DNA from: Zootoca vivipara
Lineage: Eukaryota
Assembly: GCF_963506605.1 (NCBI RefSeq)
Contig: NC_083281.1
Coordinates: forward strand, 88,102,001-88,166,000
DNA: 64,000 nucleotides
Reading direction: 5' to 3'
Shown here: positions 1 to 64,000 of the stretch, in pieces
Numbering within the stretch: position 1 is the stretch's first letter
Layout of the letters: every line of letters begins with the position of its first letter
Notes under the pieces: model-generated
The model's database searches: none
The model's input: only the letters and a program-made list of their open reading frames with translations
Told to the model about the DNA's origin: nothing
Made by a program: the position numbers and the translations under genes

Positions 1-461
1 ATTTAAAGTAGATGAATAAATGAGCAAATTCAGTTCATTTGTATCTGCAGAAGATATTAAAAATAAATTTAAGGAACCGTAGAAAGAGGGGGAAGGAAGT
101 CAAGTTTTGAAATGTTAAAATGATTGTAAGGTAAAGGTAAAGGGACCCCTGACCATTAGGTCCAGTCGTGACCGACTCTGGGGTTGCGCGCTCATCTCGC
201 ATTATTGGCCGAGGGAGCCGGCGTACAGCTTCCAGGTCATGTGGCCAGCATGACAAAGCCGCTTCTGGCGAACCAGAGCAGCACACGGAAACGCTTTTTA
301 CCTTCCCGCTGTAGCGGTTCCTATTTATCTACTTGCACTTTTATGTGCTTTCGAACTGCTAGGTTGGCAGGAGCTGGGACCAAGCAACGGGAGCTCACCC
401 CGTCACAGGGATTCGAACCGCCGACAATCAATTTTACAAAATGATTGTAAAATTAGTAAAA
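1..461 (+). mobile_element. L1-clade LINE 3' end fragment, interrupted by a Sauria SINE
   Basis: 1-129 and 438-461 match the reverse complement of the L1 3' region at 4140-4260/4531-4565, which is contiguous with an L1 ORF2 C-terminal remnant. Confidence 0.6.
130..425 (-). mobile_element. Sauria SINE, 5'-truncated
   Basis: (ACCTTT)n tail on the minus strand and typical Sauria SINE body; 13-bp TSD AAAATGATTGTAA at 117-129 and 438-450; near-identical to the copy at 7372-7702. Confidence 0.9.
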
Positions 462-469
462 TGTAGACC

Positions 470-1175
470 TGAAAGGGATGTGGGTGTAAAAAATGTTTTT
501 AGCAAACTTCTAGGGGAGGTGAATGGCGGTTTGGCTGTCTTCCTGTTAGCTCCTGCTGACTTGGTGATTGATAAGAGATCACTCTGCAGATAACGGGAGT
601 TATCTGGGAGTTACCCTCAAATGCTTTGAGTGAGGCTGTTTTTCTGCTGTTACGCATCTGGAGGCTTGGATGGGGGTTAGAGTGAGTGGGCGAGCTAAGG
701 AGTTGCCATTGTGCCAAACAACATGGAATCGCCTTTCGTAGGTGTAAGGGGAAGAGATTACAGAGAACCTCCCCCTCTCATCAGGAGCAGTTCGTCCCCA
801 AGCAGCCATGAAAGTGTGGGGTCTGAAGGGGCTAGTCAGGAAGCGGAGAGAGAGAGAGACAGGTCTCCGGCAGCATGGGAGAGCCCCTGCTCCACAGGCG
901 GGAAGAGAGAGAGACGGAAAGGGGGGAGAGGGAAAAGACGGAGCGTAGACCCTTTCCCCCGGCACCGGAATTGAGGAGGAGGAGAAAGGGGAGGAGATTC
1001 GCTGTCCCGAGGCTGTTATGTTGGTCAAAGTCGTGAAAAGGGGCAGTGCCGGATTCTGAGATGGAATGAGCGGACATGAAACCGACAGCTCGATACACTG
1101 TAAATAATGTGCACCAATAAAGACTCTTTTAAAGACAAGTATGTGGAAAGTCGTTACTCAAGAGTAGCTGTAACA
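470..1175 (+). mobile_element. Possible solo LTR (Gypsy/ERV-like)
   Basis: Non-coding purine-rich block from TG to GTAACA, with AATAAA about 60 bp before the end; TSD not clean, boundaries approximate. Confidence 0.35.
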
Positions 1176-1338
1176 ACCTCTGACTGTAGGTAAGAAGGAA
1201 CTGTGTTTTTAGCTGAAAAGAGTACAGTAATAGCCACCTGCTCGGTATCAATAGGCAGGGAGTTCCCAAATGGCACACTATAAGCAACCAAGTTCTTACA
1301 AAGCCCCATTCCTGTCAGCAGTGCTGCTGCTGCTGTAC

Positions 1339-1476
1339 CTGTTTTGTCCCAGGTGGCAGTGTCTGGGGGCAGGAGCTGGCTTTCCTGGGGTCCTGCGCAG
1401 GTCACCTGACTTGGCAGGGCGTCAACTGCAGAAGAGGCCTCAGCATTATTCAAGGGCGGCAGGAGTGTGGGTGAGC
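1339..1476 (-). CDS. LDLRAD2: LDLRAD2 coding exon 4 (Ser/Thr/Pro-rich linker)
   Basis: 138 bp, phase 1-1, pyrimidine tract plus AG acceptor and GT donor; GSPTLLPP...TWDKT follows the LDLa exon as in human LDLRAD2. Confidence 0.7.
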
Positions 1477-1690
1477 CTGGAGTTGAAGAGGAGCAAGAGT
1501 CAAAAATGTCTGTGCTGCCACGGAGAAACCAAAGCAGAGGGGCGTACCCTCCTCCCTTTCCTGACAAGGGGCCGCGCTGCATCCATCAGGCTCAGACATT
1601 CAGCCTCTCTTTCTCACCCATTTTTTAAAGTGATTATGAGCAAGGAAAGACACACACACACACACACACCCTCCTCCTACAGCCACCAAC

Positions 1691-1840
1691 CTTTGCACCA
1701 GGCTGGGGACTGGAAAGCCTGGTCTGTACCATCTCCACAGTTATCCACGCTGCTGCCATCGCAGACTAGGCTGGGAGGGATGCACTTGCCATTGTGGCAG
1801 GGAAAATAGGACTCTGTGCTGCAGGCCGAAGCGTTCAAGC
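1691..1840 (-). CDS. LDLRAD2: LDLRAD2 coding exon 3 (LDL-receptor class A domain)
   Basis: 150 bp, phase 1-1; GLNASACSTESYFPCHNGKCIPPSLVCDGSSVDNCGDGTDQAFQSPAWCK has the 6-Cys LDLa pattern and matches human FRCQNGRCIPSSLVCD...DNCGDGSDQ. Not in the ORF track. Confidence 0.93.
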
Positions 1841-2106
1841 CTGCAATGGGAGGGAAAGGCAGATTTTGCTGTTCTTTTTGTTTAATGTACCTATAATCAG
1901 TGCTTTTTTATAGAAAAAAGGAGCTAATACTGTGAAGTTGTTATAGTGAGTGCCACGCTTTTAACATGGGGGGGGGGGGTTTGCTGGTACACCCTACCTT
2001 TGAGTATCCCCAGATAAAAAGCACTGCCTAGAATGTACCTCCCAAACTAGCTTAAAACAATAGGTAAAATGCATTTAACGCCAGCATTGAAATTTTAAAA
2101 AAGATA

Positions 2107-2475
2107 AAGGTAAAGGACCCCTGGATGGTTAAGTCCAGTCCAAGGTGACTACGGGGTTGTGGCACTCTTCTCGCTTTCAGGCCGAGGGAGCCAGCGTTTG
2201 TCCACAGACAGCTTTCCGGGTCATGTTTAGCAGGACTAAACTGCTTCTGGCGCAATGGGACAATGGGACGGAAACCAGAGCAGCGCACAGAAACGCTGTT
2301 TACCTTCCCGCCACAGTGATAACTACCGGTATCTACTTGCACTGGCGTGCTTTTGAACTGCTAGGTTGGCAGGAGCTGGGACAGAGCAACGGGAGCTCAC
2401 CCCGTCGCGGGGATTCGAATCGCTGACCTTCCAATCAGCAAGCCCAAAAGGCTCAGTGGTTTAGACCACATAGCC
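2107..2475 (-). mobile_element. Sauria SINE (more diverged subfamily)
   Basis: Tail AAAGGTAAAGG and body homologous to 130-425. Confidence 0.85.
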
Positions 2476-2519
2476 AGTTAACCTGACAGCAGCCCAGTGG
2501 TTCGCATCGCCTGCACCTT

Positions 2520-3455
2520 AACCCTTAGGGTTACAGTGTTGGACTAGCGCCCAGGAGAGACTAGAGTTCAAATTCCCCCACCAGGCAACATGAAGCTCCC
2601 TGGGCGACCTTGGAGCCCCGTTGCTGTTTCTCGGGCTCACCTGCCTTCCAGGACTGGGAGGATTAAATGATAATAATAATATAATTATAATTTATTATTT
2701 ATACCCCGCCCATCTGGCCGGGTTCCCCCAGCCACTCTGGGCGGCTTCCAACAAAATATTAAAATACAGAAATCCATTAAACATTAAAAGCTTCCCTAAA
2801 CAGGGCTGCCTTGAGATGCCTTCTAAAGGTCTGGTAGTTGTTGGGTGGTTCCCTGTAACTTGGCTTCTCAAAGCGAGGGAACCGCCAGAAGGCCCTCGGC
2901 GCTGGACCTCAGTGTCCGGGCAGAATGATGGGGGAGGAGACGCTCCTTCGGGTATACTGGACCGAGGCCGTTTAGGGCTTTAAAGGTCAGCACCAACACT
3001 TTGAATTGTGCTTGGGAACGTACTGGGAGCCAATGTAGGTCTTTCAGGACCGGTGTTATGTGGTCTCGGCGGCCGCTCCCAGTCACCAGTCTAGCTGCCG
3101 CATTCTGGGTTAGTTGTAGTTTCCGGGTCACCTTCAAAGGTAGCCCCACGTAGAGCGCATTGCAGTAGTCCAAGCGGGAGATAACCAGAGCATGCACCAC
3201 TCTGGCGAGACAGTCTGCAGGCAGGTAGGGTCTCAGCCTGCGTACCAGATGGAGCTGATAAACAGCTGCCCTGGACACAAAATTGACCTGCGCCTCCATG
3301 GACAGCTGTGAGTCCAAAATGACTCCCAGGCTGCACACCTGGTCCTTCAAGGGCACAGTTACCCCATTCAGGACCAGGGAGTCCTCCACATGAGGAGGCA
3401 TACACCCCCTTGAGCGCCTTGGAGAAGAGGTGGAATATAAATACAACAAAATTAA
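2520..3455 (+). mobile_element. tRNA-derived Squam3-like SINE split by an L2 insertion
   Basis: Head 2520-2670 (GTTCAAATTCC B box, ATGAAGCTC) and tail 3390-3455 align to the intact copy at 62006-62228. Confidence 0.6.
2671..3389 (-). mobile_element. L2-clade LINE 3' fragment (ORF2 C-terminus)
   Basis: ORF 2868..3449 has SRLDYCNALY, QNAAARL and HITPVLKDLHWLP, diagnostic of L2 ORF2; 3' simple-repeat tail near 2671-2700. Confidence 0.9.
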
Positions 3456-3512
3456 ATTAAATTAAGATAGAGCAGCGTGGGTCAGCTCATTTGGAGCGCC
3501 TTCCCACCTTAC

Positions 3513-3989
3513 CAGTTCGAATGGAGGTGAAGTCACCAACAAAGTCGACACGAGGTTGCTGGCCGCGAGTCACGAGCCTCAAGGTGAGGAAGTTGCCCGT
3601 GGAGATGACGGGCCTCGGGATGTTCTTCCCGCATAGTGGCACCCCCAGGGGCTTCGTGGTGTGGTTTTGGCCATCATAGAATTGCACGTAAGAGCCTGCT
3701 GTGCAAGGGTCAGGGGGCTCCCGCTCCCTTCTGGACTTGGGGAGGAGGGCCAGAGTGGGGTGGCCGTTGCTGGTCCCACTGGCCAGCGTGCTGGAAGGTG
3801 AGCGCACCAGGCTGTACACCAGGAAGAAGCGGAACTGGAACTGGACCTTGTCTTTGGGGGTTGCCGCTTGCATGGTCAGCTGGCAGTCGGTGCTGGCCAC
3901 CACAAAGTAGTAACGGCGGGAGTCGCGGTGGGAAGTCAAGACCATCCCATCCCCGTGCAGGGTCTGGCCGCAGAAATCGACCACACTCA
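3513..3989 (-). CDS. LDLRAD2: LDLRAD2 coding exon 2 (CUB-like domain)
   Basis: 477 bp, phase 1-1, AG/GT boundaries; CGQT..GDG, FQFRFFLVYSL, DPC..GSY.QFY and LRLVTRG.QPRVDFVG match human LDLRAD2; synteny with USP48. Confidence 0.95.
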
Positions 3990-4087
3990 CTGTTGGGGAA
4001 GAGGGAGAGGAAAAGGAAAAGGGAGAGTCATTGGCACTGCACAAAGACATGGAAGAAGAACCTTCTGGATCAGGCCAGAGACCCATC

Positions 4088-4136
<49 letters not shown>

Positions 4137-4935
4137 GCTTTTCTGATTTATACATTTCACTAATTTTACAATCATTTTAACATTTAAAAACTTGACTTCC
4201 TTCCCCCTCTTTCTGCAGTTCCTTAAATTTATTTTTAATATCTTCTGCATATCCAAATTACTGTATTGGCCTGAATATAAGCCTCCCTTTCCCCCCCCCC
4301 AAATTCTGATCGTGAAAAGTTAAAGTGTGGCTTAGATTCGCGACCTTGCAAAAATTGGCTTCTACGATAACACTGCTGAAACAGGGATATGGCAAAATGG
4401 AACGGGTGTGAGTGCCTGCAGAATTTTAAGGGAGCGGCCTATATTCGGGTATTGTCTTTTTTTTCCCCTCCTTGAATTTTAAAGGTGTGGCTTATATTTG
4501 GGTGCGGCTTATATTTGGGCCAATACGGTAACTTAATTTGCACATTTATTCTTCTACTTTAAATGCATACTCTTATGAAACTGCAGGTTATTACAATAAT
4601 CCTGCCAATATGCTTATCTGTTTACAATTTATCTGTAAATATTCAATAAACTATTGCCATTCTTTTATAAAAAGTTTGTTGCCTTGATTTCTTATTCTTC
4701 CTGTAGGTTCCGCCATTTCTGCGTTTTCCATAAGTTTTTGTATCCATTCTTCCTTTGCTCGGACTTCTTTCCATTTTGGGGTCAGTAACATTCTTGCCGC
4801 TGTAGTAGCATACATGAATAAGTTCCTGTACAGATTAGGTAGTTCTGCCACTATAATTCCCAAAAGAAAAGCTTCTGGGTTTTTGGTGGGTTTTTTTTTT
4901 TACAAAAGTTATTTTAAACAGCCTTTTCAATTCAT
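4088..4935 (-). mobile_element. L1-clade LINE 3' fragment with (AAT)n tail
   Basis: ORF 4651..4863 LFMYATTAAR.L...WK...EEW..KLME.AE is the squamate L1 ORF2 C-terminus; the (ATT)n run at 4088-4135 is its tail. Confidence 0.8.
4261..4528. mobile_element. Tc1/mariner (Tc2-like) MITE nested in L1
   Basis: TIRs CTGTATTGGCCTGAATATAAGCC / GGCTTATATTTGGGCCAATACGG; TA TSD at 4259-4260 and 4529-4530. Confidence 0.85.
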
Positions 4936-4939
4936 TATA

Positions 4940-5189
4940 CAGTCGTACCTTGAATCCCTGAACGCCTTGTGAGTCAGACGTTTTGGCTCCTGAACGCGGC
5001 AAACCAGGAAGTGAGTGTTCTGGTTTGCGAACACTCTTTCGAAAACGAACGTCCGACGCAGCTTCCACAGCATCCTATTGCGTGCAGGAAGCTCCTGCAG
5101 CCAATCGGAAGCTGTGTGTTGGTTGTTGAACATTTTGGAAGTCGAACAGACTTCTGGAACTGATTCCGTTCGACAACCAAGGTACAGTA
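4940..5189. mobile_element. Tigger/pogo-like MITE
   Basis: Termini TA-CAGTCGTACCTTG ... CAAGGTACAGTA-TA. Confidence 0.7.
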
Positions 5190-6842
5190 TATGAGAAATG
5201 ACAGGCCAGAGACCCATCTAGATCAGCTTCCTGTTATCACAGTGGACAACCACATGCCCAAGCAGGATCCGAGCACAGAAGTGCTCTCTCGTCCTGTGGT
5301 TTCCAGCAGCTGATAAACAGAAGCATTTACTGCCTCCGACTGTGAAGGCAGAACAAGAGCTATTGCGGCTGTTAGCCACGGAGATAGCTCTATCCTTCAT
5401 CTTCAAAGTGCCACATGACTCTTGGCTCTGAGTCGGCCATCCCACGCCATGCCAACTTCTTCGTCGGACCTCTCCATCTCTTACTCAAGGAGCTCATCAC
5501 ATCAAAACATCAGAAAAGCCCCGCTAGATTGGCCCAATAGTCCACCTGGTTGAGCATCCTTCTCTCACAGTGGCCAGCCAGAAAACCCACAAGCAGGACC
5601 TGAGCACAACAGCAACTAGGATTTTACTGCCTGCCTCCAATAGTGGGAATCTGTTGGCTCTGAGGCGCCCTTGCCTCCTGTTTCGGCATCGGAAGACTCC
5701 TCAAAGCTGGTCAGTCCATCTCATTCAGCATTGGGTTGCTGGCAAGAGATTACTCTGAAGCCCATAATCAGGGCACGAGGCTGCAGCCTTTCCACCTCTT
5801 CCTTTGTCCCCCCCCCCTCCCCGTACATAATATTGTGGGGTATACTGCCTCTGAAAGTGGAAGCTTAATTTAGTACCAACCGCCAGACAGAACTATCCTC
5901 TCCATGACAATTTGTGTGCAGTTTGCAGTCAACAAGGTGCAACGTTCACTATTTTGTTTGGCTTCTAAGAATGAATTTACTAGAGATTTTGGGGGCGAGG
6001 GAAGAGTTCAGTCTAATGTTCCTGTCACAGCTGTTTGAAAATGGATGACTTAACCAAGCATTTATCAGCCTGCTAAATGAGCACACTATCACACGGGCAT
6101 ACATTATTTGCTTTACTAATTGCACCACCCAGCATATGACCATGGGCTCATTGGTGGCCCAGAGATGGCCGGAGGAAGTCTGTTTAACCCGAATAACATC
6201 CAGAGGATGGTCGCCTTGCTACTGTCAAGTGCAACAGAGGACAGGGTTGTTTTGTGGTAATTTAAAGAGATTTATGGTAGTGGAAACCTTTGTGGCCTAA
6301 ATACCCCTTCCTCTTTAGTCCACAGAAGTTTATGCCACTATAAATCTCTTGGCCTTTAAAATGCCACAAGACTCTTTTGTGTTGCCTAATGTCAACGGCT
6401 GTCTCAATTACCCAGCACTCGTTTATTTCACTCCTTTTCACCATTACCCAGAAACAACAAAACGGCCAGCACGTTAAACCCAGGAATTCTGGCCCTCTAG
6501 TTCTTCCCATCACCCTCATAATTTCCACACATCCTAGTGTGAAGAATGAGAGGCTGTACTCAAAAGGTCCCGTCCCCCCCTCACCCACCACCAGCTTCTG
6601 GGAAATTTCACTTGGGCATTTTGTCACTGGCTCATTCCAACATGCCAGTAGTGAGAGATTCTGAGAACAGCCTCTGGAGACAGGTTTTCAAAAACTTCTG
6701 AACCACACAGTGTTCGAGGTAACTGTTATGTTGGCGTAGCCCCCCTTATGGAAGGGGGGGTTATTATTTAGCTGTTTTGTTTTAATTATTTCTTTGTGTT
6801 ATTACCTTGTATTTTATTCTGTGAACCGCCCTGAGATCTTAC

Positions 6843-6992
6843 NNNNNNNNNNNNNNNNNNNNNNNNNNNNNNNNNNNNNNNNNNNNNNNNNNNNNNNNNN
6901 NNNNNNNNNNNNNNNNNNNNNNNNNNNNNNNNNNNNNNNNNNNNNNNNNNNNNNNNNNNNNNNNNNNNNNNNNNNNNNNNNNNNNNNNNNNN
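6843..6992. other. Assembly gap (N run)
   Basis: Ns in the sequence. Confidence 1.
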
Positions 6993-7198
6993 AGAAATGA
7001 TCATTCTGGAACCACAACTTGACAGCCTTTCCAGGTCTGGTTTCCAACCTGCAATGTGGCACCCATGTTAAAATTTCCACTGTGTAGTCCTTCTCTTTTC
7101 CATTCCCACCCCCCTGGCTCTTTTTCTTACCAAGCCCCACCCTTTCACACTTTCTCCCTGGTTAGTTTCCTGCCTCCAGACTTTCCCTTAAAATGAAC

Positions 7199-8174
7199 TG
7201 CTATAAGAATTTAAGGTCTCAAATATATAAATTAAATGCTCATAAATTAAAAGGCAAACACATACATAAGTATGTTTACCACATATCTGAAATACTGAAG
7301 TACAGGAGAACAATCCTGAAGCCATTTTGACTCTCCCAAATTGACCCCAAATATTTCTCTGCAAGGAGGAAGGTTAAACCACTGAGCCTAGGGCTTGCTG
7401 ATCAGAAGGTCAGCAGTTCAAATCCCTGTGACAGGGTGAGCTCCCGTTGCTTGGTCCCAGCTCCTGCCAACCTAGCAGTTCGAAAGCACGTCAAAGTGCA
7501 AGTAGATAAATAGGAACCGCTACAGCGGGAAGGTAAACGGCGTTTCCATGTGCTGCTCTGGTTTGCCAGAAGCGGCTTTGTCATGCTGGCCACATGACCT
7601 GGAAGCTATACGCCGGCTCCCTCGGCCAATAATGCGAGATGAGCGCGCAACCCCAGAGTCGGTCACGACTGGACCTAATGGTCAGGGGTCCCTTTACCTT
7701 TTTATGTATGAATAGGGAGAGCCTGTGACCGGGATTCAGGAACTATTTACCATCACAAAAGAATGGCCAGACTGTCCATGTAATGCAACCAGTGACCATT
7801 ATCAGGTATCTTGGCAAACAGGATTTCTGCCATAGACTGCCTTCTCTGCTGCAGACCTCCTCCTATGATGTGTTTTTTTTTGGGGGGGGTGGGGGTGGTC
7901 TCTGGCTACAGGGTAGGCAACTTCAAAAGTCTATATAAGGGCTTGCACACCATTGTTCTGGGTTCCTCCTCCCTCCTGCGTGTGGTGAGTGGGAACCCTG
8001 TTGCAACAGTTTTATAAAGATCAGGCTTACTAGCTGATTTGCTTCTCAATATTCTCTGGTTGGCCTCTGTTATTTTCTCCTACCGATAGGGAACCTACAT
8101 AAGGACTCTATACGGGCTCTTGGGTACCCCGTAAGGGAAAAGGAGCAGGGTTTTTTTCTTTCTTTCTTATAACA
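7199..8174 (+). mobile_element. Solo LTR, ERV1-like, related to the neighbouring provirus LTR
   Basis: Termini TGCTATAAGA...TCTTATAACA; 4-bp TSD GAAC at 7195-7198 and 8175-8178; shares blocks CCATTTTGACTCTC, CTCTGCAAGGA and ACCCTGTTGCAACAG with 8716-9425; TATA-like CTATATAAG at 7931. Confidence 0.88.
7372..7702 (+). mobile_element. Sauria SINE inserted in the solo LTR
   Basis: Body and CCTTTACCTTT tail; near-identical reverse complement of 130-425. Confidence 0.9.
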
Positions 8175-8715
8175 GAACAAAAATAAAACAAAAGCTAAAC
8201 AGAAAATGGGGGTGGGTGCAAGTACAAGGGACAGCACAGATCTGCAGGACAAAAAGGCAGAGAGGCAAAATGGATATGGTGGGACTTTAATCCATCACAA
8301 GGCTGTTGTTTGCTTCCTGCACAGCATCTTTTGTTTAAAGGAGCTGTAGCTGCTACCTACTGTGACTAAAATATTCCTTAGTGACTGAAAACGCACCCTT
8401 TCTCAAGCTCTCCCCACCCACTCACCCTCCCAACGCCAAATAATAGCATCTGCAGCTACTAAACACGAACCCATATTTACTTAGGTTTCACTTCGCCCAA
8501 GCTCATTTTAAATAGGTACCTTTTAGCGCAAGCAACAAAAAGTCTTTGTGGTATCATTAGCACAGACTGCTGACAAATCAGTCTTTAAATATCTGAAAGG
8601 CTGCAATAGGTTTGTTCTCTGTTTCTCCAGAGGGGCAGAGTCAATGGGTGGAAATTTCAGGGAAGCAGATTTTGGCTAAACGTTGGGAGGAGCTGCTCAA
8701 CAGTGGAAATGACTG

Positions 8716-9425
8716 TGTTATAAGAATTTTAAGGTCATATATATATATAATAATTGTTCATAAAACATGTACATGAATGTACAGAAACATGTCTGAAGCA
8801 GCACAGGAAAACAGGCCTGACTGACACCATTTTGACTCTCTCTGACCAGGTGTTCCTCTGCAAGGAAGAAGTGGGGTGGGGGGGAACCTTCTCATTGTCT
8901 CAGGAATTAAAGTGATAATCCCTGGCATCCTGATACCTGACTGCCAGACAAAAGGGTGTGATTAACTTGGCTGGGAAACAGGGAAATGTAAATATCTCTC
9001 AATTTTGTTGATTAGGTTCTGGGGGCAGGGGGCAGGGTCCAGGGTGCTCAGATTACTGCCACCAGACCTCCCCTTTCATGATGTACCTATGATGAATCTA
9101 GGGAGGGGGGGTCTTGGGCTACACCCCTTCTGTGACATATGGATGATGCTTCTGGGGGGTGGGCTGAAACCAATTTCAAATCTCTTTTTAAGGACAAGAC
9201 ATCTTTGTTTGGGGGTTCCTTCCTTGTTCTCCTGTGTGAGAGGAAGGACCCTGTTGCAACAGCAAAAATAAAAGTGCCTTGCTTCGCACGTCCTGGTTTG
9301 GTCTCTGTTATTTGGTGGGCAGGAGACGCTTAAACTTTGTCTGCTTGCCAGGATACCTGGACTCTTCCTGGGTCAAGGATCCACTTAATTCTAGGGCCGT
9401 GTAGCTCTGCAAAATTTTTACAACA
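8716..9425 (+). repeat. 5' LTR
   Basis: Identical by eye to 16196-16905; AATAAA near 9267. Confidence 0.95.
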
Positions 9426-9428
9426 GTT

Positions 9429-9446
9429 TGGCGACCACTTCGGGGA
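9429..9446 (+). other. Primer binding site, tRNA-Arg-like
   Basis: TGGCGACCACTTCGGGGA just after the LTR; the first 10 nt match the recalled tRNA-Arg PBS TGGCGACCACGAAGGGA, the rest is imperfect. Confidence 0.6.
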
Positions 9447-10354
9447 CCCAGTTTTGCCTTGAGCTCCGGGTTCACTGAGGAAGGGGAGCCCAGCGCGCCC
9501 TTGCCTCTTTTGCAGGGGGGTAAACCAACCTCAGGACCCGAGGCACTTGGTAGTAATTGAGAGTCCAAGCGGGACCCCCAGGACGAAGCAACGTTTAAAG
9601 GGACAAGGCTGTTTTTTTTTAGGAACCAGTTGGAAGCTGGAGACAACGGGATTCGACTGAAAGGATCGGTCGTGAGTATTAAAAGGGGACACCTTGGGTG
9701 AGCTAAGAACCACAGCAACTAAAAATCTATTTCTCCACTTGGACTATCCTTTTCTACTCTCCTCTTTGGACCTTAGTTGCAGCAAGGCTGCCAGGCACAG
9801 TTACAAGGTAGAACTGAGGTCCAGGGCAACAGTCTTTACGTTAAACGCAGAGCTCAGAAAGACTGTCCCAGCTCCCTTCTGCCAAACTGAGCAGAAGTCT
9901 GAGCAAACTGTCGCTTTTCTACCAATCTGGGAATCTGGCTATCCCAGCTCTGTTTCCTATTCCTCTGCTCTTAATCTTCGGGTGAAGACGCCCCCCTGCC
10001 ACGGCGACCCTTGTTGGGTAGGACCCGTGACCAGGGAATGCAAGTGCGCCTGTTCCTTTCCTAACTCTGTATTCCTCAGTTCCGACCTGACATTGTGAAG
10101 GCAAGCGTTCAGTAGGATCTGAGTCTAGTGTGTAAGAGGCAGGGAAGTTGCTGTGGAACCCTCAGGCAATTGATGACCAGTGGGAGGGTTCCAATAGGGT
10201 TTTAGCTGCACCAGGCCGCCTAGTAGTTAGTGCACGCGAACGGCAGGCAGGAACACCACTAGGACGTGGGGGTGAGTCATAGACTCGGGAAGTTAAGAGT
10301 GTCCAGGAACAGGGTCGGGGACCCAGAACTGCAGTATAAAAAGACAGAAGTAAA

Positions 10355-10680
10355 ATGGGTGCAACCCACTCTAAGGAATTCCTTTCCCAGACTCCCAACC
10401 GAGGCAAAGCACAACTGAGGCTTGGCTCCGGTAAGGACTTTGAGGATGAAAGTCCACTCCAATTCGTTCTCTTAAATTGGCATGAAATCCCCGGGGCGGA
10501 CAAGCTTGAAGGGAACCAATTGCAAAAACTTTGTAAGAAAAAAACATAGGGTCCGATTTACTATGGACCACCCAGATGAGGGGAAATGGCTACCAGGAGG
10601 TTCCTTTAACATACAGTGAATCTCCGCTTTAAAATTAACCCTGGTGAACTCTGAATGGGAAAAGTTTTGTGAGGAATCCT
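10355..10680 (+). pseudogene. gag: Degenerate gag matrix (MA) remnant
   Basis: MGATHS myristoylation-type start; SPLQFVLLNW...LQKLC, then after a homopolymer frameshift GKWLPGGSFN, resembling gamma/epsilon-retroviral MA; stops follow. Confidence 0.7.
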
Positions 10681-13600
10681 GCAAAGTATGTTATGGTATA
10701 AAATTATATATGTTTGCATGTTACATGTTGTCTGTGTTGTCTGTTACGTGTATGTGCGTCTGTTCCTTGTGTCTGCTATAGATAGTTGTTTCCCTTAAAG
10801 TAAATGAGAGATATAATCCAGGTTTAGGAAATTAGGGGTTTGTGTTTAAAATTTGGCCATGACACCCACAGACTGCCTTTTTTAAAGCATGCATAGTTTA
10901 AAATAATATAAAAATTAAGGCAAGCTTGCTTAAATAATCTTATGTAAGGGCTTGATCAACCCAAAAACATGGCAAATATTTAAAAGAGTGGAGGTAGTGT
11001 GTAAAGGTTTGTTTTAAAGAGGCTGTAGAAGGCCATTGTTTCCTCTCCAAAAGTAAAAAGAGGGGGCAGGATGAAGGAAAATAACGAGCTGTAAGTTTAA
11101 AAATGCTTGCTCAATGCTTTGAAAATATTTTAAACTTGAAAATGTTCATAAACTCCAGCTATAAGTGGATAAGAGATGTACTCAAGGTTTAGAATGTTAT
11201 GGGGTGTGTTTAAATTGGCTACAACATCCATAGACTGCCTTCTTAAGTGTGCATAGTTAAAACTGCCAACTTGTTTAAATTTCTAGTATAGAAACAATGT
11301 TGAACCGATCAATCTTAAACATTATAAATATGAGAATGAGGTGTGCAAATGTTTGTTATTGAGAGAGGCTCCAAAGGGGAGTCTTTCTCCAAGTGACTAG
11401 ATGAATATTGACTAAAGGAAAATTGAACAGCTATTCCAATAAAGGTGATTTGTTTGTCAAAGGTAGAGCTTCCATAGCCAGGAATTGTCTATCTGAGTCT
11501 AGTTTTAACTTCAATTGTGTTGGACAGAAGGGTTATTGTTGGGCTCCTAATATCAGTCTCTTAAGAAAAAAACAACTCATCTGCTCAAGGGTTCTGTATA
11601 AAGTTGGTATTTTCATTCAAATCTTGTGAATCCTGTATCTTAGAGGGTTAGACTAAATGACCTCAGGGTCCCTTCTAACCCCCATTTTAGAGCTATGTGA
11701 AAGGCAATGTGTCTGATGTGGTGATGGGTTGAAATTCAGCCCAGCTCTGCTTTCTGGCAAGGAAAGATTATTGGTTTTCAGAGTTGGAACAAGAGTGTAA
11801 TTGTTGTTTTTATGGAGTGATTATATAAGTTTTTATCACTTTCTCTATTAAGGTTTAAAGTTTAAGCACATATGAAAGTCTTCAACATTTCCCAATCTGT
11901 TTGTGAACTCACAATATTTAAGGTCTGTGTCACAAGGGAGCCATGTGCTCTGTATGTAATGTTTCACCATGTGACTATGGAATATGGTGTTCCTTCTAGG
12001 GAAATGTTATTAAAAGTAGAGGCTCCATAGCCAGCAAATGTCTATCTGAGTCACTTTAACCTTGATTCAAATGGACAGAATGGTTTTAGTAAGGAAGTAA
12101 ATTCCCTCTTAAACTGTTTATCCAATCTTAAGGTTTGCTAAAGACTTCTATATAACGTTGGTACTTTTAATCTTCCCCTTCCTTATTTTTCCCTTAGTAC
12201 ACACATGTGCTTCCGTGATAGGGCATAGCCTGTGTTTCCTTCCCAGTCAGGCGTCTGTACTCAAATGTATGTGTATCCTAAGGGCAGTGATAGTGTTGAG
12301 ATCCCCATATTTCAGAAGGGGGGGACTAGATTACTCAAGATCCCTTCCAACCCTTTCCAAACTTAGAAAAAGGAGGGAGAGAAAATGTGTTTGTAAGCAC
12401 TGAAAAGTGAGTTTAAACCCTGGTGGTATAGTGAAATGGCCTGAATTCAGTCAAGCATTACTCTTTGGTGGAGAAGGATGGAAAGATAGATTTTTAAAGT
12501 TTGGCATGAAGAGTTTGAGGTGCCATTCAGAAAGAGGTAGAGATGGTATATCATGCTTTGAAAATGAATGTCTGGTGTTATTTTTTCCACCATATTGTCA
12601 GCTATTTTTTTTAACTGCAAAACTCCAGCCAACAGTTCAAGTAAATAAAGGGCCAGAAAATTTTGTCTGGAATTGGTAAGGCTGAAAATCAATGAGAATG
12701 CAAAGGATTTTATGAATTCTGGCTCTATGGCCATATTACCCATAGATAAAGGGGCAGAGAATTTAGTCTGCCATGGCTGTAATAAATTAATTAAAAACAA
12801 ACAAACAAACGAAAACATTTGCAATTACGAATTCACCCCGAACCCTGTAGATAAAGGGGGCAAATCAAGATTTATTTTGCCTGGGGTATGAGATGTTTAT
12901 ATAGTACAGTAAACATGGCTAATTAGTGCCATGACTTCATTAAGGAGTTTAATTTGACCAAACTTTTCTTGCAGCTTTCTGGTAAAAATATTGGGTTGCC
13001 TGGATATTGAAGTTTTATATATTAAAAGTTTAAGATTTATAAGCCTGCTTCCTAAGCAGCAAGGAACAGGAAATAAGAGGTGTCAGAAATATCTCAGGAC
13101 ACAAAAGCTAAAGAAATGGATTTAAACTGACCAAAGAATTTAATTTCACCACTTTTGTTGCTGGTTTGGTGGAAGTGTAAATTGCTGGGTTTCTGTGTAA
13201 AATCTAACCCTATTTTAAAATCTACTCTTTCCCCTTCCCTTCCTTTATTCAGATGGTAATGTTGTCAAGAGGTACAGCACTTTAAAAAAAAAAAAAGGGT
13301 ATAATAGACTGCCGAATCATGAACTCTGTACATGCACAGAGGCTATGTCAGCTTGAAGAGGAAAATAGAGGAGAAAAAGGAGGTTTAAACTAAGGGGCGA
13401 AAAGGTTATAATCTGCTCATGAAATATTATTCAAATTTCTTAATGTAAAGCTTTGAACCACTGAGGGAAAACAACCTCATGTATGTTACTGGTCCATCAA
13501 AGTTAAATGGTTGCCAAGTTTCAAAATCTTAACATGCCAGATTCTTTCCACAGGTATAAATAGCAGAGTACTACTATAAGTCTGTCTCTTGAGTAGTTTA

Positions 13601-16195
13601 TAAATTAATTAAGAGGTTCAAGGTTATGCTTTGCACATGAAACTTAAATTTAAATTTCCTTATGTAAAAATAAATAAATAGATAAAGAACCATTGAGAAC
13701 CATCAACTGTTTAGAAGCTGCCAATTCCAGTTCAACATGCAAAACTCTGTACATTTTAGGAACATTTCCTGACTGATTTTCACATGAAATAATTTTCCCT
13801 TTCCAGCAGGATGCTGAGATTCAGGGTGCAGAAATTCTTTCAGGACCTTAATGCAAAATTATCTCCCAATGGGGGGGGGGGAGACGCCACCTAAACAAGC
13901 CCCCCCACACTTGGAAATTCATAGGAAATTGCGGTCTTCTCTTCATACTGCCCTGATGTGTACCTTTGGTCTGATCCAACCAGTTGACAGACTATGCAAA
14001 CAAAAGGCTCCATTTCTTTCCTAGCAGGTACTCAGGATGGATACTTATCTCTCATTTGCATTTCACCCCGAAGCATTACCCTATGTTAATATAACCCTCC
14101 CTTTTCTAATGTAGCAATGATTGAGTGTTTTGCCAATTCTTTTCTTCCACAGCAAAAAAAAAAAAGTGAGGAGTGAGGAGATACAAACAGTAATTTCATT
14201 TCTCTTTGGCGCTTCTCTTTAGCTTATAAATAATCTGCTTCCATTTATTATATCAGTTTTTCCATTATGTCTATGAAATTATTCTAACAATAACCAGGTA
14301 AAAATTGTTGTGTGAGTGGTAATCTAAATTTTATTATTTTATTTTTGTATCTTTTTTGGTATTTCTACTTTTTCTTTCTGTACATACAAATGTAGCATCT
14401 AAGTCATTCTTTCCTGTAAATAATAATAATATTAATCCCTTTCAAACAAGATACGTGAACCTCAAAGAGAATTCAGAACCACATAAGGAAAATGTTAATA
14501 ACTTATCGATTGGGTCCTAATTAACAAAATTTTTGTCCTTTGTTTCCTCCACAGCCAAACTAGGTGAAGTAAATTAAACAGACTGAGTAGACAATAACAG
14601 CAGTAATTAAATATGAATGATAATAATAATATTTAAATGAATAAAATGCCTAACTATGATCTTATATTATTTGCAGCTTCCCAAGAAGAAATTTCTAGAA
14701 TATTCTCCCCTTTCTTGACTATTTATTATTATTATTTTTAACTAATTATATCTTCAGGCCCCAACCCCCTGCAGGCCTATTTTCAAAAGGATGTGTATCA
14801 TTTACAGCTTCCCGACAATTTTTTTAGAAATACTGTAGGATATTCTCCCCTTTTGTTTTCCCACTCCTTCCTTCCTACGTAACTGTCTTTTAGTTCCAAG
14901 CACTCCTGTCCCTCTGCAGACTGTATTTCTGAAGACTGAATAATGAACCTACAGCAGCTGAACAGCATGAGAAAGCCCACAGCCATTGTTTCCATAAATG
15001 ACTTTTTTGGGACTTTTTGGGACTTAAGGGAGGGGGGAGAAAGGGGGGAACTATTGTTGAAAAGTTTTAAGGATTTTGACTATAAGACTGTTTCTTATCT
15101 GCAACAACAACAGACATCAGATTTTCCAAAGTAGCCACAGCATCTTCAAAATCTCCTTCCAAAAGAAACAGACTGAAGAGGGGCAAGGGAAAGTGAATTG
15201 CAAGGACATACGCTCTCTTTTGACTTCAAGACTCTGTGCCTATTAAGAATTGGCCTCAAGACATACAACTGATATAAATTATTATGTTTTATGTTGTGTG
15301 ATATTCGACAGAAACATTGAACTATGTCTGACAGTATGTTATTTCCACAAGGAGGGGGGGGTGAACCAATTTTGTGTTTAATTGTTTTTTAATGTTTAAT
15401 GTATAGTGTCCCAATGTTTTTTTTTGTATTATTGCCATGCATTGTATGCCTTTTAAAGGATCAGGATATTGCATAGTCCAGTATTTAGATTAGATCAAAT
15501 TATGACCACATTTTCTTGTCCCACCTGGCACTCTGCAGTGTGCCAGCCTTCTTACACAATTTTAGATTGTTTTAAATCATTTTACCAAGAATAAGCCCCA
15601 AGATCCATGAAACACCAGATAAATGAAGGTATTTATGTCTTGATTTAACAGGAATGATCCCTTTTAGAGTTAAATTTGACTAATTTGGACATGTTTTATT
15701 GGGCTGTATAAATTTTAATTTGGCTTCAGTTCTAATTGGGCAAGTGTATCCAAGGTGCAAGTAGCTTTCTTCCTTTAAGAGCAACTGGGCAACTCCCTAC
15801 AGTGCAAGGCCAGAGCCTATAATAATAAAGGCCCATAGGAAGCCCAAGGCAAAGGCATCTCTCTCATGACATGTCCAAACCTGTGGCAGCTATGGGGGGT
15901 GCCAGGCGACATGGTCAATATGAAAGCCCTAAGGGGATTCACCAGGGATTGTTGCTGTTGTGCCACGATGGAGGTGTGCAACCAGAGGAGAGCTAGCTTT
16001 TGACACCTGAAGAACACACAAAAGGGTAAACAAACAAACTGCACTTTCCAGTCAATATTGGTGGACCATCCTGTTAAATGAAATACGTACACCATTTTTG
16101 AGAAATGCTTCTCCCAAAGTACTAAAACAACACATCTGGTTATTCTTTTGTGGGGCAACAATTTTTAAGAAAAATTATAGCCCCAAATGGGGAAT

Positions 16196-16905
16196 TGTTA
16201 TAAGAATTTTAAGGTCATATATATATATAATAATTGTTCATAAAACATGTACATGAATGTACAGAAACATGTCTGAAGCAGCACAGGAAAACAGGCCTGA
16301 CTGACACCATTTTGACTCTCTCTGACCAGGTGTTCCTCTGCAAGGAAGAAGTGGGGTGGGGGGGAACCTTCTCATTGTCTCAGGAATTAAAGTGATAATC
16401 CCTGGCATCCTGATACCTGACTGCCAGACAAAAGGGTGTGATTAACTTGGCTGGGAAACAGGGAAATGTAAATATCTCTCAATTTTGTTGATTAGGTTCT
16501 GGGGGCAGGGGGCAGGGTCCAGGGTGCTCAGATTACTGCCACCAGACCTCCCCTTTCATGATGTACCTATGATGAATCTAGGGAGGGGGGGTCTTGGGCT
16601 ACACCCCTTCTGTGACATATGGATGATGCTTCTGGGGGGTGGGCTGAAACCAATTTCAAATCTCTTTTTAAGGACAAGACATCTTTGTTTGGGGGTTCCT
16701 TCCTTGTTCTCCTGTGTGAGAGGAAGGACCCTGTTGCAACAGCAAAAATAAAAGTGCCTTGCTTCGCACGTCCTGGTTTGGTCTCTGTTATTTGGTGGGC
16801 AGGAGACGCTTAAACTTTGTCTGCTTGCCAGGATACCTGGACTCTTCCTGGGTCAAGGATCCACTTAATTCTAGGGCCGTGTAGCTCTGCAAAATTTTTA
16901 CAACA
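16196..16905 (+). repeat. 3' LTR
   Basis: Identical to 8716-9425 at offset 7480; duplicated ORF-track entries 9005/16485 and 9139/16619. Confidence 0.95.
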
Positions 16906-17043
16906 ACTGCTTTGAGAGGCGATGAGCTCTCCTTCACTGGAGGTATTGAAGCAAAGGTTCGGCATCCATAAGTAAAGGATGTTGTGATTACACCCCACTT
17001 CAAGCAGGTGTCTGACTAGATGATCCCCAGGGATCCTCTCAAC

Positions 17044-17299
17044 TAGGGCTGGGCAATATCTGCTTTTCAACATCGTGATATATCATCAGGTAAACATTGC
17101 AATATATCATGGTGCCTGAAATAAGGATGGAGCCATGTAGAGGCATTGGCTGGCTTCACGGTTTTTGCTGCACCGTGATTTTTTTGCATAGCGCACACAC
17201 AAATCATGATTCACAATATATTGCCAGGTCAAAAATGATGAAACCGTTGTCACAATATGGACTTCAAACCAGTTCTGGGCGATATATCGCCCAGCCCTA
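17044..17299. mobile_element. hAT MITE
   Basis: TIRs TAGGGCTGGGCAATAT / ATATCGCCCAGCCCTA; perfect 8-bp TSD CTCTCAAC (17036-17043, 17300-17307). Confidence 0.92.
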
Positions 17300-17319
17300 C
17301 TCTCAACTCATGATTATTA

Positions 17320-17584
17320 TCTCTCCTGGGGATCCGCCGGTCGATCCGCCGGGCTCACTTGGCGCCCGCGTACCGGCGGCGGCAGTTCTGGCAGTCTGGA
17401 GGCTAGGCTGGCGGCACAGGCACGCTGGTCGCTCTCAGGAGCTTCGCGCTGCCGTGCGCCATCTTGCCTCGCCGGAAGTCCGTCAGCAATGCAAAGCGCC
17501 CTTTTCCTCGCCGCACGTCGCGGCACACCAGCCGGTGTCTCGCGGCACACTACTGTGCCGCGGAACACCGGTTGAGAAACACTG
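17320..17584. mobile_element. Truncated CpG-rich hAT (Charlie-like) end
   Basis: Ends in GGTTGAGAAACACTG (CAGTGTTTCTCAAC terminus); other end not found. Confidence 0.55.
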
Positions 17585-17775
17585 TGCTACTCCATGAAAA
17601 CCAGCAAAATGGAATAAGAGGCAGGCAAGGGCAGTTAAGATACCTGGATGCTACACTAGGTGTTTTGATTCCGGCTCCCATTACCAACCCAGTCCCTGTC
17701 TGGCAGAGATTTAGGGACCAATCCAAGATGTCAAGCCAAGACTGCCTGGGAAGGAAATTGAGGAAGCGGCTAAAG

Positions 17776-18483
17776 CAGAGCTTTCCAAACTCTGTGTCGC
17801 AACAGGTTAGTGTGCCGGCTGCAGTGTGTTGGTGTGTTGTGCAAATGCTCCTCTTGGGACTGGAAAGGGGTTAGTTTAACCTCTGGTTTGTTAGTAAAAC
17901 TGAATTACTGTGTCGCAAAATGATGCATGTCTAAAAAGTGTGTCACCAGCACGAAAAGTTTGGAAAGCTCCTTGTTGGGGATAACTCAGACGGAAATTCC
18001 CAGGTGTCAAAAAAAAGGCTATTTATGTATGCCACTACTGCGGCTCATGTTTCGTTAGCCCCAAAATGGAAACAATAGAGGTCCCAACTGAAGAATGGCA
18101 ACTTAAACTGATGGAATATGCGCAGCTTGCGGATCTAACATATAGAATAAGAGAAGAACATACCTTTAAACAAGATAGGAAAGATGTTTATTGAATATAT
18201 GGAGGAAAATTGTGTATATTTGAATATTTGGGCAGCATTAAGATAAATTCAACAGTGTAAATAGGTTTTGATGGATGTGATAATGGAATACTGAATGGTT
18301 TAGTTTATATAAAATATGCAGGGATTTATGTTGTGCAAAATGAACCATGGAAAGAGAGGAAGGGAAGTCATTGATATTTTAAGGTTGTTTAAGTGAATAT
18401 TCTAAAATGCAAAACAGAAATTTAATAAAAGTTGTGACTGTTGAATTGCAAAAGGAAAAAAAAGAAAAGTTTGGAAAGCTCTG
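17776..18483. mobile_element. hAT MITE with nested L1 fragment
   Basis: TIRs CAGAGCTTTCCAAACT / AGTTTGGAAAGCTCTG; TSD GGCTAAAG/AGCTAAAG. Confidence 0.8.
17971..18463 (+). mobile_element. L1 3' fragment
   Basis: LFMYATTAA...EEWQLKLMEYAQLADLT remnant, AATAAA and A-rich tail; 18-bp TSD GAAAAGTTTGGAAAGCTC (17953-17970, 18464-18481). Confidence 0.85.
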
Positions 18484-18502
18484 AGCTAAAGTTTCAGCCT
18501 AC

Positions 18503-18599
18503 CTGTCTGCATGGTGGAGACTGCAGAGACAGCAGCGTTCAGGAGAAGCAGCCATTTACCCCACACCTCCAAGCCTCCTCGATGGGCTGGTTTGCTCAT
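18503..18599 (-). CDS. LDLRAD2: LDLRAD2 coding exon 1 (signal peptide)
   Basis: 97 bp, MSKPAHRGGLEVWGKWLLLLNAAVSAVSTMQT then G|GTAGGC; phase 1 fits exon 2; resembles human RLLLLGAAALTATALET. An in-frame upstream ATG exists at 18626. Confidence 0.85.
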
Positions 18600-19986
18600 C
18601 TTGGTCTCTTTCGGGAGCCCCTGCATGCCAGGCTATAAGCAGAGGAAAAGGCAGGAGTGTGTGAAATGGCAACAGCTGTGAGAAGCAGGGTTTAAATGGA
18701 CCACCGCAGCCCCTGGTGAGCAAATCAAGCTAGGGATTGCTTTTGCGTGATCTGACAGGGGAACAAAAGGAGGGGCTGGCAAGCTTATTGCAAAAGAGTC
18801 CCATCCTGGTATAAGTGTGTTTTTTTCCCTAAACGGGCAGCTTAACTTTTGCCCTCCTTCATGCCGGCTTTTGCAGACGCTGTCTGCACATCGCTCAGTT
18901 TCCATGGGAATGATGGGAGACGGATGGAGCGATGCAAGCATCCTGTCTTGGGCAATCTAACTGAACGCCTCGGGAATCTGGAACCACCCCCTGAGGCTGG
19001 CAGTTTTGAAATGAATGCAAGATGGGTCTAAGCAAAGCCAGCCAAATGGGGAAAAGAGCGCTGACAGACACTCGGCTGCTGGGCCGTTGACTGAGGGTGG
19101 TGCCATGCCTTCAGGCTCACATCGGCACCATACATTTACAACGCACCTTCCTATTTTCCTATTTGTATCTCTTGCAGCCAAAACCACAACTCTAGTCCGT
19201 GAAACTTCAAAGCATAATGCATTGAATGGCCTTTGAAGGTGCACACAAGGTTCTGTGTTGCTTCAGGAAGAACACGTTGCTGCTGCTGTCAGTGGAGACA
19301 TACTCCAACTGACCTAGCAGTTAGATGGTGTGATTTTGTTTCCATCTGATCCCTCTTAGCTCTTTTTCTTTTCATTGCTTTCTTTTCCACAAAACCATTT
19401 TTCTTTTTTCTCTCTGTTGCCCCCTTCTTCCTCCACCACTTCCCCCGACATTCCTTGAGGTCTCATGAGGCCCTAAGCTACTGAAGGTAATGGGGCCCTT
19501 TATATGTCCAGCTGTCCCACCTCTACAATGGATCGCGGGGAGGCTGCAAAGGAGGCCTTCTTCCCCTGAGGGTTCTGTCGCTGAAATGGCCAGCAGGAAG
19601 GGTAGCATACAAATTTAAGAAATTTGAGATATTAAGAAATCCCCACCTGCCATTCCCTGGGCATTAAAGCACCAGAACCTTCTCATATTGGAGCTCTCAC
19701 GGGGGTGAGAGGTTATGCGAACCCTGTTAGGATGTTGGAGGCAAAGCTCCATGAGGAAGAGAAGCAGAATTTATTGTTATTTCTATTTCCTATCAGGGAA
19801 TCCCTTGACTGGGCCAGTCCAGCCGCCTTCAGACCTTGGCCCTTGTCTGTGGGGCAACGCAGAGGCCTTGCAGTCACTTGCTCCCAGGAAAGGGGGTGTC
19901 AGGTCTTCTGTCTGCTCCTTGGGGTCTCCTGCTCTCAGCTGAGTCTGCATCACAAGGCAGGACAGGCTTCTGAAGCCTGCCTTGTG

Positions 19987-20060
19987 ATTGGCTGCCTAGT
20001 GCAAAGCAGCCAATCCTGCCCTCGGTGGGTGTCGCCAGGGGCGGGCGGAAATGTATATAA
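19987..20060 (+). promoter_or_regulatory. Putative Pol II promoter module (ATTGG, CCAAT, GC box, TATA)
   Basis: ATTGG 19987, CCAAT 20010, GGGGCGGGCGG 20038 and TATATAA 20054 in canonical order; motif inference only. Confidence 0.45.
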
Positions 20061-20833
20061 GCCCTGTTTTGCCAGTCTGCTCCGGAGGCCTCAAGGAAGC
20101 CTGGAGGCTGAATGGCTGCCTTAGCTCTTGCTTAAACTCACCTCTCTTCCCTCAGGGCTCAGGGGGAGGCCCTTTGTGAGGGCAAGGGGCCCTTGGAGCC
20201 AGGCTCCCTATTCTCCATAAACACCCACCCAGCCCATCCTGGAACCTAGTGTAGGATAACACGGTTGCAACTGAGCCCCTCAAGTGAGCCTGTGCGTTTG
20301 CCAGGCACTGCCTGGTGCTGCTGCCTGTGGGGCCCAGATAAGCCCCCCCCCAGGGGAATCTGAGAGGGGCTTGAGCCCCACAGCCCCCATGAAGTTGGGC
20401 ATGAAGGCCTACAGGGTCAGTTGCTGCATCTCTGTCCAAGAAGAGCTGGGGGTGGGGAAGGGCAGCTTGGCCCCAGCAGGACAGGACAGGACAGGACTTG
20501 CCTGGGGACATCTCAGGCCTCTCCTTGGGCCTTGGGGAAGGGGCTCTTCCTCTGCCTTCTTCCTCCACATCCCTTCCATTGGGTGTCTTGTCTTTGGACT
20601 TTCCAAACCTGAGGAAAGGACTTGTCTCACCTTCTTTTAAATCGATGTCAGCTGCTTTAGGAGACAACAAGAGTCTGCAAAGCAGGATAAAAACAAGAGG
20701 AAATGTATGAAACTGTACATTTCAAAGAACAGATATATCAGCCTTGAGTTGCATGGCATTAACATTGTTCTAACCACTAGGCCACACGGACTCTCCTAGA
20801 ACACTGGCACTGAGGCCGGGCATTCCACGTTCT

Positions 20834-20854
20834 CAACTGCCGTTGCCTAGCAGC
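20834..20854. promoter_or_regulatory. Adjacent MYB-like and RFX X-box-like motifs upstream of putative MROH-like exon 1
   Basis: CAACTGCC (reverse complement GGCAGTTG) abutting GTTGCCTAGCAGC; second X-box-like GTTGCCATGGCCAG at 20989. Confidence 0.4.
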
Positions 20855-20954
20855 GGAACTTGTGACCGTTTGAACTGAGGTTCCTGCATCCTCAGCATCT
20901 TGAGGTTGGCAGAGGTGGCCTGTAGTGACCTTCGCTCAGTCACTACATTAGAAG

Positions 20955-22534
20955 ATGGCGTCCCAAAGACTCCTGGAGGTAAGGGGAGGTTGCCATGGCC
21001 AGGGGACTTAACTCTGGAACCTAGATTAATGGTCTCACCAAGTTTGGCAAAGAGTCAAAGAAAGGGTTGAGCTTTGCCCAGGTTTTTGGAAGGGGAGAAA
21101 GAAGGAATGCCAAAAAGGAAAATTCAGTGTCCTATATTGCAGTCGATAGAAGATTATTTTGAACAAAGGATTCCTTCTGATTTATGTACATGGGAATCTG
21201 GGAGAAGCTTCATTTCTATTTCCACATGCTGGATGTTATCTTTGTACTATAGTTTGGAGGGAAAGGGAAAAACAGAAGGAGACATGAGAGCGTGAGCGGC
21301 TGGCCCAGTGGAGGGGAAGGGGGTGACGGATGGATCTGTTTTTTCTGCAGAGGCAGGGAGCCCTGCTGCCCACCTGTCCACAGAGTCCATTGCAGGAAAG
21401 GGCTGCTCCCAGGTGCAGGTGAGGGAGAGACAGGAGGCCTGGCGGAGCTCTATTCCTGGAGGAAGGACGGGTGAGAAACAGCGCCATGAGCTCTGCTGAG
21501 ACAGGCCAGCTCCCTCAGGCCTCCTCTCCCCCAACTGTCATCGGGCGGCAGCCATTTCATCAGGCTGTCTCAGTGGGAAAGATGAGAACAGCATTCTAGA
21601 CATTGGGGCCTGAGCTTGTGAGTTGTCTTTTCCTCTGCCCTCCTTGACCCCTTTCCTTGTGTACTGTATTTCTGTTGGTTAGATTGTTTGTTACAATAGA
21701 AGTCTGCCATTAGGGGGTTTCTTGCATTTGATTTCATGGAAGGCTCTCTTGGAGCCTTTTTGGCTTAAGAGAGGGGTACAAATGCTCTAAATCAGGGGTG
21801 GCCAACTTCCAAGACACTGTGATCTACCTGATAGAGTTAAAAACTGTCAGTGATCTACCCCCTTTTGGGGGATTCAGGTCAAAGTGTTGTTGAGCTTTTT
21901 TTAGGAAAGCCCTGTTTTGGGGGTTGCAGGCCAACATTATTGAACTTTTTTTAGGGGAGCCAACAAAGTTGTTGAGCTTGTTTGTGAGAAGCCAGTGATC
22001 TACCAGTAATCTACCACAAACATCAAGTGATCTACCGCTAAATCACAATCTACCTGTTGGATGTACCTACTCTAAATTAATGGATGGATGAATAAGGTCT
22101 CTAAGGAAATGGAGGACAGAGATTTTTAGTTTGTTTCCCAACCTACCACGTCTGCGCTTTCCTGATCAACACAAAAACATGAGTGGGTCTGATCCACTCC
22201 TCACATTCGGACGTTCCTGTTTCTCTTTTCTCATGGACAGGGAATTGATTTCGATGAGGATCAAATATCGGAAATCAGCCTAGAAGATGGGGAGGATCTT
22301 CCTCCAAGGTAATGCTATGCTAAACCCCCTCCCCCATAATCAATTGCTTTCAAAAGCCCCCCCCCCGTCCAATTCTATGGTGGTGGTGCTTGGGGTCTTT
22401 AAAGGAGGGGAGGCAATAAAACCTTTTTACACAAGTGCTACTCCTCTCTCCTCTCAGCATCCCAACCACAGGTTCTCCGGATACGGCTGATGTTCCTCTT
22501 GAAGGCTTCAGCGAGGACCAGCTGAAGGCCAGAC
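20955..22534 (+). other. Putative ancestral 5' coding exons of MROH-like copy 1 (20955-20978, 22241-22308, 22458-), now out of frame
   Basis: aagATGG MASQRLLE|gtaagg; GIDFDEDQISEISLEDGEDLPP|gt; phases are compatible using the 175-bp exon of copy 2, but that exon is 173 bp in copy 1. Confidence 0.5.
21793..22069. mobile_element. hAT MITE (GATCTAC-repeat family)
   Basis: CAGGGGTGGCCAAC ... GTTGGATGTACCTA; 8-bp TSD CTCTAAAT (21785-21792, 22070-22077). Confidence 0.88.
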
Positions 22535-25500
22535 ATGGATGTCGTCACCACGATGAAGAGCGGGAAGAAGATGGTCCGAAGGGAGGCGCTCCGAGATCTT
22601 TCCGCCCTCCTGCAGAAGATCCGGGAATATGTGAGTTTCTGAAGCAAAGCATTGCAACCATGCAGGGCTGTCAAGGCCTTCAGGCTGCCCCTTCTAGCCC
22701 CACCCTTCTCTTATCAGTTGCTTCTCTGGGTTTCTTCTCAGCCATCGGTATCGCTTCCTGCATCCTCCCTTGGCCAACTGGTGGCTATTTCCTGTCTGTG
22801 TGCCTTGGATCCAGACCCGGAGTGCAGGCAGCGGGCAGCAGAGGCTCTCTGCCATCTTCTGCCCATCCTGCGGCGTAAAGAAGGTAAGACTGAAAGAATG
22901 CATCCCAGAATGGGGTGGGGTGAGCAAGACCCCAACTAACCCTTTGGCTTTCCTTTGCAGAGACGCTGGCACGAACATCAAGGAACCCAACACTCATCAC
23001 CAGAGCTCAGAAGTTCCTCAATTCCACCGGAGGACCGGTTCCTGAATTGTTCGTCAACGACTGCTACTCTCTTGCCAGGGTAAGTCGCTGTCACACAAGG
23101 CACAGCGGTCTCTCAAGCCACATCTTCTGGGTTCCGCAGAGAAAGCACCTGGGCTTTCTGCTCCCCAGCCCTGCCCTGTGGGCACCTCTGACTTTCCTCT
23201 CTTGCTTCAGGTATTTGGCGCCTTTCTCCCTGCGGAGCAACTCTTGGAAGCCATGTCCTTCCTGGCCAGCAACCTGGTTCTTGAGAGCAGATTCCACCCC
23301 TTGGACATCTCCCACCTACTGCAAGAGTTCATCAAGCAGTTTAGCGGCAAAGCAGTGGAGGTAAGGTGTCTGCAAAGGTAGGAGAGAAGAAGAATCTCCA
23401 CCTTGATGTAGGGGAGGCAACCTCATGCCATTGAGTGGCCAGGACACATGTTTGTTGGGAGGGGCCTGGCAATGTCAGGACCAGAAGCGCAGCCAAGGGT
23501 CCTGAGAAACATGGGTTCAGGAATGGGGAACCCTCCTTCTGGGAGCAGCCTGGCAAGCTTCTTCTCTTGGCCCACAATGGAAAGGGAACTGGTTCCCTGC
23601 AGCTGCCTGGGTCCAATACTCCCAAGGACCCTGAGTGGTACCTTTGAAGGAAGATGGCTGTGGTGGCACAGGTCAAGGGTCCCTCTTTCTATGAGGGATG
23701 GAGGGATCCGCCTGCAGGCAGCCCCGCTTCCTTGTACTCTCCCAGCAACCTTCTCTTTTTCTCTGACAGGTGGAGGTGCTGCTGGAGGCCTTCTATAAGA
23801 TCACCCAGGGGCCTACAGTGGAGGGCAGAAACATGGCCATCTTTGCGTTCTCCATCTTGACACACCAGCATCTGAACAAAGTGGTTGAATACCTCCTCCA
23901 GTTTCCCTTCAGGTATGGAGCCCTCCAGGTTCTACTGGGCTAAGGGAAAGGTTGGCAAGCTGCAGGACTTGCTCAGAAAGCCCTTCCTGACATTTCCTCT
24001 CTCTGGGGCATGGCACCAAGCACAACACTGGAATCTGACCATTGCTCTTGTTTTTGCATTCACAGAGACTGCGAGAGAGTATGGAAGGAGGTTTTGACAT
24101 CGGCCGACCAAGAACAACTGCTCCATCTCATGGCCGAGCAGCTTTACCAAAGCCCCTTGGCGGAATCTGCCACCCAAGTGGTAAGGACGAACCACCTGCT
24201 TTCTGGCTTCCTTCTTCCCAGGGGAATATCGAGGGGTTTCTGTATTCTGCAGAAAAGCAGGGAAAGTGACTTGCACCTCTCTCTCTTCCAGCAACATCTC
24301 AGCAGCCTGTTGCACGCCATCCTCAGGATGGAGGAATACAAGGCAGCTGTGCGCCAGAACTTCCCACAGCTGCTGATCGCTCTCCTGGGGATGGTTGTCA
24401 ACTTCCACTATGACCAGGAATTCCTCGAGTGAGTAGCGTGTTGCAAAGGGGCCAATGGAGTCCTTTTCCCTTCAACCTCGGGGGGGGGGGGTGTTTTCCA
24501 GTCCAACTTGGTATTCTAAGGGAGCCTCTCCTTCAGGCGGCTGCTAGGGAGGCAGGATGCGGAAGGAATTTGAGTGGGTGGCAATGACCCTCCTGGTAAA
24601 ACTGGCCTTGCTTTTGTTACAGAGGGGCTAAGGAAGTTCTGCACCTCCTTCTCAGCACCACTGGAGAGCAAGTTGAGGCGGCCATCATTGACCAACTTTT
24701 CTGCCGGGACAATTTCAACCAGGGGTTGTCTGCCATGGTGAGGTAAGAGGAAGAACACGGTGACTTTCCCCAATGGTTTGGCAAACAGAGCTGAAGGCAC
24801 GGGATCGGACTGTGCCCCTGTTTGCTTCCTGCAGTGTCTTTCCCTTCCTTACCCACACCTGGTTCTCCATTTCAGAGCTGTCGGAAAGCGACGTTGGTGG
24901 ATCCGTCCCATGGTGGAAAATATCACCGCTGCTCTCGGGGACCAGGAGTTTGCCGGAATGCCAGAAGTAGCGGCAGCTATCTACATCGAGGTGAGGGGGA
25001 CTGACGCGGGAGGAAATGGGTGCAGCAAGGAGGCCCTGGCTTGGTTTCTGCCGAGTGTTGGGCTTTGTGTTCTTCGGCTCCCTTTGTGTCCTCCATTAGA
25101 ATTTGAACCTTGCAGCTGCCTTTACCTTCCATATTCTGTGGCTTTCCTCAAGGCTTCTTTGAGCCGAAGGAATGTTGCCTGTTTTAGTGCTCCTCAGAGT
25201 AGACCCAGTGGATTTGATGTACATGACGAACTTTGGTCCATTCCCTTCAGTGGCTTTGCTCTGTGCAGAACTACAGGTGGTAGATAAAAGGAGAACCTGC
25301 CTCAACCTCTCATCACTGAAGACTTTCTTTCTCTTTGGGCCTCTTTAGCTGCTCAGCTGCCGTCTGCAGGTTCCCTGTCAGGATACATTGGAGCAGCTCC
25401 ACACCTGGCTGTCACATGACCACCTGCAAGTCCAGAAGCTCAGCGCCAGAGGGATATCCCTGATTCTGGACTCTGACATGGCAAGTGATGCTCAGAGGGG

Positions 25501-27658
25501 GGAGGGGGGAGGGGGGTACAGATCCCGTTTCTAATCATGGGCCAGCACTCTTTTGCTGGCAGAATCCTGAAGGGCCTGTGAAACGAAAAAGTGTGGGGCC
25601 TAACAGACCTTTGAAAAGATTCTCTCTTTTGTGTAGGACCCTTCGCTTCTGCGGCTGTCGCTGCCGGATTTCTTCCCTGATGCAGAAGCTGATGTCTTCC
25701 CACAGATGTTAGAGCTAGTAGACCAAGCCTACATGAAGATGCTGGCGGCAACCTACTGTGATATGGCTTCACATGTGAGTATTAGGGAACACAGGACATC
25801 GCCCAGGGTGGAGGAGGAAGGGTGGTGTTTAGCCTGGCATGCAGCAGAGATCTTCTGGCTTCAGGAGCGTGTTCCTTCCTCTGGAGCACCTTCTCTTGGA
25901 AGCCTGCCTGGAAAACCCAGGGGGAGAGTCACCCCTGCCCCCAGTCTCCCCCAGGAGGAGGATAGGGGGCTGAGCAGCCTCAAAACACCTCGGTGGACAG
26001 GAGAAAGGAAACTGATCAGATGAGAAACACAACCTCTGATCTTTTCTGCCTACAGGAGGAAGCCTCCGTCCGGGCAGCAGCCATCCAATATCTGGGGCTG
26101 CTTCGGGGCTGGGCGAGAGACCAAAGGCTTCCCATAACAACAACTAAAGAAGAAGCCATTAATGAACTGGTCGTCGTCCTCATTCACCTCGAAGACGAGG
26201 ACGAGGTGGCCAAGGTGAGGGCCAAGGAGGTGGACTCACGCACGCAGTAGGAGGGAGGGATTGTTCTCAGGAGCTTCCGGGATTTTTTTTACGACAATTT
26301 GTAACCCTCTTCTCTTCTTGTGTTGCAGGCCGCAAGGAGGGCTCTTTCCCATCTAGCCCCACAAGTCAAGTGGTGGGCACATCCCAACAAATTTAGCCTC
26401 CACTTTGCTCTCCACCAGGCCGCCAAGCATCTGGTAAGGTCCCTCTGCTTCGTTGGCAGCTTTGCCCAGGGATGTCTTTGGGGGTGACGGGCTCTTGTGC
26501 CACACTCTCAAGCCTCTCTGATGCCACCTCTCCTTTGTCTTTGCCAACAGAGCAAGACCTTCAGCAAGAACATCCTTCGGAGTGCTGCCTTGGCATGTAC
26601 GAAGCCATCTGCCAACAGGCTGCCAGCAGTCTCCAGGGTAGCAGCTCTGCTTCTGGGTAAGTCAAGCAACGTCCTTCCCTGGTAGGAATGGACAGAAACG
26701 TTTTGGTAACAATGGCAGGGAGGATGGGCATGTCCCCAGGCCACCTGCTAGGTAGGGCTCCATCTGCGCCCAGATCTTGCTCTGAGTGCTCCCGAGAGGG
26801 TGGAGGCCCTCTGTCTCCGCTTGCTTTGCACCGAGATGACGTCCCTTTTCTTGCCTTGTCTCTCTAGGTCATCTGGCTTTCCGGGATGCCGGTTTCATCC
26901 ACAGTCAAGACATGGCATCCTACGGCACATGTAAGTGAGACATACAGAGGGCTGGGAGGGATGCTTCTGCTGAGAAAGGGCTTCAGGGGAAGGCAGGTTC
27001 CCAGGTGTATGTGCAGACAGAGGTGCCACAAGATGGACATGCAAAGAGAATTGGAATGTGACTTCATTGCTCTCTCTCACACACACAAATATTTCCCTGC
27101 CCCACACCCTGGTCCTGGGAGGAGCTCCGGTGGGGGTGCTTTGCAAGTTTTTGCCTTGTGAAAAGCTGATTCCTCCTCCCCAAGGGGAACCGCCACTGCT
27201 TGTGTCCTGGTTGGGGTAGATACCCTGTGGACTCCTGCATCCGCCCCTACAACCAGCGCACCTCCCCTGGCCCGATTGCTGGGGCCACCTGATGGCTGTC
27301 TTAATATTTTTGATGGATGGCTCTTTTCCTGTGCATCTCCGCCTTGCTCAACCTTTCTCCCTTGCCACTCAGGGCTGGAAGAGATGCAGCAGTACGAGGA
27401 AGAAGGGCTCAGGCGGACAGGGAGGAGCTGCCTGAACATCATGCAGCGGGCCTATAAACATCGGCAGAAAGGCAGGGTCCGGCGCCTTGTGAGGAGGCTG
27501 CTCTGCTGTATTCACAGGGAACCTTACCCGCAGGACTTCCTGAGCTGCATGCCAGGTGAGTGAGGCACCTGGTGGGCTATTTGGGCATCTGGTGGGCTGT
27601 TTGGAGGTGACATTTCTCAAGGAGCCCCTTTCTCCTCCTGACAGAACTTCCGCAGTAG
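22535..27658 (+). CDS. Maestro HEAT-like repeat (MROH-family) protein, copy 1; 17 coding exons, ~678 aa
   Basis: Exons 22535-22630, 22742-22883, 22961-23079, 23211-23360, 23770-23912, 24066-24180, 24292-24428, 24623-24742, 24876-24990, 25349-25480 (GC donor), 25637-25774, 26056-26214, 26329-26433, 26551-26656, 26868-26930, 27373-27555 and 27645-27658 total 2037 nt, all phases compatible, no internal stop. Motifs LDPDPECRQRAAEAL, FPQLLIALL, VQKLSARGI, VRAAAIQYLG and LVVVLIHLED..VAKAA resemble MROH HEAT repeats. Confidence 0.75.
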
Positions 27659-28625
27659 CGCCAGGCCAAGGCAACGTGAACATCAGAGTTGTGCTGCAGA
27701 GATACCGTCTTCTGCTCTCCGTGGGATCCAGCCTGGATCAGCGCCAGGAACATCAAGGCCATCAGGATCGACCAAGAGGAGTGGTGCTGCCCTCACGGCC
27801 CTCCTTACATAGCGGTAGGAAACCTTTTGTTGTTGTTGTCTTTTTTGTTGATGTTGGTTTTGACTGTTGATGTTAACTAGTCCACGATCTGGTCGATCTT
27901 TCCTTTCTTGTTTTCCCTTTGTTGGGGGTCCCGCCCCCAGGACAGGCAGGCTTTATGGAGCTCCCCCAGTCCAGGGTCCGGTTCCTTGCAGGACTCTCTG
28001 CCGTCCTCTCAAGTCCTCCCCAGCAGCAACTTTCTTCCATTTCTTTGCTTATTCGCCAACAGCAGGGATTGTTAGGGGCGGGGGCAATAAGAGGGTCTAA
28101 CATTCATGAGATTTCGTACCCTTTCTAACAGAATCTCTTTTCTCTCTTTCCTGCATGGAACAAAACCGCGATGGGAAACGGCGGCCTATCTGCTGGAGCC
28201 TGGGAGGAGACGTCCGGATAAAAGAAGAATGTCATCAGCCGCGAAAGAAGCCGCCCTGAAGACGACACCTGCAACATCGACCCTCCAGCTGGCAGTGAAT
28301 TTCAGGACTGGACACTTTCTATTGACTCTTTCGGGACTTAAAACAGCAAGCGGGACTTTCTTTAGTAAGATAGGTTGAAATGGATGTATAGAATAGGATA
28401 GGCAAAACAGGGAGCATTCAAGGTTACGAGATAGTGTTTTGTATATTATTTTTGTTCCTTCTTTCTTTGTTCTCCCCCCCCACTTCCCCCCTTTGTATCA
28501 CTTGATTTCTTTATAATTGTAATTCTCTTATTAAAAATATTTTTAAAAGGGTAAATACGGATCTTATGGTTTTTGTTAAAATGTGCAAAAATATCATTTT
28601 GTCAAAAATGAATAAATAATATTTT

Positions 28626-29606
28626 TGTTAAAAAGAGAAACAGGTGTTTTGGTTTGTGAAAAGTAAGCTAGTAAGGGAAATCTCTACCCTCTACACACTT
28701 CCCTGGAGGGATGCCCATCATCCCAAGATGGAGACATAGAGGCTGGTGGCTGGGGTTGCGTCTGGTGAGTTGGGAGGATGCTGGAATCTGGAGAGGCAGG
28801 AGATTGTCTTGCTCTGAGCTGGACCCAGAACTTTGGCCTGGGAATCCCTGGGAAGCTAAGGGGGGAGCAAGATGGAGGGTTATTGCCATGAAACGCTTCA
28901 TCCTAGCATCTATGTGCAAGCAAAGCCTAATATCCCAAAGTCTTCATTCCAGGGAAACTGAACCCAGGCTAAGCACGGGCACCCCTGGAGTCGTCTGCTG
29001 CTCAGAGATGGGAGTGTTCACAACCTTCTCTTTTCACCATCCTGCCCCACTTCCTCATCAGTTCTCTCCAAATACTTCTCACCTGAAACCTCCAGTGGCT
29101 GAGACAAGATCCAAGCTATGGGAACTCATGAGCCAATGTTAAGAAGACAGAATAAGAGAGAGGTCCCTGCCAAAGTCTCCAGCATTGAAAGAGTATTTTT
29201 GTTTGGGGGAGGTGGGGAGGGGCAATAGGAAATCTGGGCTTGCTGTCCCTTCAGCACTTCACAGCCCCTGCTGGAAACAAAGAGTTGAATCCAAGGCTGC
29301 CTATGGGAAGGCAGATTTGGAGGGTGTGCAGGGAGGAGTCTCCTGTGAAGAAGAGGGGGAAATCCCCTTGGGAAAGGAAGAATGCTGCTGCGCTGGGGGA
29401 AGAGCAATGGAGCCTACAACCTGTTGCCTAAATCTATGCTGTTCTTCCCTGGGATACATGTTCCAAATTCACTCCTGGCCCCTGAAGGAAAGAGGGTCAG
29501 ACTTCTTAGAGGCAGAACTCAGGTTTATTCTGCTGAATAAATAAGGGACAGACCCCTGACTTCTCAGGTCAGAAAAAGGGTCTGTAATACCTTTGGTTTT
29601 TGTAAC
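28626..29606. mobile_element. LTR-like element
   Basis: Termini TGTTAAAAA...TTTTTGTAACA; AATAAA at 29536; terminal ~170 bp homologous (inverted) to 34900-35070; orientation ambiguous. Confidence 0.45.
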
Positions 29607-29755
29607 ATTCTCCCCCCTCAAGACTTTCAAGCGCTTCCTTTCTAAAAGACTATCTTCACCCTCCTGCATATTTCACTTGGTATACATTACAAAACCAACT
29701 GCACTCGGCACATGCCTAATGAAAGCTGTTTAGCAAAGCAAAATACAAACATAAC

Positions 29756-32105
29756 AGAGCATTTGTACCCCTCTCTTAAGCCAAAAAGGCTCCAAGAGGG
29801 CCTTCCATGAAATCAAATGCAAGAAACTCCCTAATGGCAGACTTCTATTGTAATAAACAATCTGACCAACAGAAATACAACACACAAGGAAAGGGGGCAA
29901 GGAGGGCAGAGGAAAAGACAACTCACAAGCTCAGGCCCCAATGTTTGGAAAGCACCCATTGGAGTCGGCACTCCTGGAAACCACCCGATGCGGGCACGGG
30001 TCCCATAACTTGGAATTTTAATTAGATAAAAGTTTTCGGCATGCCTCAGATAAAGGAGCAAAAAAATTATTGCCTGCGGACTCAGCCCTGAGCAGTAGAA
30101 AAAAAGACTTGATTTACGGCCAATAAGAGGTAAGAGGTGGAAACATCGGAGAAAGGAAGATGGATTATCTGGAGAAACCGAGAAGCCTGACAGGGAAGTG
30201 GAACCCCCCCCCCTTTTCTTCTTCTTCTTCTTCTCTTAAACATAATACTCAACACCTTTTCTGGACGGCTATCGGAATTACCTAGAGCAGCGGGAAAATA
30301 GAAAATACCAAACTGTGTGGACATGGAAATATAAACAATATAAAAATGGAGGCTTTATATATGCTTTGATGATTTTGTAAAAGTCTCCCTGACAGCTGGT
30401 ACTCGTTGGGATTCGTCGTGGACTGATTTAGAAGATTTAAGACTTGTGTCGCAGTTAGAAATTGAGAAAACACAAAATGGCCCCAAAACGGAGAGCAGCT
30501 AGAGGCGGGGAAGAAGCCATTGTTTGTTTTTAGAAGAACGATAAGATTTGACCTGGCTAATTCCTCGCTGGAAAAGCTGTAAATCTGTTTTCGGAGAAGC
30601 TATGGAGTAGAAATTTGGACATGATTTGTGCTTTGTGTGCTTTGTTGGGCTTGGAAGACCAGCGATCAGAGGGAGACTTAAAGCCACACGATAGAAAAAT
30701 TTTCGGTAAAACCTGGCTGGCACCATAACTCAGAGGCTTGGAGAAGATTGAAGGATGTCAACAAAGACTGTTAGGAAAGGACTGTATTATTTTGGGACAA
30801 TATTGAAGGTTTACATTTCAGGCTGAATAACAAGGGAGAAATTATTAAAAGCAAAAGGCAGTAGTGATTAGTAGGAAGCTCTGGAATCTGAGGCATGGTG
30901 AGTGGGAAAAAATTAATATAATTGGGCATAATTGGAATGTTTCCTTTAATTGGAATTGTATAATTAATTTGGAAAAAGTGTAATTGGGAATAATTTCAAT
31001 GTAATTCGATGTTGTTTAATTGGAAAATCTAATAAAAATCATTTAAAAAATGGAAAGTCCAAAGACAAGACACCCAATGGAAGGGATGTGGAGGAAGAAG
31101 GCAGAGGAAGAGCCCCTTTCCCAAGGAGAGGCCTGAGATGTCCCCAGGCAAGTCCTGTCCTGTCCTGTCCTGCTGGGGCCAAGCTCCCCTTCCCCACCCC
31201 CAGCTCTTCTTGGACAGAGATGCAGCAACTGATCCTGTAGGCCTTCATGCCCAACTTCATGGGGGCTGTGGGGCTCAAGCCCCTCTCAGATTCCCCTGGG
31301 GGGGGGCTTATCTGGGCCCCACAGGCAGCACCAGGCAGTGCCTGGCAAACACACAGGCTCACTTGAGGGGCTCAGTTGCAACTGCCTTATCCTACACTAG
31401 GTTCCAGCATGGGCTGGGTGGGTGTTTATGGAGAATAGGGAGCCTGGCTCCAAAGGCCCCTTGTCCTCACAAAGGGCCTCCCCCTGAGCCCTGAGGGAAG
31501 AGAGGTGAGTTTAAGCAAGAGCCAAGGCAGCCATTCAGCCTCTAGGCTTCCTTGAGGCCTCCAGAGCAGACTGGCGAAACAGGGCTTATATACACTTCCG
31601 CACGCCCCTGGCGACACCCACCGAGGGCAGGATTGGCTGCTTTCCACTAGGCAGCCAATCACAAGGCAGGCTTCAGAAGCGGACTCAGCGGAGAGCAGGA
31701 GACCCCAAGGAGCAGACAGAAGACCTGACACCCCCCCTTTCCTGGGAGCAAGCGACTGCAAGGCCTCTGCGTTGCCCCACAGACAAGGGCCAAGGTCTGA
31801 AGGCGGCTGGACTGGATCAGTCAAGGGCCTCCCAGATAGGAAATAGAAATAACAATAAATTCCGCTTCTCTTCCTCATGGAGCTTTGCCTCCAACATCCT
31901 AACGGGGTTCGCATAACCTCTCACCCCCCCCCCCGAGAGCTCCAATATGGGAAGGTTCTGGTGCTTTAATGCCCAGGGAATGGCAGGTGGGCATGAGGAT
32001 TTCTTAAATTTGTATGATACCCTTCATGCTGGCCATTTCAGGGACAGAACCCTCAAGGGAAGAAGGCCTCCTTTGCAGCCTCCCCGCGATCCATTGTAGA
32101 GGTGG
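29756..32105 (-). repeat. Right (inverted) arm; lacks the equivalent of 20611-21599 and carries a retro-insertion
   Basis: Direct alignment to the left arm; includes mirrored TTATATA 31586-31592 and CCAAT boxes 31632-31659. Confidence 0.9.
29953..31050 (+). mobile_element. Short L1-like non-autonomous retroelement
   Basis: CpG-containing 5' part, AT-rich 3' end with AATAAA and A tail, 7-bp TSD TGGAAAG (29946-29952, 31051-31057). Confidence 0.6.
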
Positions 32106-33163
32106 AAAGGAGCCCAGAGACCCCTTAGTCTCCCAGCAAGAGGCCGAGGGAGACGGAGCTTTGCAAGCAGAGGCTGCTGCTCCAGGAAAGGTCTGGCTGC
32201 TTCTCTGGGAGCCATTGGCAGCAGCTCCGCCCACCCCCGAGGAGCCTGCTGGCTGACGAGCTCTATTGGCTAGCCTGGAGCGTCAATCAGCCAGCTAGTG
32301 AGGGCGGACTCATCTTGCGAGGTGCCTAGCCAGGTAGGCCGCGCAAGACAAGCAGGTTAGGGTGAGGGGAAAACTTTTACATTTTATTTCTTATGCCTTC
32401 AAGAACGTGAACAAAGGCATCCCAAAAGGAGCAGGGGACTCTATGCCTCCGAAAGGGAACCAATCCGTCTTTGGAAGGCCAGGTGGCCACCCCAGCTGGG
32501 GCTTTGCTTCTTCCTGTGGCGTAGACTCTCCAAGTGTCCCTCTTTTCCAGGGACTGTCCAGGATTTACAGAAGCCACCTCGGTTCCTGATTTGACCCCAG
32601 AATGGCCCACTTTTCATTAGGACGTTCCTATTTTCATCAGAGAAATGTTGGAGGGTATGGAATTATGTGACCCCTGAGCCAAGGAGCGAAGTAACTATAT
32701 ACAGCCTTTAGAAGCAATCTGATGGCAGTCCTGTACTGTATAGGAAAGTTGTGTAGTGTTTAATGTTTTAATATATCTTGAAACCATCCCGGAGTGGCCT
32801 GAGTTAGGGTTAAATCCATTATGGGTCCGAGAAATATGAACCGAGGCAGGAACCAGTCAAAATAAGGCAGATCTTAATTTTACTGTTTCTCACCATACAT
32901 GTTGCATGGAGGTGAGGACCCAGGACAAGTGTGTGTAACAACTCAAGACTTGAGAAATTTCCCATAATTATAATAATAATAATTTATTTTTTATACCCCA
33001 CCCATCTGGCTGGGTTTCCCTTAGCCCAGAGGTTGGCAACCTTTCTGAGTCCATGGCTCCCTTGACCAACCACAACCTTTCCGTGGCAGCCCTGTGAGGC
33101 TCAAGACCCCAGCTATGTCACCCCTTGCCAGCAGAGCTGTCAACCTCTTTTCAAACACCTTCC

Positions 33164-33316
33164 NNNNNNNNNNNNNNNNNNNNNNNNNNNNNNNNNNNNN
33201 NNNNNNNNNNNNNNNNNNNNNNNNNNNNNNNNNNNNNNNNNNNNNNNNNNNNNNNNNNNNNNNNNNNNNNNNNNNNNNNNNNNNNNNNNNNNNNNNNNNN
33301 NNNNNNNNNNNNNNNN
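33164..33316. other. Assembly gap (N run)
   Basis: Ns in the sequence. Confidence 1.
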
Positions 33317-34883
33317 ACAGCCGCAGCTGCTGCCCCTTCCCTAAAGAGAGGTGCCTCCTCACGCTGCCCCACAGGGCACCCTTGACCATCATTCAAGGCA
33401 CCAAAGGGTGCCACAGCACCCTTGTTGAAAACCACTGCCCACCCAACAAGCATCATACATACATCACAGAAAGAGGCAGTCTTGTCTCTTGTCATGATAC
33501 CTGACAATGCTTGCTGGTTGCCCTTTCCTGGCCAGTTTCAACCATTCCCATGGCTGTCAAGTTCTCCCTTTTTTAAAGGGAAATTGCCTTATGCTGAATA
33601 GGCTTCCTCGCGAGAAAAGGGAAAACTTGACAGCTATGGATTCCCTTGAAATGGCAAAGACCTCAGTTCTTGAATCGATTGTCGCAGATCTACCCCTATT
33701 TATATGAGAGGTTTATAGCTTTTGAAGGATCAGTAAGTGAAAAGAACTACAGTATTGGGAAAGGTATTTCTTCACTGCAGAGTAAATATCTGGGGTCATT
33801 AAGAGGGTCAGGATTGCTCTTTGAACTCAAAGAAAGTGTCTCTTTCTTCAGGGAATATTTTATAATTTTTGAATGGTGAAGGATTGGTTTTTCTCTAGGG
33901 TGTGTTTGCTATGTGTGCACCTTAAGATTTGTGTAACACTCATGCCAACTTCTGTTGCCCAGCGCCTGCAAGCCCCCTACTGTGACATCATAGAATGCTT
34001 GCAGTTTTTTAAATAAACCCCACCAGCAACTGCTCATCAGGAGCAGAAGTGAGCAGCTTCTGTGAGTGAAGTGAAGGGCTGTTTCTCAGAAGAGGAAACC
34101 GTGGGAGAGACTTGGGTTCAAATACCTCCTTAACTCAGCTATGAAGCTCACTGGGTGACCTGGGACCAGGTTGTGGGGATTAAAAGAGAAGGCAAGAGCT
34201 ACCATATTTATGGTAACTTGAGCTCCTTGGAGAAAAAGATATCAATTGAGATGCCATCAGAAGGGTTGGGCTCTCCTTCTTTGGAGGTTTTTTATACACA
34301 GAGGTCGGGTAGCCATTTGCAAGGCATTCTTGAATTGGATTCCTGTTTTGCAGGAGATTGGACTAGATGCCCCTTGGGGTTCTCTCCAAATCAACAATTC
34401 TATAATTTTGTTTTATTGATTAGATTGGAAACCGCTTCGGGACTACTCTGAGGTGCCAAGTTGGATATAAGTGCTGTAAATAAGAAAAGAGAGAGACACG
34501 GCGTCCTGTGAATGACCCCAGGCAGCTGGCAGAATGCACACATCTCCAATGAACCAGACTGTCTTGCGTGAGGATATCCACCCCAGCCTCCCTTCGTCTC
34601 TGCAAGGAGAAGCCTTTTGCGGGGACAGCCATGGGGGTCCCTTGCAGAAATCAGAAGCATTAATCACTTTTGCTTCTCAGAAGATGATCATCGTACTTCG
34701 TTTGCTTTTGTACTCATTGCTTTTTGCTGCATATATTCGAAGTATATTTTTCCCCAACACATAGGACAGTCCGAGAGGGAACGGATTGCAGGCTCTTCGG
34801 AAGCAGATAACATCAAAGAGGGAGCTAGCAGGCCCGGCTAGCAGAACAGGGGTGTGCAACCAATTTGGCAAGCAGAGATGAAA

Positions 34884-35819
34884 TGTGACTTCTTTCTGTA
34901 CCTTACAGACCCTTTTTCTGACCTGAGAAGTCAGGGGTCTGTCCTTTATTTATTGAGCTGAATACACATGCGCTCTCCCTTTAAGAAGTCTGACTCCCTT
35001 TCCTTGGTGGTGGTGGTGGGGAACTGGAACACCTATCCAATCAAAGAACAGCCTGGATTTCTGCAACAAATGGGTGCACTGGCCAGGAATTCCCTTTGGA
35101 CCACTGCAGCAATCATCTGACAAGATAGCCCAGGCTTCTGCGGTCCACACTGACTTGGCCATGATGTTGCTGTCGCCACAGGTCAAGCGCATGATCCAGG
35201 ACTCTCTAGGAGGTTTCTCAATGCGTATTCTAGAGCAGTGGTCCTCAACCCCCGGGCCACGGACCGGTACCGGTCCGTGGATCAATTGGTACCGGGCCGC
35301 CCAAGGAACATTTAATACAATTAAATTAAAATTATTACATCAAAACAATCTAAATAAAATATAAATAATCAACGCCCCCCCCCTCAGCGGACCACGAAAC
35401 AATCAAGGGCCCCCCCTCAGCGGGCCGCAGTAAAATTATCAAACATTGACTGGTCCGCGGCGATAAAAAGGTTGGGGAGCACTGTTCTAGAGGACTCGGA
35501 GATAGAGGCAGAGGGAACCTGGAGGCTTCAGGACAAAGTTGCTGTTAAGCAGTGGACGCCGTGCCGACTGGAAAGGGTGAGTGGCCATCTGAAATTCCCA
35601 ATTCTGTTTTAAGAGAATGCCTGGTTTCTGCAATTGTATCCAATTCTGTTCTGTGGTCTGGTTTCTGGTGGTTTCTGGGGCAAACTTGTATTTTTGGTAA
35701 TAGAGCTTTCTGATATCTGGGGGTAGCCTGCTCTCCAATTCAAAACGGTCCTAAGAGACCAGGAGAGAGCCTCTGTCTGTAGATGATAGAAAGGTTTGAG
35801 AAAAAGAACAGCCTACACA
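34884..35819. mobile_element. LTR-like element related to 28626-29606
   Basis: TTACAGACCCTTTTTCTGACCTGAGAAGTCAGGGGTCTGTCC shared in inverted orientation; right boundary uncertain. Confidence 0.4.
35236..35484. mobile_element. hAT (Charlie-like) MITE
   Basis: CAGTGGTCCTCAACC ... GGTTGGGGAGCACTG; perfect 8-bp TSD TTCTAGAG (35228-35235, 35485-35492). Confidence 0.92.
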
Positions 35820-38780
35820 TTAGGGTGTAAGAAATGAACTTTTCAAGATTCAAAGGAAATGATGTTAATGACCTTGGACTGTTTTGACTTTGCATTGGGA
35901 AGCGGAATGGAATCCTAGTTCTTATTTATGAGACTGGCCATTTCTAGAGTCCTGTGAAATCCATTTTACTTCACAAGGAAAATGGAAAGGTGACCTTGAA
36001 AGGACACGGGATCCATTCCCATAAAGAGATTGTGGCAGGATGTGATGTGGAAAACCCATAGTTTGGTCACAAGAGTGCAGCAAAAAATGTCAAGTCATCA
36101 ATGGCAAAACTTGCAGGATGAATAGTCAAGGACTAGGTCCAAAAGGTGGGGGAAATTAAGGGTGTGAATTAGTGAAGGGAGAGTTAGAAGAACAAGGTCT
36201 GAGTCGGTGTTTGTTGTGGCAAAAGGGGCAAAAGATCGTAAGAAAGTTTCCGGAAGGTGGTTGCAAGATGGTAAGAATACAAAATCTGAGGTTATTAGAT
36301 AGAAGAGTCAGGAATAAGGAAAGTTTTTAAAAGAGCAATAAAGTTCAGAGTAGAAGGCCTACAGGAAGTCCCAAGTGTGAAGAAGATTTTTCAGCTTGCC
36401 TGAAAGATTTTTCAAAGATGGAGATGGTAGTTTAACTCCCCAGCAGCAAGGCTCCAAATGATCAATTGATCTTATTGATATATGAACAATAACATCTTTC
36501 CACTGTCCCAGAACCTGAGATTGAAAGTGTGGATCCTATTGTTTGGACAGAATCAGGGGATGGCTTGAATTGTTACAGTCACCCCTATCAGAATTATGTT
36601 GGAATCTGGAGTGTTGGTAGACTGCAGGAGCCTTCATTTTGGAGCTCTAAGTTAAGAACCGAACCGGAACCTTTTAAATTGACAATTATAGCCTGTGGAT
36701 GGCTTAAAGAAAGATCCCTGTCCTTTAATTCTCCCAACATAGAGGTGTTGAAAGCAAGTAAATAAAGAGAAGCTATAAAGTCTCGAGGGAGAACCTCGTG
36801 GCATTTTACCAGAAGCTAGTGGCATTTTTGGGTATATTCTGAAGCAAGGAACTTGTCATGCCCAACCTGAGTTCTCAAAGGTCCTGAGAGCATTCTTAGG
36901 ACTTTGCTGGATTTGGCAAGAATTGGATGCCAGAAATTAGGGGAGAAGCAACACATTACAACACATTAACCAAAAAGGGTTCCTGGATTGAATATGGACT
37001 ATAGCAGGGGTGGCCAACTCTGTGATCTACCTCACAGAGTTAAAAACTGGCTGTGATCTACCCTCTTTTTGGGGGTTCAGATCAAAGTGTTGTTGAGCTT
37101 TTTTTAGGAAGGAAAGCCCTGTTTTGGGGGTTGCAGGCCAACATTATTGAACTTTTTTAAAAAATAATTTTTATTGGTTTTTTAACATATAACAACAAAC
37201 CATCACCAGCACACCAACCCACAGCAATACCTAAAGTAGAAAACAAACAAGAAACACAAATAAAGACATTAACATAAACATAATAAAAAAGAAAAAGAAA
37301 AACATACATATACGATAGTTCAAAAACCATTAATCTTTTCTGACATTGTAGGTTGACTTCCTCAGCCCCCCTTCCTATGGTTCATCTTGTACTCTCTTTG
37401 GCAATTTCATAATCATCATCTTAACATTGTTTCTATCTTAAACATGTTTATAAGTTTAAATTTTAAACCAAAATTCTATAATTATCCTGTTCATTATATT
37501 TTACATATTTATCATCTATAGCAACATCATACTCCTCTTATATATTATATTTCTACCTTAAACATACTTATTCATTTAATTCATATTATAAAATTCTTAA
37601 TCTACTTTTACACAATACTAAACTAAAAATTCTCTTCCCTTTATACCCATGCCTCTCTTCTAAAAACTCCCCATCTCAGTCAAAATCATATTTCTATTAT
37701 TAACCCTTCTAATCACAAGGCCCCTTTTATGGTCAGCAAGTCTATATAAACAGTCCTATTTTGGACTTCCGGGTTGAATGCGAGCGCCGGCGGCAGCGGG
37801 AGAGATTTTCTCCCGATCCTTGAAGGGTCCTGGGGGGGGTCTGCAGAGCGCGCAGCCCCCCAAAACTTCAGGTAGAGCGACCTGAAGCCTTGGCGACCTG
37901 GCAGCTGTCCTTTTTAGACCTCCTCCCCCCCGAAGAGCCCTAATAAGGGCGCGAGAGCGGAGAAGGTGGAAGGCACGGATACGGCAGGCACAGCGCTTCC
38001 CTTCAATGGAGCAGCTCCGATTTCTGATGGTGGAACAGCGTTCAACTTTATTTAAAAAAAAACATCTGAAAATCAGGATGTGAGTAACAGTGAGTAAACC
38101 TCGAAATTTGGAACAATTTCTAAGCAATTTGGCCATTGGGAGAACTTTTAAAACGGAGGCCGGGTTCTCCCCCCCCCCCCTGCGGCAGAGCAGAAAGCAA
38201 AGACAAGCCTCCACAGTGAACTGTTTAAAAAGAGACTTTGTATCCTTTATTTCTCAGACTTTTTGCTACAATATAAAAGAGAGCAGGGTCTCTAAAATAA
38301 CCCTGCAGATTTAAGCTTTAAAAGTACAGAAAGATCGCTTCGGTAAGCCTGGGAGCGGAGCTCCGTTCACCCCAGCCAGACACCCTTTGTGACGTCATAG
38401 AACAATCAGCTCTTGAACTTCTGTTCACCCTTTGACAGGCTTTGATCTGCCTGCAGCCTTCCTGTCAAATAAATAAAGGACTTTTTAAGGGAAATCTGCA
38501 ACTTTCTACCCTCAAAAAGTAAGGAAAATTAGGCTATATTATTTTCCTCGTAAAAACTATCTCAATTTCACTGCTCAGACTGGCTCATTGTGACTGTGTT
38601 ACTAGCTGGCTCAGGCTGGGAAACTTTAGATAACGGTGACCTTGAAAGTCTGGCTCAACAATTGAAAGGCTGACTGTTTACAACTGTTCCTTTTGATAAA
38701 AGGACATCTGGACTATAGACTGAGAGACAGCCTTTTGATTTTTTACTGAGCTTTAAATATGTCAGGACCAGAGCCCTCTG

Positions 38781-39659
38781 GTGGAAAAACAAGGGGGGGA
38801 AACTTCCTTTTCCTCCACGTTTGAGGAAGAAGTCTTAAAAGCATTAGCAACACTACCAGCACTGAGGGAAGGATTGGATCGCAACACCCAGGAACAGCAG
38901 CGCACCACACAAGAAGTGAGACAACGTAGGGAAGAATTAGGAGCTATCTCCAAAGATATTTCACAGGTTAAACTACAAGTGACTGGAGTTGAGCAAAGAG
39001 TGGTACAACTGGAAGAAGGAAGGGTCCCCGACTTGGAGAAGCAAGCCTATCAGACGCAGGTTGCACTTGCCTTTTTACAGATGAAACAGAGAGAGACAAA
39101 TCTCAGGATCAGAGCATTTCCTCTTATAGAAAAGGACAATCTGAAAGCTACATTAATTGAAGAATTCGTAAAAGCTTGGAATCTCCCAAAGGAAGAATTG
39201 GAATCACAGATTATAAAAGCATTCAGGTTTGGTGCAAGATCAAAGAAAGACAAAAACTTTGTTAGTGATTGTATGATATCATTCCAAACCAAAGAACAAA
39301 GAGACAGAATTTTGAGTCTACATTACGAGAAAACTTTGAAAGTTCAAAAAACACAGATCGTCCTTTTTAAAGATTTGCCCAAATTCTTTCTGGACCTGAG
39401 ATCCCAATATTCTGACTTGGCAACCATCCTGAAAAGGAAAGGAATCAACTCCAAGTGGGAATTTCCGGAAGGCCTAAATTTCCAATTTCGACAGAAGAAA
39501 TACAAAATCAAGTCAGTGGACCAGAAGAAAGAGTTTATCCAGAAACACGAGAGAGAGCTGCTACGACCAGGACTTCTAACCTCAACTCCAGGACAACTAG
39601 ACGACCCAATGGAGTTAGACTCCGATTATTATCTAGAAGGTGCAACTGCTGCAACCTAA
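38781..39659 (+). CDS. L1 ORF1p (coiled coil plus RRM/CTD, transposase-22-like)
   Basis: 292-codon ORF with heptad region, RETNLRIRAFP, IVLFKDLP and WEFPEGL; the likely true ATG at 38759 is 1 nt out of frame, probably at the G run near 38792-38799. Confidence 0.85.
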   Translation: MEKQGGETSFSSTFEEEVLKALATLPALREGLDRNTQEQQRTTQEVRQRREELGAISKDISQVKLQVTGVEQRVVQLEEGRVPDLEKQAYQTQVALAFLQMKQRETNLRIRAFPLIEKDNLKATLIEEFVKAWNLPKEELESQIIKAFRFGARSKKDKNFVSDCMISFQTKEQRDRILSLHYEKTLKVQKTQIVLFKDLPKFFLDLRSQYSDLATILKRKGINSKWEFPEGLNFQFRQKKYKIKSVDQKKEFIQKHERELLRPGLLTSTPGQLDDPMELDSDYYLEGATAAT

Positions 39660-39660
39660 G

Positions 39661-40140
39661 ATGTCGCTGAGGGTTTTTTCTTGGAACTCGAATGGATTGA
39701 ACTCAAAACAGAAAAGGAATCAGGTGTACCATGTTTTGGCAAAACAAAGATTGGACATAATATGCTTACAGGAGACACATGTCACAAGAGCTCATCGAAG
39801 AATTCTACAAAATAAAAAATTGGGAGAAGAATTTATCTCATCAGATGAAGTCAAGAAGCGAGGAGTAGTGATCTATGCAAAAGAGAAGTTAAGCCCTAAA
39901 TTAATATTTAAAGATGAAGAGGGAAGATATGTTGCAATTGAAATAACACCGCAAGGCGAAAAAAAATTAATTCTGGGAATTTATGCACCAAATGAAGGAA
40001 AATCGGATTTAAAAAAAAAAAAAAACTGCATGAGAAACTCTTGGACTATTTGGATTACAAACTATGTTTGTTGGGAGACTTGAATGGAGTGGTCTCAACA
40101 CTAATGGACAGATCACAAAGACAAAAATGCACCAAAGAAG
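39661..40140 (+). pseudogene. L1 ORF2 APE endonuclease N-terminus, frameshifted and truncated
   Basis: SWNSNGLN, DIICLQETH, RGV, GRYV and IYAPN, then a poly-A frameshift and LLGDLNG. Confidence 0.9.
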
Positions 40141-40862
40141 AAATTCAAAATCGAAAGTACATTCCTTTAGCATGAATTTCTGTGGCCCAATTCTTATTAA
40201 TTTAGCTGTTCAGATTTTTTATTTTCGGTACTCTCGGTACAGTCCCTTTTAGTTCCAAAATTAGGAAAAAAACAATCGCTGTTGCCTGGCAGGATCGCAG
40301 CTTCGTGCCTCCGAGATAGCTTTGTTCCGATGCACCGCATTTTGCTGCTACCCCCTGCTCTCTCGGCGCCCCAAAAACTAGGCAACCGATGGAGGGGGGG
40401 AGCACGCTCCTGGCGTCTGCCGGATCCATGCCCCCTAAATGTTCAATTAGGGTTTTTTTCTGGGTGGTTGCTGCACTGTAGCGGTCCCCCCTTGCCTCGA
40501 AGGCACCATGTCCTCATCAGCTGAGGAGAACAGCGCCTGCCATCGCCTCATGATCGGCTGGAAGTCCATTATTGAACTTTTTAAAGGGAAGTCAACAAAG
40601 TTGTTGAGCTTTTTGGGGGTGAGCCAGTGATCTACCAGTGATCTACCACAAACATCAAGTGATTTACTGCTAAATCACGATCTACCTGTTGGACGTGCCT
40701 ATTCTAAATGAATGTATGGTCTCTAAGGAAATGGAGGACAGAGATTTTCAGTTTGTGTCCCAACCTACCTCATCTGTGCTTTCCTGATCAACACAAAAAC
40801 ATGAGTGGGTCTGATCCACTCCTCACATTTGGACGTTCCTGTTTCTCTTTTCTCATGGACAG

Positions 40863-43800
40863 GGAATTGATTTCGACGAGGATCAAATATCGGAAATCAG
40901 CCTAGAAGATGGGGAGGATCTTCCTCCAAGGTAATGCTATGCTAAACCCCCTCCCCCATAATCAATTGCTTTCAAAAGCCCCCCCCCCCGGCCAATTCTA
41001 TGGTGGTGGTGCTTGGGGTCTTTGGAGGAGGGGCAATAAAACCTTTTTAGACAAGTGCTACTCCTCTCTCCTCTCAGCATCCCAACCACAGGTTCTCCGG
41101 ATGCGGCTGATGTTCCTCCTGAAAGCTTCAGCGAGGACCAGCTGAAGGCCAGACTTACGGATGTCGTCACCACGATGAAGAGTGGGAAGAAGATGGTCCG
41201 AAGGGAGGCGCTCCGAGATCTTTCCGCCCTCCTGCAGAAGATCCAGGAATATGTGAGTTTCTGAAAGGAAGCATTGCAACCATGCAGGGCTGTCAAGGCC
41301 TTCAGGCTGCCCCTTCTAGCCCCACCCTTCTCTTATCAGTTCCTTCTCTGGGTTTCTTCTCAGCCATCGGTAGTGCTTCCTGCATCCTCCCTTGGCCAAC
41401 TGGTGGCTATTTCCTGCCTGTGTGCCTTGGATCCAGACCCGGAGTGCAGGCAGCGGGCAGCAGAGGCCCTCTGCCATCTTCTGCCCATCCTGCGGCATAA
41501 AGAGGGTAAGACTGAAAGAATGCATCCCAGAATGGGGTGGGGTGAGCAAGACCCCAACTAACCCTTTGGCTTTCCTTTGCAGAGACGCTGGCATGAACAT
41601 CAAGGAACCAAACACTCATCACCAGAGCTCAGAAGTTCCTCAATTCCACCGGAGGACCGGTTCCTGAAATGTTCGTCAATGACTGCTACTCTCTTGCCAG
41701 GATAAGTCGCTGTCACACAAGGCATAGCAGTCTCTCAAGCCACATGTTCTGGGTTCCGCAGAGAAAGCTTTCTGCTCCCCAGCCCTGCCCTGTGGGCACC
41801 TCTGACCTTCCTCTCTTGCTTCAGGTCTTTGGCGCCTTTCTCCCTGCGGAGCAACTCTTGGAAGCCATGTGCTTCCTGGCCAGCAACCTGGTTCTTGAGA
41901 GCAGATTCAACCCCTTAGACATCTCCCACCTACTGCAAGAGTTCATCAAGCAGTTTAGCGGCAAAGCAGTGGAGGTAAGGTGTCTGCAAAGGTAGGAGAG
42001 AAGAAGAATCTCCACCTTGATGTAGGGGAGGCAACCTCATGCCATTGAGTGGCCAGGACACATGTTTGTTGGGAGGGGCCTGGCAATGTCAGGACAAGAA
42101 GCTCAGCCAAGGGTCCTGAGAAACATGGGTTCAGGAATGGGGAATCCTCCTTCTGGGAGCAGCCTGGCAAGCTTCTTCTCTTGGCGCACAATGGAAAGGG
42201 AACTGGTTCCCTGGAGCTGCCTGGCTCCAATACTCCCAAGGACCCTGAGTGGTACCTTTGAAGGAAGATGGCTGTGGTGGCACAGGTCAAGGGTCCCTCT
42301 TTCTATGAGGGATGGAGGGATCCGCCTGCAGGCAGCCCCGCTTCCTTGTACTCTCCCAGCAACCTTCTCTTTTTCTCTGACAGGTGGAGGTGCTGCTGGA
42401 GGCCTTCTATAAGATCACCCAGGGGCCTACAGTGGAGGGCAGAAACATGGCCATCTTTGCTATCTCCGCCTTGACACACCAGCATCTGAAGAAAGTGGTT
42501 GGATATCTCCTCCAGTTTCCCTTCAGGTATGGAGCCCTCCAGGTTCTACTGGGCTAAGGGAAAGGTTGGCAAGCTGCAGGGCTTGCTCAGAAAGCCCTTC
42601 CTGCCATTTCCTCTCTCTGGGGCATGGCAGCTAGCAGAACACTTGAATCTGATCATTGCTCTTGTTTTTGCATTCACAGAGACTGTGAGAGAGTATGGAA
42701 GGAGGTTTTGACATTGGCCGACCAAGAACAACTGCTCCATCTCATGGCCGAGCAGCTTTACCAAAGCCCCTTGGCGGAATCTTCCACCCAAGTGGTAAGG
42801 ACGAACCACCTGCTTTCTGGCTTCCTTCTTCCCAGGGGAATATTGAGGGGTTCCTGTATTCTGCAGAAAAGCAGGGAAAGTGACTTGCACCTCTCTCTCT
42901 TCCAGCAGCATCTCACCAGCCTGTTGCACGCCATCCTCAGGATGGAGGAATACAAGGCAGCTGTGCGCCATAACTTCCCGCAGCTGCTGATCGCTCTCCT
43001 GGGGATGGTTGTCAACTTCCACTATGACCAGGAATTCCTTGGGTGAGTAGCGTGTTGCAAAGGGGCCAATGGAGTCCTTTTCCCTTCAACCTCGGGGGGT
43101 TTCCAGTCCAACCTGGTTTTCTAAGGGAGGCTCTCCTTCAGGCGGCTGCTGGTGAGGAAGGATGGAGAAGGAATTTGAGTGGGTGGCAATGACCCTCCTG
43201 GTAAAACTGGCCTTGCTTTTGTTACAGAGGGGCTAAGGAAGTACTCCACCTCCTTCTTGGCATGGTGAGGTAAGAGGAAGAACCTTCCCCAATGGTCTGG
43301 CAAACAGAGCTGAAGGCATGGGATTGGACTGTGCCCCTGTTTGCTTCCTGCGGTGTCTTTCCGTTCCTTACCCAGACCTGGTTCTCCATTTCAGAGCTGT
43401 CGGAAAGCGACGTTGGTGGATCCATCCCATGGTGGAAAATATCACCGCTGCTCTCGGGGACCAGGAGTTTGCCGGAATGCCAGAAGTAGCGGCAGCTATC
43501 TACATCGAGGTGAGGGGGACTGACGCGGGAGGAAATGGGTGCAGCAAGGAGGCCCTGGCTTGGTTTCTGCCGAGTGTTGGGCTTTGTGTTCTTCGGCTCC
43601 CTTTGTGTCCTTGGTTCCCCAACCAGCCTCCATTAGAATCTGAACCTTGCAGCTGCCTTTACCTTCCATATTCTGTGGCTTTCCTCAAGGCTTCTTTGAG
43701 CCGAAGGACTGTTGCCTGTTTTAGTGCTCCTCAGAGTAGACCCAGTGGATTTGATGTACGTGACGAACTTTGGTCCATTCCCTTCAGTGGCTTTGCTCTG

Positions 43801-46086
43801 TGCAGAACTACAGGTGGTGGATAAAAGGAGAACCTGCCTCAACCTCTCATCACTGAAGACTTTCTTTCTCTTTGGGCCTCTTTAGCTGCTCAGCTGCCGT
43901 CTGCAGGTCCCCTGTCAGGATACATTGGAGCAGCTCCACACCTGGCTGTCACATGACCACCTGCAAGTCCAGAAGCTCAGCGCCCGAGGGATATCCCTGA
44001 TTCTGGACTCTGACATGGCAAGTGATGCTCAGAGGGGTGAGGGGGGTACAGATCCCCTTTCTAATCATGGCCCAGCACTCTTTTGCTGGCAGAATCCTGA
44101 AGGGCCTGTGAAACAAAAAAGTGTGGAGCATAACAGACCTTTGAAATGATTCTCTCTTTTGTGTAGGACCCTTCGCTTCTGCGGCTGTCGCTGCCGAATT
44201 TCTTCCCTGATGCAGAGGCTGATGTCTTCCCAGAGATCTTAGAGCTGGTAGACCAAGCCTACATGAAGATGCTGGCGGCAACCTACTGTGGTATGGCTGC
44301 ACATGTGAGTATTAGGGAACATCAGAGAGTATTAGGGAACATCACACAGGGTGGAGGAGGAATGCTTTGGAAGAGGAAGGGTGGTGTTTAGCCTGGCATG
44401 CAGCGGAGAGGAAACTGATCAGATGAGAAACACAAACACTGATCTTTTCTGCCTACAGGAGCAAGCCTCCGTCCGGGCAGAAGCCATCCAATATCTGGGT
44501 GCTGCTTCGGGGCTGGGCAAAAGACCAAAGGCTTCCCATAACAACAACTAAAGAAGAAGCCATTAATGAACTGGTCGTCGTCCTCATTCACCTCGAAGAC
44601 GAGGATGAGGTGGCCAAGGTGAGGGCCAAGGAAATGGACTCATGCAGTAGGAGGGAGGGATTGTTCTCAGAAGCTTCCAGGATATATTTTTTTTACGGCA
44701 ATTTGTAACCCTCTTCTCTTCTTGTGTTGCAGGCCGCAAGGAGGGCTCTTTCCCATCTAGCCCCACAAGTCAATTGGTCGGCGCATCCCAACAAATTTAG
44801 CTTCCACTTTGTTCTCCACCAGGCTGCCAAGCATCTGGTAAGGTCCCTCTGCTTCGTTGCCAGCTTTGCCCAGGGATGTCTTTGGGGGTGACAGGCTCTT
44901 CTCCCACACTCTCAAGCCTCTCTGATGCCACCTCTCCTTTGTCTTTGCCAACAGAGCAAGACCTTCAGCAAGAACATCCTTCGGAGTGCTGCCTTGGCAT
45001 GTACGAAGCCATCTGCCAACAGGCTGCCAGCAGTCTCCAGGGTAGCAGCTCTGCTTCTGGGTAAGTTAAGCAACGTCCTTCCCTGGTAGGGATGGACAGA
45101 AACGTTTTGGTAACAATGGCAGGGAGGATGGGCATGTCCCCAGGCCACCTGCTAGGTAGGGCTCCATCTGCACCCAGATCTTGCTCTGAGTGCTCCCGAG
45201 AGGGTGGAGGCATCAGAGCATACCTGTCTTCCTGCAGAGCTGCCTCTGTCTCCACTTGCTTTGCACCGAGATGATGTCCCTTTTCTTGCCCTGTCTCTCT
45301 CTAGGTCATCTGGCTTTCCAGGATGCCGATTTCATCCACAGTCAAGACATGGCATCCTACAGCACATGTGAGACATACGGAGTGCTGGGAGGGATGCTTC
45401 TGCTGACAAAGGGCTTCAGGGGAAGGCAGGTTCCCAGGTGTATGTGCAGACAGAGGTGCCACAAGATGAACATGCAAAGAGGATTGGAATGTGACTTCAT
45501 TGCTCTCTCTCACACACACAAATATTCCCGTCCCACACCCTGGTCCTGGGAGGAGCTCTGGTGGGGTGCATTGCAAGTTTTTGCCTTGTGAAAAGCTGAT
45601 TCCTCCTCCCCAAGGGGAACAATCACTGTTTGTGTCCTGGTTGGGGTGGATACCCTGTGGACTCCTGCATCCGCCCCTACAAACAGCGCACCTCCCCTGG
45701 CCCGATTGCTGGGGCCACCTGACGGCTGTCTTAATATTTTTGATGGATGGCTCTTTTCCTGTGCATCTCCGCCTTGCTCAACCTTTCTCCCTTGCCACTC
45801 AGGGCTGGAAGAGATGCAGCAGCACGAGGAAGAAGGGCTCAGGCGGACAGGGAGGAGCTGCCTGAACATCATGCAGCGGGCCTATAAACATCGGCAGAAA
45901 GGCAGGGTCCGGCGCCTTGTGAGGAGGCTGCTCTGCTGTATTCACAGGGAACCTTACCCGCAGGACTTCCTGAGCTGCATGCCAGGTGTGAGGCATCTGG
46001 TGGGCTATTTGGACATCTGGTGGGCTGTTTGGAGGTGACATTTCTCAAGGAGCCCCTTTCTCCTCCTGACAGAACATCCGCAGTAG
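40863..46086 (+). pseudogene. MROH-like copy 2, pseudogene
   Basis: Same exons as copy 1, but CGA>TGA at 41594-41596, donor GT>AT at 41702, 78-bp exon deletion (43228-43269 vs 24623-24742), +1 frameshift near 44500, and no attached exon 1. Confidence 0.85.
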
Positions 46087-46552
46087 CGCCAGGCCAAGGC
46101 AACGTGAACATCAGAGTTGTGCTGCAGAGATACCATCTTCTGCTCTCCCTGGGATCCAGCCTGGATCAGCGCCAGGAACATCAAGGCCATCAGGATCGAC
46201 CAAGACGAGTGGTGCTGCCCTCATGGCCCTCCTTACATAGTGGTAGGAAACCTTTTGTTGTTGTTGTCTTTTTTGTTGATGTTGGTTTTGATTGTTGATT
46301 GTTGATTTTATTGATTGATTTTGAATCTCAGGGTGGTTCACAACAGCAAGTTACAGTATACGAAGCACAAAATACATAATAAGAATAATCACTGCGCTAA
46401 AATCATCATAAAAATATCGGAACATAATATATATTAAAATAATAAAAACATAGTACTGTTAAAAATAGCCACAAGACTAATGTATGCACACTAATAAACA
46501 ATACAGAAGCCTTTAAACAACCCTCCAGCCACCAAATTTAAAGCTCCATCTT

Positions 46553-47192
46553 TGTTAAAATAGTCATGTTAACACAAGGGGGCTGGCCCACAATCTGCTC
46601 TCGCCCCCTAAGTGTCGCCCCCAAAGGGAAAATCTTTCCTTTGTTGTTTTCCCTTTGTTGGGGGTCCCGCCCCCAAGATAGGCAGGCTTTATGGAGCTCC
46701 CCCATCGCTGGTGTACGCCCAGGGTCCAGTTCCTTGCAAGCTTCTCTGCCGTCCTCTTTTGTGGGGAGGCAGGCAACCCCCCAGCAGCAACTTTCTCCCA
46801 TTTCTTTGTTTATTCACCAAGAGCGGGGATTGTTTGGGGAGGGGCAATAAAAGGGTCTAACCAAACAGCACCCACCCTAGTGAAAACCCCATCCGTGTTA
46901 AAACAGTCATGTTAACACAAGGGGGCTGGCCCACGATCTGGTCGCACCCCCTAAGTGCCGCCCGCAAAGGGACGATCTTTCCTTCGTTGTTAGGGGTCCC
47001 ACCCCAGGATAGGCAGGCTTTATGGAGCTCCCCCAGTCACTGGGTCTGGTTCCTTGCTGGACTCTCTGCCGTCCTCTCGAGTGGGTGGGTAGGCAACTTT
47101 CTTCCATTTCTTGTTAGAAAACGCCTCCTCCTTTTTAAATTCTTTATTCACCAACAGCAGGGATTGTTGGGGTGGGGCAATAAAAGGGTCTA
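46553..47192 (+). repeat. Local tandem duplication, two ~300-bp units
   Basis: GTTAAAA.AGTCATGTTAACACAAGGGGGCTGGCCCA ... GGGCAATAAAAGGGTCTAA occurs twice; copy 1 has one shorter unit (27870-28100). Confidence 0.8.
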
Positions 47193-48099
47193 ACATTCAT
47201 GAGATTTAACACCCTTTCTAACAGAATCTGTTTTCTCTCTTTCCTAAATGGAACAAAACCACGATGGGAAACGGCGGCCTATCTGCTGGAGCCTGGGAGG
47301 AGACGTCCGGAGAAGAGAAGACCACCGCAAGATGTCATCAGCCGCGAAAGAAGCCGCCCTGAAGACGACACCTGCAACATCGACCCTCCACCTGGCAGTG
47401 AATTTCAGGACTGGACACTTTCTATTGACTCTTTCGGGACTTAAAACAGCAAGCAGGACTTTCTTTAGTAAGATAGGTTGAAATGGATGTATAGAATAGG
47501 ATAGGCAAAACAGGGAGCATTCAAGGGTAGTTAACAGTATACTAGATAGGAGGGAAATTCGGACAGGTTTTATGGTATTTTTTTTGTAAATTTTTGATGT
47601 AAACAGGATGGTGCCCTCCCTCTTTGCAGCATGAGCTGGGGAGTTGCTCATGCAGCGCTGTCTCGAGAATAAACAACTTGTGGTGTTGCCTGATCTTAGT
47701 GTCAATATTCCCTTCTTCTCAAAGCAATTGGCTACCTCTGGGGAAGATTCCTGGGGCAAATTTATCCAACAGGGGACATTGAATCCCTTGGTGAGTGTTT
47801 GAGATGCAAAAGCTACCCCAAATTTGCATATAACGGTCATCAGCAGTGTGGGATGCAAGAAGGAATGGAGTGTTGCTAAATGGCCAATAGGTCCTGGAAA
47901 GGAGAACAGGACCAAAATGGCTGTCATCATGGTGGTCGTTTGATTTGGGGAATTGTTCACTGTTTCCCTCACGAATTTCCAGTATTCTCTTTTTTTCTGA
48001 TTTTCCCTTTTACAATGCTGTGATTTTATTGCTATTTTGCTTTCTTCCTTTCAATCCCTTCAAAGGGAGCCAGGGATTTCTGAGGAAACCGCAATGCAT

Positions 48100-48870
48100 T
48101 GTGGAGATGATTGGTCCTCCCAGTGAAAGGGACGCGACTGCGCACGCGCGGAAAATTAACGGCTTTCCATCTCGTTTCTGTGTCTTTTCCTTCGTTGTTG
48201 TTTTCTAAAAAGCCGCTCCCCTGCTCCTCGTGGCTACGTCACTGCCAGTTACCACGAGGTGGGTTGGGGGAGAGAAACCCCGCCTCGAAAAGTGGATGGA
48301 GCCAAGAAAAGGAAGCGATGGGGGAGGAGCAAGAGGGAGATCGATCATCGGCAGCCTCCGAAAGTAACCCCGTCCCCAACCGACGTAGCCAATCCCCGCG
48401 AAACTACGCCGCTCTTTCCCCATTCGTTGCGGCGTTGCGATGCGGTCGCGTCTGCGTCTGACGTCACAGCCCAGCGCCGAGGCGCGGCTAACAGCTTCCC
48501 CAGCATCCCGCCCTGCTTTGGGCCCTTCGTGTCGCTCAGGGAGAAGCCGGTTCCACTTCCTGGGGCGTCCAGTCCGCTTCCGCTTCCTGTTCGCCCTCCC
48601 TCCCTATCTCTTGCCTCTCTTTCCCCCCCCTTTCTCAGGGGTCGTGGCGCCGCGCCTGGGATGGCTCCTCGGCTGCAACTGGAGAAGGCGGCCTGGCGCT
48701 GGACGGAGACGGTGCCCCCCGAGGCCGTGACCCAGGAGCACATCGAGGCGGCCTACCGTGTCTGCCTGGAGCCCTGTCAGCGCGGAGCCTGCAGGTAAGC
48801 CTCAGGGGCCGGCAGGCTGGGCTTGGGCTAGGGCCCCGGGGGAACCACAGGGCGGCGTCGGCGTCGCCCT
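48100..48870 (+). promoter_or_regulatory. USP48: USP48 CpG-island promoter
   Basis: CpG-dense region over exon 1; CRE TGACGTCA 48459-48466, NRF1-like TGCGCACGCGC near 48139, several ETS-like CTTCC(G/T). Confidence 0.8.
48661..48794 (+). CDS. USP48: USP48 exon 1 (ubiquitin carboxyl-terminal hydrolase 48)
   Basis: [15 protein letters not shown]-terminus; 134 bp; GTAAG donor. Confidence 0.97.
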
Positions 48871-48899
48871 GGAAAGCAACCTTTTGTACTGCAAGTCAA

Positions 48900-49352
48900 T
48901 GGCAGGGCACCTGCACTGCATGCAGGAGCCCCCAGGTTCAATACCCGCTGGCCGTATCTCTAGGTAAGACTAAAAAGAGGCTCCCTGACTAAAACCCTGG
49001 AGAGCCACTGCTGCCAGTCAGTGTAGGCAGTATTGAGGTAGGTGGACCAACGTGGCAACTCGAGAGAAGGCAGCTCCCTATGGCACACAAGCCCCACTTG
49101 TTCTCCCCCCCCACCGGTTTTAATTGTTTTTATTAAATTTATTAGTTGTTTCTTTTGCCGTGGCTACTCAAAGCAACTCACTGGGTATTCTGGAAGTTTT
49201 TAGGAAGGGCCGCGCAGCTCAGTGGTGGAACACCTGCTTTACACGTAGAAAGTTCTGGGTTCAGTTGCCACCCCAGTAGAATGTGGGAAAAGACGCTCTG
49301 TCTGAAACCCTGGGGAGCCATTGCAGCCAGTCACAGTAGGCAATACTGAGCT
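48900..49352 (+). mobile_element. Two tRNA-derived squamate SINE fragments (48900-49082, 49207-49352)
   Basis: Both share GGTTCA and AAACCCTGG.GAGCCA.TGC.GCCAGTCA..GTAGGCA.TA.TGAG. Confidence 0.6.
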
Positions 49353-49762
49353 GTATAGTTCTCATTTCATGCTTCTTCAATGTCAGGGACCCTCACTGAG
49401 ATTGTTGGTGTGTGAGGAACCCCAACAGTGTACATTTTCTGAACTCTTTTCTCTCCTCTAAACCCTCCTTTCCCCTGTTTTCAACTGTGAACTCAAGGGT
49501 TTGTTTTTTGTGTGAGAGTATGTGCACCATATAATTAAAAGCAGATGATCTATTAAGCATCAGGGTTAGATGGGAATGGAAGGAGGTACAGTTACACATG
49601 GTTTGTCTTTAACTTTCATTCTAATTTAAATCAAAAGGACAGGTCAGATGTTTATGGAAGGTTGTTAGGGGCTTGTTTGCCCGTAAACCTCTCTTTTGCC
49701 TGATACAAGTTAAGTGGTTTCATCTGAAACTGATATACTTGCAACTTCTGTGTTATTTAATA

Positions 49763-49970
49763 CAGTGTGGTATAGTACTATGTCAAACTAAGACCTGAGG
49801 GATCAGGGTTCAAATCCCCACTCAGTCATGAAGCTCACCAGGTGGCCTTGGGGGCCAGTCCGTTCCTTTCAGCTTAACTTACCTCACAGGGTTGTTGTGG
49901 GGACTAAAGAAGATAGAACCATTTAAACCACTTTGAGTTCTCTGGAAAAAAGACATGATAGAAATGCAAT
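49763..49970 (+). mobile_element. Squam3-like SINE
   Basis: Homologous to 62006-62228. Confidence 0.65.
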
Positions 49971-50299
49971 TCTGGTTTTCAGCAAAAGCAGCACAGAAAC
50001 TGACAGCTAGACAATGTGGGGAATGTGCAGAAGTTTCCCTTTTTGTTGAAATTTGTAGGGGGAAGGAGGAAACCTGTCAGGGAGCATCATCAACACTGGC
50101 ACACTATCTGCAGTTACTTCAGGATTCCTCTGTGGTTGGTGGGGCTCATGAGCTGCACTTGCAACTAATTGCTGGAGAGGTGTGCTGGAAGTCACACAGG
50201 TGGCATCAGGACATAAGTGGTCTCGGTTGGCTTTAGATGATAGCGATGTGATGAGGTCAGGATATTGGATTCAGATCCTGCTGCTTTTTGCTTTTGCAG

Positions 50300-50420
50300 G
50301 CGAAACTGCCGAGGGAACCCAAACTGCCTGGTAGGAATTGGTGAGCACATCTGGCTGGGGGAGATAGATGAAAACACCTTTCACAATATTGACGATCCAA
50401 ATTTCGAGAGGAGAAAAAAG
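50300..50420 (+). CDS. USP48: USP48 exon 2
   Basis: [40 protein letters not shown]; 121 bp, AG/GT. Confidence 0.96.
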
Positions 50421-51397
50421 GTAACACTACTATGGTCTCCTGGCACCCCAGGGTTCATATGCTGGCCCTGAAGCCTGTGTGAAGGAGGATTATTTTCCCT
50501 AAGATGCATCCTCAACTTGATTCTGGTTTATAGAATTGGAAGGCTTGAAATTTTCTTTGTGGTCCTGGCTGTTGTGTCAGAACTGATAGAGGTTTCTGAG
50601 TGGTAGCTGTAAAGTTCCTTTGCCAGTTCTGTGACAGTAGCTGTCAATAAGAGGGACCCAAGTACTGCAAGCAGAGCTTTATATGACTGTTTCATCTCAG
50701 TCTATTCTGTTGCAGAGGAAAATACCCTTGGATGAGCCCTCCCATGTACAGTACCAGAAAGCTTGTAAAAATATTTTTTTATTTGTTCCTCATTAGTTTT
50801 TTTTATAGCTACATTATTTGGATTTTATTGATTTTTCTTTTATTCTGCTATGTTTGTTTAAATGTCTCGGGCATTTTATGGAAAGTCAGGGGAGAAACAT
50901 GTTAAAAATGTAATAGTTAAATAAAGAAGAACAATGAACCTCCCTGTAAACCAAGGTTGGGCAGGCTGTAGTAGTTGGACTCCCAACTCCAGTCATCTCT
51001 GACTATTGGCTATGTTACTGCTGCTGTTGGGGGACTACAGATGCTCCCCATTCCTGCTGTGAAGTCCTACAAATTCAACCCCCCAAACCAAGAACTATTA
51101 CACAGGTCAAGTGCACTAAAGGCAGGATATATTGTCTTGAAAGGACCTCCCTCCCATCATCTTCTGGAGGCTCTTTGTTAACGTTGTGGAGGTAACCACT
51201 TGGTGGTTTGCCTGCTGGGCCCCGTCCAGATGTTTCGGACCACAACTCCCATTAACTCCAGCCAGTGTTGGCTGTGTGATGCTGGGACTGGCGGCACTTG
51301 GAGACCAAAACATCTGGAGGGCACCAGGTTGGCAAAGGGCTGCCCTTGTGACCTGCTTGGTCATACCTCTGTTGTGTGTTTCCCCTTCCCCTCACAG

Positions 51398-51554
51398 AAT
51401 GCCTTTGTGGGCCTCACAAACCTGGGTGCCACCTGCTACGTCAACACTTTTCTGCAGATGTGGTTCTTGAATTTGGAGCTCCGCCAGGCGCTCTACTTGT
51501 GTCCAATTGCCCGTCCTGAGTACGTGACAGCAGAGGGCACCGTATCAAACAAAG
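51398..51554 (+). CDS. USP48: USP48 exon 3 (catalytic Cys box)
   Basis: [16 protein letters not shown]; 157 bp. Confidence 0.97.
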
Positions 51555-52156
51555 GTAAGTTGGTCAGACTTTTCCCACTGCTCACTAGCACATGGGCAGG
51601 TGCTTTTGATTTGCTCTGACAAGGCTCCGTCTTCTTAGAGGTTGCTACTGTGTCCTGATGTTTCATCTCCTTATTTTGTGGTCCTATTATTCTAGCAGCA
51701 CTGCCTGGGCACTTGTTCCCATTTTACAGATAAGGGATAGAGTTTGAGAGAGGAGAGTTTTGCTGGAGGTCATGCTGTACATCCTGAGCAGAGGCAGTGA
51801 ATCAGCCTCTAGAGACCACAGTAGATTCTCATGGGCACCAGGGTATCTAAACAGAAGCAGAGTCACAAACAAACCTCGACAGAAAGGAAATCTAAATGAA
51901 GAGGAAACCTTCCCTTTCTGAAAGGGTTTGGTTTTTTAAATTGTTATTCAGAATGGCACATCTTGTTAGGTTTTCAGTTGCCAGCAGATGATATGCTGTG
52001 TATATCCGTCTCAATGTGGCAAAGGGGAGCAGGGGGAGGGAGAGGTCTTTTCTAACGGAGTGTGTGCAGAGGGGGGGGGTTGACCATTGTCAATATGAGT
52101 ATATGCGTCATGGTGGGTAAATCTCCCTCTGAAGGAATCCTCTTGCCTTTTGATAG

Positions 52157-52284
52157 ATTATGAGCCTCAGACCATTTGTGAGCACCTCCAGTACTTGTTT
52201 GCTTTGCTGCAGAACAGCAAGAGGCGCTATATCGATCCATCAGGGTTTGTTAAAGCGCTGGGTTTGGACACAGGTCAGCAACAG
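52157..52284 (+). CDS. USP48: USP48 exon 4
   Basis: [20 protein letters not shown]...LDTGQQQ; 128 bp. Confidence 0.96.
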
Positions 52285-52648
52285 GTAACGTTCGGGTGCG
52301 TGCGTGTGAGTGCGTGTTTTTGCCTTGCTCTTTCTGCGGAAGCAGCTGCACATCAGTCCGCTTGCCCTCTGTAATGCTAAGCCACAGTTCCCTAAGCTGA
52401 GGTGAACCAGGGATGTTTTGCCACCGGAGAGGATGGCCCTATCCCATGTTTAATTTCCTTGTACATGGCTGAGGTGCAGTGCCATCGCCGAATCGATACA
52501 ATGAGGGGTGGTGGTGGTTGCTTTGCCTCCTCTTTAAAAGAGCTATACCCTATAACAAAAGAGCTAAGCACCCTCTTCATTTATTTTGTTTGTTTGTTGA
52601 TTTACCCATGTTATCAATGCTGCCTTTGCAACTGTACTGTTCTCCTAG

Positions 52649-52773
52649 GATGCTCAGGAGTTTTCCAAGCTGTTCATGTCCCTGTTGGAGGATACCCTAA
52701 CCTCACAGAAAAACCCAGATGTGCGAGACATTGTCCAGAAGCAGTTTTGTGGAGAGTATGCCTATGTCACAGT
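52649..52773 (+). CDS. USP48: USP48 exon 5
   Basis: [41 protein letters not shown]; 125 bp. Confidence 0.95.
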
Positions 52774-52799
52774 GTAAGTTTCTCCTCCTCTTAGTCTTT

Positions 52800-53129
52800 T
52801 GTTGCTTTATAGCTTTGTGTATTCCCAATTCAAAGTGCTGATTTTGACCGAATAAATTCTTGTGTTGCTTAGGACCCCAATACCTCAAGGACCATCTCCC
52901 CACATATGAACCAACCAAGACCCCACTATCGTCTTCCTAGGCTCTTCTCCATGTGGCCCCTCCATGGGAGGTCCAGAGGGGGGCAACATGAGATCAGGTC
53001 TTTTTCAGTGGTGGCTCCCCATTTGTAGAATGCTTTCCCCAGGGAAGCTCGCCTGGCACCACCGTTTTAGGCTCCATGCAAAAACATTCCTTTTTAATCA
53101 GGCCTTTGGGTTTTAACAATATATATGGC
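52800..53129 (+). mobile_element. Degenerate L2 3' fragment
   Basis: CAATTCAAAGTGCTG, GGACCCCAATACCTCAAGGA and TTTTCAGTGGTGGCTCCC resemble the L2 3' end seen at 2868-3020. Confidence 0.6.
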
Positions 53130-53185
53130 AGGCCATATATATTGTTAAAACCCAAAGGCCTGATTAAAAAGGAATGTTTTTGCAT
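53076..53185. repeat. Perfect palindrome, 54-bp arms with 2-nt loop
   Basis: 53076-53129 is the exact reverse complement of 53132-53185. Confidence 0.97.
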
Positions 53186-53376
53186 TGTTTTTGTTTTAAA
53201 TGTTGGTTTTAATGTTTGTGTGTGTGTTTGGCTTTTGCTTATAATACTGTAAGTTTATTTGAGCTGCCATGAGAGAACAGTGACCAATAAATTTAATAAA
53301 TAATTATATCCGTGATTTCTGAAGAAGCAATTCTTCTTGAGGTAATCTTCAGTGGTGTTTTTTTCCTCTTCCCCAG

Positions 53377-53485
53377 CTGCAACCAGTGTGGCAGAGAGTC
53401 CAAACTTATATCAAAATTTTATGAGCTTGAGTTGAACATCCAGGGCCACAAGCAACTGTCGGACTGCATCACAGAGTTTCTGAAG
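53377..53485 (+). CDS. USP48: USP48 exon 6
   Basis: [36 protein letters not shown]; 109 bp. Confidence 0.96.
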
Positions 53486-54213
53486 GTATCAACTCTTCCT
53501 TGGGAGTTTTCTCCTTGTCACTTTCATCCTCCAGCCTATTATGGCTTGAGGCCAATTTCCTTTCGGTTCTCTTTGCTTTATCTCAAACTTAGTTTGGGTG
53601 GGATCTGAATAGAGGAGATTGGTCCTAGTTGGCCCTAATTTCTGCATGTGTCATTAAATTTGTTGGTCCTTCGGGGATTTTTGTGCCTATGGAGCTTTTA
53701 TAAAAATTAATTCCAACAGGCTGCCTAGAAGGATAATCTTAAGTGTGGTGCCTGTCAAATTATTATTATTATTATTATTAATAAACTGATGTTTATTTTT
53801 TGTTTGAGGGTTTTTTAAATATATAAAAAGTTTATTTCATGAAATTTATACATTGCTTGGTTATTTTTAAAAAGCCTCAAAGTTGTATGCAAAGAGTATA
53901 AATTGATTAGGAATTTTCTGAAAAAGAAGATAAGAAGGGTCCTGCTTTGTTTATTCTCCCGAGATATAGGTTTGGTTTCAGCTTCTGTGTATCAAGCGGC
54001 AGTCCCCAAATTCCGGTCTCCTGCTGTAGAGGCTGTTTCCAGAATGGCACTGAAGGAAGACCCATAGGCAACATTGACACTCTTTCCATGCATGGATTCA
54101 GGAGCTAAAGAGTGGATTTGATGCCAAAGGGTCTGTTCCCACCTCGGTGAAATTCTAGCCTGCCTCAGAGGCATCCAGGTGACTTTTGCTCCATTTGTCT
54201 CTTGCTTGGCTAG

Positions 54214-54347
54214 GAAGAAAAGTTGGAAGGGGACAACCGCTACTTCTGTGAGACCTGCCAGAGCAAGCAGAACGCCACCCGCAGGATCCGTCTCCTCAGC
54301 CTCCCATGCACCCTCAACCTGCAGCTCATGCGCTTCGTGTTTGACAG
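54214..54347 (+). CDS. USP48: USP48 exon 7 (GC donor)
   Basis: [45 protein letters not shown]; 134 bp; donor AG|GCAAG. Confidence 0.94.
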
Positions 54348-54953
54348 GCAAGCATCTCTTCTTGTTCCAGTACCCCAGGGTTGGGAGCCTTTGGAGCTGC
54401 TGTGGTCAGATCCCTCCGTACTGGAAGGAGGCTGGCTTATGCTTACACACACACACACACACCAATTTATTTTATTTCACAAAATACAACAAGCATTTCA
54501 GAGCAATTTACATAAAGAGATAAAACAAATGAAATTACCAGTAAGAAAAATGTTATCAGTAAGAAAAATAACAAGGAAAATAGCAAGGGATTAAAATTTG
54601 CACCAGCTTTGTAAACATCTGGTTAGGCTTGCCTAAACAAAAATGGTTCCCGCAGTTGCTGAAAAGAGTACAGAAAAGGCTCCAGCCTGCTGTCAGTATA
54701 GGTGCTGCCACACGAAAAGATTGATTTCTTACCAATGGAATGGATATTAAGCGGCGCCTGTAACAGTGCCGCAGATCGAACTGAACGGGACGAGATCAGT
54801 GGATTTGTAGCTGGTTGATTGACTTAACCCGAAGACTACTCCCTAACGGTTCCTCGTCATCCTGGGGAAAGGTGACAAGTAGGGTGCTGCGAGTGTGTTG
54901 GGAGTTGCCCAACTCGGCTTTACCGTTTGCTCTTTCTTCTCTTGCTTCCTTAG

Positions 54954-55036
54954 GCAAACAGGCCACAAGAAGAAGCTGAACGCCTACATCGAGTTCTCAG
55001 AATTGCTGGACATGGAGCCCTACATGGAAGACAAAG
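54954..55036 (+). CDS. USP48: USP48 exon 8
   Basis: [27 protein letters not shown]; 83 bp. Confidence 0.95.
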
Positions 55037-55541
55037 GTGAGGTTATGATCTTATGTAGCCAAGTGGCAGCTTGTGATTGGGCATGAAGGGGTGGCAGTCG
55101 GGGCTGGTCCATTAAGGCAAACAGGGCACTGCCCCAGCAGTCTCACTGCCCTTCACCAGACCCTGCCTTGGCTGCCTTCTTACTTACAAGCAGCCCAGGT
55201 ATGTGGCACTTGCTGTCAGCTTCCTCAGCCTCAGTGTTTCCCCATGTAGAACTCAAAAAGGAGGAGGGCAGAGGCAAAAGTAGTTCACTCCGGCACCACC
55301 ATGCTGTTGAGCTCCCTGCTTTTCTATCCTGCCAATCCCAATGTACACCAGCCACGGCCCATGGGGGACAAAAAAGCCGATCTCTGCCTCCCTAAATATT
55401 ACAATGACGAAGCGGGTAACGGCATAAACGCTGCAGGGGCTATTCTGTCTGCCATCCCTATGCATTGCAGGCGGTTGGACTAGATGACCCGTGGGTCCCT
55501 TCTAACACTACAGTTCTCTGATTCTGTGATCCACCTTCCAG

Positions 55542-55721
55542 CCAGCATCTTTGTCTATGAGCTCAGTGCTGTCCTCATCCACCGTGGCGTGAGTGCCTAC
55601 TCCGGCCACTACATTGCCCACGTCAAGGACCCCCAGACGGGAGAGTGGTACCGGTTCAATGATGAAGAGATAGAGAAGATGGAGGGCAAGAAACTGCAGC
55701 TGGGGGCAGAAGAAGACCTAG
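55542..55721 (+). CDS. USP48: USP48 exon 9 (His box)
   Basis: [25 protein letters not shown]...WYRFNDE; 180 bp. Confidence 0.97.
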
Positions 55722-55869
55722 GTAAGACCTCACCAAAAACACACAGAGGAGGCTCTGGCTCCTATAAGCAGTTAGGAGTCAAACCATTTGGAGCAGCCAT
55801 GGTGGGAAGACACCCTCTTGTCCCTCCAAGTGTCCAAATCTGGCACTGTTGCCCTGACTGCCTCTATGT

Positions 55870-56146
55870 CAGGCATGTCCAACAGGTAGATCGTGATCTA
55901 CCGGTAGATCACTGGACGTTTGCGGTAGATCACTGGTAGATCATTGACTCCCCCCAAAGAAGCTGAACAACTGTGGCTCCCCTAAAAAAAGGTCAACATT
56001 TTACCTCCTCCCTGAAAATGGGCCTTCGTCCTTCCTAAAAAAAGCTCATCAACAACTTTGATCTGAACACCCAAAAAGGGGGTAGATCACTGCCAGTTTT
56101 TAACTCTATGAGTAGATCGCAGTCTCTTGGGAGTTGGCCACCCCTG
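55870..56146. mobile_element. hAT MITE, same family as 21793-22069, opposite orientation
   Basis: CAGGCATGTCCAAC ... GTTGGCCACCCCTG; perfect TSD CTCTATGT (55862-55869, 56147-56154). Confidence 0.92.
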
Positions 56147-57384
56147 CTCTATGTTTTCAGGCTCGGTTCACCAAATTCCAGATTCAATCAATAAAGCACA
56201 GGACCTTGATGTCTGTGTCCTGGCTTGCATTTGCCTGGGTCCTGCGTTCATCGCCTGAGGCGCTTCTCCAAGCGTGGTTTGGAGGGTGTCAGCAAGGGAC
56301 AGGGCCTTTTTAGTTACGGGCCCCTCTTTTGGTCTTTGGAATGCTCTCCCTAGTAAGGCCTGCCTTGTGCCCTCATTAATGTGATTTCAGCATATCTGCG
56401 CTCTGAGGTATTTGAGGGAACGTGATTATGTTTCTGTGTTATATCTTCTTTGGATATTATTTAATTAGACCCGATGGTCATTTTTAATGCCTAGAGGAAT
56501 TTTTTATTAGACGAAGGATTTAATGACTCCCCAAGGCCAGGGAATTGAGAGAATCATAGCTCAGCACCATTCTAGAGGGCCACAGGATAGAGAAGACTGC
56601 CTGTCTCTGTCCTGTGAGCACTCCTGGATTGACACCCTTCGGATGTTGCTGAATTACAACTTGCATTATTCCTAGCTGTGCCGGCCAGGGCTGATGGGAG
56701 TTGTAGTTTCAGCAACATCCAAAGGGCCAAAAGCTGGATATGCCTGGTGTATTGGGACCAGCAAAGGGTTAACTACTCAGTTGCCGTTTCCACCAGCAAT
56801 AAAACCTCTTGTGCCTTGGCATAATTATCCCCAGAAGAAATGGCTCCATTAACATGTTTACGCAACCCACGTTTGGCGAGGCTTGTGTGTGCTAAGGGGT
56901 GTGTATCTGATAGCTCCAAATTGCTGGCTCTCGTGAGGCCCTTTGGAAGTAACCACTTTCAGTCTTGGCTCCTTGCTCTGGGCTGTCTTCCTTCCTCATG
57001 TGCTTGGCAGGTGATGTGAATGGGACATCCCTTAAATAGTAAGTAGAAGTAAACATGCTAATGGGGGGCACATTGGGGACCCACCCAAATAAATTTGGCA
57101 CTCTGGCAAAGCTGCACAAGTGGGGTGGGAGGGTCTGGCCAAAGGTTAGCTGCATTGAACCTGGCAGATGAAGCACTCTGGATGGGGTGAGATGCAGGGC
57201 AATGCCTCACTAGGGCGGAACGCTCAGCAACCCAGGACCCACCACTGAAAAGGCCCCATCACAGTGAGTTGAGAGGGAAGAGCCAGGGAGAAGAGCATTC
57301 CAGGTTCTGCTTCCTTGACAGGAGAGAGAGAGAGAGCAGGTGTCTCAGGGCTTCTCTTGTGCTTGGCTTCTCTCTCCCCACTAG

Positions 57385-57507
57385 AGCCTCCTAAATCTCA
57401 GACTCGGAAGCTCAAATGCGGGAAGGGGGTTTACCGCTCTCGGAACGCCTACATGCTGGTGTACAGGCTGCAGACACGGGAGAAATCGCTGAGTGTGGAA
57501 ATTCCAG
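57385..57507 (+). CDS. USP48: USP48 exon 10
   Basis: [28 protein letters not shown]; 123 bp, phase 1-1. Confidence 0.95.
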
Positions 57508-57852
57508 GTAAGGAGTTTTGTGTGAAAAGGGCTGTTATGAAACAATTTCTTGGGTCTGTATATAGTGGACGTTGCAGTAAGTAATGGCAAATGTCCTCTG
57601 CACATGGTTCTCCCCCAAGAGATGTTTTATATTGGTTGGGGAGGTGGCAAGTCTGCTTGGTGGTTTCATCAGAAACCTTACATGAGCTTAATCCTCCTTT
57701 GGCGGAGACCTGTAAATTACTCTCAAGAAAATGTTGGCTCAGGGGCTTCTCAGGTGGGGCCTTATTACATCCACTAATGGGGGCAAATTGCCTCTGAATG
57801 CCATTTGCACCTCCAGGTATAGGGCAGTGTATAAAATGAATAAATATAATAA

Positions 57853-57884
<32 letters not shown>

Positions 57885-58173
57885 GAAATAATAGTAGAAA
57901 TAATAGTAGAAATAATAAAAGAATAATACAGTAATAGAAATAACAACAACAACAACAATAATAATATAATATTGTGTTGGCCACTGCGCCAACAGGATGG
58001 TGGACTAGGTGGGTCCATTTTGGCTTGCTCCAGTTGCGGCCAGACTCTTCTGATACTCTTATTTTGGGGGTCTCCAAGCCCATATACACCCACTTGACTC
58101 CCTCGGTCGGCAGAACGGGTACTACTGCAGGTGCAACGTCATACCTGTTCTCCATTTATAAGAACTCAATATT

Positions 58174-60489
58174 ATTATTATTTTTAAATATTTTATTGGT
58201 TTTACATAATACAAAAAAAAAAAGATAGAGAAAAACAACAACATACAAATACATATCATATTTCCCATCTTCCCCTGCTCTCCCAGGAGCCCCCTCCTCC
58301 CACAAGAGAATCCCCTGAGAGGTAGGCAGTCGAAGATGGTTCCTTTTATAATTAAATCTCTTCCCCCTTCCCCCTTCCAGTGTCTCCCCCTGCCACTGAG
58401 AGACTCCAGGAAAGTGAGGAGAGGGTCAGGCTGGTAACAACAACCACAAAAAAAAGAAAAAAGGAAAAAGGAAAAAAAACACACCAAGAAAGAACAATAA
58501 AAATAAAAATAAAAACAAAACCAAAAACAAAACCAAGACATTTAACATCAAAAATTTAAACCTTATCTATTTTCCTAGACATTGTCCTTTGGGCTTCCCC
58601 AAACCCCTCCCTTTATTGATTTTCATTTGCCAAATCCACCTTAACAGTTCTCATTTTTTACAAATCAATTTAATCTCGTTTAATTATACTTATCTAATTA
58701 GCTATTTACTCAAATTACCTATAAATTTTTATATTTCTATATCTCTTTCCATCCCCCCCTTCCCCCCCCACCCCAGAGCACTCCCTGCCACCGAGAACTT
58801 CCAGGGCGCAAAGGACAAGCAGGGGATGGTTCTTTTCCAGCTGGATCTCCCCCTCCCCCTGTCCTCCCCACTCCAACAGTCCCCCCCTGCCACCAGGGAA
58901 CCCCAGAATGGAGACGACCACAGGGGAGGGCTAGAACATCCAGCTATCCTCCAATTCACTTTTTACCAGCTATACTAATAATCTCATTTCTAATCTAAAA
59001 AAAAAACCACTTCACTTCACAAATCTACTTTCCATCCCTTGCCTAAATTTTCCTGCAAGAACTTTCATAGTTTTATAATTTCTATATCTTATTCTCTTAC
59101 TCCATTTTATATCTTTTCTTTCTAATTTAAACTATTCCCCCCCCTGTTCACAGCACATCCCTTCTCAGTTCAGCAGATTCCAAAATCCGTAACCAGTTTC
59201 AAACACCATTTTAGCCCACCTAAACTTAAATCCTTCCATTTACCCCACTCCCTTTCTGCAATATTTTACATGACCCAATTTTCCATTCCCTCCCTGTTGC
59301 CCTCTTCTCATTTGAAAGTTCCACTCAGTAAATTTAATCTCCTCCCCTCTTCTTTGTTCCTTATGGGAATTCAGAAATCCGAACATAGTTTGTGTTCCCC
59401 TTTCCATAGGGGGGCTATTTCTCTGGTACCCTTGCTCAGAAACCTTTTCCTCATTGACAACTTCCTCCTGTTCTTCTTTATTGCCTTCATCTGATATTTT
59501 TTGTCCTTTGTCCCCTTGGTGAAGTTGCTTCATCTCTCTTAATTGCAGATTGTCCTTATGCATTTCGATTGTAAGTTCCCATAAGAGTTTCAGAGTTTTT
59601 TGTTTGAATTCAGCTGAATAATCACATGTTGACATTTTGTACTCCTCTCAAGGACACAGTGTTGTTCCAAAGCACAGGAAGTGGTTACAATTCTTCATTC
59701 CATCGCCATTTTTCCCAGGCTGGTTACAGTATGTCCACCCATTAAACACGAAAAAAAAAAAACAGATACTTATTTCCAATTTATAATTATCCAGAGGGGA
59801 TTTTCGTAAGTAAATCTTTAAATTGTCAGCATCACTTCAACTCTCCCTCCATTCACGAGTCTTGCTAAAACTGTCAGGGCTGCTGGTTCCAGCGGCAGGA
59901 ATAGGTTCTCCTCTCTTATCCAAATTTGCAGGGGTTTTAATATATATCACAGTCCCCCCTTAGCCCTGCCACTAAAAGGGATCAATACAGTTCTTGTAGT
60001 TGCATAGCACATCGAATCCAAAATTATCCTGGCATCGGGTAAATCCTTTAACTGCTTCCTCCTTCAATCAAGAGAGAGAGGTTGGCTTCCGTTCTTTAAA
60101 CCTCAATCCCGTTCCAATTCTTTCAATCCAATTAAAAATTAAGTCTTTTACTCACAGTCTCTTAAATTTCGAATCTTTCTTTGGAAGTATTCAGCGCTCT
60201 CCGCCTCCGGCACGGAGCTTCTCCTTGCGAGGGCAACGATAGCGCTCAAAGATGGCCCCCACGACTTCAACCCTTCTCGCTCCGGGGCTCTTATTAGAGC
60301 TTACCAGAGAGTTGGGGAGTCCAAAATGGGGCTCTGCTGAGCAAATTCGTCCCCGGGACGCTCTTCCCAGGGCTCTTTTGGGGCGCAGCGTCGCTCTCGC
60401 TGCTTTCCCCCCCCCCCCTCGCAAAGACGGGTGTCTCGCAGCTCGAGACAAACCCCGCCGATCGGCGCTGGCGCTGAACCGGAAGCCCC
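58174..60489 (-). mobile_element. 2.3-kb non-autonomous L1-dependent retroelement with both ends intact
   Basis: 14-bp TSD AAGAACTCAATATT (58160-58173, 60490-60503); CpG-rich GGGGCTTCCGG 5' end; AATAAA and (TAA)n tail; no RT motifs seen. Confidence 0.8.
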
Positions 60490-60941
60490 AAGAACTCAAT
60501 ATTTTAGTGTGGGAGCACATGGAACTCCCTGCCTATTGATATCGAGGAGCTGCCTTCACTGTACTATTTTGGCATCTGCAAAAAGCACTTTTGTTTAGAG
60601 AAAGCCTACCCAGAAGTTTAGAAAGCTGGTACAGGCTTTAATCTGTTTTTATTCTATAGTTCTGTGAACGTTTGTTCAAAAGTCTTCTGTTACTGTTGTT
60701 AATCCTTATTTATAGTTTGATTTTTTAAAAAATCTGTTTTGTTAAACTGTTTTGTTGGTTTCTTTTGCAATCAAGCAACATATGAATTTGATGAAATAAG
60801 ATGTTTCTCCTGGGGTTAAGGGATGCCTGTGGAATGACTCTCAGTCAGGGCCTTTAGTGGTGTAGCAAAGGGCTTCTTCCTCTTTCTTTTGTGTTCTCAG
60901 TCCTAATTCTGTTGCTTGCCCCCCTCCCCCCAATTGGCCAG

Positions 60942-61091
60942 CTTTTTTGCAAGAGCTCGTAGAGAGGGACAACAGCAAGTTTGAGGAGTGGTGCACAGAG
61001 ATGGCCGAGATGCGCAAACAGAGTGTGGCCAGGGGCAAGATCAAGCACGAGGAGGTGAAGGAGCTCTACCAGAAGTTGCCTGCCAAAGCTG
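60942..61091 (+). CDS. USP48: USP48 exon 11
   Basis: [49 protein letters not shown]; 150 bp. Confidence 0.94.
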
Positions 61092-62005
61092 GTCTGTAAG
61101 ATCTTTTATTTGTCTTTTAAAAAATACATATTTCCAGTACTGCATGTTAAGGATAAGACTGTTGTAGGCGAGGTTTGGAGAGCAGGGTGGAGAGTAAGCA
61201 TCCTGCGGCCCCGCCAAAGAGCCTTTCATCCCTGCCCCCCCACTCACACAGTGCAAGCAGAAATCAGTGGAAGCTTTGCAAGAATTTTCTTCCCAAATTC
61301 ACATCAGCTGTGCTCTCTCTCTCTCAGGCATGTCTGAAAACATTTTAAAACAATTGGGCATCTAAACATGTGAAAGCATTTAAAATGTCTTGCATTCCCC
61401 CCGCCCCCAGTGTTTGGATCTCTAATGAAGCCTTGCTAATTGGAAATATTTCTATTATTTTTTATCAAATCCTGTGGCGTCTAGTTCCGGCCTGGAAAAT
61501 GAAAGTTTGTTTCTGCATCTCTTGGTAAAGATAATCACTGCTGGCAACACGTAGAAGCAGTTGGCCAGCTGCCTTAGTCTTAAGTCCCAAGAGGAAATAT
61601 TGGAACAACGTGTTGCATGGACATTGGGTGCCAGCCAAGTTTCCTTTTGGGGTTTTCCGGATAGTCTAATGTACAACTTAACTGTTGCTGGGCCCCAAGA
61701 TATTTGTCTACCTGTTCTTCCGTCAACCTAGGGTGTTTTATGATCTGCAGTGACTTAATATTGTTCAGAAACATGGCCACTGCTCTGTTTACTGAAGTTT
61801 TTGCTGCTCTGGGCTGCTTTATCAGGAAGGGCAGGATGTAAAATAACTAAATAATTTTAGATTCAGGTGTTGGTCTGACGCAGTCGAAATAAATAAATAA
61901 AAAATAAAAAAATTGTCCAGTAGCACCTTACAGACCAACTAAGTTTGTTCTGGGTACAAGCTTTCGTGTGCATGCCACACGTCTTCAGATAATTTTACTT
62001 TATTG

Positions 62006-62228
62006 AGAGCCAGTGTGGTGTAGTGGTTAGAGTGTCAGAGTAGGACCTGGGAGAGACCAGGGTTCAAATCCCCGCCTCCTTCAGCCATGAAGCTCACTGG
62101 GTGCCTCTCAGCCCAGCCCTACCTTGAAGGGTTGTTGTGGGGAGAAAACGGAGAGGGGGAGAACTGTGTATTGCCACCTTGAGCTTCTGGGAGAGAAAGG
62201 TAGGCTATAAATGAAATGAGATAAATAA
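62006..62228 (+). mobile_element. Squam3-like tRNA-derived SINE
   Basis: A box TGGTGTAGTGG, B box GGTTCAAATCC, A-rich tail. Confidence 0.75.
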
Positions 62229-62366
62229 TGACATGTGGCAGAATGAACTGTTCCAATGTGGGCAAGGCTGGGGTGCTGTTGGTGTCCTTTAACACTTCCC
62301 TTGTGCAAACGACTCTTAAAAAAACACAAACCAGAACCAAGTATATTAGAAAGAGTGTGTCTAGCC

Positions 62367-62502
62367 CAGGCATCCCCAAACTTCGGCCCTCCAGATGTTT
62401 TGGACTACAATTCCCATCATCCCTGACCACTGGTCCTGTTAGCTAGGGATCATGGGAGTTGTAGGCCAAAACATCTGGAGGGCCGCAGTTTGGGGATGCC
62501 TG
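62367..62502. mobile_element. Palindromic hAT MITE
   Basis: CAGGCATCCCCAAACT ... AGTTTGGGGATGCCTG; perfect TSD GTCTAGCC (62359-62366, 62503-62510). Confidence 0.93.
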
Positions 62503-63656
62503 GTCTAGCCCAACCTTCACTGTAATTGCACTAGTTTCCCACCTGCATGGTGTTACCTTACATTAAGGGAGCAGTCACACGCATGGCTTGCTCCTTCATG
62601 CATCCGTGGGCTGAGGTTGTTCATCCTCATTTTGGCTCAGTGCAGAGGAGAAAGTGAGCAGCTGAGGTGTGGGTGGGGAAGGCCGATGGAGCTTCTGTTT
62701 TGCTCTGGGAGTATGTGAGAGAGTGAGAGAGAGAGAGAGAGAGAGAACACACATCACCATGCAGCTACATTTTCAGTGCTCTAAGCCCCTTTCTTGGTTT
62801 ACCCCACAAATAGCTGGAGGGCCTTCTGAGGGTGGGGTGCTGGAGTTATTTTCTGAAGTTCAGGTTGTTGTTATGCTTTCACAGTTAGCCCTAAGCAGAG
62901 TAGGCCCGTAGAAATTAACTGACAAGGCTAACTTGGGTCCACTAATTTCCAGAGCTGCCTGGTTGGTGCTGAGCCGCAATGTGGCCTTTTTAGTGGTGGT
63001 TCCCCAATTGTGCAACTCCCTCCCTAGCAAGGTGTGCCTGCTTCCTTCATTACTCCCTTCCAGGAGGAATTTTAAAACACTCCTGTTTACCCAGGTGTGT
63101 TCCGTGGCTGCATAATACTATTCCAGGCAACCCTAGGATCATTGGATGGAAGCATGTTCTTAACTGTTTCAAATTGCTTTTAGGATTTTTTAAAAACTAA
63201 CTTTTTATAGATGTTATCTGTAATAGATTTTATGTTTTATTGTGTTTTCAAAGTGCTTGCTTCCCTTTTGTTTCAAGTGGTACATCTGTTTTCCACCCTA
63301 GACTACTTAGGGAGAGGGGGAGGGATATAAGTTAATAGACTCATAGAATTGTACAGTTGGAAAGGGACCCCAAGAGTCATCTAGTCCAACCCCCTCCAAT
63401 GCAGGAATCACAACTATAAATTATTTCAACGGATCTACTCTTGAGTAGGGCAGACTTGGATACAACCCAGGTTGTTTGTTTCTTGCCAAGTTGAAGATTA
63501 GATTGTTTAGATTTTGAGTTTTGCTGGCCAGGGGGTGGAATGTATGATCACGAAGCCTCACCGGTCAAGGCAGACACTTTGGTGAGCCCAAGCAAACAGG
63601 GCTTGTGGTGCTGATGCCCCACCCCAGCCCTCCTGTCCTCCTCCTCCTCCTTCCAG

Positions 63657-63857
63657 GCTTCCCCTATGACTTCGTGTCTCTTGAATGGCTGCAGCAGTGG
63701 CTGGATGAGTCGACTCCCCCCAAGCCCATTGATAACACGGCCTTCCTGTGCTCTCACGGAAAGTTGCACCCGGACAAAATACCCACCGTCAAACGGGTCT
63801 CTGAGTATGTCGCTGACTACTTCTACAAGAGATATGGAGGAGGACCCAGGCTGACAG
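63657..63857 (+). CDS. USP48: USP48 exon 12 (start of DUSP region); gene continues beyond the window
   Basis: [25 protein letters not shown]...[10 protein letters not shown]...RYGGGPRLT; 201 bp. Confidence 0.95.
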
Positions 63858-63902
63858 GTAAGCCAAGCCCCAGAAGGGAGCATGTTCCAGGAGCGCTTAG
63901 CT

Positions 63903-64000
63903 CAGGGGTCAGCAAACATTTTCAGCAGGGGGCCGGTCCACTGCCCCTCAGACCTTGTGGGGGGCCAGACTATATTGGGGGGAGGCGAACGAATTCCTAT
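63903..64000. mobile_element. Start of a hAT MITE, cut by the window edge
   Basis: CAGGGGTCAGCAAAC terminus followed by GGGGGCCGG/GGGGGCCAG subterminal repeats. Confidence 0.55.

Follow-up and report, generated by a model that had tools for sequence, protein, structure and literature searches.

The window, a stretch of 64,000 nt of Zootoca vivipara DNA, contains at 8716-16905 an insertion with the organisation of an endogenous retrovirus (ERV) (Table 1). Paired long terminal repeats (LTRs) with TG...CA ends lie between two copies of a 4-nt target-site duplication (TSD), ACTG, and are accompanied by a primer-binding site (PBS), which pairs perfectly with a tRNA over 10 nt, and by a short polypurine tract (PPT), as in a provirus. 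Pairwise alignment of the two 710-nt LTRs found no differences, and the match stops at both LTR borders, with no extension on either side. The interior comprises 6770 nt, and its longest stop-free stretch in all six frames is 140 codons. An earlier, sequence-only reading of this DNA had described identical 710-bp LTRs, an intact TSD and an interior of ~6.8 kb with only a broken gag stub; each of these was borne out, the stub at 10355-10670 being real. The same reading had called the PBS and PPT intact; both are present, but the PBS is mismatched after 10 nt and the PPT is short.

Table 1. Features of the insertion, in positions of the window
Feature	Positions	Strand	Basis or remark
Target-site duplication, left copy, ACTG	8712..8715	+	direct repeat
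5' LTR, 710 nt, equal to the 3' LTR	8716..9425	+	alignment
Family-specific U3, probably with the 5' part of R	8716..9270	+	U3/R border inferred
AATAAA polyadenylation signal (LTR position 552)	9267..9272	+	sequence
End of R and U5, 93-94% to coding lineage I	9271..9425	+	alignment
PBS for tRNA-Arg(TCG), mismatched past 10 nt; the variant of most coding copies	9429..9447	+	
Leader, mosaic; presumed packaging region	9448..10354	+	role inferred from position
Broken gag 5' stub, ~100 codons, frameshifted and stopped	10355..10670	+	
Non-coding body, multi-copy, 36% G+C, CpG observed/expected 0.14	10671..16184	+	
Old internal duplication, 10798-11082 versus 11163-11423, 64%	10798..11423	+	
Old internal duplication, 11454-11618 versus 12007-12172, 67%	11454..12172	+	
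Short polypurine tract, 9 purines in 10 nt, one base ahead of the 3' LTR	16185..16194	+	
3' LTR	16196..16905	+	alignment
Target-site duplication, right copy, ACTG	16906..16909	+	single copy in empty allele

The U3 of this LTR is unrelated to that of coding lineage I, described below, except for its terminal 9 nt, and its global identity to eight coding copies is 50-55% over the part compared. The block that is common to the element and the coding family starts at LTR position 556, i.e. at the AATAAA signal. In a genome pattern search, tracts related to the PPT precede an LTR start at 135 sites.

One letter, at 8731 in the 5' copy, is common to the two LTRs of the element but absent from every other LTR aligned, and the nearest other copy lies three substitutions away. 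A letter private to both LTRs of one element is expected from the copying of one RNA, which argues against collapse onto another copy. Contigs from three of four sequencing runs match 8686-8740 without any differing letter.

In the region 8200-8740, runs X2 and X3 each yielded one contig that enters the LTR and one that leaves the window sequence at 8715; the contigs of the latter kind continue as 16910-16939 and represent an empty site with a single ACTG. The common contig of X3 has a depth of 39 and its branches depths of 23 and 29. X5 gave the filled junction, with no empty-site contig among those listed, and the X8 contig ends at 8715 plus 42 further letters; these two runs both stand outside the empty-site count. 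The suggestion that the insertion is polymorphic is thus supported by filled and empty contigs in two of the four runs, with a junction overlap of 30 flank-side letters (one below the bridging threshold; 30 of 164 loose letters visible), both runs coming from one study that possibly includes the source of the assembly. The insertion at 8716-16905 is very recent and, from these contigs, apparently absent from some chromosomes.

The non-coding family

A genome search with the LTR returned 1735 first-look candidates, a figure that is not a copy number, with 41 listed matches at 99-100%. A 1.5-kb interior query gave 341 candidates, and the 39 long matches among those listed, at 89-100%, supply the interior copies that the sequence-only reading had proposed to look for and establish that the family is multi-copy. 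At least 74 non-coding copies are present in the genome, this being the number of the 85 loci examined that have a parsable non-coding leader; the remaining 11 are omitted from the scoring of heads described below. Two LTRs could be compared in 45 copies, a count that omits nine loci without a parsed LTR pair. No substitution separates the LTRs in 37 of these, the 45 pairs have 14 substitutions in total (0.044%), and a matching 4-nt TSD flanks 40. Taking 1-2 x 10^-9 substitutions per site and year, the insertions of the family would average roughly 0.1-0.2 million years in age. The preponderance of LTR pairs without a substitution agrees with the earlier claim of a recently active family, and the lack of coding capacity, combined with many independent recent insertions, is characteristic of a non-autonomous ERV.

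Interiors of different subtypes diverge locally by as much as about 10-16%. Near-identical LTRs around interiors that differ to this degree imply that the non-coding state is much older than any insertion. The proposal that decay predates this insertion therefore holds as regards the non-coding state, decay from viral genes being a possible origin of that state.

It is highly improbable that the copies stem from segmental duplication or that the identity of their LTRs is an assembly artefact. Other large duplications do occur in the window, but the family is spread over many contigs, its copies having different flanks and their own TSDs; private letters are present in both LTRs of 11 of the 45 copies, and an empty allele was seen.

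In a run from a second organism, 0.53 of the words of the interior are present, with contigs such as one of 576 nt with three differing letters; the family therefore occurs under more than one species label. No RNA run with the family is on record among the indexed runs. In two raw RNA runs with the same species label, of each of which about 6% was read, reads fall in 28 and 29 of 30 bins, and the unique flank bin has an RNA depth of 0. The minus strand predominates among first mates in 17 (one run) and 22 (the other) of the 23 interior bins; with the usual stranded protocols such reads derive from sense RNA. In one run, 59 reads bridge the end of the interior and the beginning of the LTR. Since letters of other subtypes occur in them, the reads attest expression of the family and are not assignable to the 8716-16905 locus, and they may include read-through from host genes.

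Several loci depart from the usual arrangement. Copies L066, L080, L097, L100 and L149 are internally shortened, with interiors of ~2.2-3.9 kb and 0-4 LTR differences; L012 has three LTRs with an 11-nt spacer, L090 has two LTRs ~120 nt apart, and in L003 the 3' LTR is followed by a PBS-like start.

Coding lineages and mosaic heads

A search of the genome for Gag_p30 produced at least 100 matches in several young groups, including a subgroup with 643-codon open frames ~1.8 kb past the same pattern of LTR end plus PBS. The 20 coding copies that were fetched contain gag (643 codons), one TGA, an in-frame pol (1268 codons) and env (~688), with gag open in 18, pol open in 16 and all three frames open in 12. 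The domains of this partner (Gag_p30, one zf-CCHC, MLVIN_C and TLV_coat) are of gamma type, as are its closest solved structures, the top PDB matches being p80 reverse transcriptases (E 1e-163). By these domains and matches the partner is gamma-like and belongs to class I (ERV1), an assignment made at class level, and on the partner since the element itself has only a gag stub. In the partner and related lineages (L021-L040, L102-L121), gag ends in TGA, in frame with pol, and in L114-L116 it ends in TAG.

The LTRs of the partner are ~1451 nt long and show 0-1 differences in all ten pairs, and the partner is accordingly as young as the non-coding family. Common to the element and coding lineage I are the first 9 nt and the last ~155 nt (93-94%) of the LTR, the PBS and parts of the leader, while the U3, the body and the sequence ahead of the 3' LTR are unrelated between the element and the coding family. 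A coeval coding partner with shared cis-signals is therefore present, although the expectation of coding proviruses with the same LTR and PBS held only in part: the PBS variant is the same, but the LTR is common only at its two ends. Among 20 further PPT-plus-LTR sites that were fetched, sampled from 100 listed of the 135, no coding provirus with the element's U3 was found, 13 being two-LTR non-coding copies.

The head of the 8716-16905 copy is composite. Over the U5 and the 250 nt that begin at the PBS it is 92-98% identical to lineage I (98% for the 250 nt), its mid-leader is 92-93% identical to lineage II versus 68% to most lineage I copies, and the last 160 nt of the leader are 93-96% identical to both lineages alike. 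The gag stub matches the first ~100 Gag residues of the coding copies, in two frames, with 54-60% to lineage I Gag (E 5e-27) and 70-74% to lineage III Gag, and is closer to other lineages (76-81%) than to lineage I (71%). The affinities of the mid-leader with lineage II and of the stub with other lineages speak against a single helper.

A similar patchwork extends across the family. Among the 74 scored non-coding copies, 49 have a lineage-I U5 end and about 22-23 a lineage-III U5 end, two carry a lineage-III leader plus gag stub, and one is a further mosaic; five copies compared with the window copy are 97-99% identical to it in U3 and 84-100% identical in pieces of the body. On these alignments, a single non-coding body occurs under three main types of head, which are assembled from pieces of different coding lineages. 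Each copy was also painted along the leader, i.e. scored as matching either the window copy or a coding copy. One of the 20 coding copies has a non-coding-type leader over 9541-10255; conversely, 53 non-coding copies include six with a coding-type patch at ~9981-10145, two with a partial patch and one with a ~600-nt coding-type leader at 9541-10145 (98% vs 70%). As judged from this painting, leader pieces have moved both ways between non-coding and coding copies. Recombination during reverse transcription occurs between co-packaged RNAs, according to the available part of one account (PMC6894440), and mosaics of this kind thus point to co-packaging, whilst short patches could also arise from DNA-level gene conversion.

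These observations lead to the following model, to which a probability of about 0.87 is given. The insertion is taken to be a new member of a multi-copy non-coding LTR family. Proteins of a coexisting gamma-like ERV likely carry out the packaging, reverse transcription and integration of this family, whose U5-PBS-leader head has likely been exchanged with coding lineages by recombination, and more than once, which would keep the two compatible. A non-coding RNA would be made from the element's own U3 promoter and would be packed by the Gag of the coding family through binding to the shared leader. Priming at the mismatched PBS would then fall to tRNA-Arg(TCG), the mosaics would result from template switches among RNAs packaged together, and the helper integrase would recognise the shared LTR ends, leaving the 4-nt duplication. 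The non-coding family would on this model depend on a helper and be mobilised in trans; the earlier proposal of a helper-dependent family stands as supported, a likely helper having been identified by sequence.

A second model, considered unlikely, accepts that the element is non-autonomous but holds that it is packaged promiscuously, like VL30, so that the sharing of leader sequence is a by-product of recombination or gene conversion and is unneeded for the choice of helper. In its favour, the heads are a patchwork of three lineages with no match to one, and VL30, in the available part of its description, varies in its PBSs and yielded no packaging motif that is conserved (PMC4859993). However, the 250-nt lineage-I block starting at the PBS is kept in 72 of the 74 scored copies, while U3 and body are unshared, and exchange is thus confined to U5, PBS and leader.

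A distant coding family (L102-L104), whose Gag start is 32% identical, shares only a 180-nt leader block, 9979-10159, at 85%. This is the same spot as the patch swapped in six non-coding copies, and is a candidate packaging or dimer module.

The primer-binding site

The PBS at 9429-9447 pairs for 10 nt with the 3' end of tRNA-Arg(TCG), after which three bases are replaced by four. A genome pattern covering both possible tRNA ends found one tRNA gene, that of tRNA-Arg(TCG). A tRNA gene fitting the variant PBS was rejected as an explanation, since the single site that the pattern search gave is of the ordinary type, although such a gene may exist in diverged or unassembled form.

Nine of 82 PBS sites match the tRNA at 18/18, and the other 73, in non-coding and coding copies alike, carry the mismatched variant. 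In a neighbour test that omits three copies, six of the eight tRNA-perfect copies scored have a nearest copy with a mismatched PBS, two of them at 0 substitutions, and the remaining two are each other's nearest. Perfect copies scattered in this manner match what tRNA-primed copying predicts. In the portions of the sources available, perfect and variant sites are expected at 50:50 in each copying round (PMC4549124, PMC7472051). The tRNA-perfect share of 11% is far below this, and either selection against perfect-PBS sources or biased copying fits the deficit. The same PBS pattern is described in ETn, MusD and IAP, where, in the available part of the account, escape from tRNA-fragment silencing has been proposed (PMC7472051).

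A wider scenario can be put forward tentatively, its chances being somewhat short of even. An old gene-less passenger would outlive its helpers by grafting on the U5-PBS-leader of whichever ERV lineage is active, returning leader sequence to it, and passenger and helpers would retain the mismatched tRNA-Arg PBS against reversion because perfect-site copies are silenced by tRNA fragments or by a DNA-binding repressor. The system would still be moving in a living reptile population.

The body, known systems and neighbouring sequence

The 5.5-kb body looks old but is not recognisable as a decayed set of viral genes. The ratio of observed to expected CpG rises from 0.11 for the LTR and 0.14 for the body to 0.49 for the leader and 0.54-0.62 for coding genes, a profile in keeping with a newer head on an old body. 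Searches by tblastn with the partner's proteins found no pol or env trace in the body, the gag stub alone has no Pfam match, and an Rfam search gave no credible RNA family, its one weak match (E 0.19) lying far below the gathering score. As to a host origin, a comparison with 672 kb of non-family sequence gave only two weak matches of the body, at 11642-11679 (38 and 34 nt; E 0.003-0.01), and the 40 candidates scored in genome searches were all family copies; this stretch and both flanks presumably resemble the 3' end of CR1, for which a collinearity test on the fetched loci gave no support. Large parts of the body are missing from several copies whose LTRs are nearly identical, which suggests that it is partly dispensable, post-insertion deletion being possible.

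It has to be considered whether the body is the gag-pol-env region of an older retrovirus, decayed beyond detection, an origin that would be compatible with mobilisation in trans. The provirus-like length of the element (8.2 kb) and the retention of the gag stub are in its favour, as is the long non-coding history indicated by CpG depletion (0.14 vs 0.62 in coding pol) and by internal duplications of 64-67% identity. However, none of 77 natural open reading frames of fetched ERV loci matches the body at E<=0.05, the one match, a chance one, being on the reversed control; six frames read through stops have no Pfam family at E<=1; and G+C is 36% in the body versus 48-51% in coding genes. Such an origin is consequently regarded as rather doubtful.

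Well-studied helper-dependent ERVs come mostly from mouse and koala. Among plants, LARDs are large retrotransposon derivatives with a long non-coding interior of conserved secondary structure, and LTR swapping in soybean was reportedly described by Du et al. in 2010. Neither this family nor any passenger/helper pair of a reptile was the subject of a paper found in the literature searched; the family may be catalogued in subscription papers or repeat databases, which lay outside the search. The comparisons that follow draw on the available portions of the papers cited.

As in ETn/MusD of the mouse, a non-coding LTR element outnumbers its coding partner, is polymorphic and shares its primer tRNA with that partner (PMC6466679, PMC7472051), and the most frequent PBS is a mismatched one, while perfect ones turn up at scattered places in the tree (PMC7472051). 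ETn and MusD are of class II, however, and related by identical LTRs (PMC6466679), whereas the lizard partner is gamma-like and keeps env, common sequence in the lizard pair is limited to U5, PBS and leader, and heads of several lineages are found on the body. The element is not an ETn, its U3 being unrelated, its LTR 710 versus ~1451 nt in the partner, its primer tRNA-Arg rather than tRNA-Lys and its partner of class I. The VL30/MLV pair is closer in being class I, and VL30 is likewise non-autonomous and polymorphic, with a 4-nt TSD; it has 86 full-length copies and is co-packaged with a gamma-retrovirus (PMC4859993, PMC6466679). VL30 retains regions related to gag and pol, though riddled with stops, and is primed by Gly, Pro or Gln tRNAs (PMC4859993), in contrast to the gag stub alone and the Arg primer found here, and the lizard element, unlike VL30, has cis blocks nearly identical to those of its likely helper. 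By the description of VL30, the lack of a pol trace and the Arg PBS set the element apart from it.

In the non-autonomous group of mouse ERV-beta4, as in the lizard element, the LTR and terminal internal parts resemble a coding element and the middle lacks retroviral homology; the group has 15-20 copies and is of class II, with serial head exchange not mentioned in the portion of the source available (PMC6466679). In recKoRV (KoRV x PhER), a young coding gamma-retrovirus recombined with an older degraded retroelement to give defective, multi-copy, polymorphic elements, but reciprocal recombinants are absent as described there (PMC6112702), whereas in the lizard exchange is seen in either direction and the non-coding element retains a U3 of its own. 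Grass pararetroviruses also have an autonomous/non-autonomous partnership kept by region-specific recombination of non-coding regulatory sequence (PMC5491270). The head exchange of the lizard family bears a resemblance to recKoRV and to the soybean and grass cases. The soybean and grass elements are, however, plant elements and not vertebrate retroviruses, and the module swapped in the lizard is the U5-PBS-leader. By analogy, the mode of life of the lizard family is that of ETn/MusD or VL30, modular head exchange being its less usual part.

Present together in the lizard genome are a passenger family that is young and polymorphic, the helper that it likely uses, and recombinants of the two. 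The exchanged blocks would map which cis-sequences a passenger must share with its helper, a question that is testable from population sequence, and otherwise identical copies that differ only in the PBS would allow the priming-versus-silencing trade-off proposed for the mouse, in the available part of that work (PMC7472051), to be tested outside mammals. Young polymorphic insertions are, in addition, population markers and a source of new mutations.

The window contains several further features. A segment at 7199-7372, 1.3 kb upstream of the element, matches the first 156 nt of the LTR at 67% and is probably a remnant of an older related LTR, and 4859-4972, on the minus strand, matches an open reading frame at the env position of ERV locus L110 and is probably a further ERV remnant. 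A short repeat at 7400-7701, which we take to resemble a squamate SINE, is of very high copy number and highly transcribed. Beyond the element lie a direct duplication of ~6.5 kb (21935-28423 / 40567-47526, 93-96% identity) and an inverted repeat of ~1.1 kb (19517-20605 / 31051-32105, 92%), which has a further pair of inverted arms at 21591-21788 / 29756-29953. At 53076-53185 lies a perfect inverted repeat, its 54-nt arms separated by 2 nt, and at 38757-39656, on the plus strand, a stop-free frame of 300 codons.

Follow-up and report, generated by a model that had tools for sequence, protein, structure and literature searches.

A 7.2-kb inversion at the left end of a hAT-like MITE in a lizard MROH7-like gene array: a candidate case of alternative transposition

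The locus: two MROH7-like gene copies left over from a tandem array

The window, i.e. the whole stretch of 64,000 nt that was analysed, comes from the lizard Zootoca vivipara (NC_083281.1, positions 88,102,001-88,166,000). It carries two copies of an MROH7-like gene, and between them a segment, 29756-37004, that is reversed relative to the paralogs examined. The features of the gene pair and of the intervening DNA are as follows.

19517-21784, + strand: block A of copy 1, upstream region and first coding exon (ATG at 20955); from the sequence, the exon being located by aligning the intact paralog that encodes P0006.
20955-27660, + strand: MROH7-like (maestro heat-like repeat) gene copy 1, with a 2-bp deletion at about 22535 that shifts the frame; from homology and exon alignment.
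28427-29755, + strand: block C, downstream of copy 1 and ending ...ACATAAC; in the paralogs a T comes next, then block X; from paralog comparison.
29756-37004, - strand: inverted segment of 7,249 bp, made up of A' (29756-32105) and D (32106-37004); known from the assembly sequence.
29944-31057, no strand assigned: dispersed repeat insertion in A' (repeat 29954-31050, with a LINE-like 3' end and the 7-bp TSD CTTTCCA); from sequence comparison.
40863-46090, + strand: MROH7-like gene copy 2, a pseudogene with the first coding exon absent, a TGA at 41594, a deletion of about 78 bp at 43257/8 and 1 bp added at about 44500; from exon alignment.

Sixteen lacertid homologs were matched, three of them named MROH7 by their source, and there was exon-by-exon agreement with P0006; a Pfam scan of eight single-frame pieces of both gene copies gave no family match. 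Block A contains putative promoter elements (CCAAT, GC and TATA boxes, with TATATAA at about 20054-20060). A run of N occupies 33164-33316, within the D part of the inverted segment.

Paralog comparison showed that the gene pair is what remains of a tandem array whose unit is rc(D)-A-MITE-B-C-X. Trees built from the blocks (A, B, C and D) cluster the copies designated C6 together (support of 91-100 for A, B and D3, with C and D unresolved), without settling the branching order among them. Block X, which measures about 1.2-1.4 kb in the paralogs, is missing at the far breakpoint of the inversion. The end of C runs on into X in 8 of 8 paralog copies and the end of D does so in 8 of 10; since both ends continue into X there, the event was an inversion plus a deletion.

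The MITE and its family

The rearrangement involves a MITE present in both gene copies, of which a third, separate copy lies further downstream.

21785-22077, + strand: MITE copy 1 (element 21793-22069, 277 bp), with the 8-bp TSD CTCTAAAT on both sides and A, not G, as the last base of the right TIR; from the sequence and the paralogs.
37005-40709, + strand: MITE copy 2, made up of a 5' part (37005-37158), a nested LINE (37159-40566), a 3' part (40567-40701) and the right TSD TTCTAAAT (40702-40709); from the sequence.
55870-56146, - strand: young independent copy of the same MITE, TSD intact, outside the rearrangement; indicates late family activity near the locus.

The LINE nested in copy 2 has a TSD of about 16 bp, an ORF1-like frame and an endonuclease domain. 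The TSD of the MITE is genuine: in nine paralogous gene copies the site is empty and the CTCTAAAT-like 8-mer occurs once, and the element is present in four others. The family (2,115-2,999 first-look candidates) is non-coding, 233-337 bp long, with short imperfect TIRs and the ends CAGGGGTGGCCAAC / CAGGCAYRTCCAAC. Flanks of 8 bp with at most one mismatch were present in 58 of the 68 delimited elements, and all 58 TSDs had TA at positions 4-5, which fits nnnTAnnn, given as the target consensus of TcBuster in the available part of PMC3499496. The family would thus belong to the Buster group of hAT elements, a placement made by TSD and ends only. An autonomous element with matching ends was found neither among 43 transposase loci (with 1.5-kb flanks) nor in the wider stretches compared, the survey having taken in 30 of 74 PF05699 matches. 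A young hAT family (96-98% identity) was rejected as the autonomous partner: it starts CAGTGGCGTA, unlike the MITE.

Independent family copies differ, in the closest cases, by no more than 1.1-2.7%; MITE copy 1 differs from copy 2 by 9.0%, and the remaining C6 pairs differ by 3.0-6.9%. Because the independent copies are closer than the MITE pairs of the locus, the family was still mobile after the duplication. The right TIR ends in A rather than G in 5/5 C6 copies and in 0/58 family copies.

A chimerism check of MITE copy 2 found it to be locus-type from position 90, with a mixed signal in positions 28-85. The locus-specific marks, which cover its 5' half from about position 90, are a GT insertion found in 0/66 family copies and the states at positions 135, 148 and 150, found in 0-1 of 23. 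Over the first 90 bp, there are five positions at which copy 1 and C6a agree and copy 2 is different, and four of the five copy 2 states occur in the family (39C in 45 of 66 copies, 68T in 8, 74T in 44 and 85A in 3); these family-type states could denote a foreign 5' end.

The inversion and its two junctions

By alignment, the inverted arm pairs 19517-20605 with 32105-31051 and 21601-21788 with 29943-29756. The ATG exon was lost through a separate deletion, which is about 1 kb long (copy-1 20610-21600) and lies 3 bp from the repeat insertion in A'. The arm ends after the CTCT of the TSD CTCTAAAT (21785-21792), and the direct copy begins at 37005 with CAGGGGTGGCCAAC, equivalent to position 21793. 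The divergences of arm and direct copy, whose comparison the first-pass annotation had called for, were equal: 38/1177 (3.2%) and 165/5314 (3.1%), respectively (P = 0.85). This equality dates the duplication; it does not date the inversion.

Much of what the first-pass annotation had said about the geometry was borne out: the segment 29756-37004 is reversed, all the coordinates it gave hold, and MITE copy 2 has kept its right TSD (TTCTAAAT) next to a foreign left flank (GACTATAG). Its view that both breakpoints hit one MITE end needs amending, as 21788 and 21793 flank one and the same break, at the left end of MITE copy 2, and the other break is 29755/37004. Flipping 29756-37004 in silico does produce a single colinear match that spans the junction (21591-21951 with 36807-37158), with AAAT absent; what is restored, however, is not the plain tandem duplication that had been announced, since the pair is an array remnant and X is missing at the far breakpoint. 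The contiguous uninverted arrangement that had been predicted, AAACATAAC|CTATAGTCC, was found neither in nine paralog regions (400 kb) nor in the window. As for the decapitation of a gene duplicate by the inversion, it is correct geometrically only: the ATG exon was lost by the separate deletion, and both copies are broken.

The two junctions are described below.

29755-29756, no strand assigned: left junction, where C is blunt-joined to what had been the left flank of MITE copy 2, with AAAT of the TSD lost and X absent; candidate donor-flank footprint, from sequence and paralog comparison.
36997-37004, + strand: GACTATAG, the new left flank of MITE copy 2, an nnnTAnnn target-type 8-mer that 8 of the 10 paralog copies examined have in identical form at their D|X boundary.

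The right junction, GACTATAG|CAGGGG, falls precisely at TIR base 1 of MITE copy 2. With a target score of 4.92 bits, GACTATAG ranks within the best 0.57% of local 8-mers; 25 of 58 true TSDs score the same or lower. On the other side, the old left flank of MITE copy 2 lost 4 bp and was then joined blunt 7.2 kb away. Comparison with the paralogs detected no microhomology at either junction, and microhomology joining was rejected on that ground. The C end, ACATAAC(T), is a TA-centred 8-mer that is one base short. It is a poor target (0.98 bits, top 4%, with 3/58 true TSDs as low) overlapped by two further TA-centred registers, and would be weak evidence for a former insertion site. No MITE remnant was found at 29755|29756. 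The first four bases of X after GACTATAG are AAAT, the same as the deleted AAAT, a coincidence for which we have no explanation. When four contig sets were compared with 29200-37400, repeats dominated the output and none of the pieces listed bridged either junction, which tells neither for nor against them.

A possible alternative transposition on a single chromatid

We tentatively propose, with slightly less than even confidence, that the inversion was caused by one alternative transposition on a single chromatid (SLCT), in which a Buster-type hAT transposase would have used the left end of MITE copy 2 together with the right end of another MITE, inverted and since deleted. The starting point, which is observed, is the insertion of the MITE at CTCTAAAT, in intron 1 of the MROH7-like gene, followed by the tandem duplication of the unit. 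A family copy, P, would then have inserted in opposite orientation at the C|X boundary. Cutting by the transposase of the copy 2 left end and of the like-facing right end of P, and joining of the host flanks, would flip the interval and yield C|rc(A) with a few bases trimmed, as is seen at the left junction. Both ends would next integrate at GACTATAG within the flipped piece. The left end would seal the chromosome, giving the observed right junction, and P would depart with X as a circle, on which the partner-end copy of the TSD is predicted to have been lost; X is absent from the locus.

Several features are consistent with SLCT. The right junction lies at TIR base 1, without microhomology, and GACTATAG is mid-range among true TSDs. 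The loss of 4 bp at the old flank fits the hairpin/NHEJ footprints described in the available part of PMC3499496. The family was active after the duplication, MITE copy 2 has the marks of the locus from about position 90, and the C end is TA-centred. An inversion with an adjacent deletion and the loss of one element is the product class of SLCT according to the accessible portions of PMC3239180 and PMC3429523. Against it, P was seen in no paralog examined, nor was any MITE at their C|X boundary; the C-end 8-mer is a poor target, the first 90 bp of MITE copy 2 may be foreign, and no matching autonomous element was present among the 43 transposase loci. SLCT is known, from what is available of PMC3239180, for engineered elements in rice plants regenerated from tissue culture; 11% of the rearrangements there were recombination inversions instead.

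Other partners for MITE copy 2 were rejected. Reversed-ends transposition with MITE copy 1 does not agree with the CTCTAAAT present on both sides of copy 1, whose right flank is unchanged. The young MITE at 55870-56146 has both flanks intact; had it acted via sister chromatids, an inverted duplication would be left.

Alternative explanations

The first-pass annotation had called the inversion transposase-driven. This is now better supported, by the break at TIR base 1, the lack of microhomology and the family-type target flank, but ectopic recombination followed by excision is an alternative, though an unlikely one. A MITE, Q, would have inserted at GACTATAG in inverted orientation and recombined with copy 2, and the left hybrid would later have been imprecisely excised together with X. 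Such a course accounts equally well for GACTATAG|TIR. The four family-type states at positions 39-85 speak for it, and the left hybrid would have carried two intact ends. It is also a documented route, for the BuT5 and Galileo inversions (PMC3698922, available part), and has been proposed for hAT MITEs of cod (bioRxiv 2025.01.09.631634, available part). It requires, however, three events and a crossover confined to the first 89 of 277 bp, where copy 2 still has two states of the locus type, an additional C at position 34 and the T at position 28; a 27-base haplotype of copy 2 was found once in the genome, and private changes are similarly many in copy 1 over the same stretch. A MITE remnant is absent at 29755, so that there is no element at both breakpoints with exchanged TSDs. 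Exchanged-TSD elements were absent among the eight non-locus elements without matching TSDs, in two of which the right end was not found.

Rather doubtful is a one-ended transposition, in which only the left end of MITE copy 2 would have been cut, its right end being altered, and joined to GACTATAG, the old flank being repaired to a resected end with loss of X. A second element is then unnecessary. The A that replaces G at the right TIR in all five C6 copies and in no family copy goes in the same direction, as do the 3.4-kb LINE that in the present sequence separates the two ends of copy 2 and the weak target score of the C end, which suits an arbitrary resection point. Yet maize Ac is functional with a C/T difference between its terminal bases; the terminal A may therefore not disable the MITE right end. 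An additional break at C|X is also required. One-ended hAT inversions were not found in the literature searched, PMC6182136 dealing, in its available part, with Tn5 and mariner.

Double-break repair or template switching without a transposase, the MITE end having been hit by chance, is improbable. The array is indeed unstable, X and D of the paralogs showing numerous unrelated indels, and the deleted AAAT matches the start of X; but a join by this microhomology would retain one AAAT and none is retained, and the break must fall exactly at TIR base 1 and, independently, beside a flank in the top 0.6% of targets. An assembly error is very improbable: the region is multi-copy and the junctions are known from the assembly alone, but an error would hardly remove 4 bp from a TSD, leave out X and hit TIR base 1 beside a target-type 8-mer, and the paralogs, being 3-6% different, are separable by long reads.

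Relation to known systems

The papers compared here are described from the parts available. The SLCT of Ac/Ds in rice (PMC3239180; PMC3429523) has in common with the lizard locus a hAT end at a new target and an inversion beside a deletion; host flanks joined with a footprint, for which the lizard locus has a candidate, and the loss of one of two inverted elements would be further points of likeness. It concerns transgenes in tissue culture, whereas the lizard case would be a natural event, seen in an assembly, of a Buster-type non-autonomous MITE with a putative partner, and the second TSD copy would have gone with the deleted piece. The reversed-ends and sister-chromatid transpositions of maize Ac/Ds (PMC1592236, PMC3470690) also use the ends of two elements and produce inversions and deletions; the former would alter the right flank of MITE copy 1, here intact, and the inverted duplications of the latter are not seen here. 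In Drosophila (BuT5 and Galileo, PMC3698922) and Atlantic cod (hAT MITEs, bioRxiv 2025.01.09.631634), a MITE with non-matching flanks likewise sits at an inversion breakpoint, but there the element is at both breakpoints (with exchanged TSDs for BuT5); in the lizard only one breakpoint has it, the other being joined blunt after trimming and accompanied by a deletion. Sleeping Beauty in transgenic mice (PMC1584263) resembles our case as a cut-and-paste transposase that inverts and deletes nearby DNA in the germ line of a vertebrate; it differs as an engineered Tc1-family element acting from concatemers, by a mechanism that the authors left open. The Buster group (TcBuster, PMC3499496) shares with the lizard MITE the 8-bp TSD with central TA and short imperfect TIRs starting CAG, a likeness of TSD and ends only.

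No natural vertebrate hAT alternative transposition resolved to the base was found in the literature searched, most subscription papers being outside its scope. The lizard locus might be one, carried out by an endogenous hAT transposase on a 277-bp MITE resident since before the expansion of the gene cluster; judging from the sequence, the chances of this are close to balanced, tilting slightly towards no.

Consequences

Inversions at copies of animal DNA transposons are usually ascribed to ectopic recombination, direct transposase cutting having been shown mainly in plants or with engineered elements. If the SLCT reading is true, the ends of old non-autonomous elements can be put to use in inverting and deleting DNA of the host. 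The locus provides a pattern that can be searched for: a TIR abutting a new nnnTAnnn site, its former TSD cut back and attached at another place, and a deletion next to it. As each lacertid genome holds thousands of these MITEs, one could count what fraction of small inversions arose in this manner. The local biological effect of the present inversion is probably nil, since both gene copies are broken while the close paralogs C6a and C6b1 have no frameshift in the exons tested, and only a shared late stop, at codon 745.

The inversion and its junctions

The inversion is real. The duplicated gene is MROH7-like, and comparison of the window (C6:88102001-88166000) with itself gives the layout below, in which the MITE is a Buster-type hAT element of intron 1.

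19517-21788, inverted repeat: block A (upstream region and first coding exon) of copy 1, matching 32105-29756 (the arm A')
21793-28426, direct repeat: matching 37005-47529, broken by a 3.4-kb insertion
21793-22069: MITE copy 1
29756-37004, inverted: segment between the gene copies, made of A' (29756-32105) and block D (32106-37004)
37005-40701: MITE copy 2

The last bases in the arm are the CTCT of the target site duplication (TSD) CTCTAAAT, and the direct copy starts at the first base of the terminal inverted repeat (TIR). Flipping the segment in silico, as the first-pass annotation had proposed, restores colinearity but leaves AAAT missing at the join. It follows that 21788 and 21793, there taken for two breakpoints at one MITE end, are correctly placed but are the two sides of a single break. 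No microhomology was found at either junction.

Away from gaps, the arm carries 41 substitutions in 1187 positions against 165/5314 for the direct copy (P = 0.52); the latter figure covers three blocks and excludes both the MITE (24/265) and the last block, which is repetitive (23/444). Once a 10 bp alignment overrun is removed, the arm stands at 38/1177 (P = 0.85): the rates are alike, whereas the first-pass annotation had considered that independent events would make them differ. This shows that arm and direct copy result from one duplication; equal divergence gives no date for the flip.

Paralogs and the uninverted state

The repeated unit forms a dispersed family, found on contigs C5, C6, C12, C13, C15 and others. 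This large family is tandem as well as dispersed and extends to C14; the tandem copies of C15 and C13 are near-identical. The protein of an intact paralog, P0006, matches contig C15 at 750 of 751 residues. In nine paralogous regions (400 kb in all) the order of the blocks, among the matches listed, is rc(D)-A-(MITE)-B-C-X, so that the segment in the window is the derived, inverted state; the contiguous uninverted motif predicted beforehand is absent from these regions. Instead, the C end runs on into X in 8/8 copies and the D end, GACTATAG, into the other end of X in 8/10, the remaining two having an insertion or lacking that part. Since both ends continue into X, the event combined an inversion with the loss of ~1.2-1.4 kb next to it, a length that is only approximate because X carries separate deletions in the nearest C6 paralogs; in three C15 copies X measures 1371-1392 bp, ~170 bp of repeat included. 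The missing end of X also begins, after GACTATAG, with AAAT, the four TSD bases that were lost (21789-21792).

Block D and block X (e.g. G000:C15:36140508-36141893) hold broken frames that we take to resemble retroviral pol/RNase H; a Pfam scan of one block-D frame (34957-35361) gave no match. The repeated gene unit appears to contain a degraded retrovirus-like relic, in which the far breakpoint falls.

The MITE and its target site

The MITE is 277 bp long, with ends CAGGGGTGGCCAAC and CAGGCAYRTCCAAC, and its insertion site is empty in nine paralogs. Matching 8-bp TSDs flank 58 of 68 delimited elements, all 58 with TA at positions 4-5, a TA-centred type in line with the account of Buster targets in PMC3499496. 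On a matrix built from these 58 TSDs, the new flank GACTATAG scores 4.92 bits, a value reached by 0.57% of local 8-mers and not exceeded by 25 of the 58 true TSDs. The break lies exactly at TIR base 1 and adjoins a target-type 8-mer, strong evidence that transposase very probably made the GACTATAG/TIR junction; its involvement, already advanced in the first-pass annotation, is likely.

The C12a paralog has the MITE at the identical site, at 11.5-15% divergence, so the insertion is old. Divergence is 9.0% between MITE copies 1 and 2 and 3.0-6.9% for other C6 pairs; independent insertions, including 55870-56146, are as close as 1.1-2.7% (best 40 matches per search). Being closer than the locus pairs, they indicate that the family moved after the duplication. 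An autonomous partner was not found among the transposase loci and wider stretches compared.

Several neighbouring observations concern these elements. MITE copy 2 contains a nested LINE (37159-40566), whose inner part (37764-40143) shares 96% identity with a copy at G000:C6:93.69 Mb. Just inside the MITE left end, a ~59-bp deletion is common to two oppositely oriented C6 paralogs (G000:C6:89199216 and 89213233). Loci L114-L116 (contigs C16, C8 and C2) form a young hAT family that includes transposase coding sequence, is 96-98% identical between copies and starts CAGTGGCGTA. Another short MITE family, whose flanks are centred on TA, is present at 62361-62508.

Mechanism of the rearrangement

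The best single model, to which we grant slightly less than an even chance, is alternative transposition of the single-chromatid type (SLCT). An inverted MITE copy, P, would once have lain at the C/X boundary; transposase would have cut the right end of P and the left end of MITE copy 2, the host flanks would have been joined to each other, and the free ends would have integrated at GACTATAG. The predicted product is exactly C, the reverse complement of A, D, GACTATAG and the MITE, with P and X lost; it would fall in the SLCT class of rice as presented in PMC3239180 and PMC3429523. The mechanism is already known and the setting new. Although centred on TA, the sequence ACATAAC(T) at the C end has a low target score (0.98 bits, top 4%) and is overlapped by two further registers.

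In the main competing scenario, which predicts a chimeric MITE, an element would have inserted at GACTATAG, with ectopic recombination next and an excision last. MITE copy 2 is of the locus type from position 90 (a GT insertion seen in 0/66 family copies) and also at 28 and 34, and has family-type states at 39, 68, 74 and 85. This combination occurs once in the genome, at sites variable in both subfamilies; judged from these positions, any crossover would only be confined to the first 89 bp. The terminal G-to-A change of the right TIR, present in 5/5 C6 copies and 0/58 family copies, suggests a one-ended reaction, involving the left end of MITE copy 2 alone. However, Ac tolerates a terminal-base change of this kind, which counts against such a reaction, and a literature search for one-ended hAT inversions found no precedent.

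Consequences for the gene copies

Copy 2 had been described as decapitated by the inversion. The flip does make the promoter-like boxes in A' face away from it, but A' lacks the ATG exon (20955 in copy 1), which was removed by a separate deletion adjoining a repeat insertion. Both copies carry lesions.

Copy 1: 2-bp deletion at ~22535
Copy 2: TGA at 41594; exon deletion; +1 frameshift

The C6a and C6b1 paralogs have no frameshift in the exons compared and only the common late stop at codon 745. As the lesions may have arisen in any order, the killing of copy 2 cannot be credited to the inversion, the local effect of which is probably small. In three of the block trees, copy 2 (40567-47529) and the arm have longer branches than copy 1 (0.020-0.027 versus 0.005-0.008).

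Directly past the end of copy 2 at 47529, exons with Pfam UCH matches (48600-56000) mark a ubiquitin hydrolase gene, presumably USP48-like; a near-perfect 110-bp palindrome is found at 53076-53185. Elsewhere in the window, a 710-bp direct repeat (8716-9425 and 16196-16905; 100% identity, 7.5 kb apart) possibly represents a young terminal-repeat pair or else a duplication of very recent origin.

What the first reader, a model, noticed from the sequence alone, without database searches (positions are those of the whole stretch)
22535..27658. Hidden, highly divergent MROH/HEAT-repeat gene between LDLRAD2 and USP48
Seen: 17 short exons with small introns splice in frame to ~678 aa of Leu/Ala-rich helical repeats ending in a basic RRLVRRLLCC segment; the ORF track shows only fragments. 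Known: I recall no such gene between these neighbours in human, and MROH-like genes are prone to lineage-specific expansion in sauropsids. Inference: a fast-evolving squamate MROH subfamily undergoing birth-and-death here; the basic di-Cys tail could be a palmitoylation/membrane anchor.
Basis: partly seen in the sequence, partly recalled or inferred. Interest (0 to 1): 0.8.

Follow-up and report, generated by a model that had tools for sequence, protein, structure and literature searches.

The report
Truncated lizard MROH gene copy
The 17-exon reading frame is real, but it is one more copy of a HEAT-repeat (Maestro/MROH) gene family already annotated and amplified in lacertid lizards; a 2-base deletion cuts this copy off from its normal start codon, and a dead twin lies 18.6 kb downstream.

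Summary
Seventeen exons at 22535-27658(+) join in frame to 678 aa through 15 GT-AG introns and one GC-AG intron.

It is not an unknown gene. It is 87% identical to RefSeq "MROH7" of Zootoca vivipara and about 80% identical to Podarcis paralogues. Exon 2 alone passes the Pfam HEAT_Maestro threshold. The modelled relative is an all-helical solenoid.

- The family gene has 19 coding exons, and two more lie upstream (20955-20978 and 22241-22308). Exon 1 really starts at 22458.
- A 2-bp deletion just before ATG 22535 breaks the frame from the ancestral start.
- A 95.7% identical tandem twin at 40863-46086 is a pseudogene: nonsense codon, lost splice donor, 78-bp deletion, +1 frameshift, no first exon.

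Copy A has no indel in 2037 exon bases where about 5.3 are expected (P = 0.005), so its body has been under selection. Whether it still makes protein is open. My estimate is about 45% shortened but coding, 37% young pseudogene and 13% assembly error or polymorphism.

RNA support is thin. The di-Cys "lipid anchor" is confined to these two copies.

This scan already reported an intact array of the same family on another piece of this genome (s1-853477). This is an ordinary lineage-specific gene family turning over.

The parts
20955..20978 (+). Ancestral first coding exon of copy A (start codon plus 7 codons, MASQRLLE; donor GTAAGG)
   Evidence: A fuzzy six-frame search found a single hit for the N-terminus of Zootoca P0011 and P0013. 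Sequence and donor were read, and the phase fits exon 0.
22241..22308 (+). Second coding exon of copy A (acidic GIDFDEDQ... segment)
   Evidence: tblastn with the N-terminus of P0009 gives 93.5% identity at 22214-22306. Acceptor and donor were read.
22458..22630 (+). A 2-bp deletion relative to copy B and the family frame lies between 22534 and 22535.
   Evidence: The A/B alignment shows 2 extra bases in B here. Copy B reads through in frame. Relatives have KARLMDVV or KARLTEVV. Read from ATG 20955, copy A hits a stop at 22876-22878.
22742..27658 (+). Exon 2 carries the HEAT_Maestro match; exon 16 carries the basic Cys-Cys helix.
   Evidence: model; Pfam on exon 2: 32.1 bits against a cut-off of 27.4; spliced contigs at introns 4, 6, 7, 13, 14, 15, 16; 86.6% identity to P0011.
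40863..46086 (+). Copy B, the pseudogene twin. Lesions: Arg84 to stop (about 41594); exon-3 donor GT>AT (41702-41703); 78-bp deletion in exon 8 (after 43260); +1 base in exon 12 (about 44500); Met>Thr at 41157-41159; no first coding exon upstream in direct orientation.
21935..28423 (.). Duplicated block A, 95.7% identical to 40567-47526
   Evidence: Self-blastn and MAFFT alignment.
29756..32105 (-). Inverted copy of the region upstream of copy A (A 19517-20605 and 21591-21788). It lacks the 985-bp block 20606-21590 that holds the first coding exon.

Best explanation
Near certain: this is one copy of the short Maestro/MROH ("MROH7-like") HEAT-repeat gene family that is amplified in lacertid lizards. 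It encodes an all-helical alpha-solenoid, the kind of protein that acts as a scaffold for binding other proteins. No function has been shown for any MROH protein.

The canonical gene has 19 coding exons and about 735-750 aa. Here a 2-bp deletion in the third coding exon puts the ancestral start (20955) out of frame. The remaining 678 codons start at the ancestral internal Met (22535).

My leaning (inferred): the body is still kept by selection and is translated from Met 22535 as an N-terminally shortened protein without the acidic 57-residue head, probably from transcripts that start downstream of the old first exon. The tandem twin (copy B) is dead.
For: Identity:
- Pfam HEAT_Maestro on exon 2 alone scores 32.1 bits against a cut-off of 27.4. 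Relatives score 74-84 bits.
- The copy is 86.6% identical to Zootoca 'MROH7' P0011 and about 80% to Podarcis paralogues.
- The nearest ESM-Atlas clusters are all MROH.
- The AlphaFold model of P0011 has about 35 helices, and its best Foldseek matches are karyopherin-beta2, SF3B1, CAND1 and PR65.

Selection on the body:
- There is no indel in 2037 exon nt, against 5.3 expected from the intron indel density (P = 0.005). There is no new stop (P = 0.29 under neutrality) and all 32 splice dinucleotides are intact (P = 0.32). The joint probability is about 5e-4.
- The twin, of the same age, carries five lesions.
- Pairwise dN/dS is 0.46, significantly below 1 (P = 0.005).

Tolerance of the truncation:
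- Four Podarcis RefSeq models (P0003, P0010, P0012, P0015) start at or 6 residues after the same Met. P0014 reads the first exons in a shifted frame.
- The 26 codons upstream of the break changed about 5 times faster in copy A than the body did (2 of 26 against 11 of 650, P = 0.09).
- ATG 22535 has G at -3 and G at +4.
Against: - In a canonical transcript the strong ancestral AUG (A at -3, G at +4) opens a 133-codon frame. That frame overlaps ATG 22535 and ends in exon 2, 1793 nt before the last junction, which predicts poor translation and nonsense-mediated decay. Three more upstream AUGs lie in the leader.
- No transcript start downstream of 20955 was shown.
- Three RNA-seq runs of the same species label gave only 4-8 reads each from about 6% of each run, and several of those reads carry copy-B letters.
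- The spliced contigs of run X4 are only 95-99% alike and match neither copy, so they come from other paralogues.
- Copy A's 11 derived amino-acid changes hit family-conserved sites about as often as the pseudogene's 17 do, and 11 against 17 is not significant (P = 0.34).
- The A/B lineage has a long stem in the tree (0.073).
Confidence: 0.45

Rival explanations
1. Young pseudogene. The 2-bp deletion abolished translation of the MROH protein fairly recently. The 678-codon frame is intact only because too little time has passed, and copy A is following copy B into decay.
For: - The frameshift separates the body from the only start used by intact family members.
- An overlapping upstream ORF and a premature stop are predicted.
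- Expression is near zero in three RNA runs.
- Derived changes fall at invariant sites such as G465D, A468S and C135S.
- The A/B lineage is fast and the twin is already dead.
- If RefSeq LOC132592383 (P0002, 98.7% identical over exons 5-8) is this locus, it was modelled only as a 210-aa aberrant ORF.
Against: The body shows clear depletion of indels, stops and splice-site losses over the whole branch since duplication (joint P about 5e-4). The neutral phase would therefore have to be short. Yet the codons upstream of the break already look faster-evolving than the body. Several Podarcis paralogues are modelled with the same shortened start.
Confidence: 0.37
2. The 2-bp gap is an assembly error or a segregating allele. 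The real gene, or the common allele, is a full-length 19-exon, 735-aa family member read from ATG 20955.
For: With X at the break the frame runs 735 aa from ATG 20955 to the stop with no other lesion. The missing TG sits in a short TGATGGATG repeat where slippage or a consensus error is plausible (sequence). All other signs point to a selected gene.
Against: No read evidence for the missing bases: no row of inserted letters appeared, although coverage of the site was almost nil. The codons upstream of the break show excess change in copy A.
Confidence: 0.13
3. One reading: a previously unrecognised, highly divergent squamate MROH subfamily whose basic Cys-Cys tail is a palmitoylated membrane anchor.
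For: Beyond squamates only profile-level similarity was found. phmmer with exons 6-7 found 7 representatives among 1.84 billion. Word-index searches reached only Lacertidae, Hemicordylus and Phrynosoma. One Cys in the basic helix is conserved from lacertids to Hemicordylus.
Against: The subfamily is already in RefSeq and UniRef with Pfam domains assigned. The Cys-Cys pair is private to copies A and B, one of which is dead. The segment is internal, 21 residues from the end, and in relative P0011 the corresponding part is modelled as the last solenoid helix.
Confidence: 0.04

Closest known systems
Lacertid short MROH genes in RefSeq (Zootoca vivipara 'MROH7' P0011, LOC132591210 P0013, LOC118095861 P0016; Podarcis raffonei LOC128419851 P0003, LOC128419819 P0009, 'MROH7' P0010)
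   Same: The exon-by-exon order is collinear and identity is 80-87% over the whole 678 aa. The Pfam HEAT_Maestro match is the same, the C-terminal basic helix and ...REPYPQDFLSCMPE tail are shared, and the genes are multi-copy on single chromosomes.
   Different: Copy A has lost the frame to the first 57 codons. It and copy B share a private 9-codon deletion in exon 11, a 2-codon insertion in exon 1 and His>Cys in the tail. Together with B it forms its own clade outside the Zootoca and Podarcis clades. Synteny of the relatives could not be checked.
Zootoca vivipara LOC132592383 (P0002, 210 aa)
   Same: It is 98.7% identical to copy A over exons 5-8, including the part of exon 8 that copy B has lost. 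It is spliced at the same junctions 5/6, 6/7 and 7/8.
   Different: It differs at 2 of 149 aligned residues and uses a donor 5 nt upstream in exon 8, so it ends in a shifted frame. It is either the RefSeq model of this locus in another assembly or allele, or a third close copy. This was not resolvable here.
Mammalian MROH family (MRO, MROH1, 2A, 2B, 5-9; PMC5391009)
   Same: HEAT_Maestro domain and an all-helical repeat fold. The nearest language-model clusters are named MROH9, MROH6, MROH7 and MROH8. Function is unknown in both.
   Different: There is no detectable pairwise sequence similarity. Length is 680-750 aa against roughly 1300 aa for the Atlas clusters named MROH7 and MROH5, which also carry HEAT_Maestro_2 (PF23210); that domain was not found here. 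Orthology to MROH7 is only a label from automatic naming.
Canonical HEAT solenoids (karyopherin-beta2, SF3B1, CAND1, PP2A PR65)
   Same: Best structural matches of the model: Foldseek E 3e-7 to 5e-5, probability 1.00.
   Different: TM-scores are only 0.2-0.25 and sequence identity is 10-14%. The shared feature is the fold class, not a family, and nothing points to a transport or splicing role.

Membership tests
Maestro/MROH HEAT-repeat family (Pfam PF21047 HEAT_Maestro) | Match to PF21047 above its gathering score | tested here: met
   Window exon 2 alone scores 32.1 bits against a cut-off of 27.4. Exon 5 matches later profile positions in the right order at 14.9 bits. Relatives P0003, P0011, P0021 and P0022 score 84, 74, 51 and 58 bits.
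Maestro/MROH HEAT-repeat family | C-terminal MROH2B-like HEAT domain (PF23227) | tested here: inconclusive
   It is listed in the precomputed Pfam columns for most relatives and in all nearest Atlas clusters. My own hmmscan of P0003, P0011, P0021 and P0022 did not return it at E <= 1 or 0.01, and no window exon hit it.
Maestro/MROH HEAT-repeat family | All-alpha HEAT/ARM solenoid fold | tested here: met
Tested on proxy P0011 (86.6% identical). The model has about 35 helices and no strands, with pLDDT above 80 over residues 250-600. The top PDB matches are HEAT solenoids.
Orthologue of mammalian MROH7 | Length of about 1300 aa with HEAT_Maestro_2 (PF23210), and conserved synteny | tested here: not met
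   Length is 678-751 aa with no PF23210 hit. The locus sits between an LDLRAD2-like and a USP48-like gene. Phylogenetic orthology was not testable because no non-squamate sequences were retrieved.
Lacertid short-MROH array genes | 19 coding exons, about 735-750 aa, and an open frame from the MAS(P/Q)R... start | tested here: not met
   All 19 exons are present, but the 2-bp deletion at 22534/22535 breaks the frame and gives a stop at 22876-22878. Without the break the frame is 735 aa.
Lacertid short-MROH array genes | High full-length identity and collinearity with RefSeq members | tested here: met
   Identity is 86.6% to P0011, 87.4% to P0016 and 80% to P0003, P0009 and P0010 over essentially the full length. 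The copy sits inside the lacertid clade with 100/100 support.
Processed (retro)pseudogene | No introns, poly-A tail | tested here: not met
   Both copies keep all 16 or more introns. They arose by a segmental duplication of about 6.5 kb.

The most novel reading that the evidence does not exclude
Copy A is a living neo-gene. After moving next to USP48, a short MROH copy lost its acidic head, gained a private Cys-Cys in its basic terminal helix (possible S-acylation and membrane tethering), and is kept by selection as a new isoform. It would belong to a rapidly amplifying, fast-evolving, possibly germline-expressed family engaged in some form of genetic conflict in lacertids.
Probability: 0.08. 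Interest if true: 0.5.

Novelty: new member of a known kind. Interest (0 to 1): 0.25.

Why it matters
The locus is mostly a correction for annotation: a real multi-exon gene copy with a broken start, beside a dead twin, in a family that RefSeq already lists. Its modest value is as a dated snapshot of birth and death in a lineage-amplified MROH family whose function is unknown in any vertebrate. One duplicate is decapitated and decayed. The other keeps 678 codons under measurable constraint after losing its N-terminus. That makes the dispensability of the acidic head, and the fate of the duplicates, directly testable.

Tried and rejected
**Searches that led nowhere**
No orthologous DNA could be fetched, so there is no synteny check and no cross-species dN/dS.
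- Word-index protein searches with Hemicordylus P0021 and with family profile A1 reached nothing beyond squamates.
- phmmer with the stop-free stretch 23944-24429, which spans exons 6-7, gave only 7 representatives.
- A PDB sequence search with the profile gave no hit.
- Pfam on the other 15 exon pieces gave nothing significant.
- Paper searches found nothing on MROH amplification in lizards. There was only general MROH background (PMC5391009) and an Anolis outlier-SNP mention of MROH7 (PMC5574798).

**Limits on the read evidence**
- Reads were laid on RNA runs. The DNA runs X7-X10 could therefore not be used to verify the 2-bp deletion.

**Ideas rejected**
- Chance ORFs: rejected by homology.
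- Retrocopy: rejected because the introns are kept.
- A 'new' ATG at 22535: the Met is ancestral. Zootoca P0011 and P0013 have it, and copy B mutated it to Thr.
- A cryptic acceptor at 22526-22527 would restore the frame from exon 0, but it has no pyrimidine tract.
- Run X4 contigs as evidence for expression of copy A: rejected, because their variant letters fit neither A nor B.

- It was used only in local scripts against fetched proteins. RefSeq relatives P0003 and P0011 served as proxies.
Full report
**1. The observation**

Reading 22300-27900 in three frames and joining the coding-looking pieces at consensus splice sites gives 17 exons from ATG 22535 to stop 27656-27658. They total 2037 nt, or 678 codons, with no internal stop. 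Introns are 77-442 bp. Fifteen are GT-AG and intron 10 is GC-AG. The GC donor is also present in the paralogous copy. The protein is rich in Leu (14.6%) and Ala (10.5%). It has the basic Cys-Cys segment in exon 16.

**2. What it is**

Exons were searched by reference.

- Exon 2 alone matches Pfam HEAT_Maestro (PF21047) at 32.1 bits, against a gathering score of 27.4. Exon 5 matches later positions of the same profile in the right order. The other exons gave nothing.
- phmmer with the stop-free stretch 23944-24429, which contains exons 6 and 7, found only 7 representatives among 1.84 billion. One was a 681-aa protein, P0003.
- With P0003 as proxy, the word-index search returned 16 proteins. Fourteen are from lacertid lizards (Podarcis raffonei, P. 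lilfordi, P. muralis, Zootoca vivipara). They are named either "maestro heat-like repeat-containing protein family member 7" or "uncharacterized protein LOC...". Two more come from Hemicordylus capensis at 42-43% identity.
- A Phrynosoma relative appeared with P0021 as query.
- In a local blastp the window model is 86.6% identical to Zootoca "MROH7" P0011, 87.4% to Zootoca P0016, about 80% to the Podarcis proteins and 41% to Hemicordylus.
- P0003, P0011, P0021 and P0022 score 84, 74, 51 and 58 bits on HEAT_Maestro.
- The nearest ESM-Atlas clusters of P0011 are all MROH clusters: MROH9, 6, 7, 8, 5 and 1.
- An AlphaFold2 model of P0011 from a 13-sequence alignment is entirely helical, with about 35 helices, mean pLDDT 68 and values above 80 over residues 250-600.
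- Its best Foldseek matches in the PDB are classical HEAT solenoids: karyopherin-beta2, SF3B1, CAND1 and PR65 (E down to 3e-7, TM 0.2-0.25).
- A profile search of PDB sequences found nothing.

The gene is therefore a member of the Maestro/MROH HEAT-repeat superfamily. More precisely, it belongs to a short (about 700-750 aa) squamate subfamily that RefSeq already lists. The label "MROH7" comes from automatic naming. The Atlas clusters named MROH7 are about 1300 aa and carry HEAT_Maestro_2, which was not found here.

**3. Surroundings**

- On the minus strand, 1680-1907 encodes an LDL-receptor class A module and 3490-4086 encodes part of a CUB domain.
- On the plus strand from about 51 kb there are UCH and DUSP domain exons.

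**4.

Self-comparison shows that 21935-28423 is duplicated at 40567-47526, with 95.7% identity. Mapped exon by exon, copy B (40863-46086) carries these lesions:
- a CGA>TGA nonsense codon at residue 84;
- a GT>AT change at the exon-3 donor;
- a 78-bp deletion inside exon 8;
- a +1 insertion in exon 12;
- ATG>ACG at the position of copy A's start.

Its upstream region has also been rearranged. Sequence matching A 19517-20605 and 21591-21788 lies inverted at 32105-31051 and 29953-29756. The 985-bp block of A that carries the first coding exon has no counterpart there. Copy B is a decapitated pseudogene.

**5.

The longer relatives (P0009, P0011, P0013) start about 57-60 residues earlier. tblastn and a motif search place these residues in the window:
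- a first coding exon at 20955-20978 (MASQRLLE, donor GTAAGG);
- a second coding exon at 22241-22308;
- an extension of "exon 1" back to an acceptor at 22458.

In copy B the frame runs straight through (...EDQLKARLTDVV...). In Zootoca P0011 the same place reads ...KARLMDVV.... Copy A lacks two bases exactly between 22534 and 22535.

The ATG at 22535 is therefore the ancestral internal Met, not a new start, and the canonical frame is broken. Read from ATG 20955, copy A runs into a stop at 22876-22878 in exon 2, 1793 nt before the last exon junction. With X at the break the frame is 735 aa with no other lesion.

The leader of a canonical transcript holds four AUGs. The first has a strong context, and its 133-codon frame overlaps ATG 22535.

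**6. Is copy A alive?**

Evidence for constraint:
- The A-B alignment has 16 indels in 3087 intron bases but only 2 in 2037 exon bases, both in B. Copy A has none where 5.3 are expected (P = 0.005).
- With no new stop (P = 0.29 by simulation) and no lost splice dinucleotide (P = 0.32), the joint probability of such an intact frame under neutrality since the duplication is about 5e-4.
- Pairwise dN/dS is 0.46 (dN 0.025, dS 0.055; Fisher P = 0.005).
- Four Podarcis RefSeq models begin at or just after the same Met, and P0014 reads the first exons in shifted frames. The acidic head thus seems often lost in this family.
- In copy A the 26 codons upstream of the break carry 2 derived replacements, against 11 in the 650 comparable codons of the body (P = 0.09). 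This suggests the break is not brand new while the body stayed constrained.

Evidence against:
- The overlapping upstream frame predicts poor translation and nonsense-mediated decay.
- Polarised with nine relatives, 11 amino-acid changes are derived in A and 17 in B. The difference is not significant (P = 0.34). A's changes hit family-invariant sites as often as B's do.
- The A/B stem in the tree is long (0.073, against 0.018 for the clade of the other Zootoca copies).

**7. RNA evidence**

No indexed run on record as RNA holds the stretch. In three raw RNA-seq runs of the same species label, about 6% of each run was read and 6, 4 and 8 reads were laid. One read spans intron 4 and one spans intron 14. 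The exon-11 reads of X11 carry copy-B letters.

Contigs of run X4 are spliced exactly at introns 4, 6, 7, 13, 14, 15 and 16. They are only 95-99% alike. Most of their variant letters fit neither A nor B, and some lie inside the segment that B has lost. They therefore come from other paralogues. The apparent off-by-one at intron 7 is explained by A's private A at 24428, where the family has G.

The exon structure is thus confirmed for the family. Expression of copy A itself is not shown, and the tissues of the runs are unknown.

**8. Family dynamics**

A maximum-likelihood tree of 18 proteins was built from A, B (read in A's frame with X at the breaks) and 16 relatives. The fused or short models P0008, P0001, P0002 and P0023 were left out. 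Copies A and B join with 100/100 support. They sit in a polytomy with a Zootoca clade and a Podarcis clade, with Hemicordylus and Phrynosoma outside.

Paralogues of one genus group together. Several share one chromosome-sized contig: four in P. raffonei, and five listed here in P. muralis (P0001, P0015, P0017, P0019, P0023). This fits repeated local duplication and loss, although gene conversion would give the same picture.

A follow-up on another piece of this genome (s1-853477) reported a tandem array of intact 19-exon, roughly 750-aa copies. It named the species as Zootoca vivipara. That agrees with what I see but was not re-tested here.

**9. The C-terminal tail**

The Cys-Cys pair is private to copies A and B. 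Zootoca and Podarcis relatives have His-Cys and Hemicordylus has Arg-Cys. The segment lies 21 residues from the end. In relative P0011 the corresponding part is modelled as the last long helix of the solenoid. Nothing here supports a lipid anchor, and it cannot be tested with these tools.

**10. P0002**

Zootoca LOC132592383 (210 aa) is 98.7% identical to copy A over exons 5-8. It then shifts frame through a donor 5 nt upstream in exon 8. It is either RefSeq's model of this very locus in another assembly or allele, or a third close copy. I could not decide between these.

**11. Verdict**

The finding is a real gene copy of a known, already annotated, lineage-amplified family. The window captures one dead duplicate and one duplicate that has lost its start but whose body has been under selection. 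My estimates:
- about 45%: still coding as a 678-aa N-terminally shortened HEAT scaffold;
- about 37%: a young pseudogene;
- about 13%: the 2-bp gap is an assembly error or polymorphism, and the gene is a normal 735-aa member.

Noticed in passing
window 8716-16905: Two 710-bp direct repeats (8716-9425 and 16196-16905) are 100% identical and 7.5 kb apart, as in the LTRs of a very young LTR element or provirus. Another first-stage note (s1-852692) covers it.
   Followed up: no
window 38757-40080 (+): A 300-aa coiled-coil-like ORF is followed by a 148-aa ORF with an endonuclease-like start. It looks like a LINE insertion directly upstream of copy B, where that copy's promoter and first exon should be.
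   Followed up: no
window 21787-21951, 36999-37158, 55878-56146: A repeat of about 165-270 bp (81-86% identity, both orientations) sits at the 5' edge of duplicated block A and at two other places. Run X4 shows depth 45.8 over 21935-22133, as expected of a repeat. Another note (s1-852661) reads it as a hAT MITE at the inversion breakpoints.
   Followed up: partly
window 20606-21590 versus 29954-31050: Inside the inverted duplicate of copy A's upstream region, a 985-bp block holding the ancestral first coding exon is replaced by 1097 bp of unrelated sequence. The origin of the replacing sequence is unknown.
   Followed up: partly
window 133-425, 2272-2467, 7372-7701: Short interspersed repeats (83-96% identity, both orientations) lie around the LDLRAD2-like gene.
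   Followed up: no
window 24738-24743: Two donors lie 5 nt apart at the end of exon 8. RefSeq model P0002 uses the upstream one, which shifts the frame. This is a possible unproductive splice variant in this family.
   Followed up: partly
window 25481-25636: Intron 10 has a GC-AG boundary conserved in both copies. A P. lilfordi RefSeq model (P0008) reads 10 extra residues here, as if the GC donor had been missed by the predictor.
   Followed up: partly
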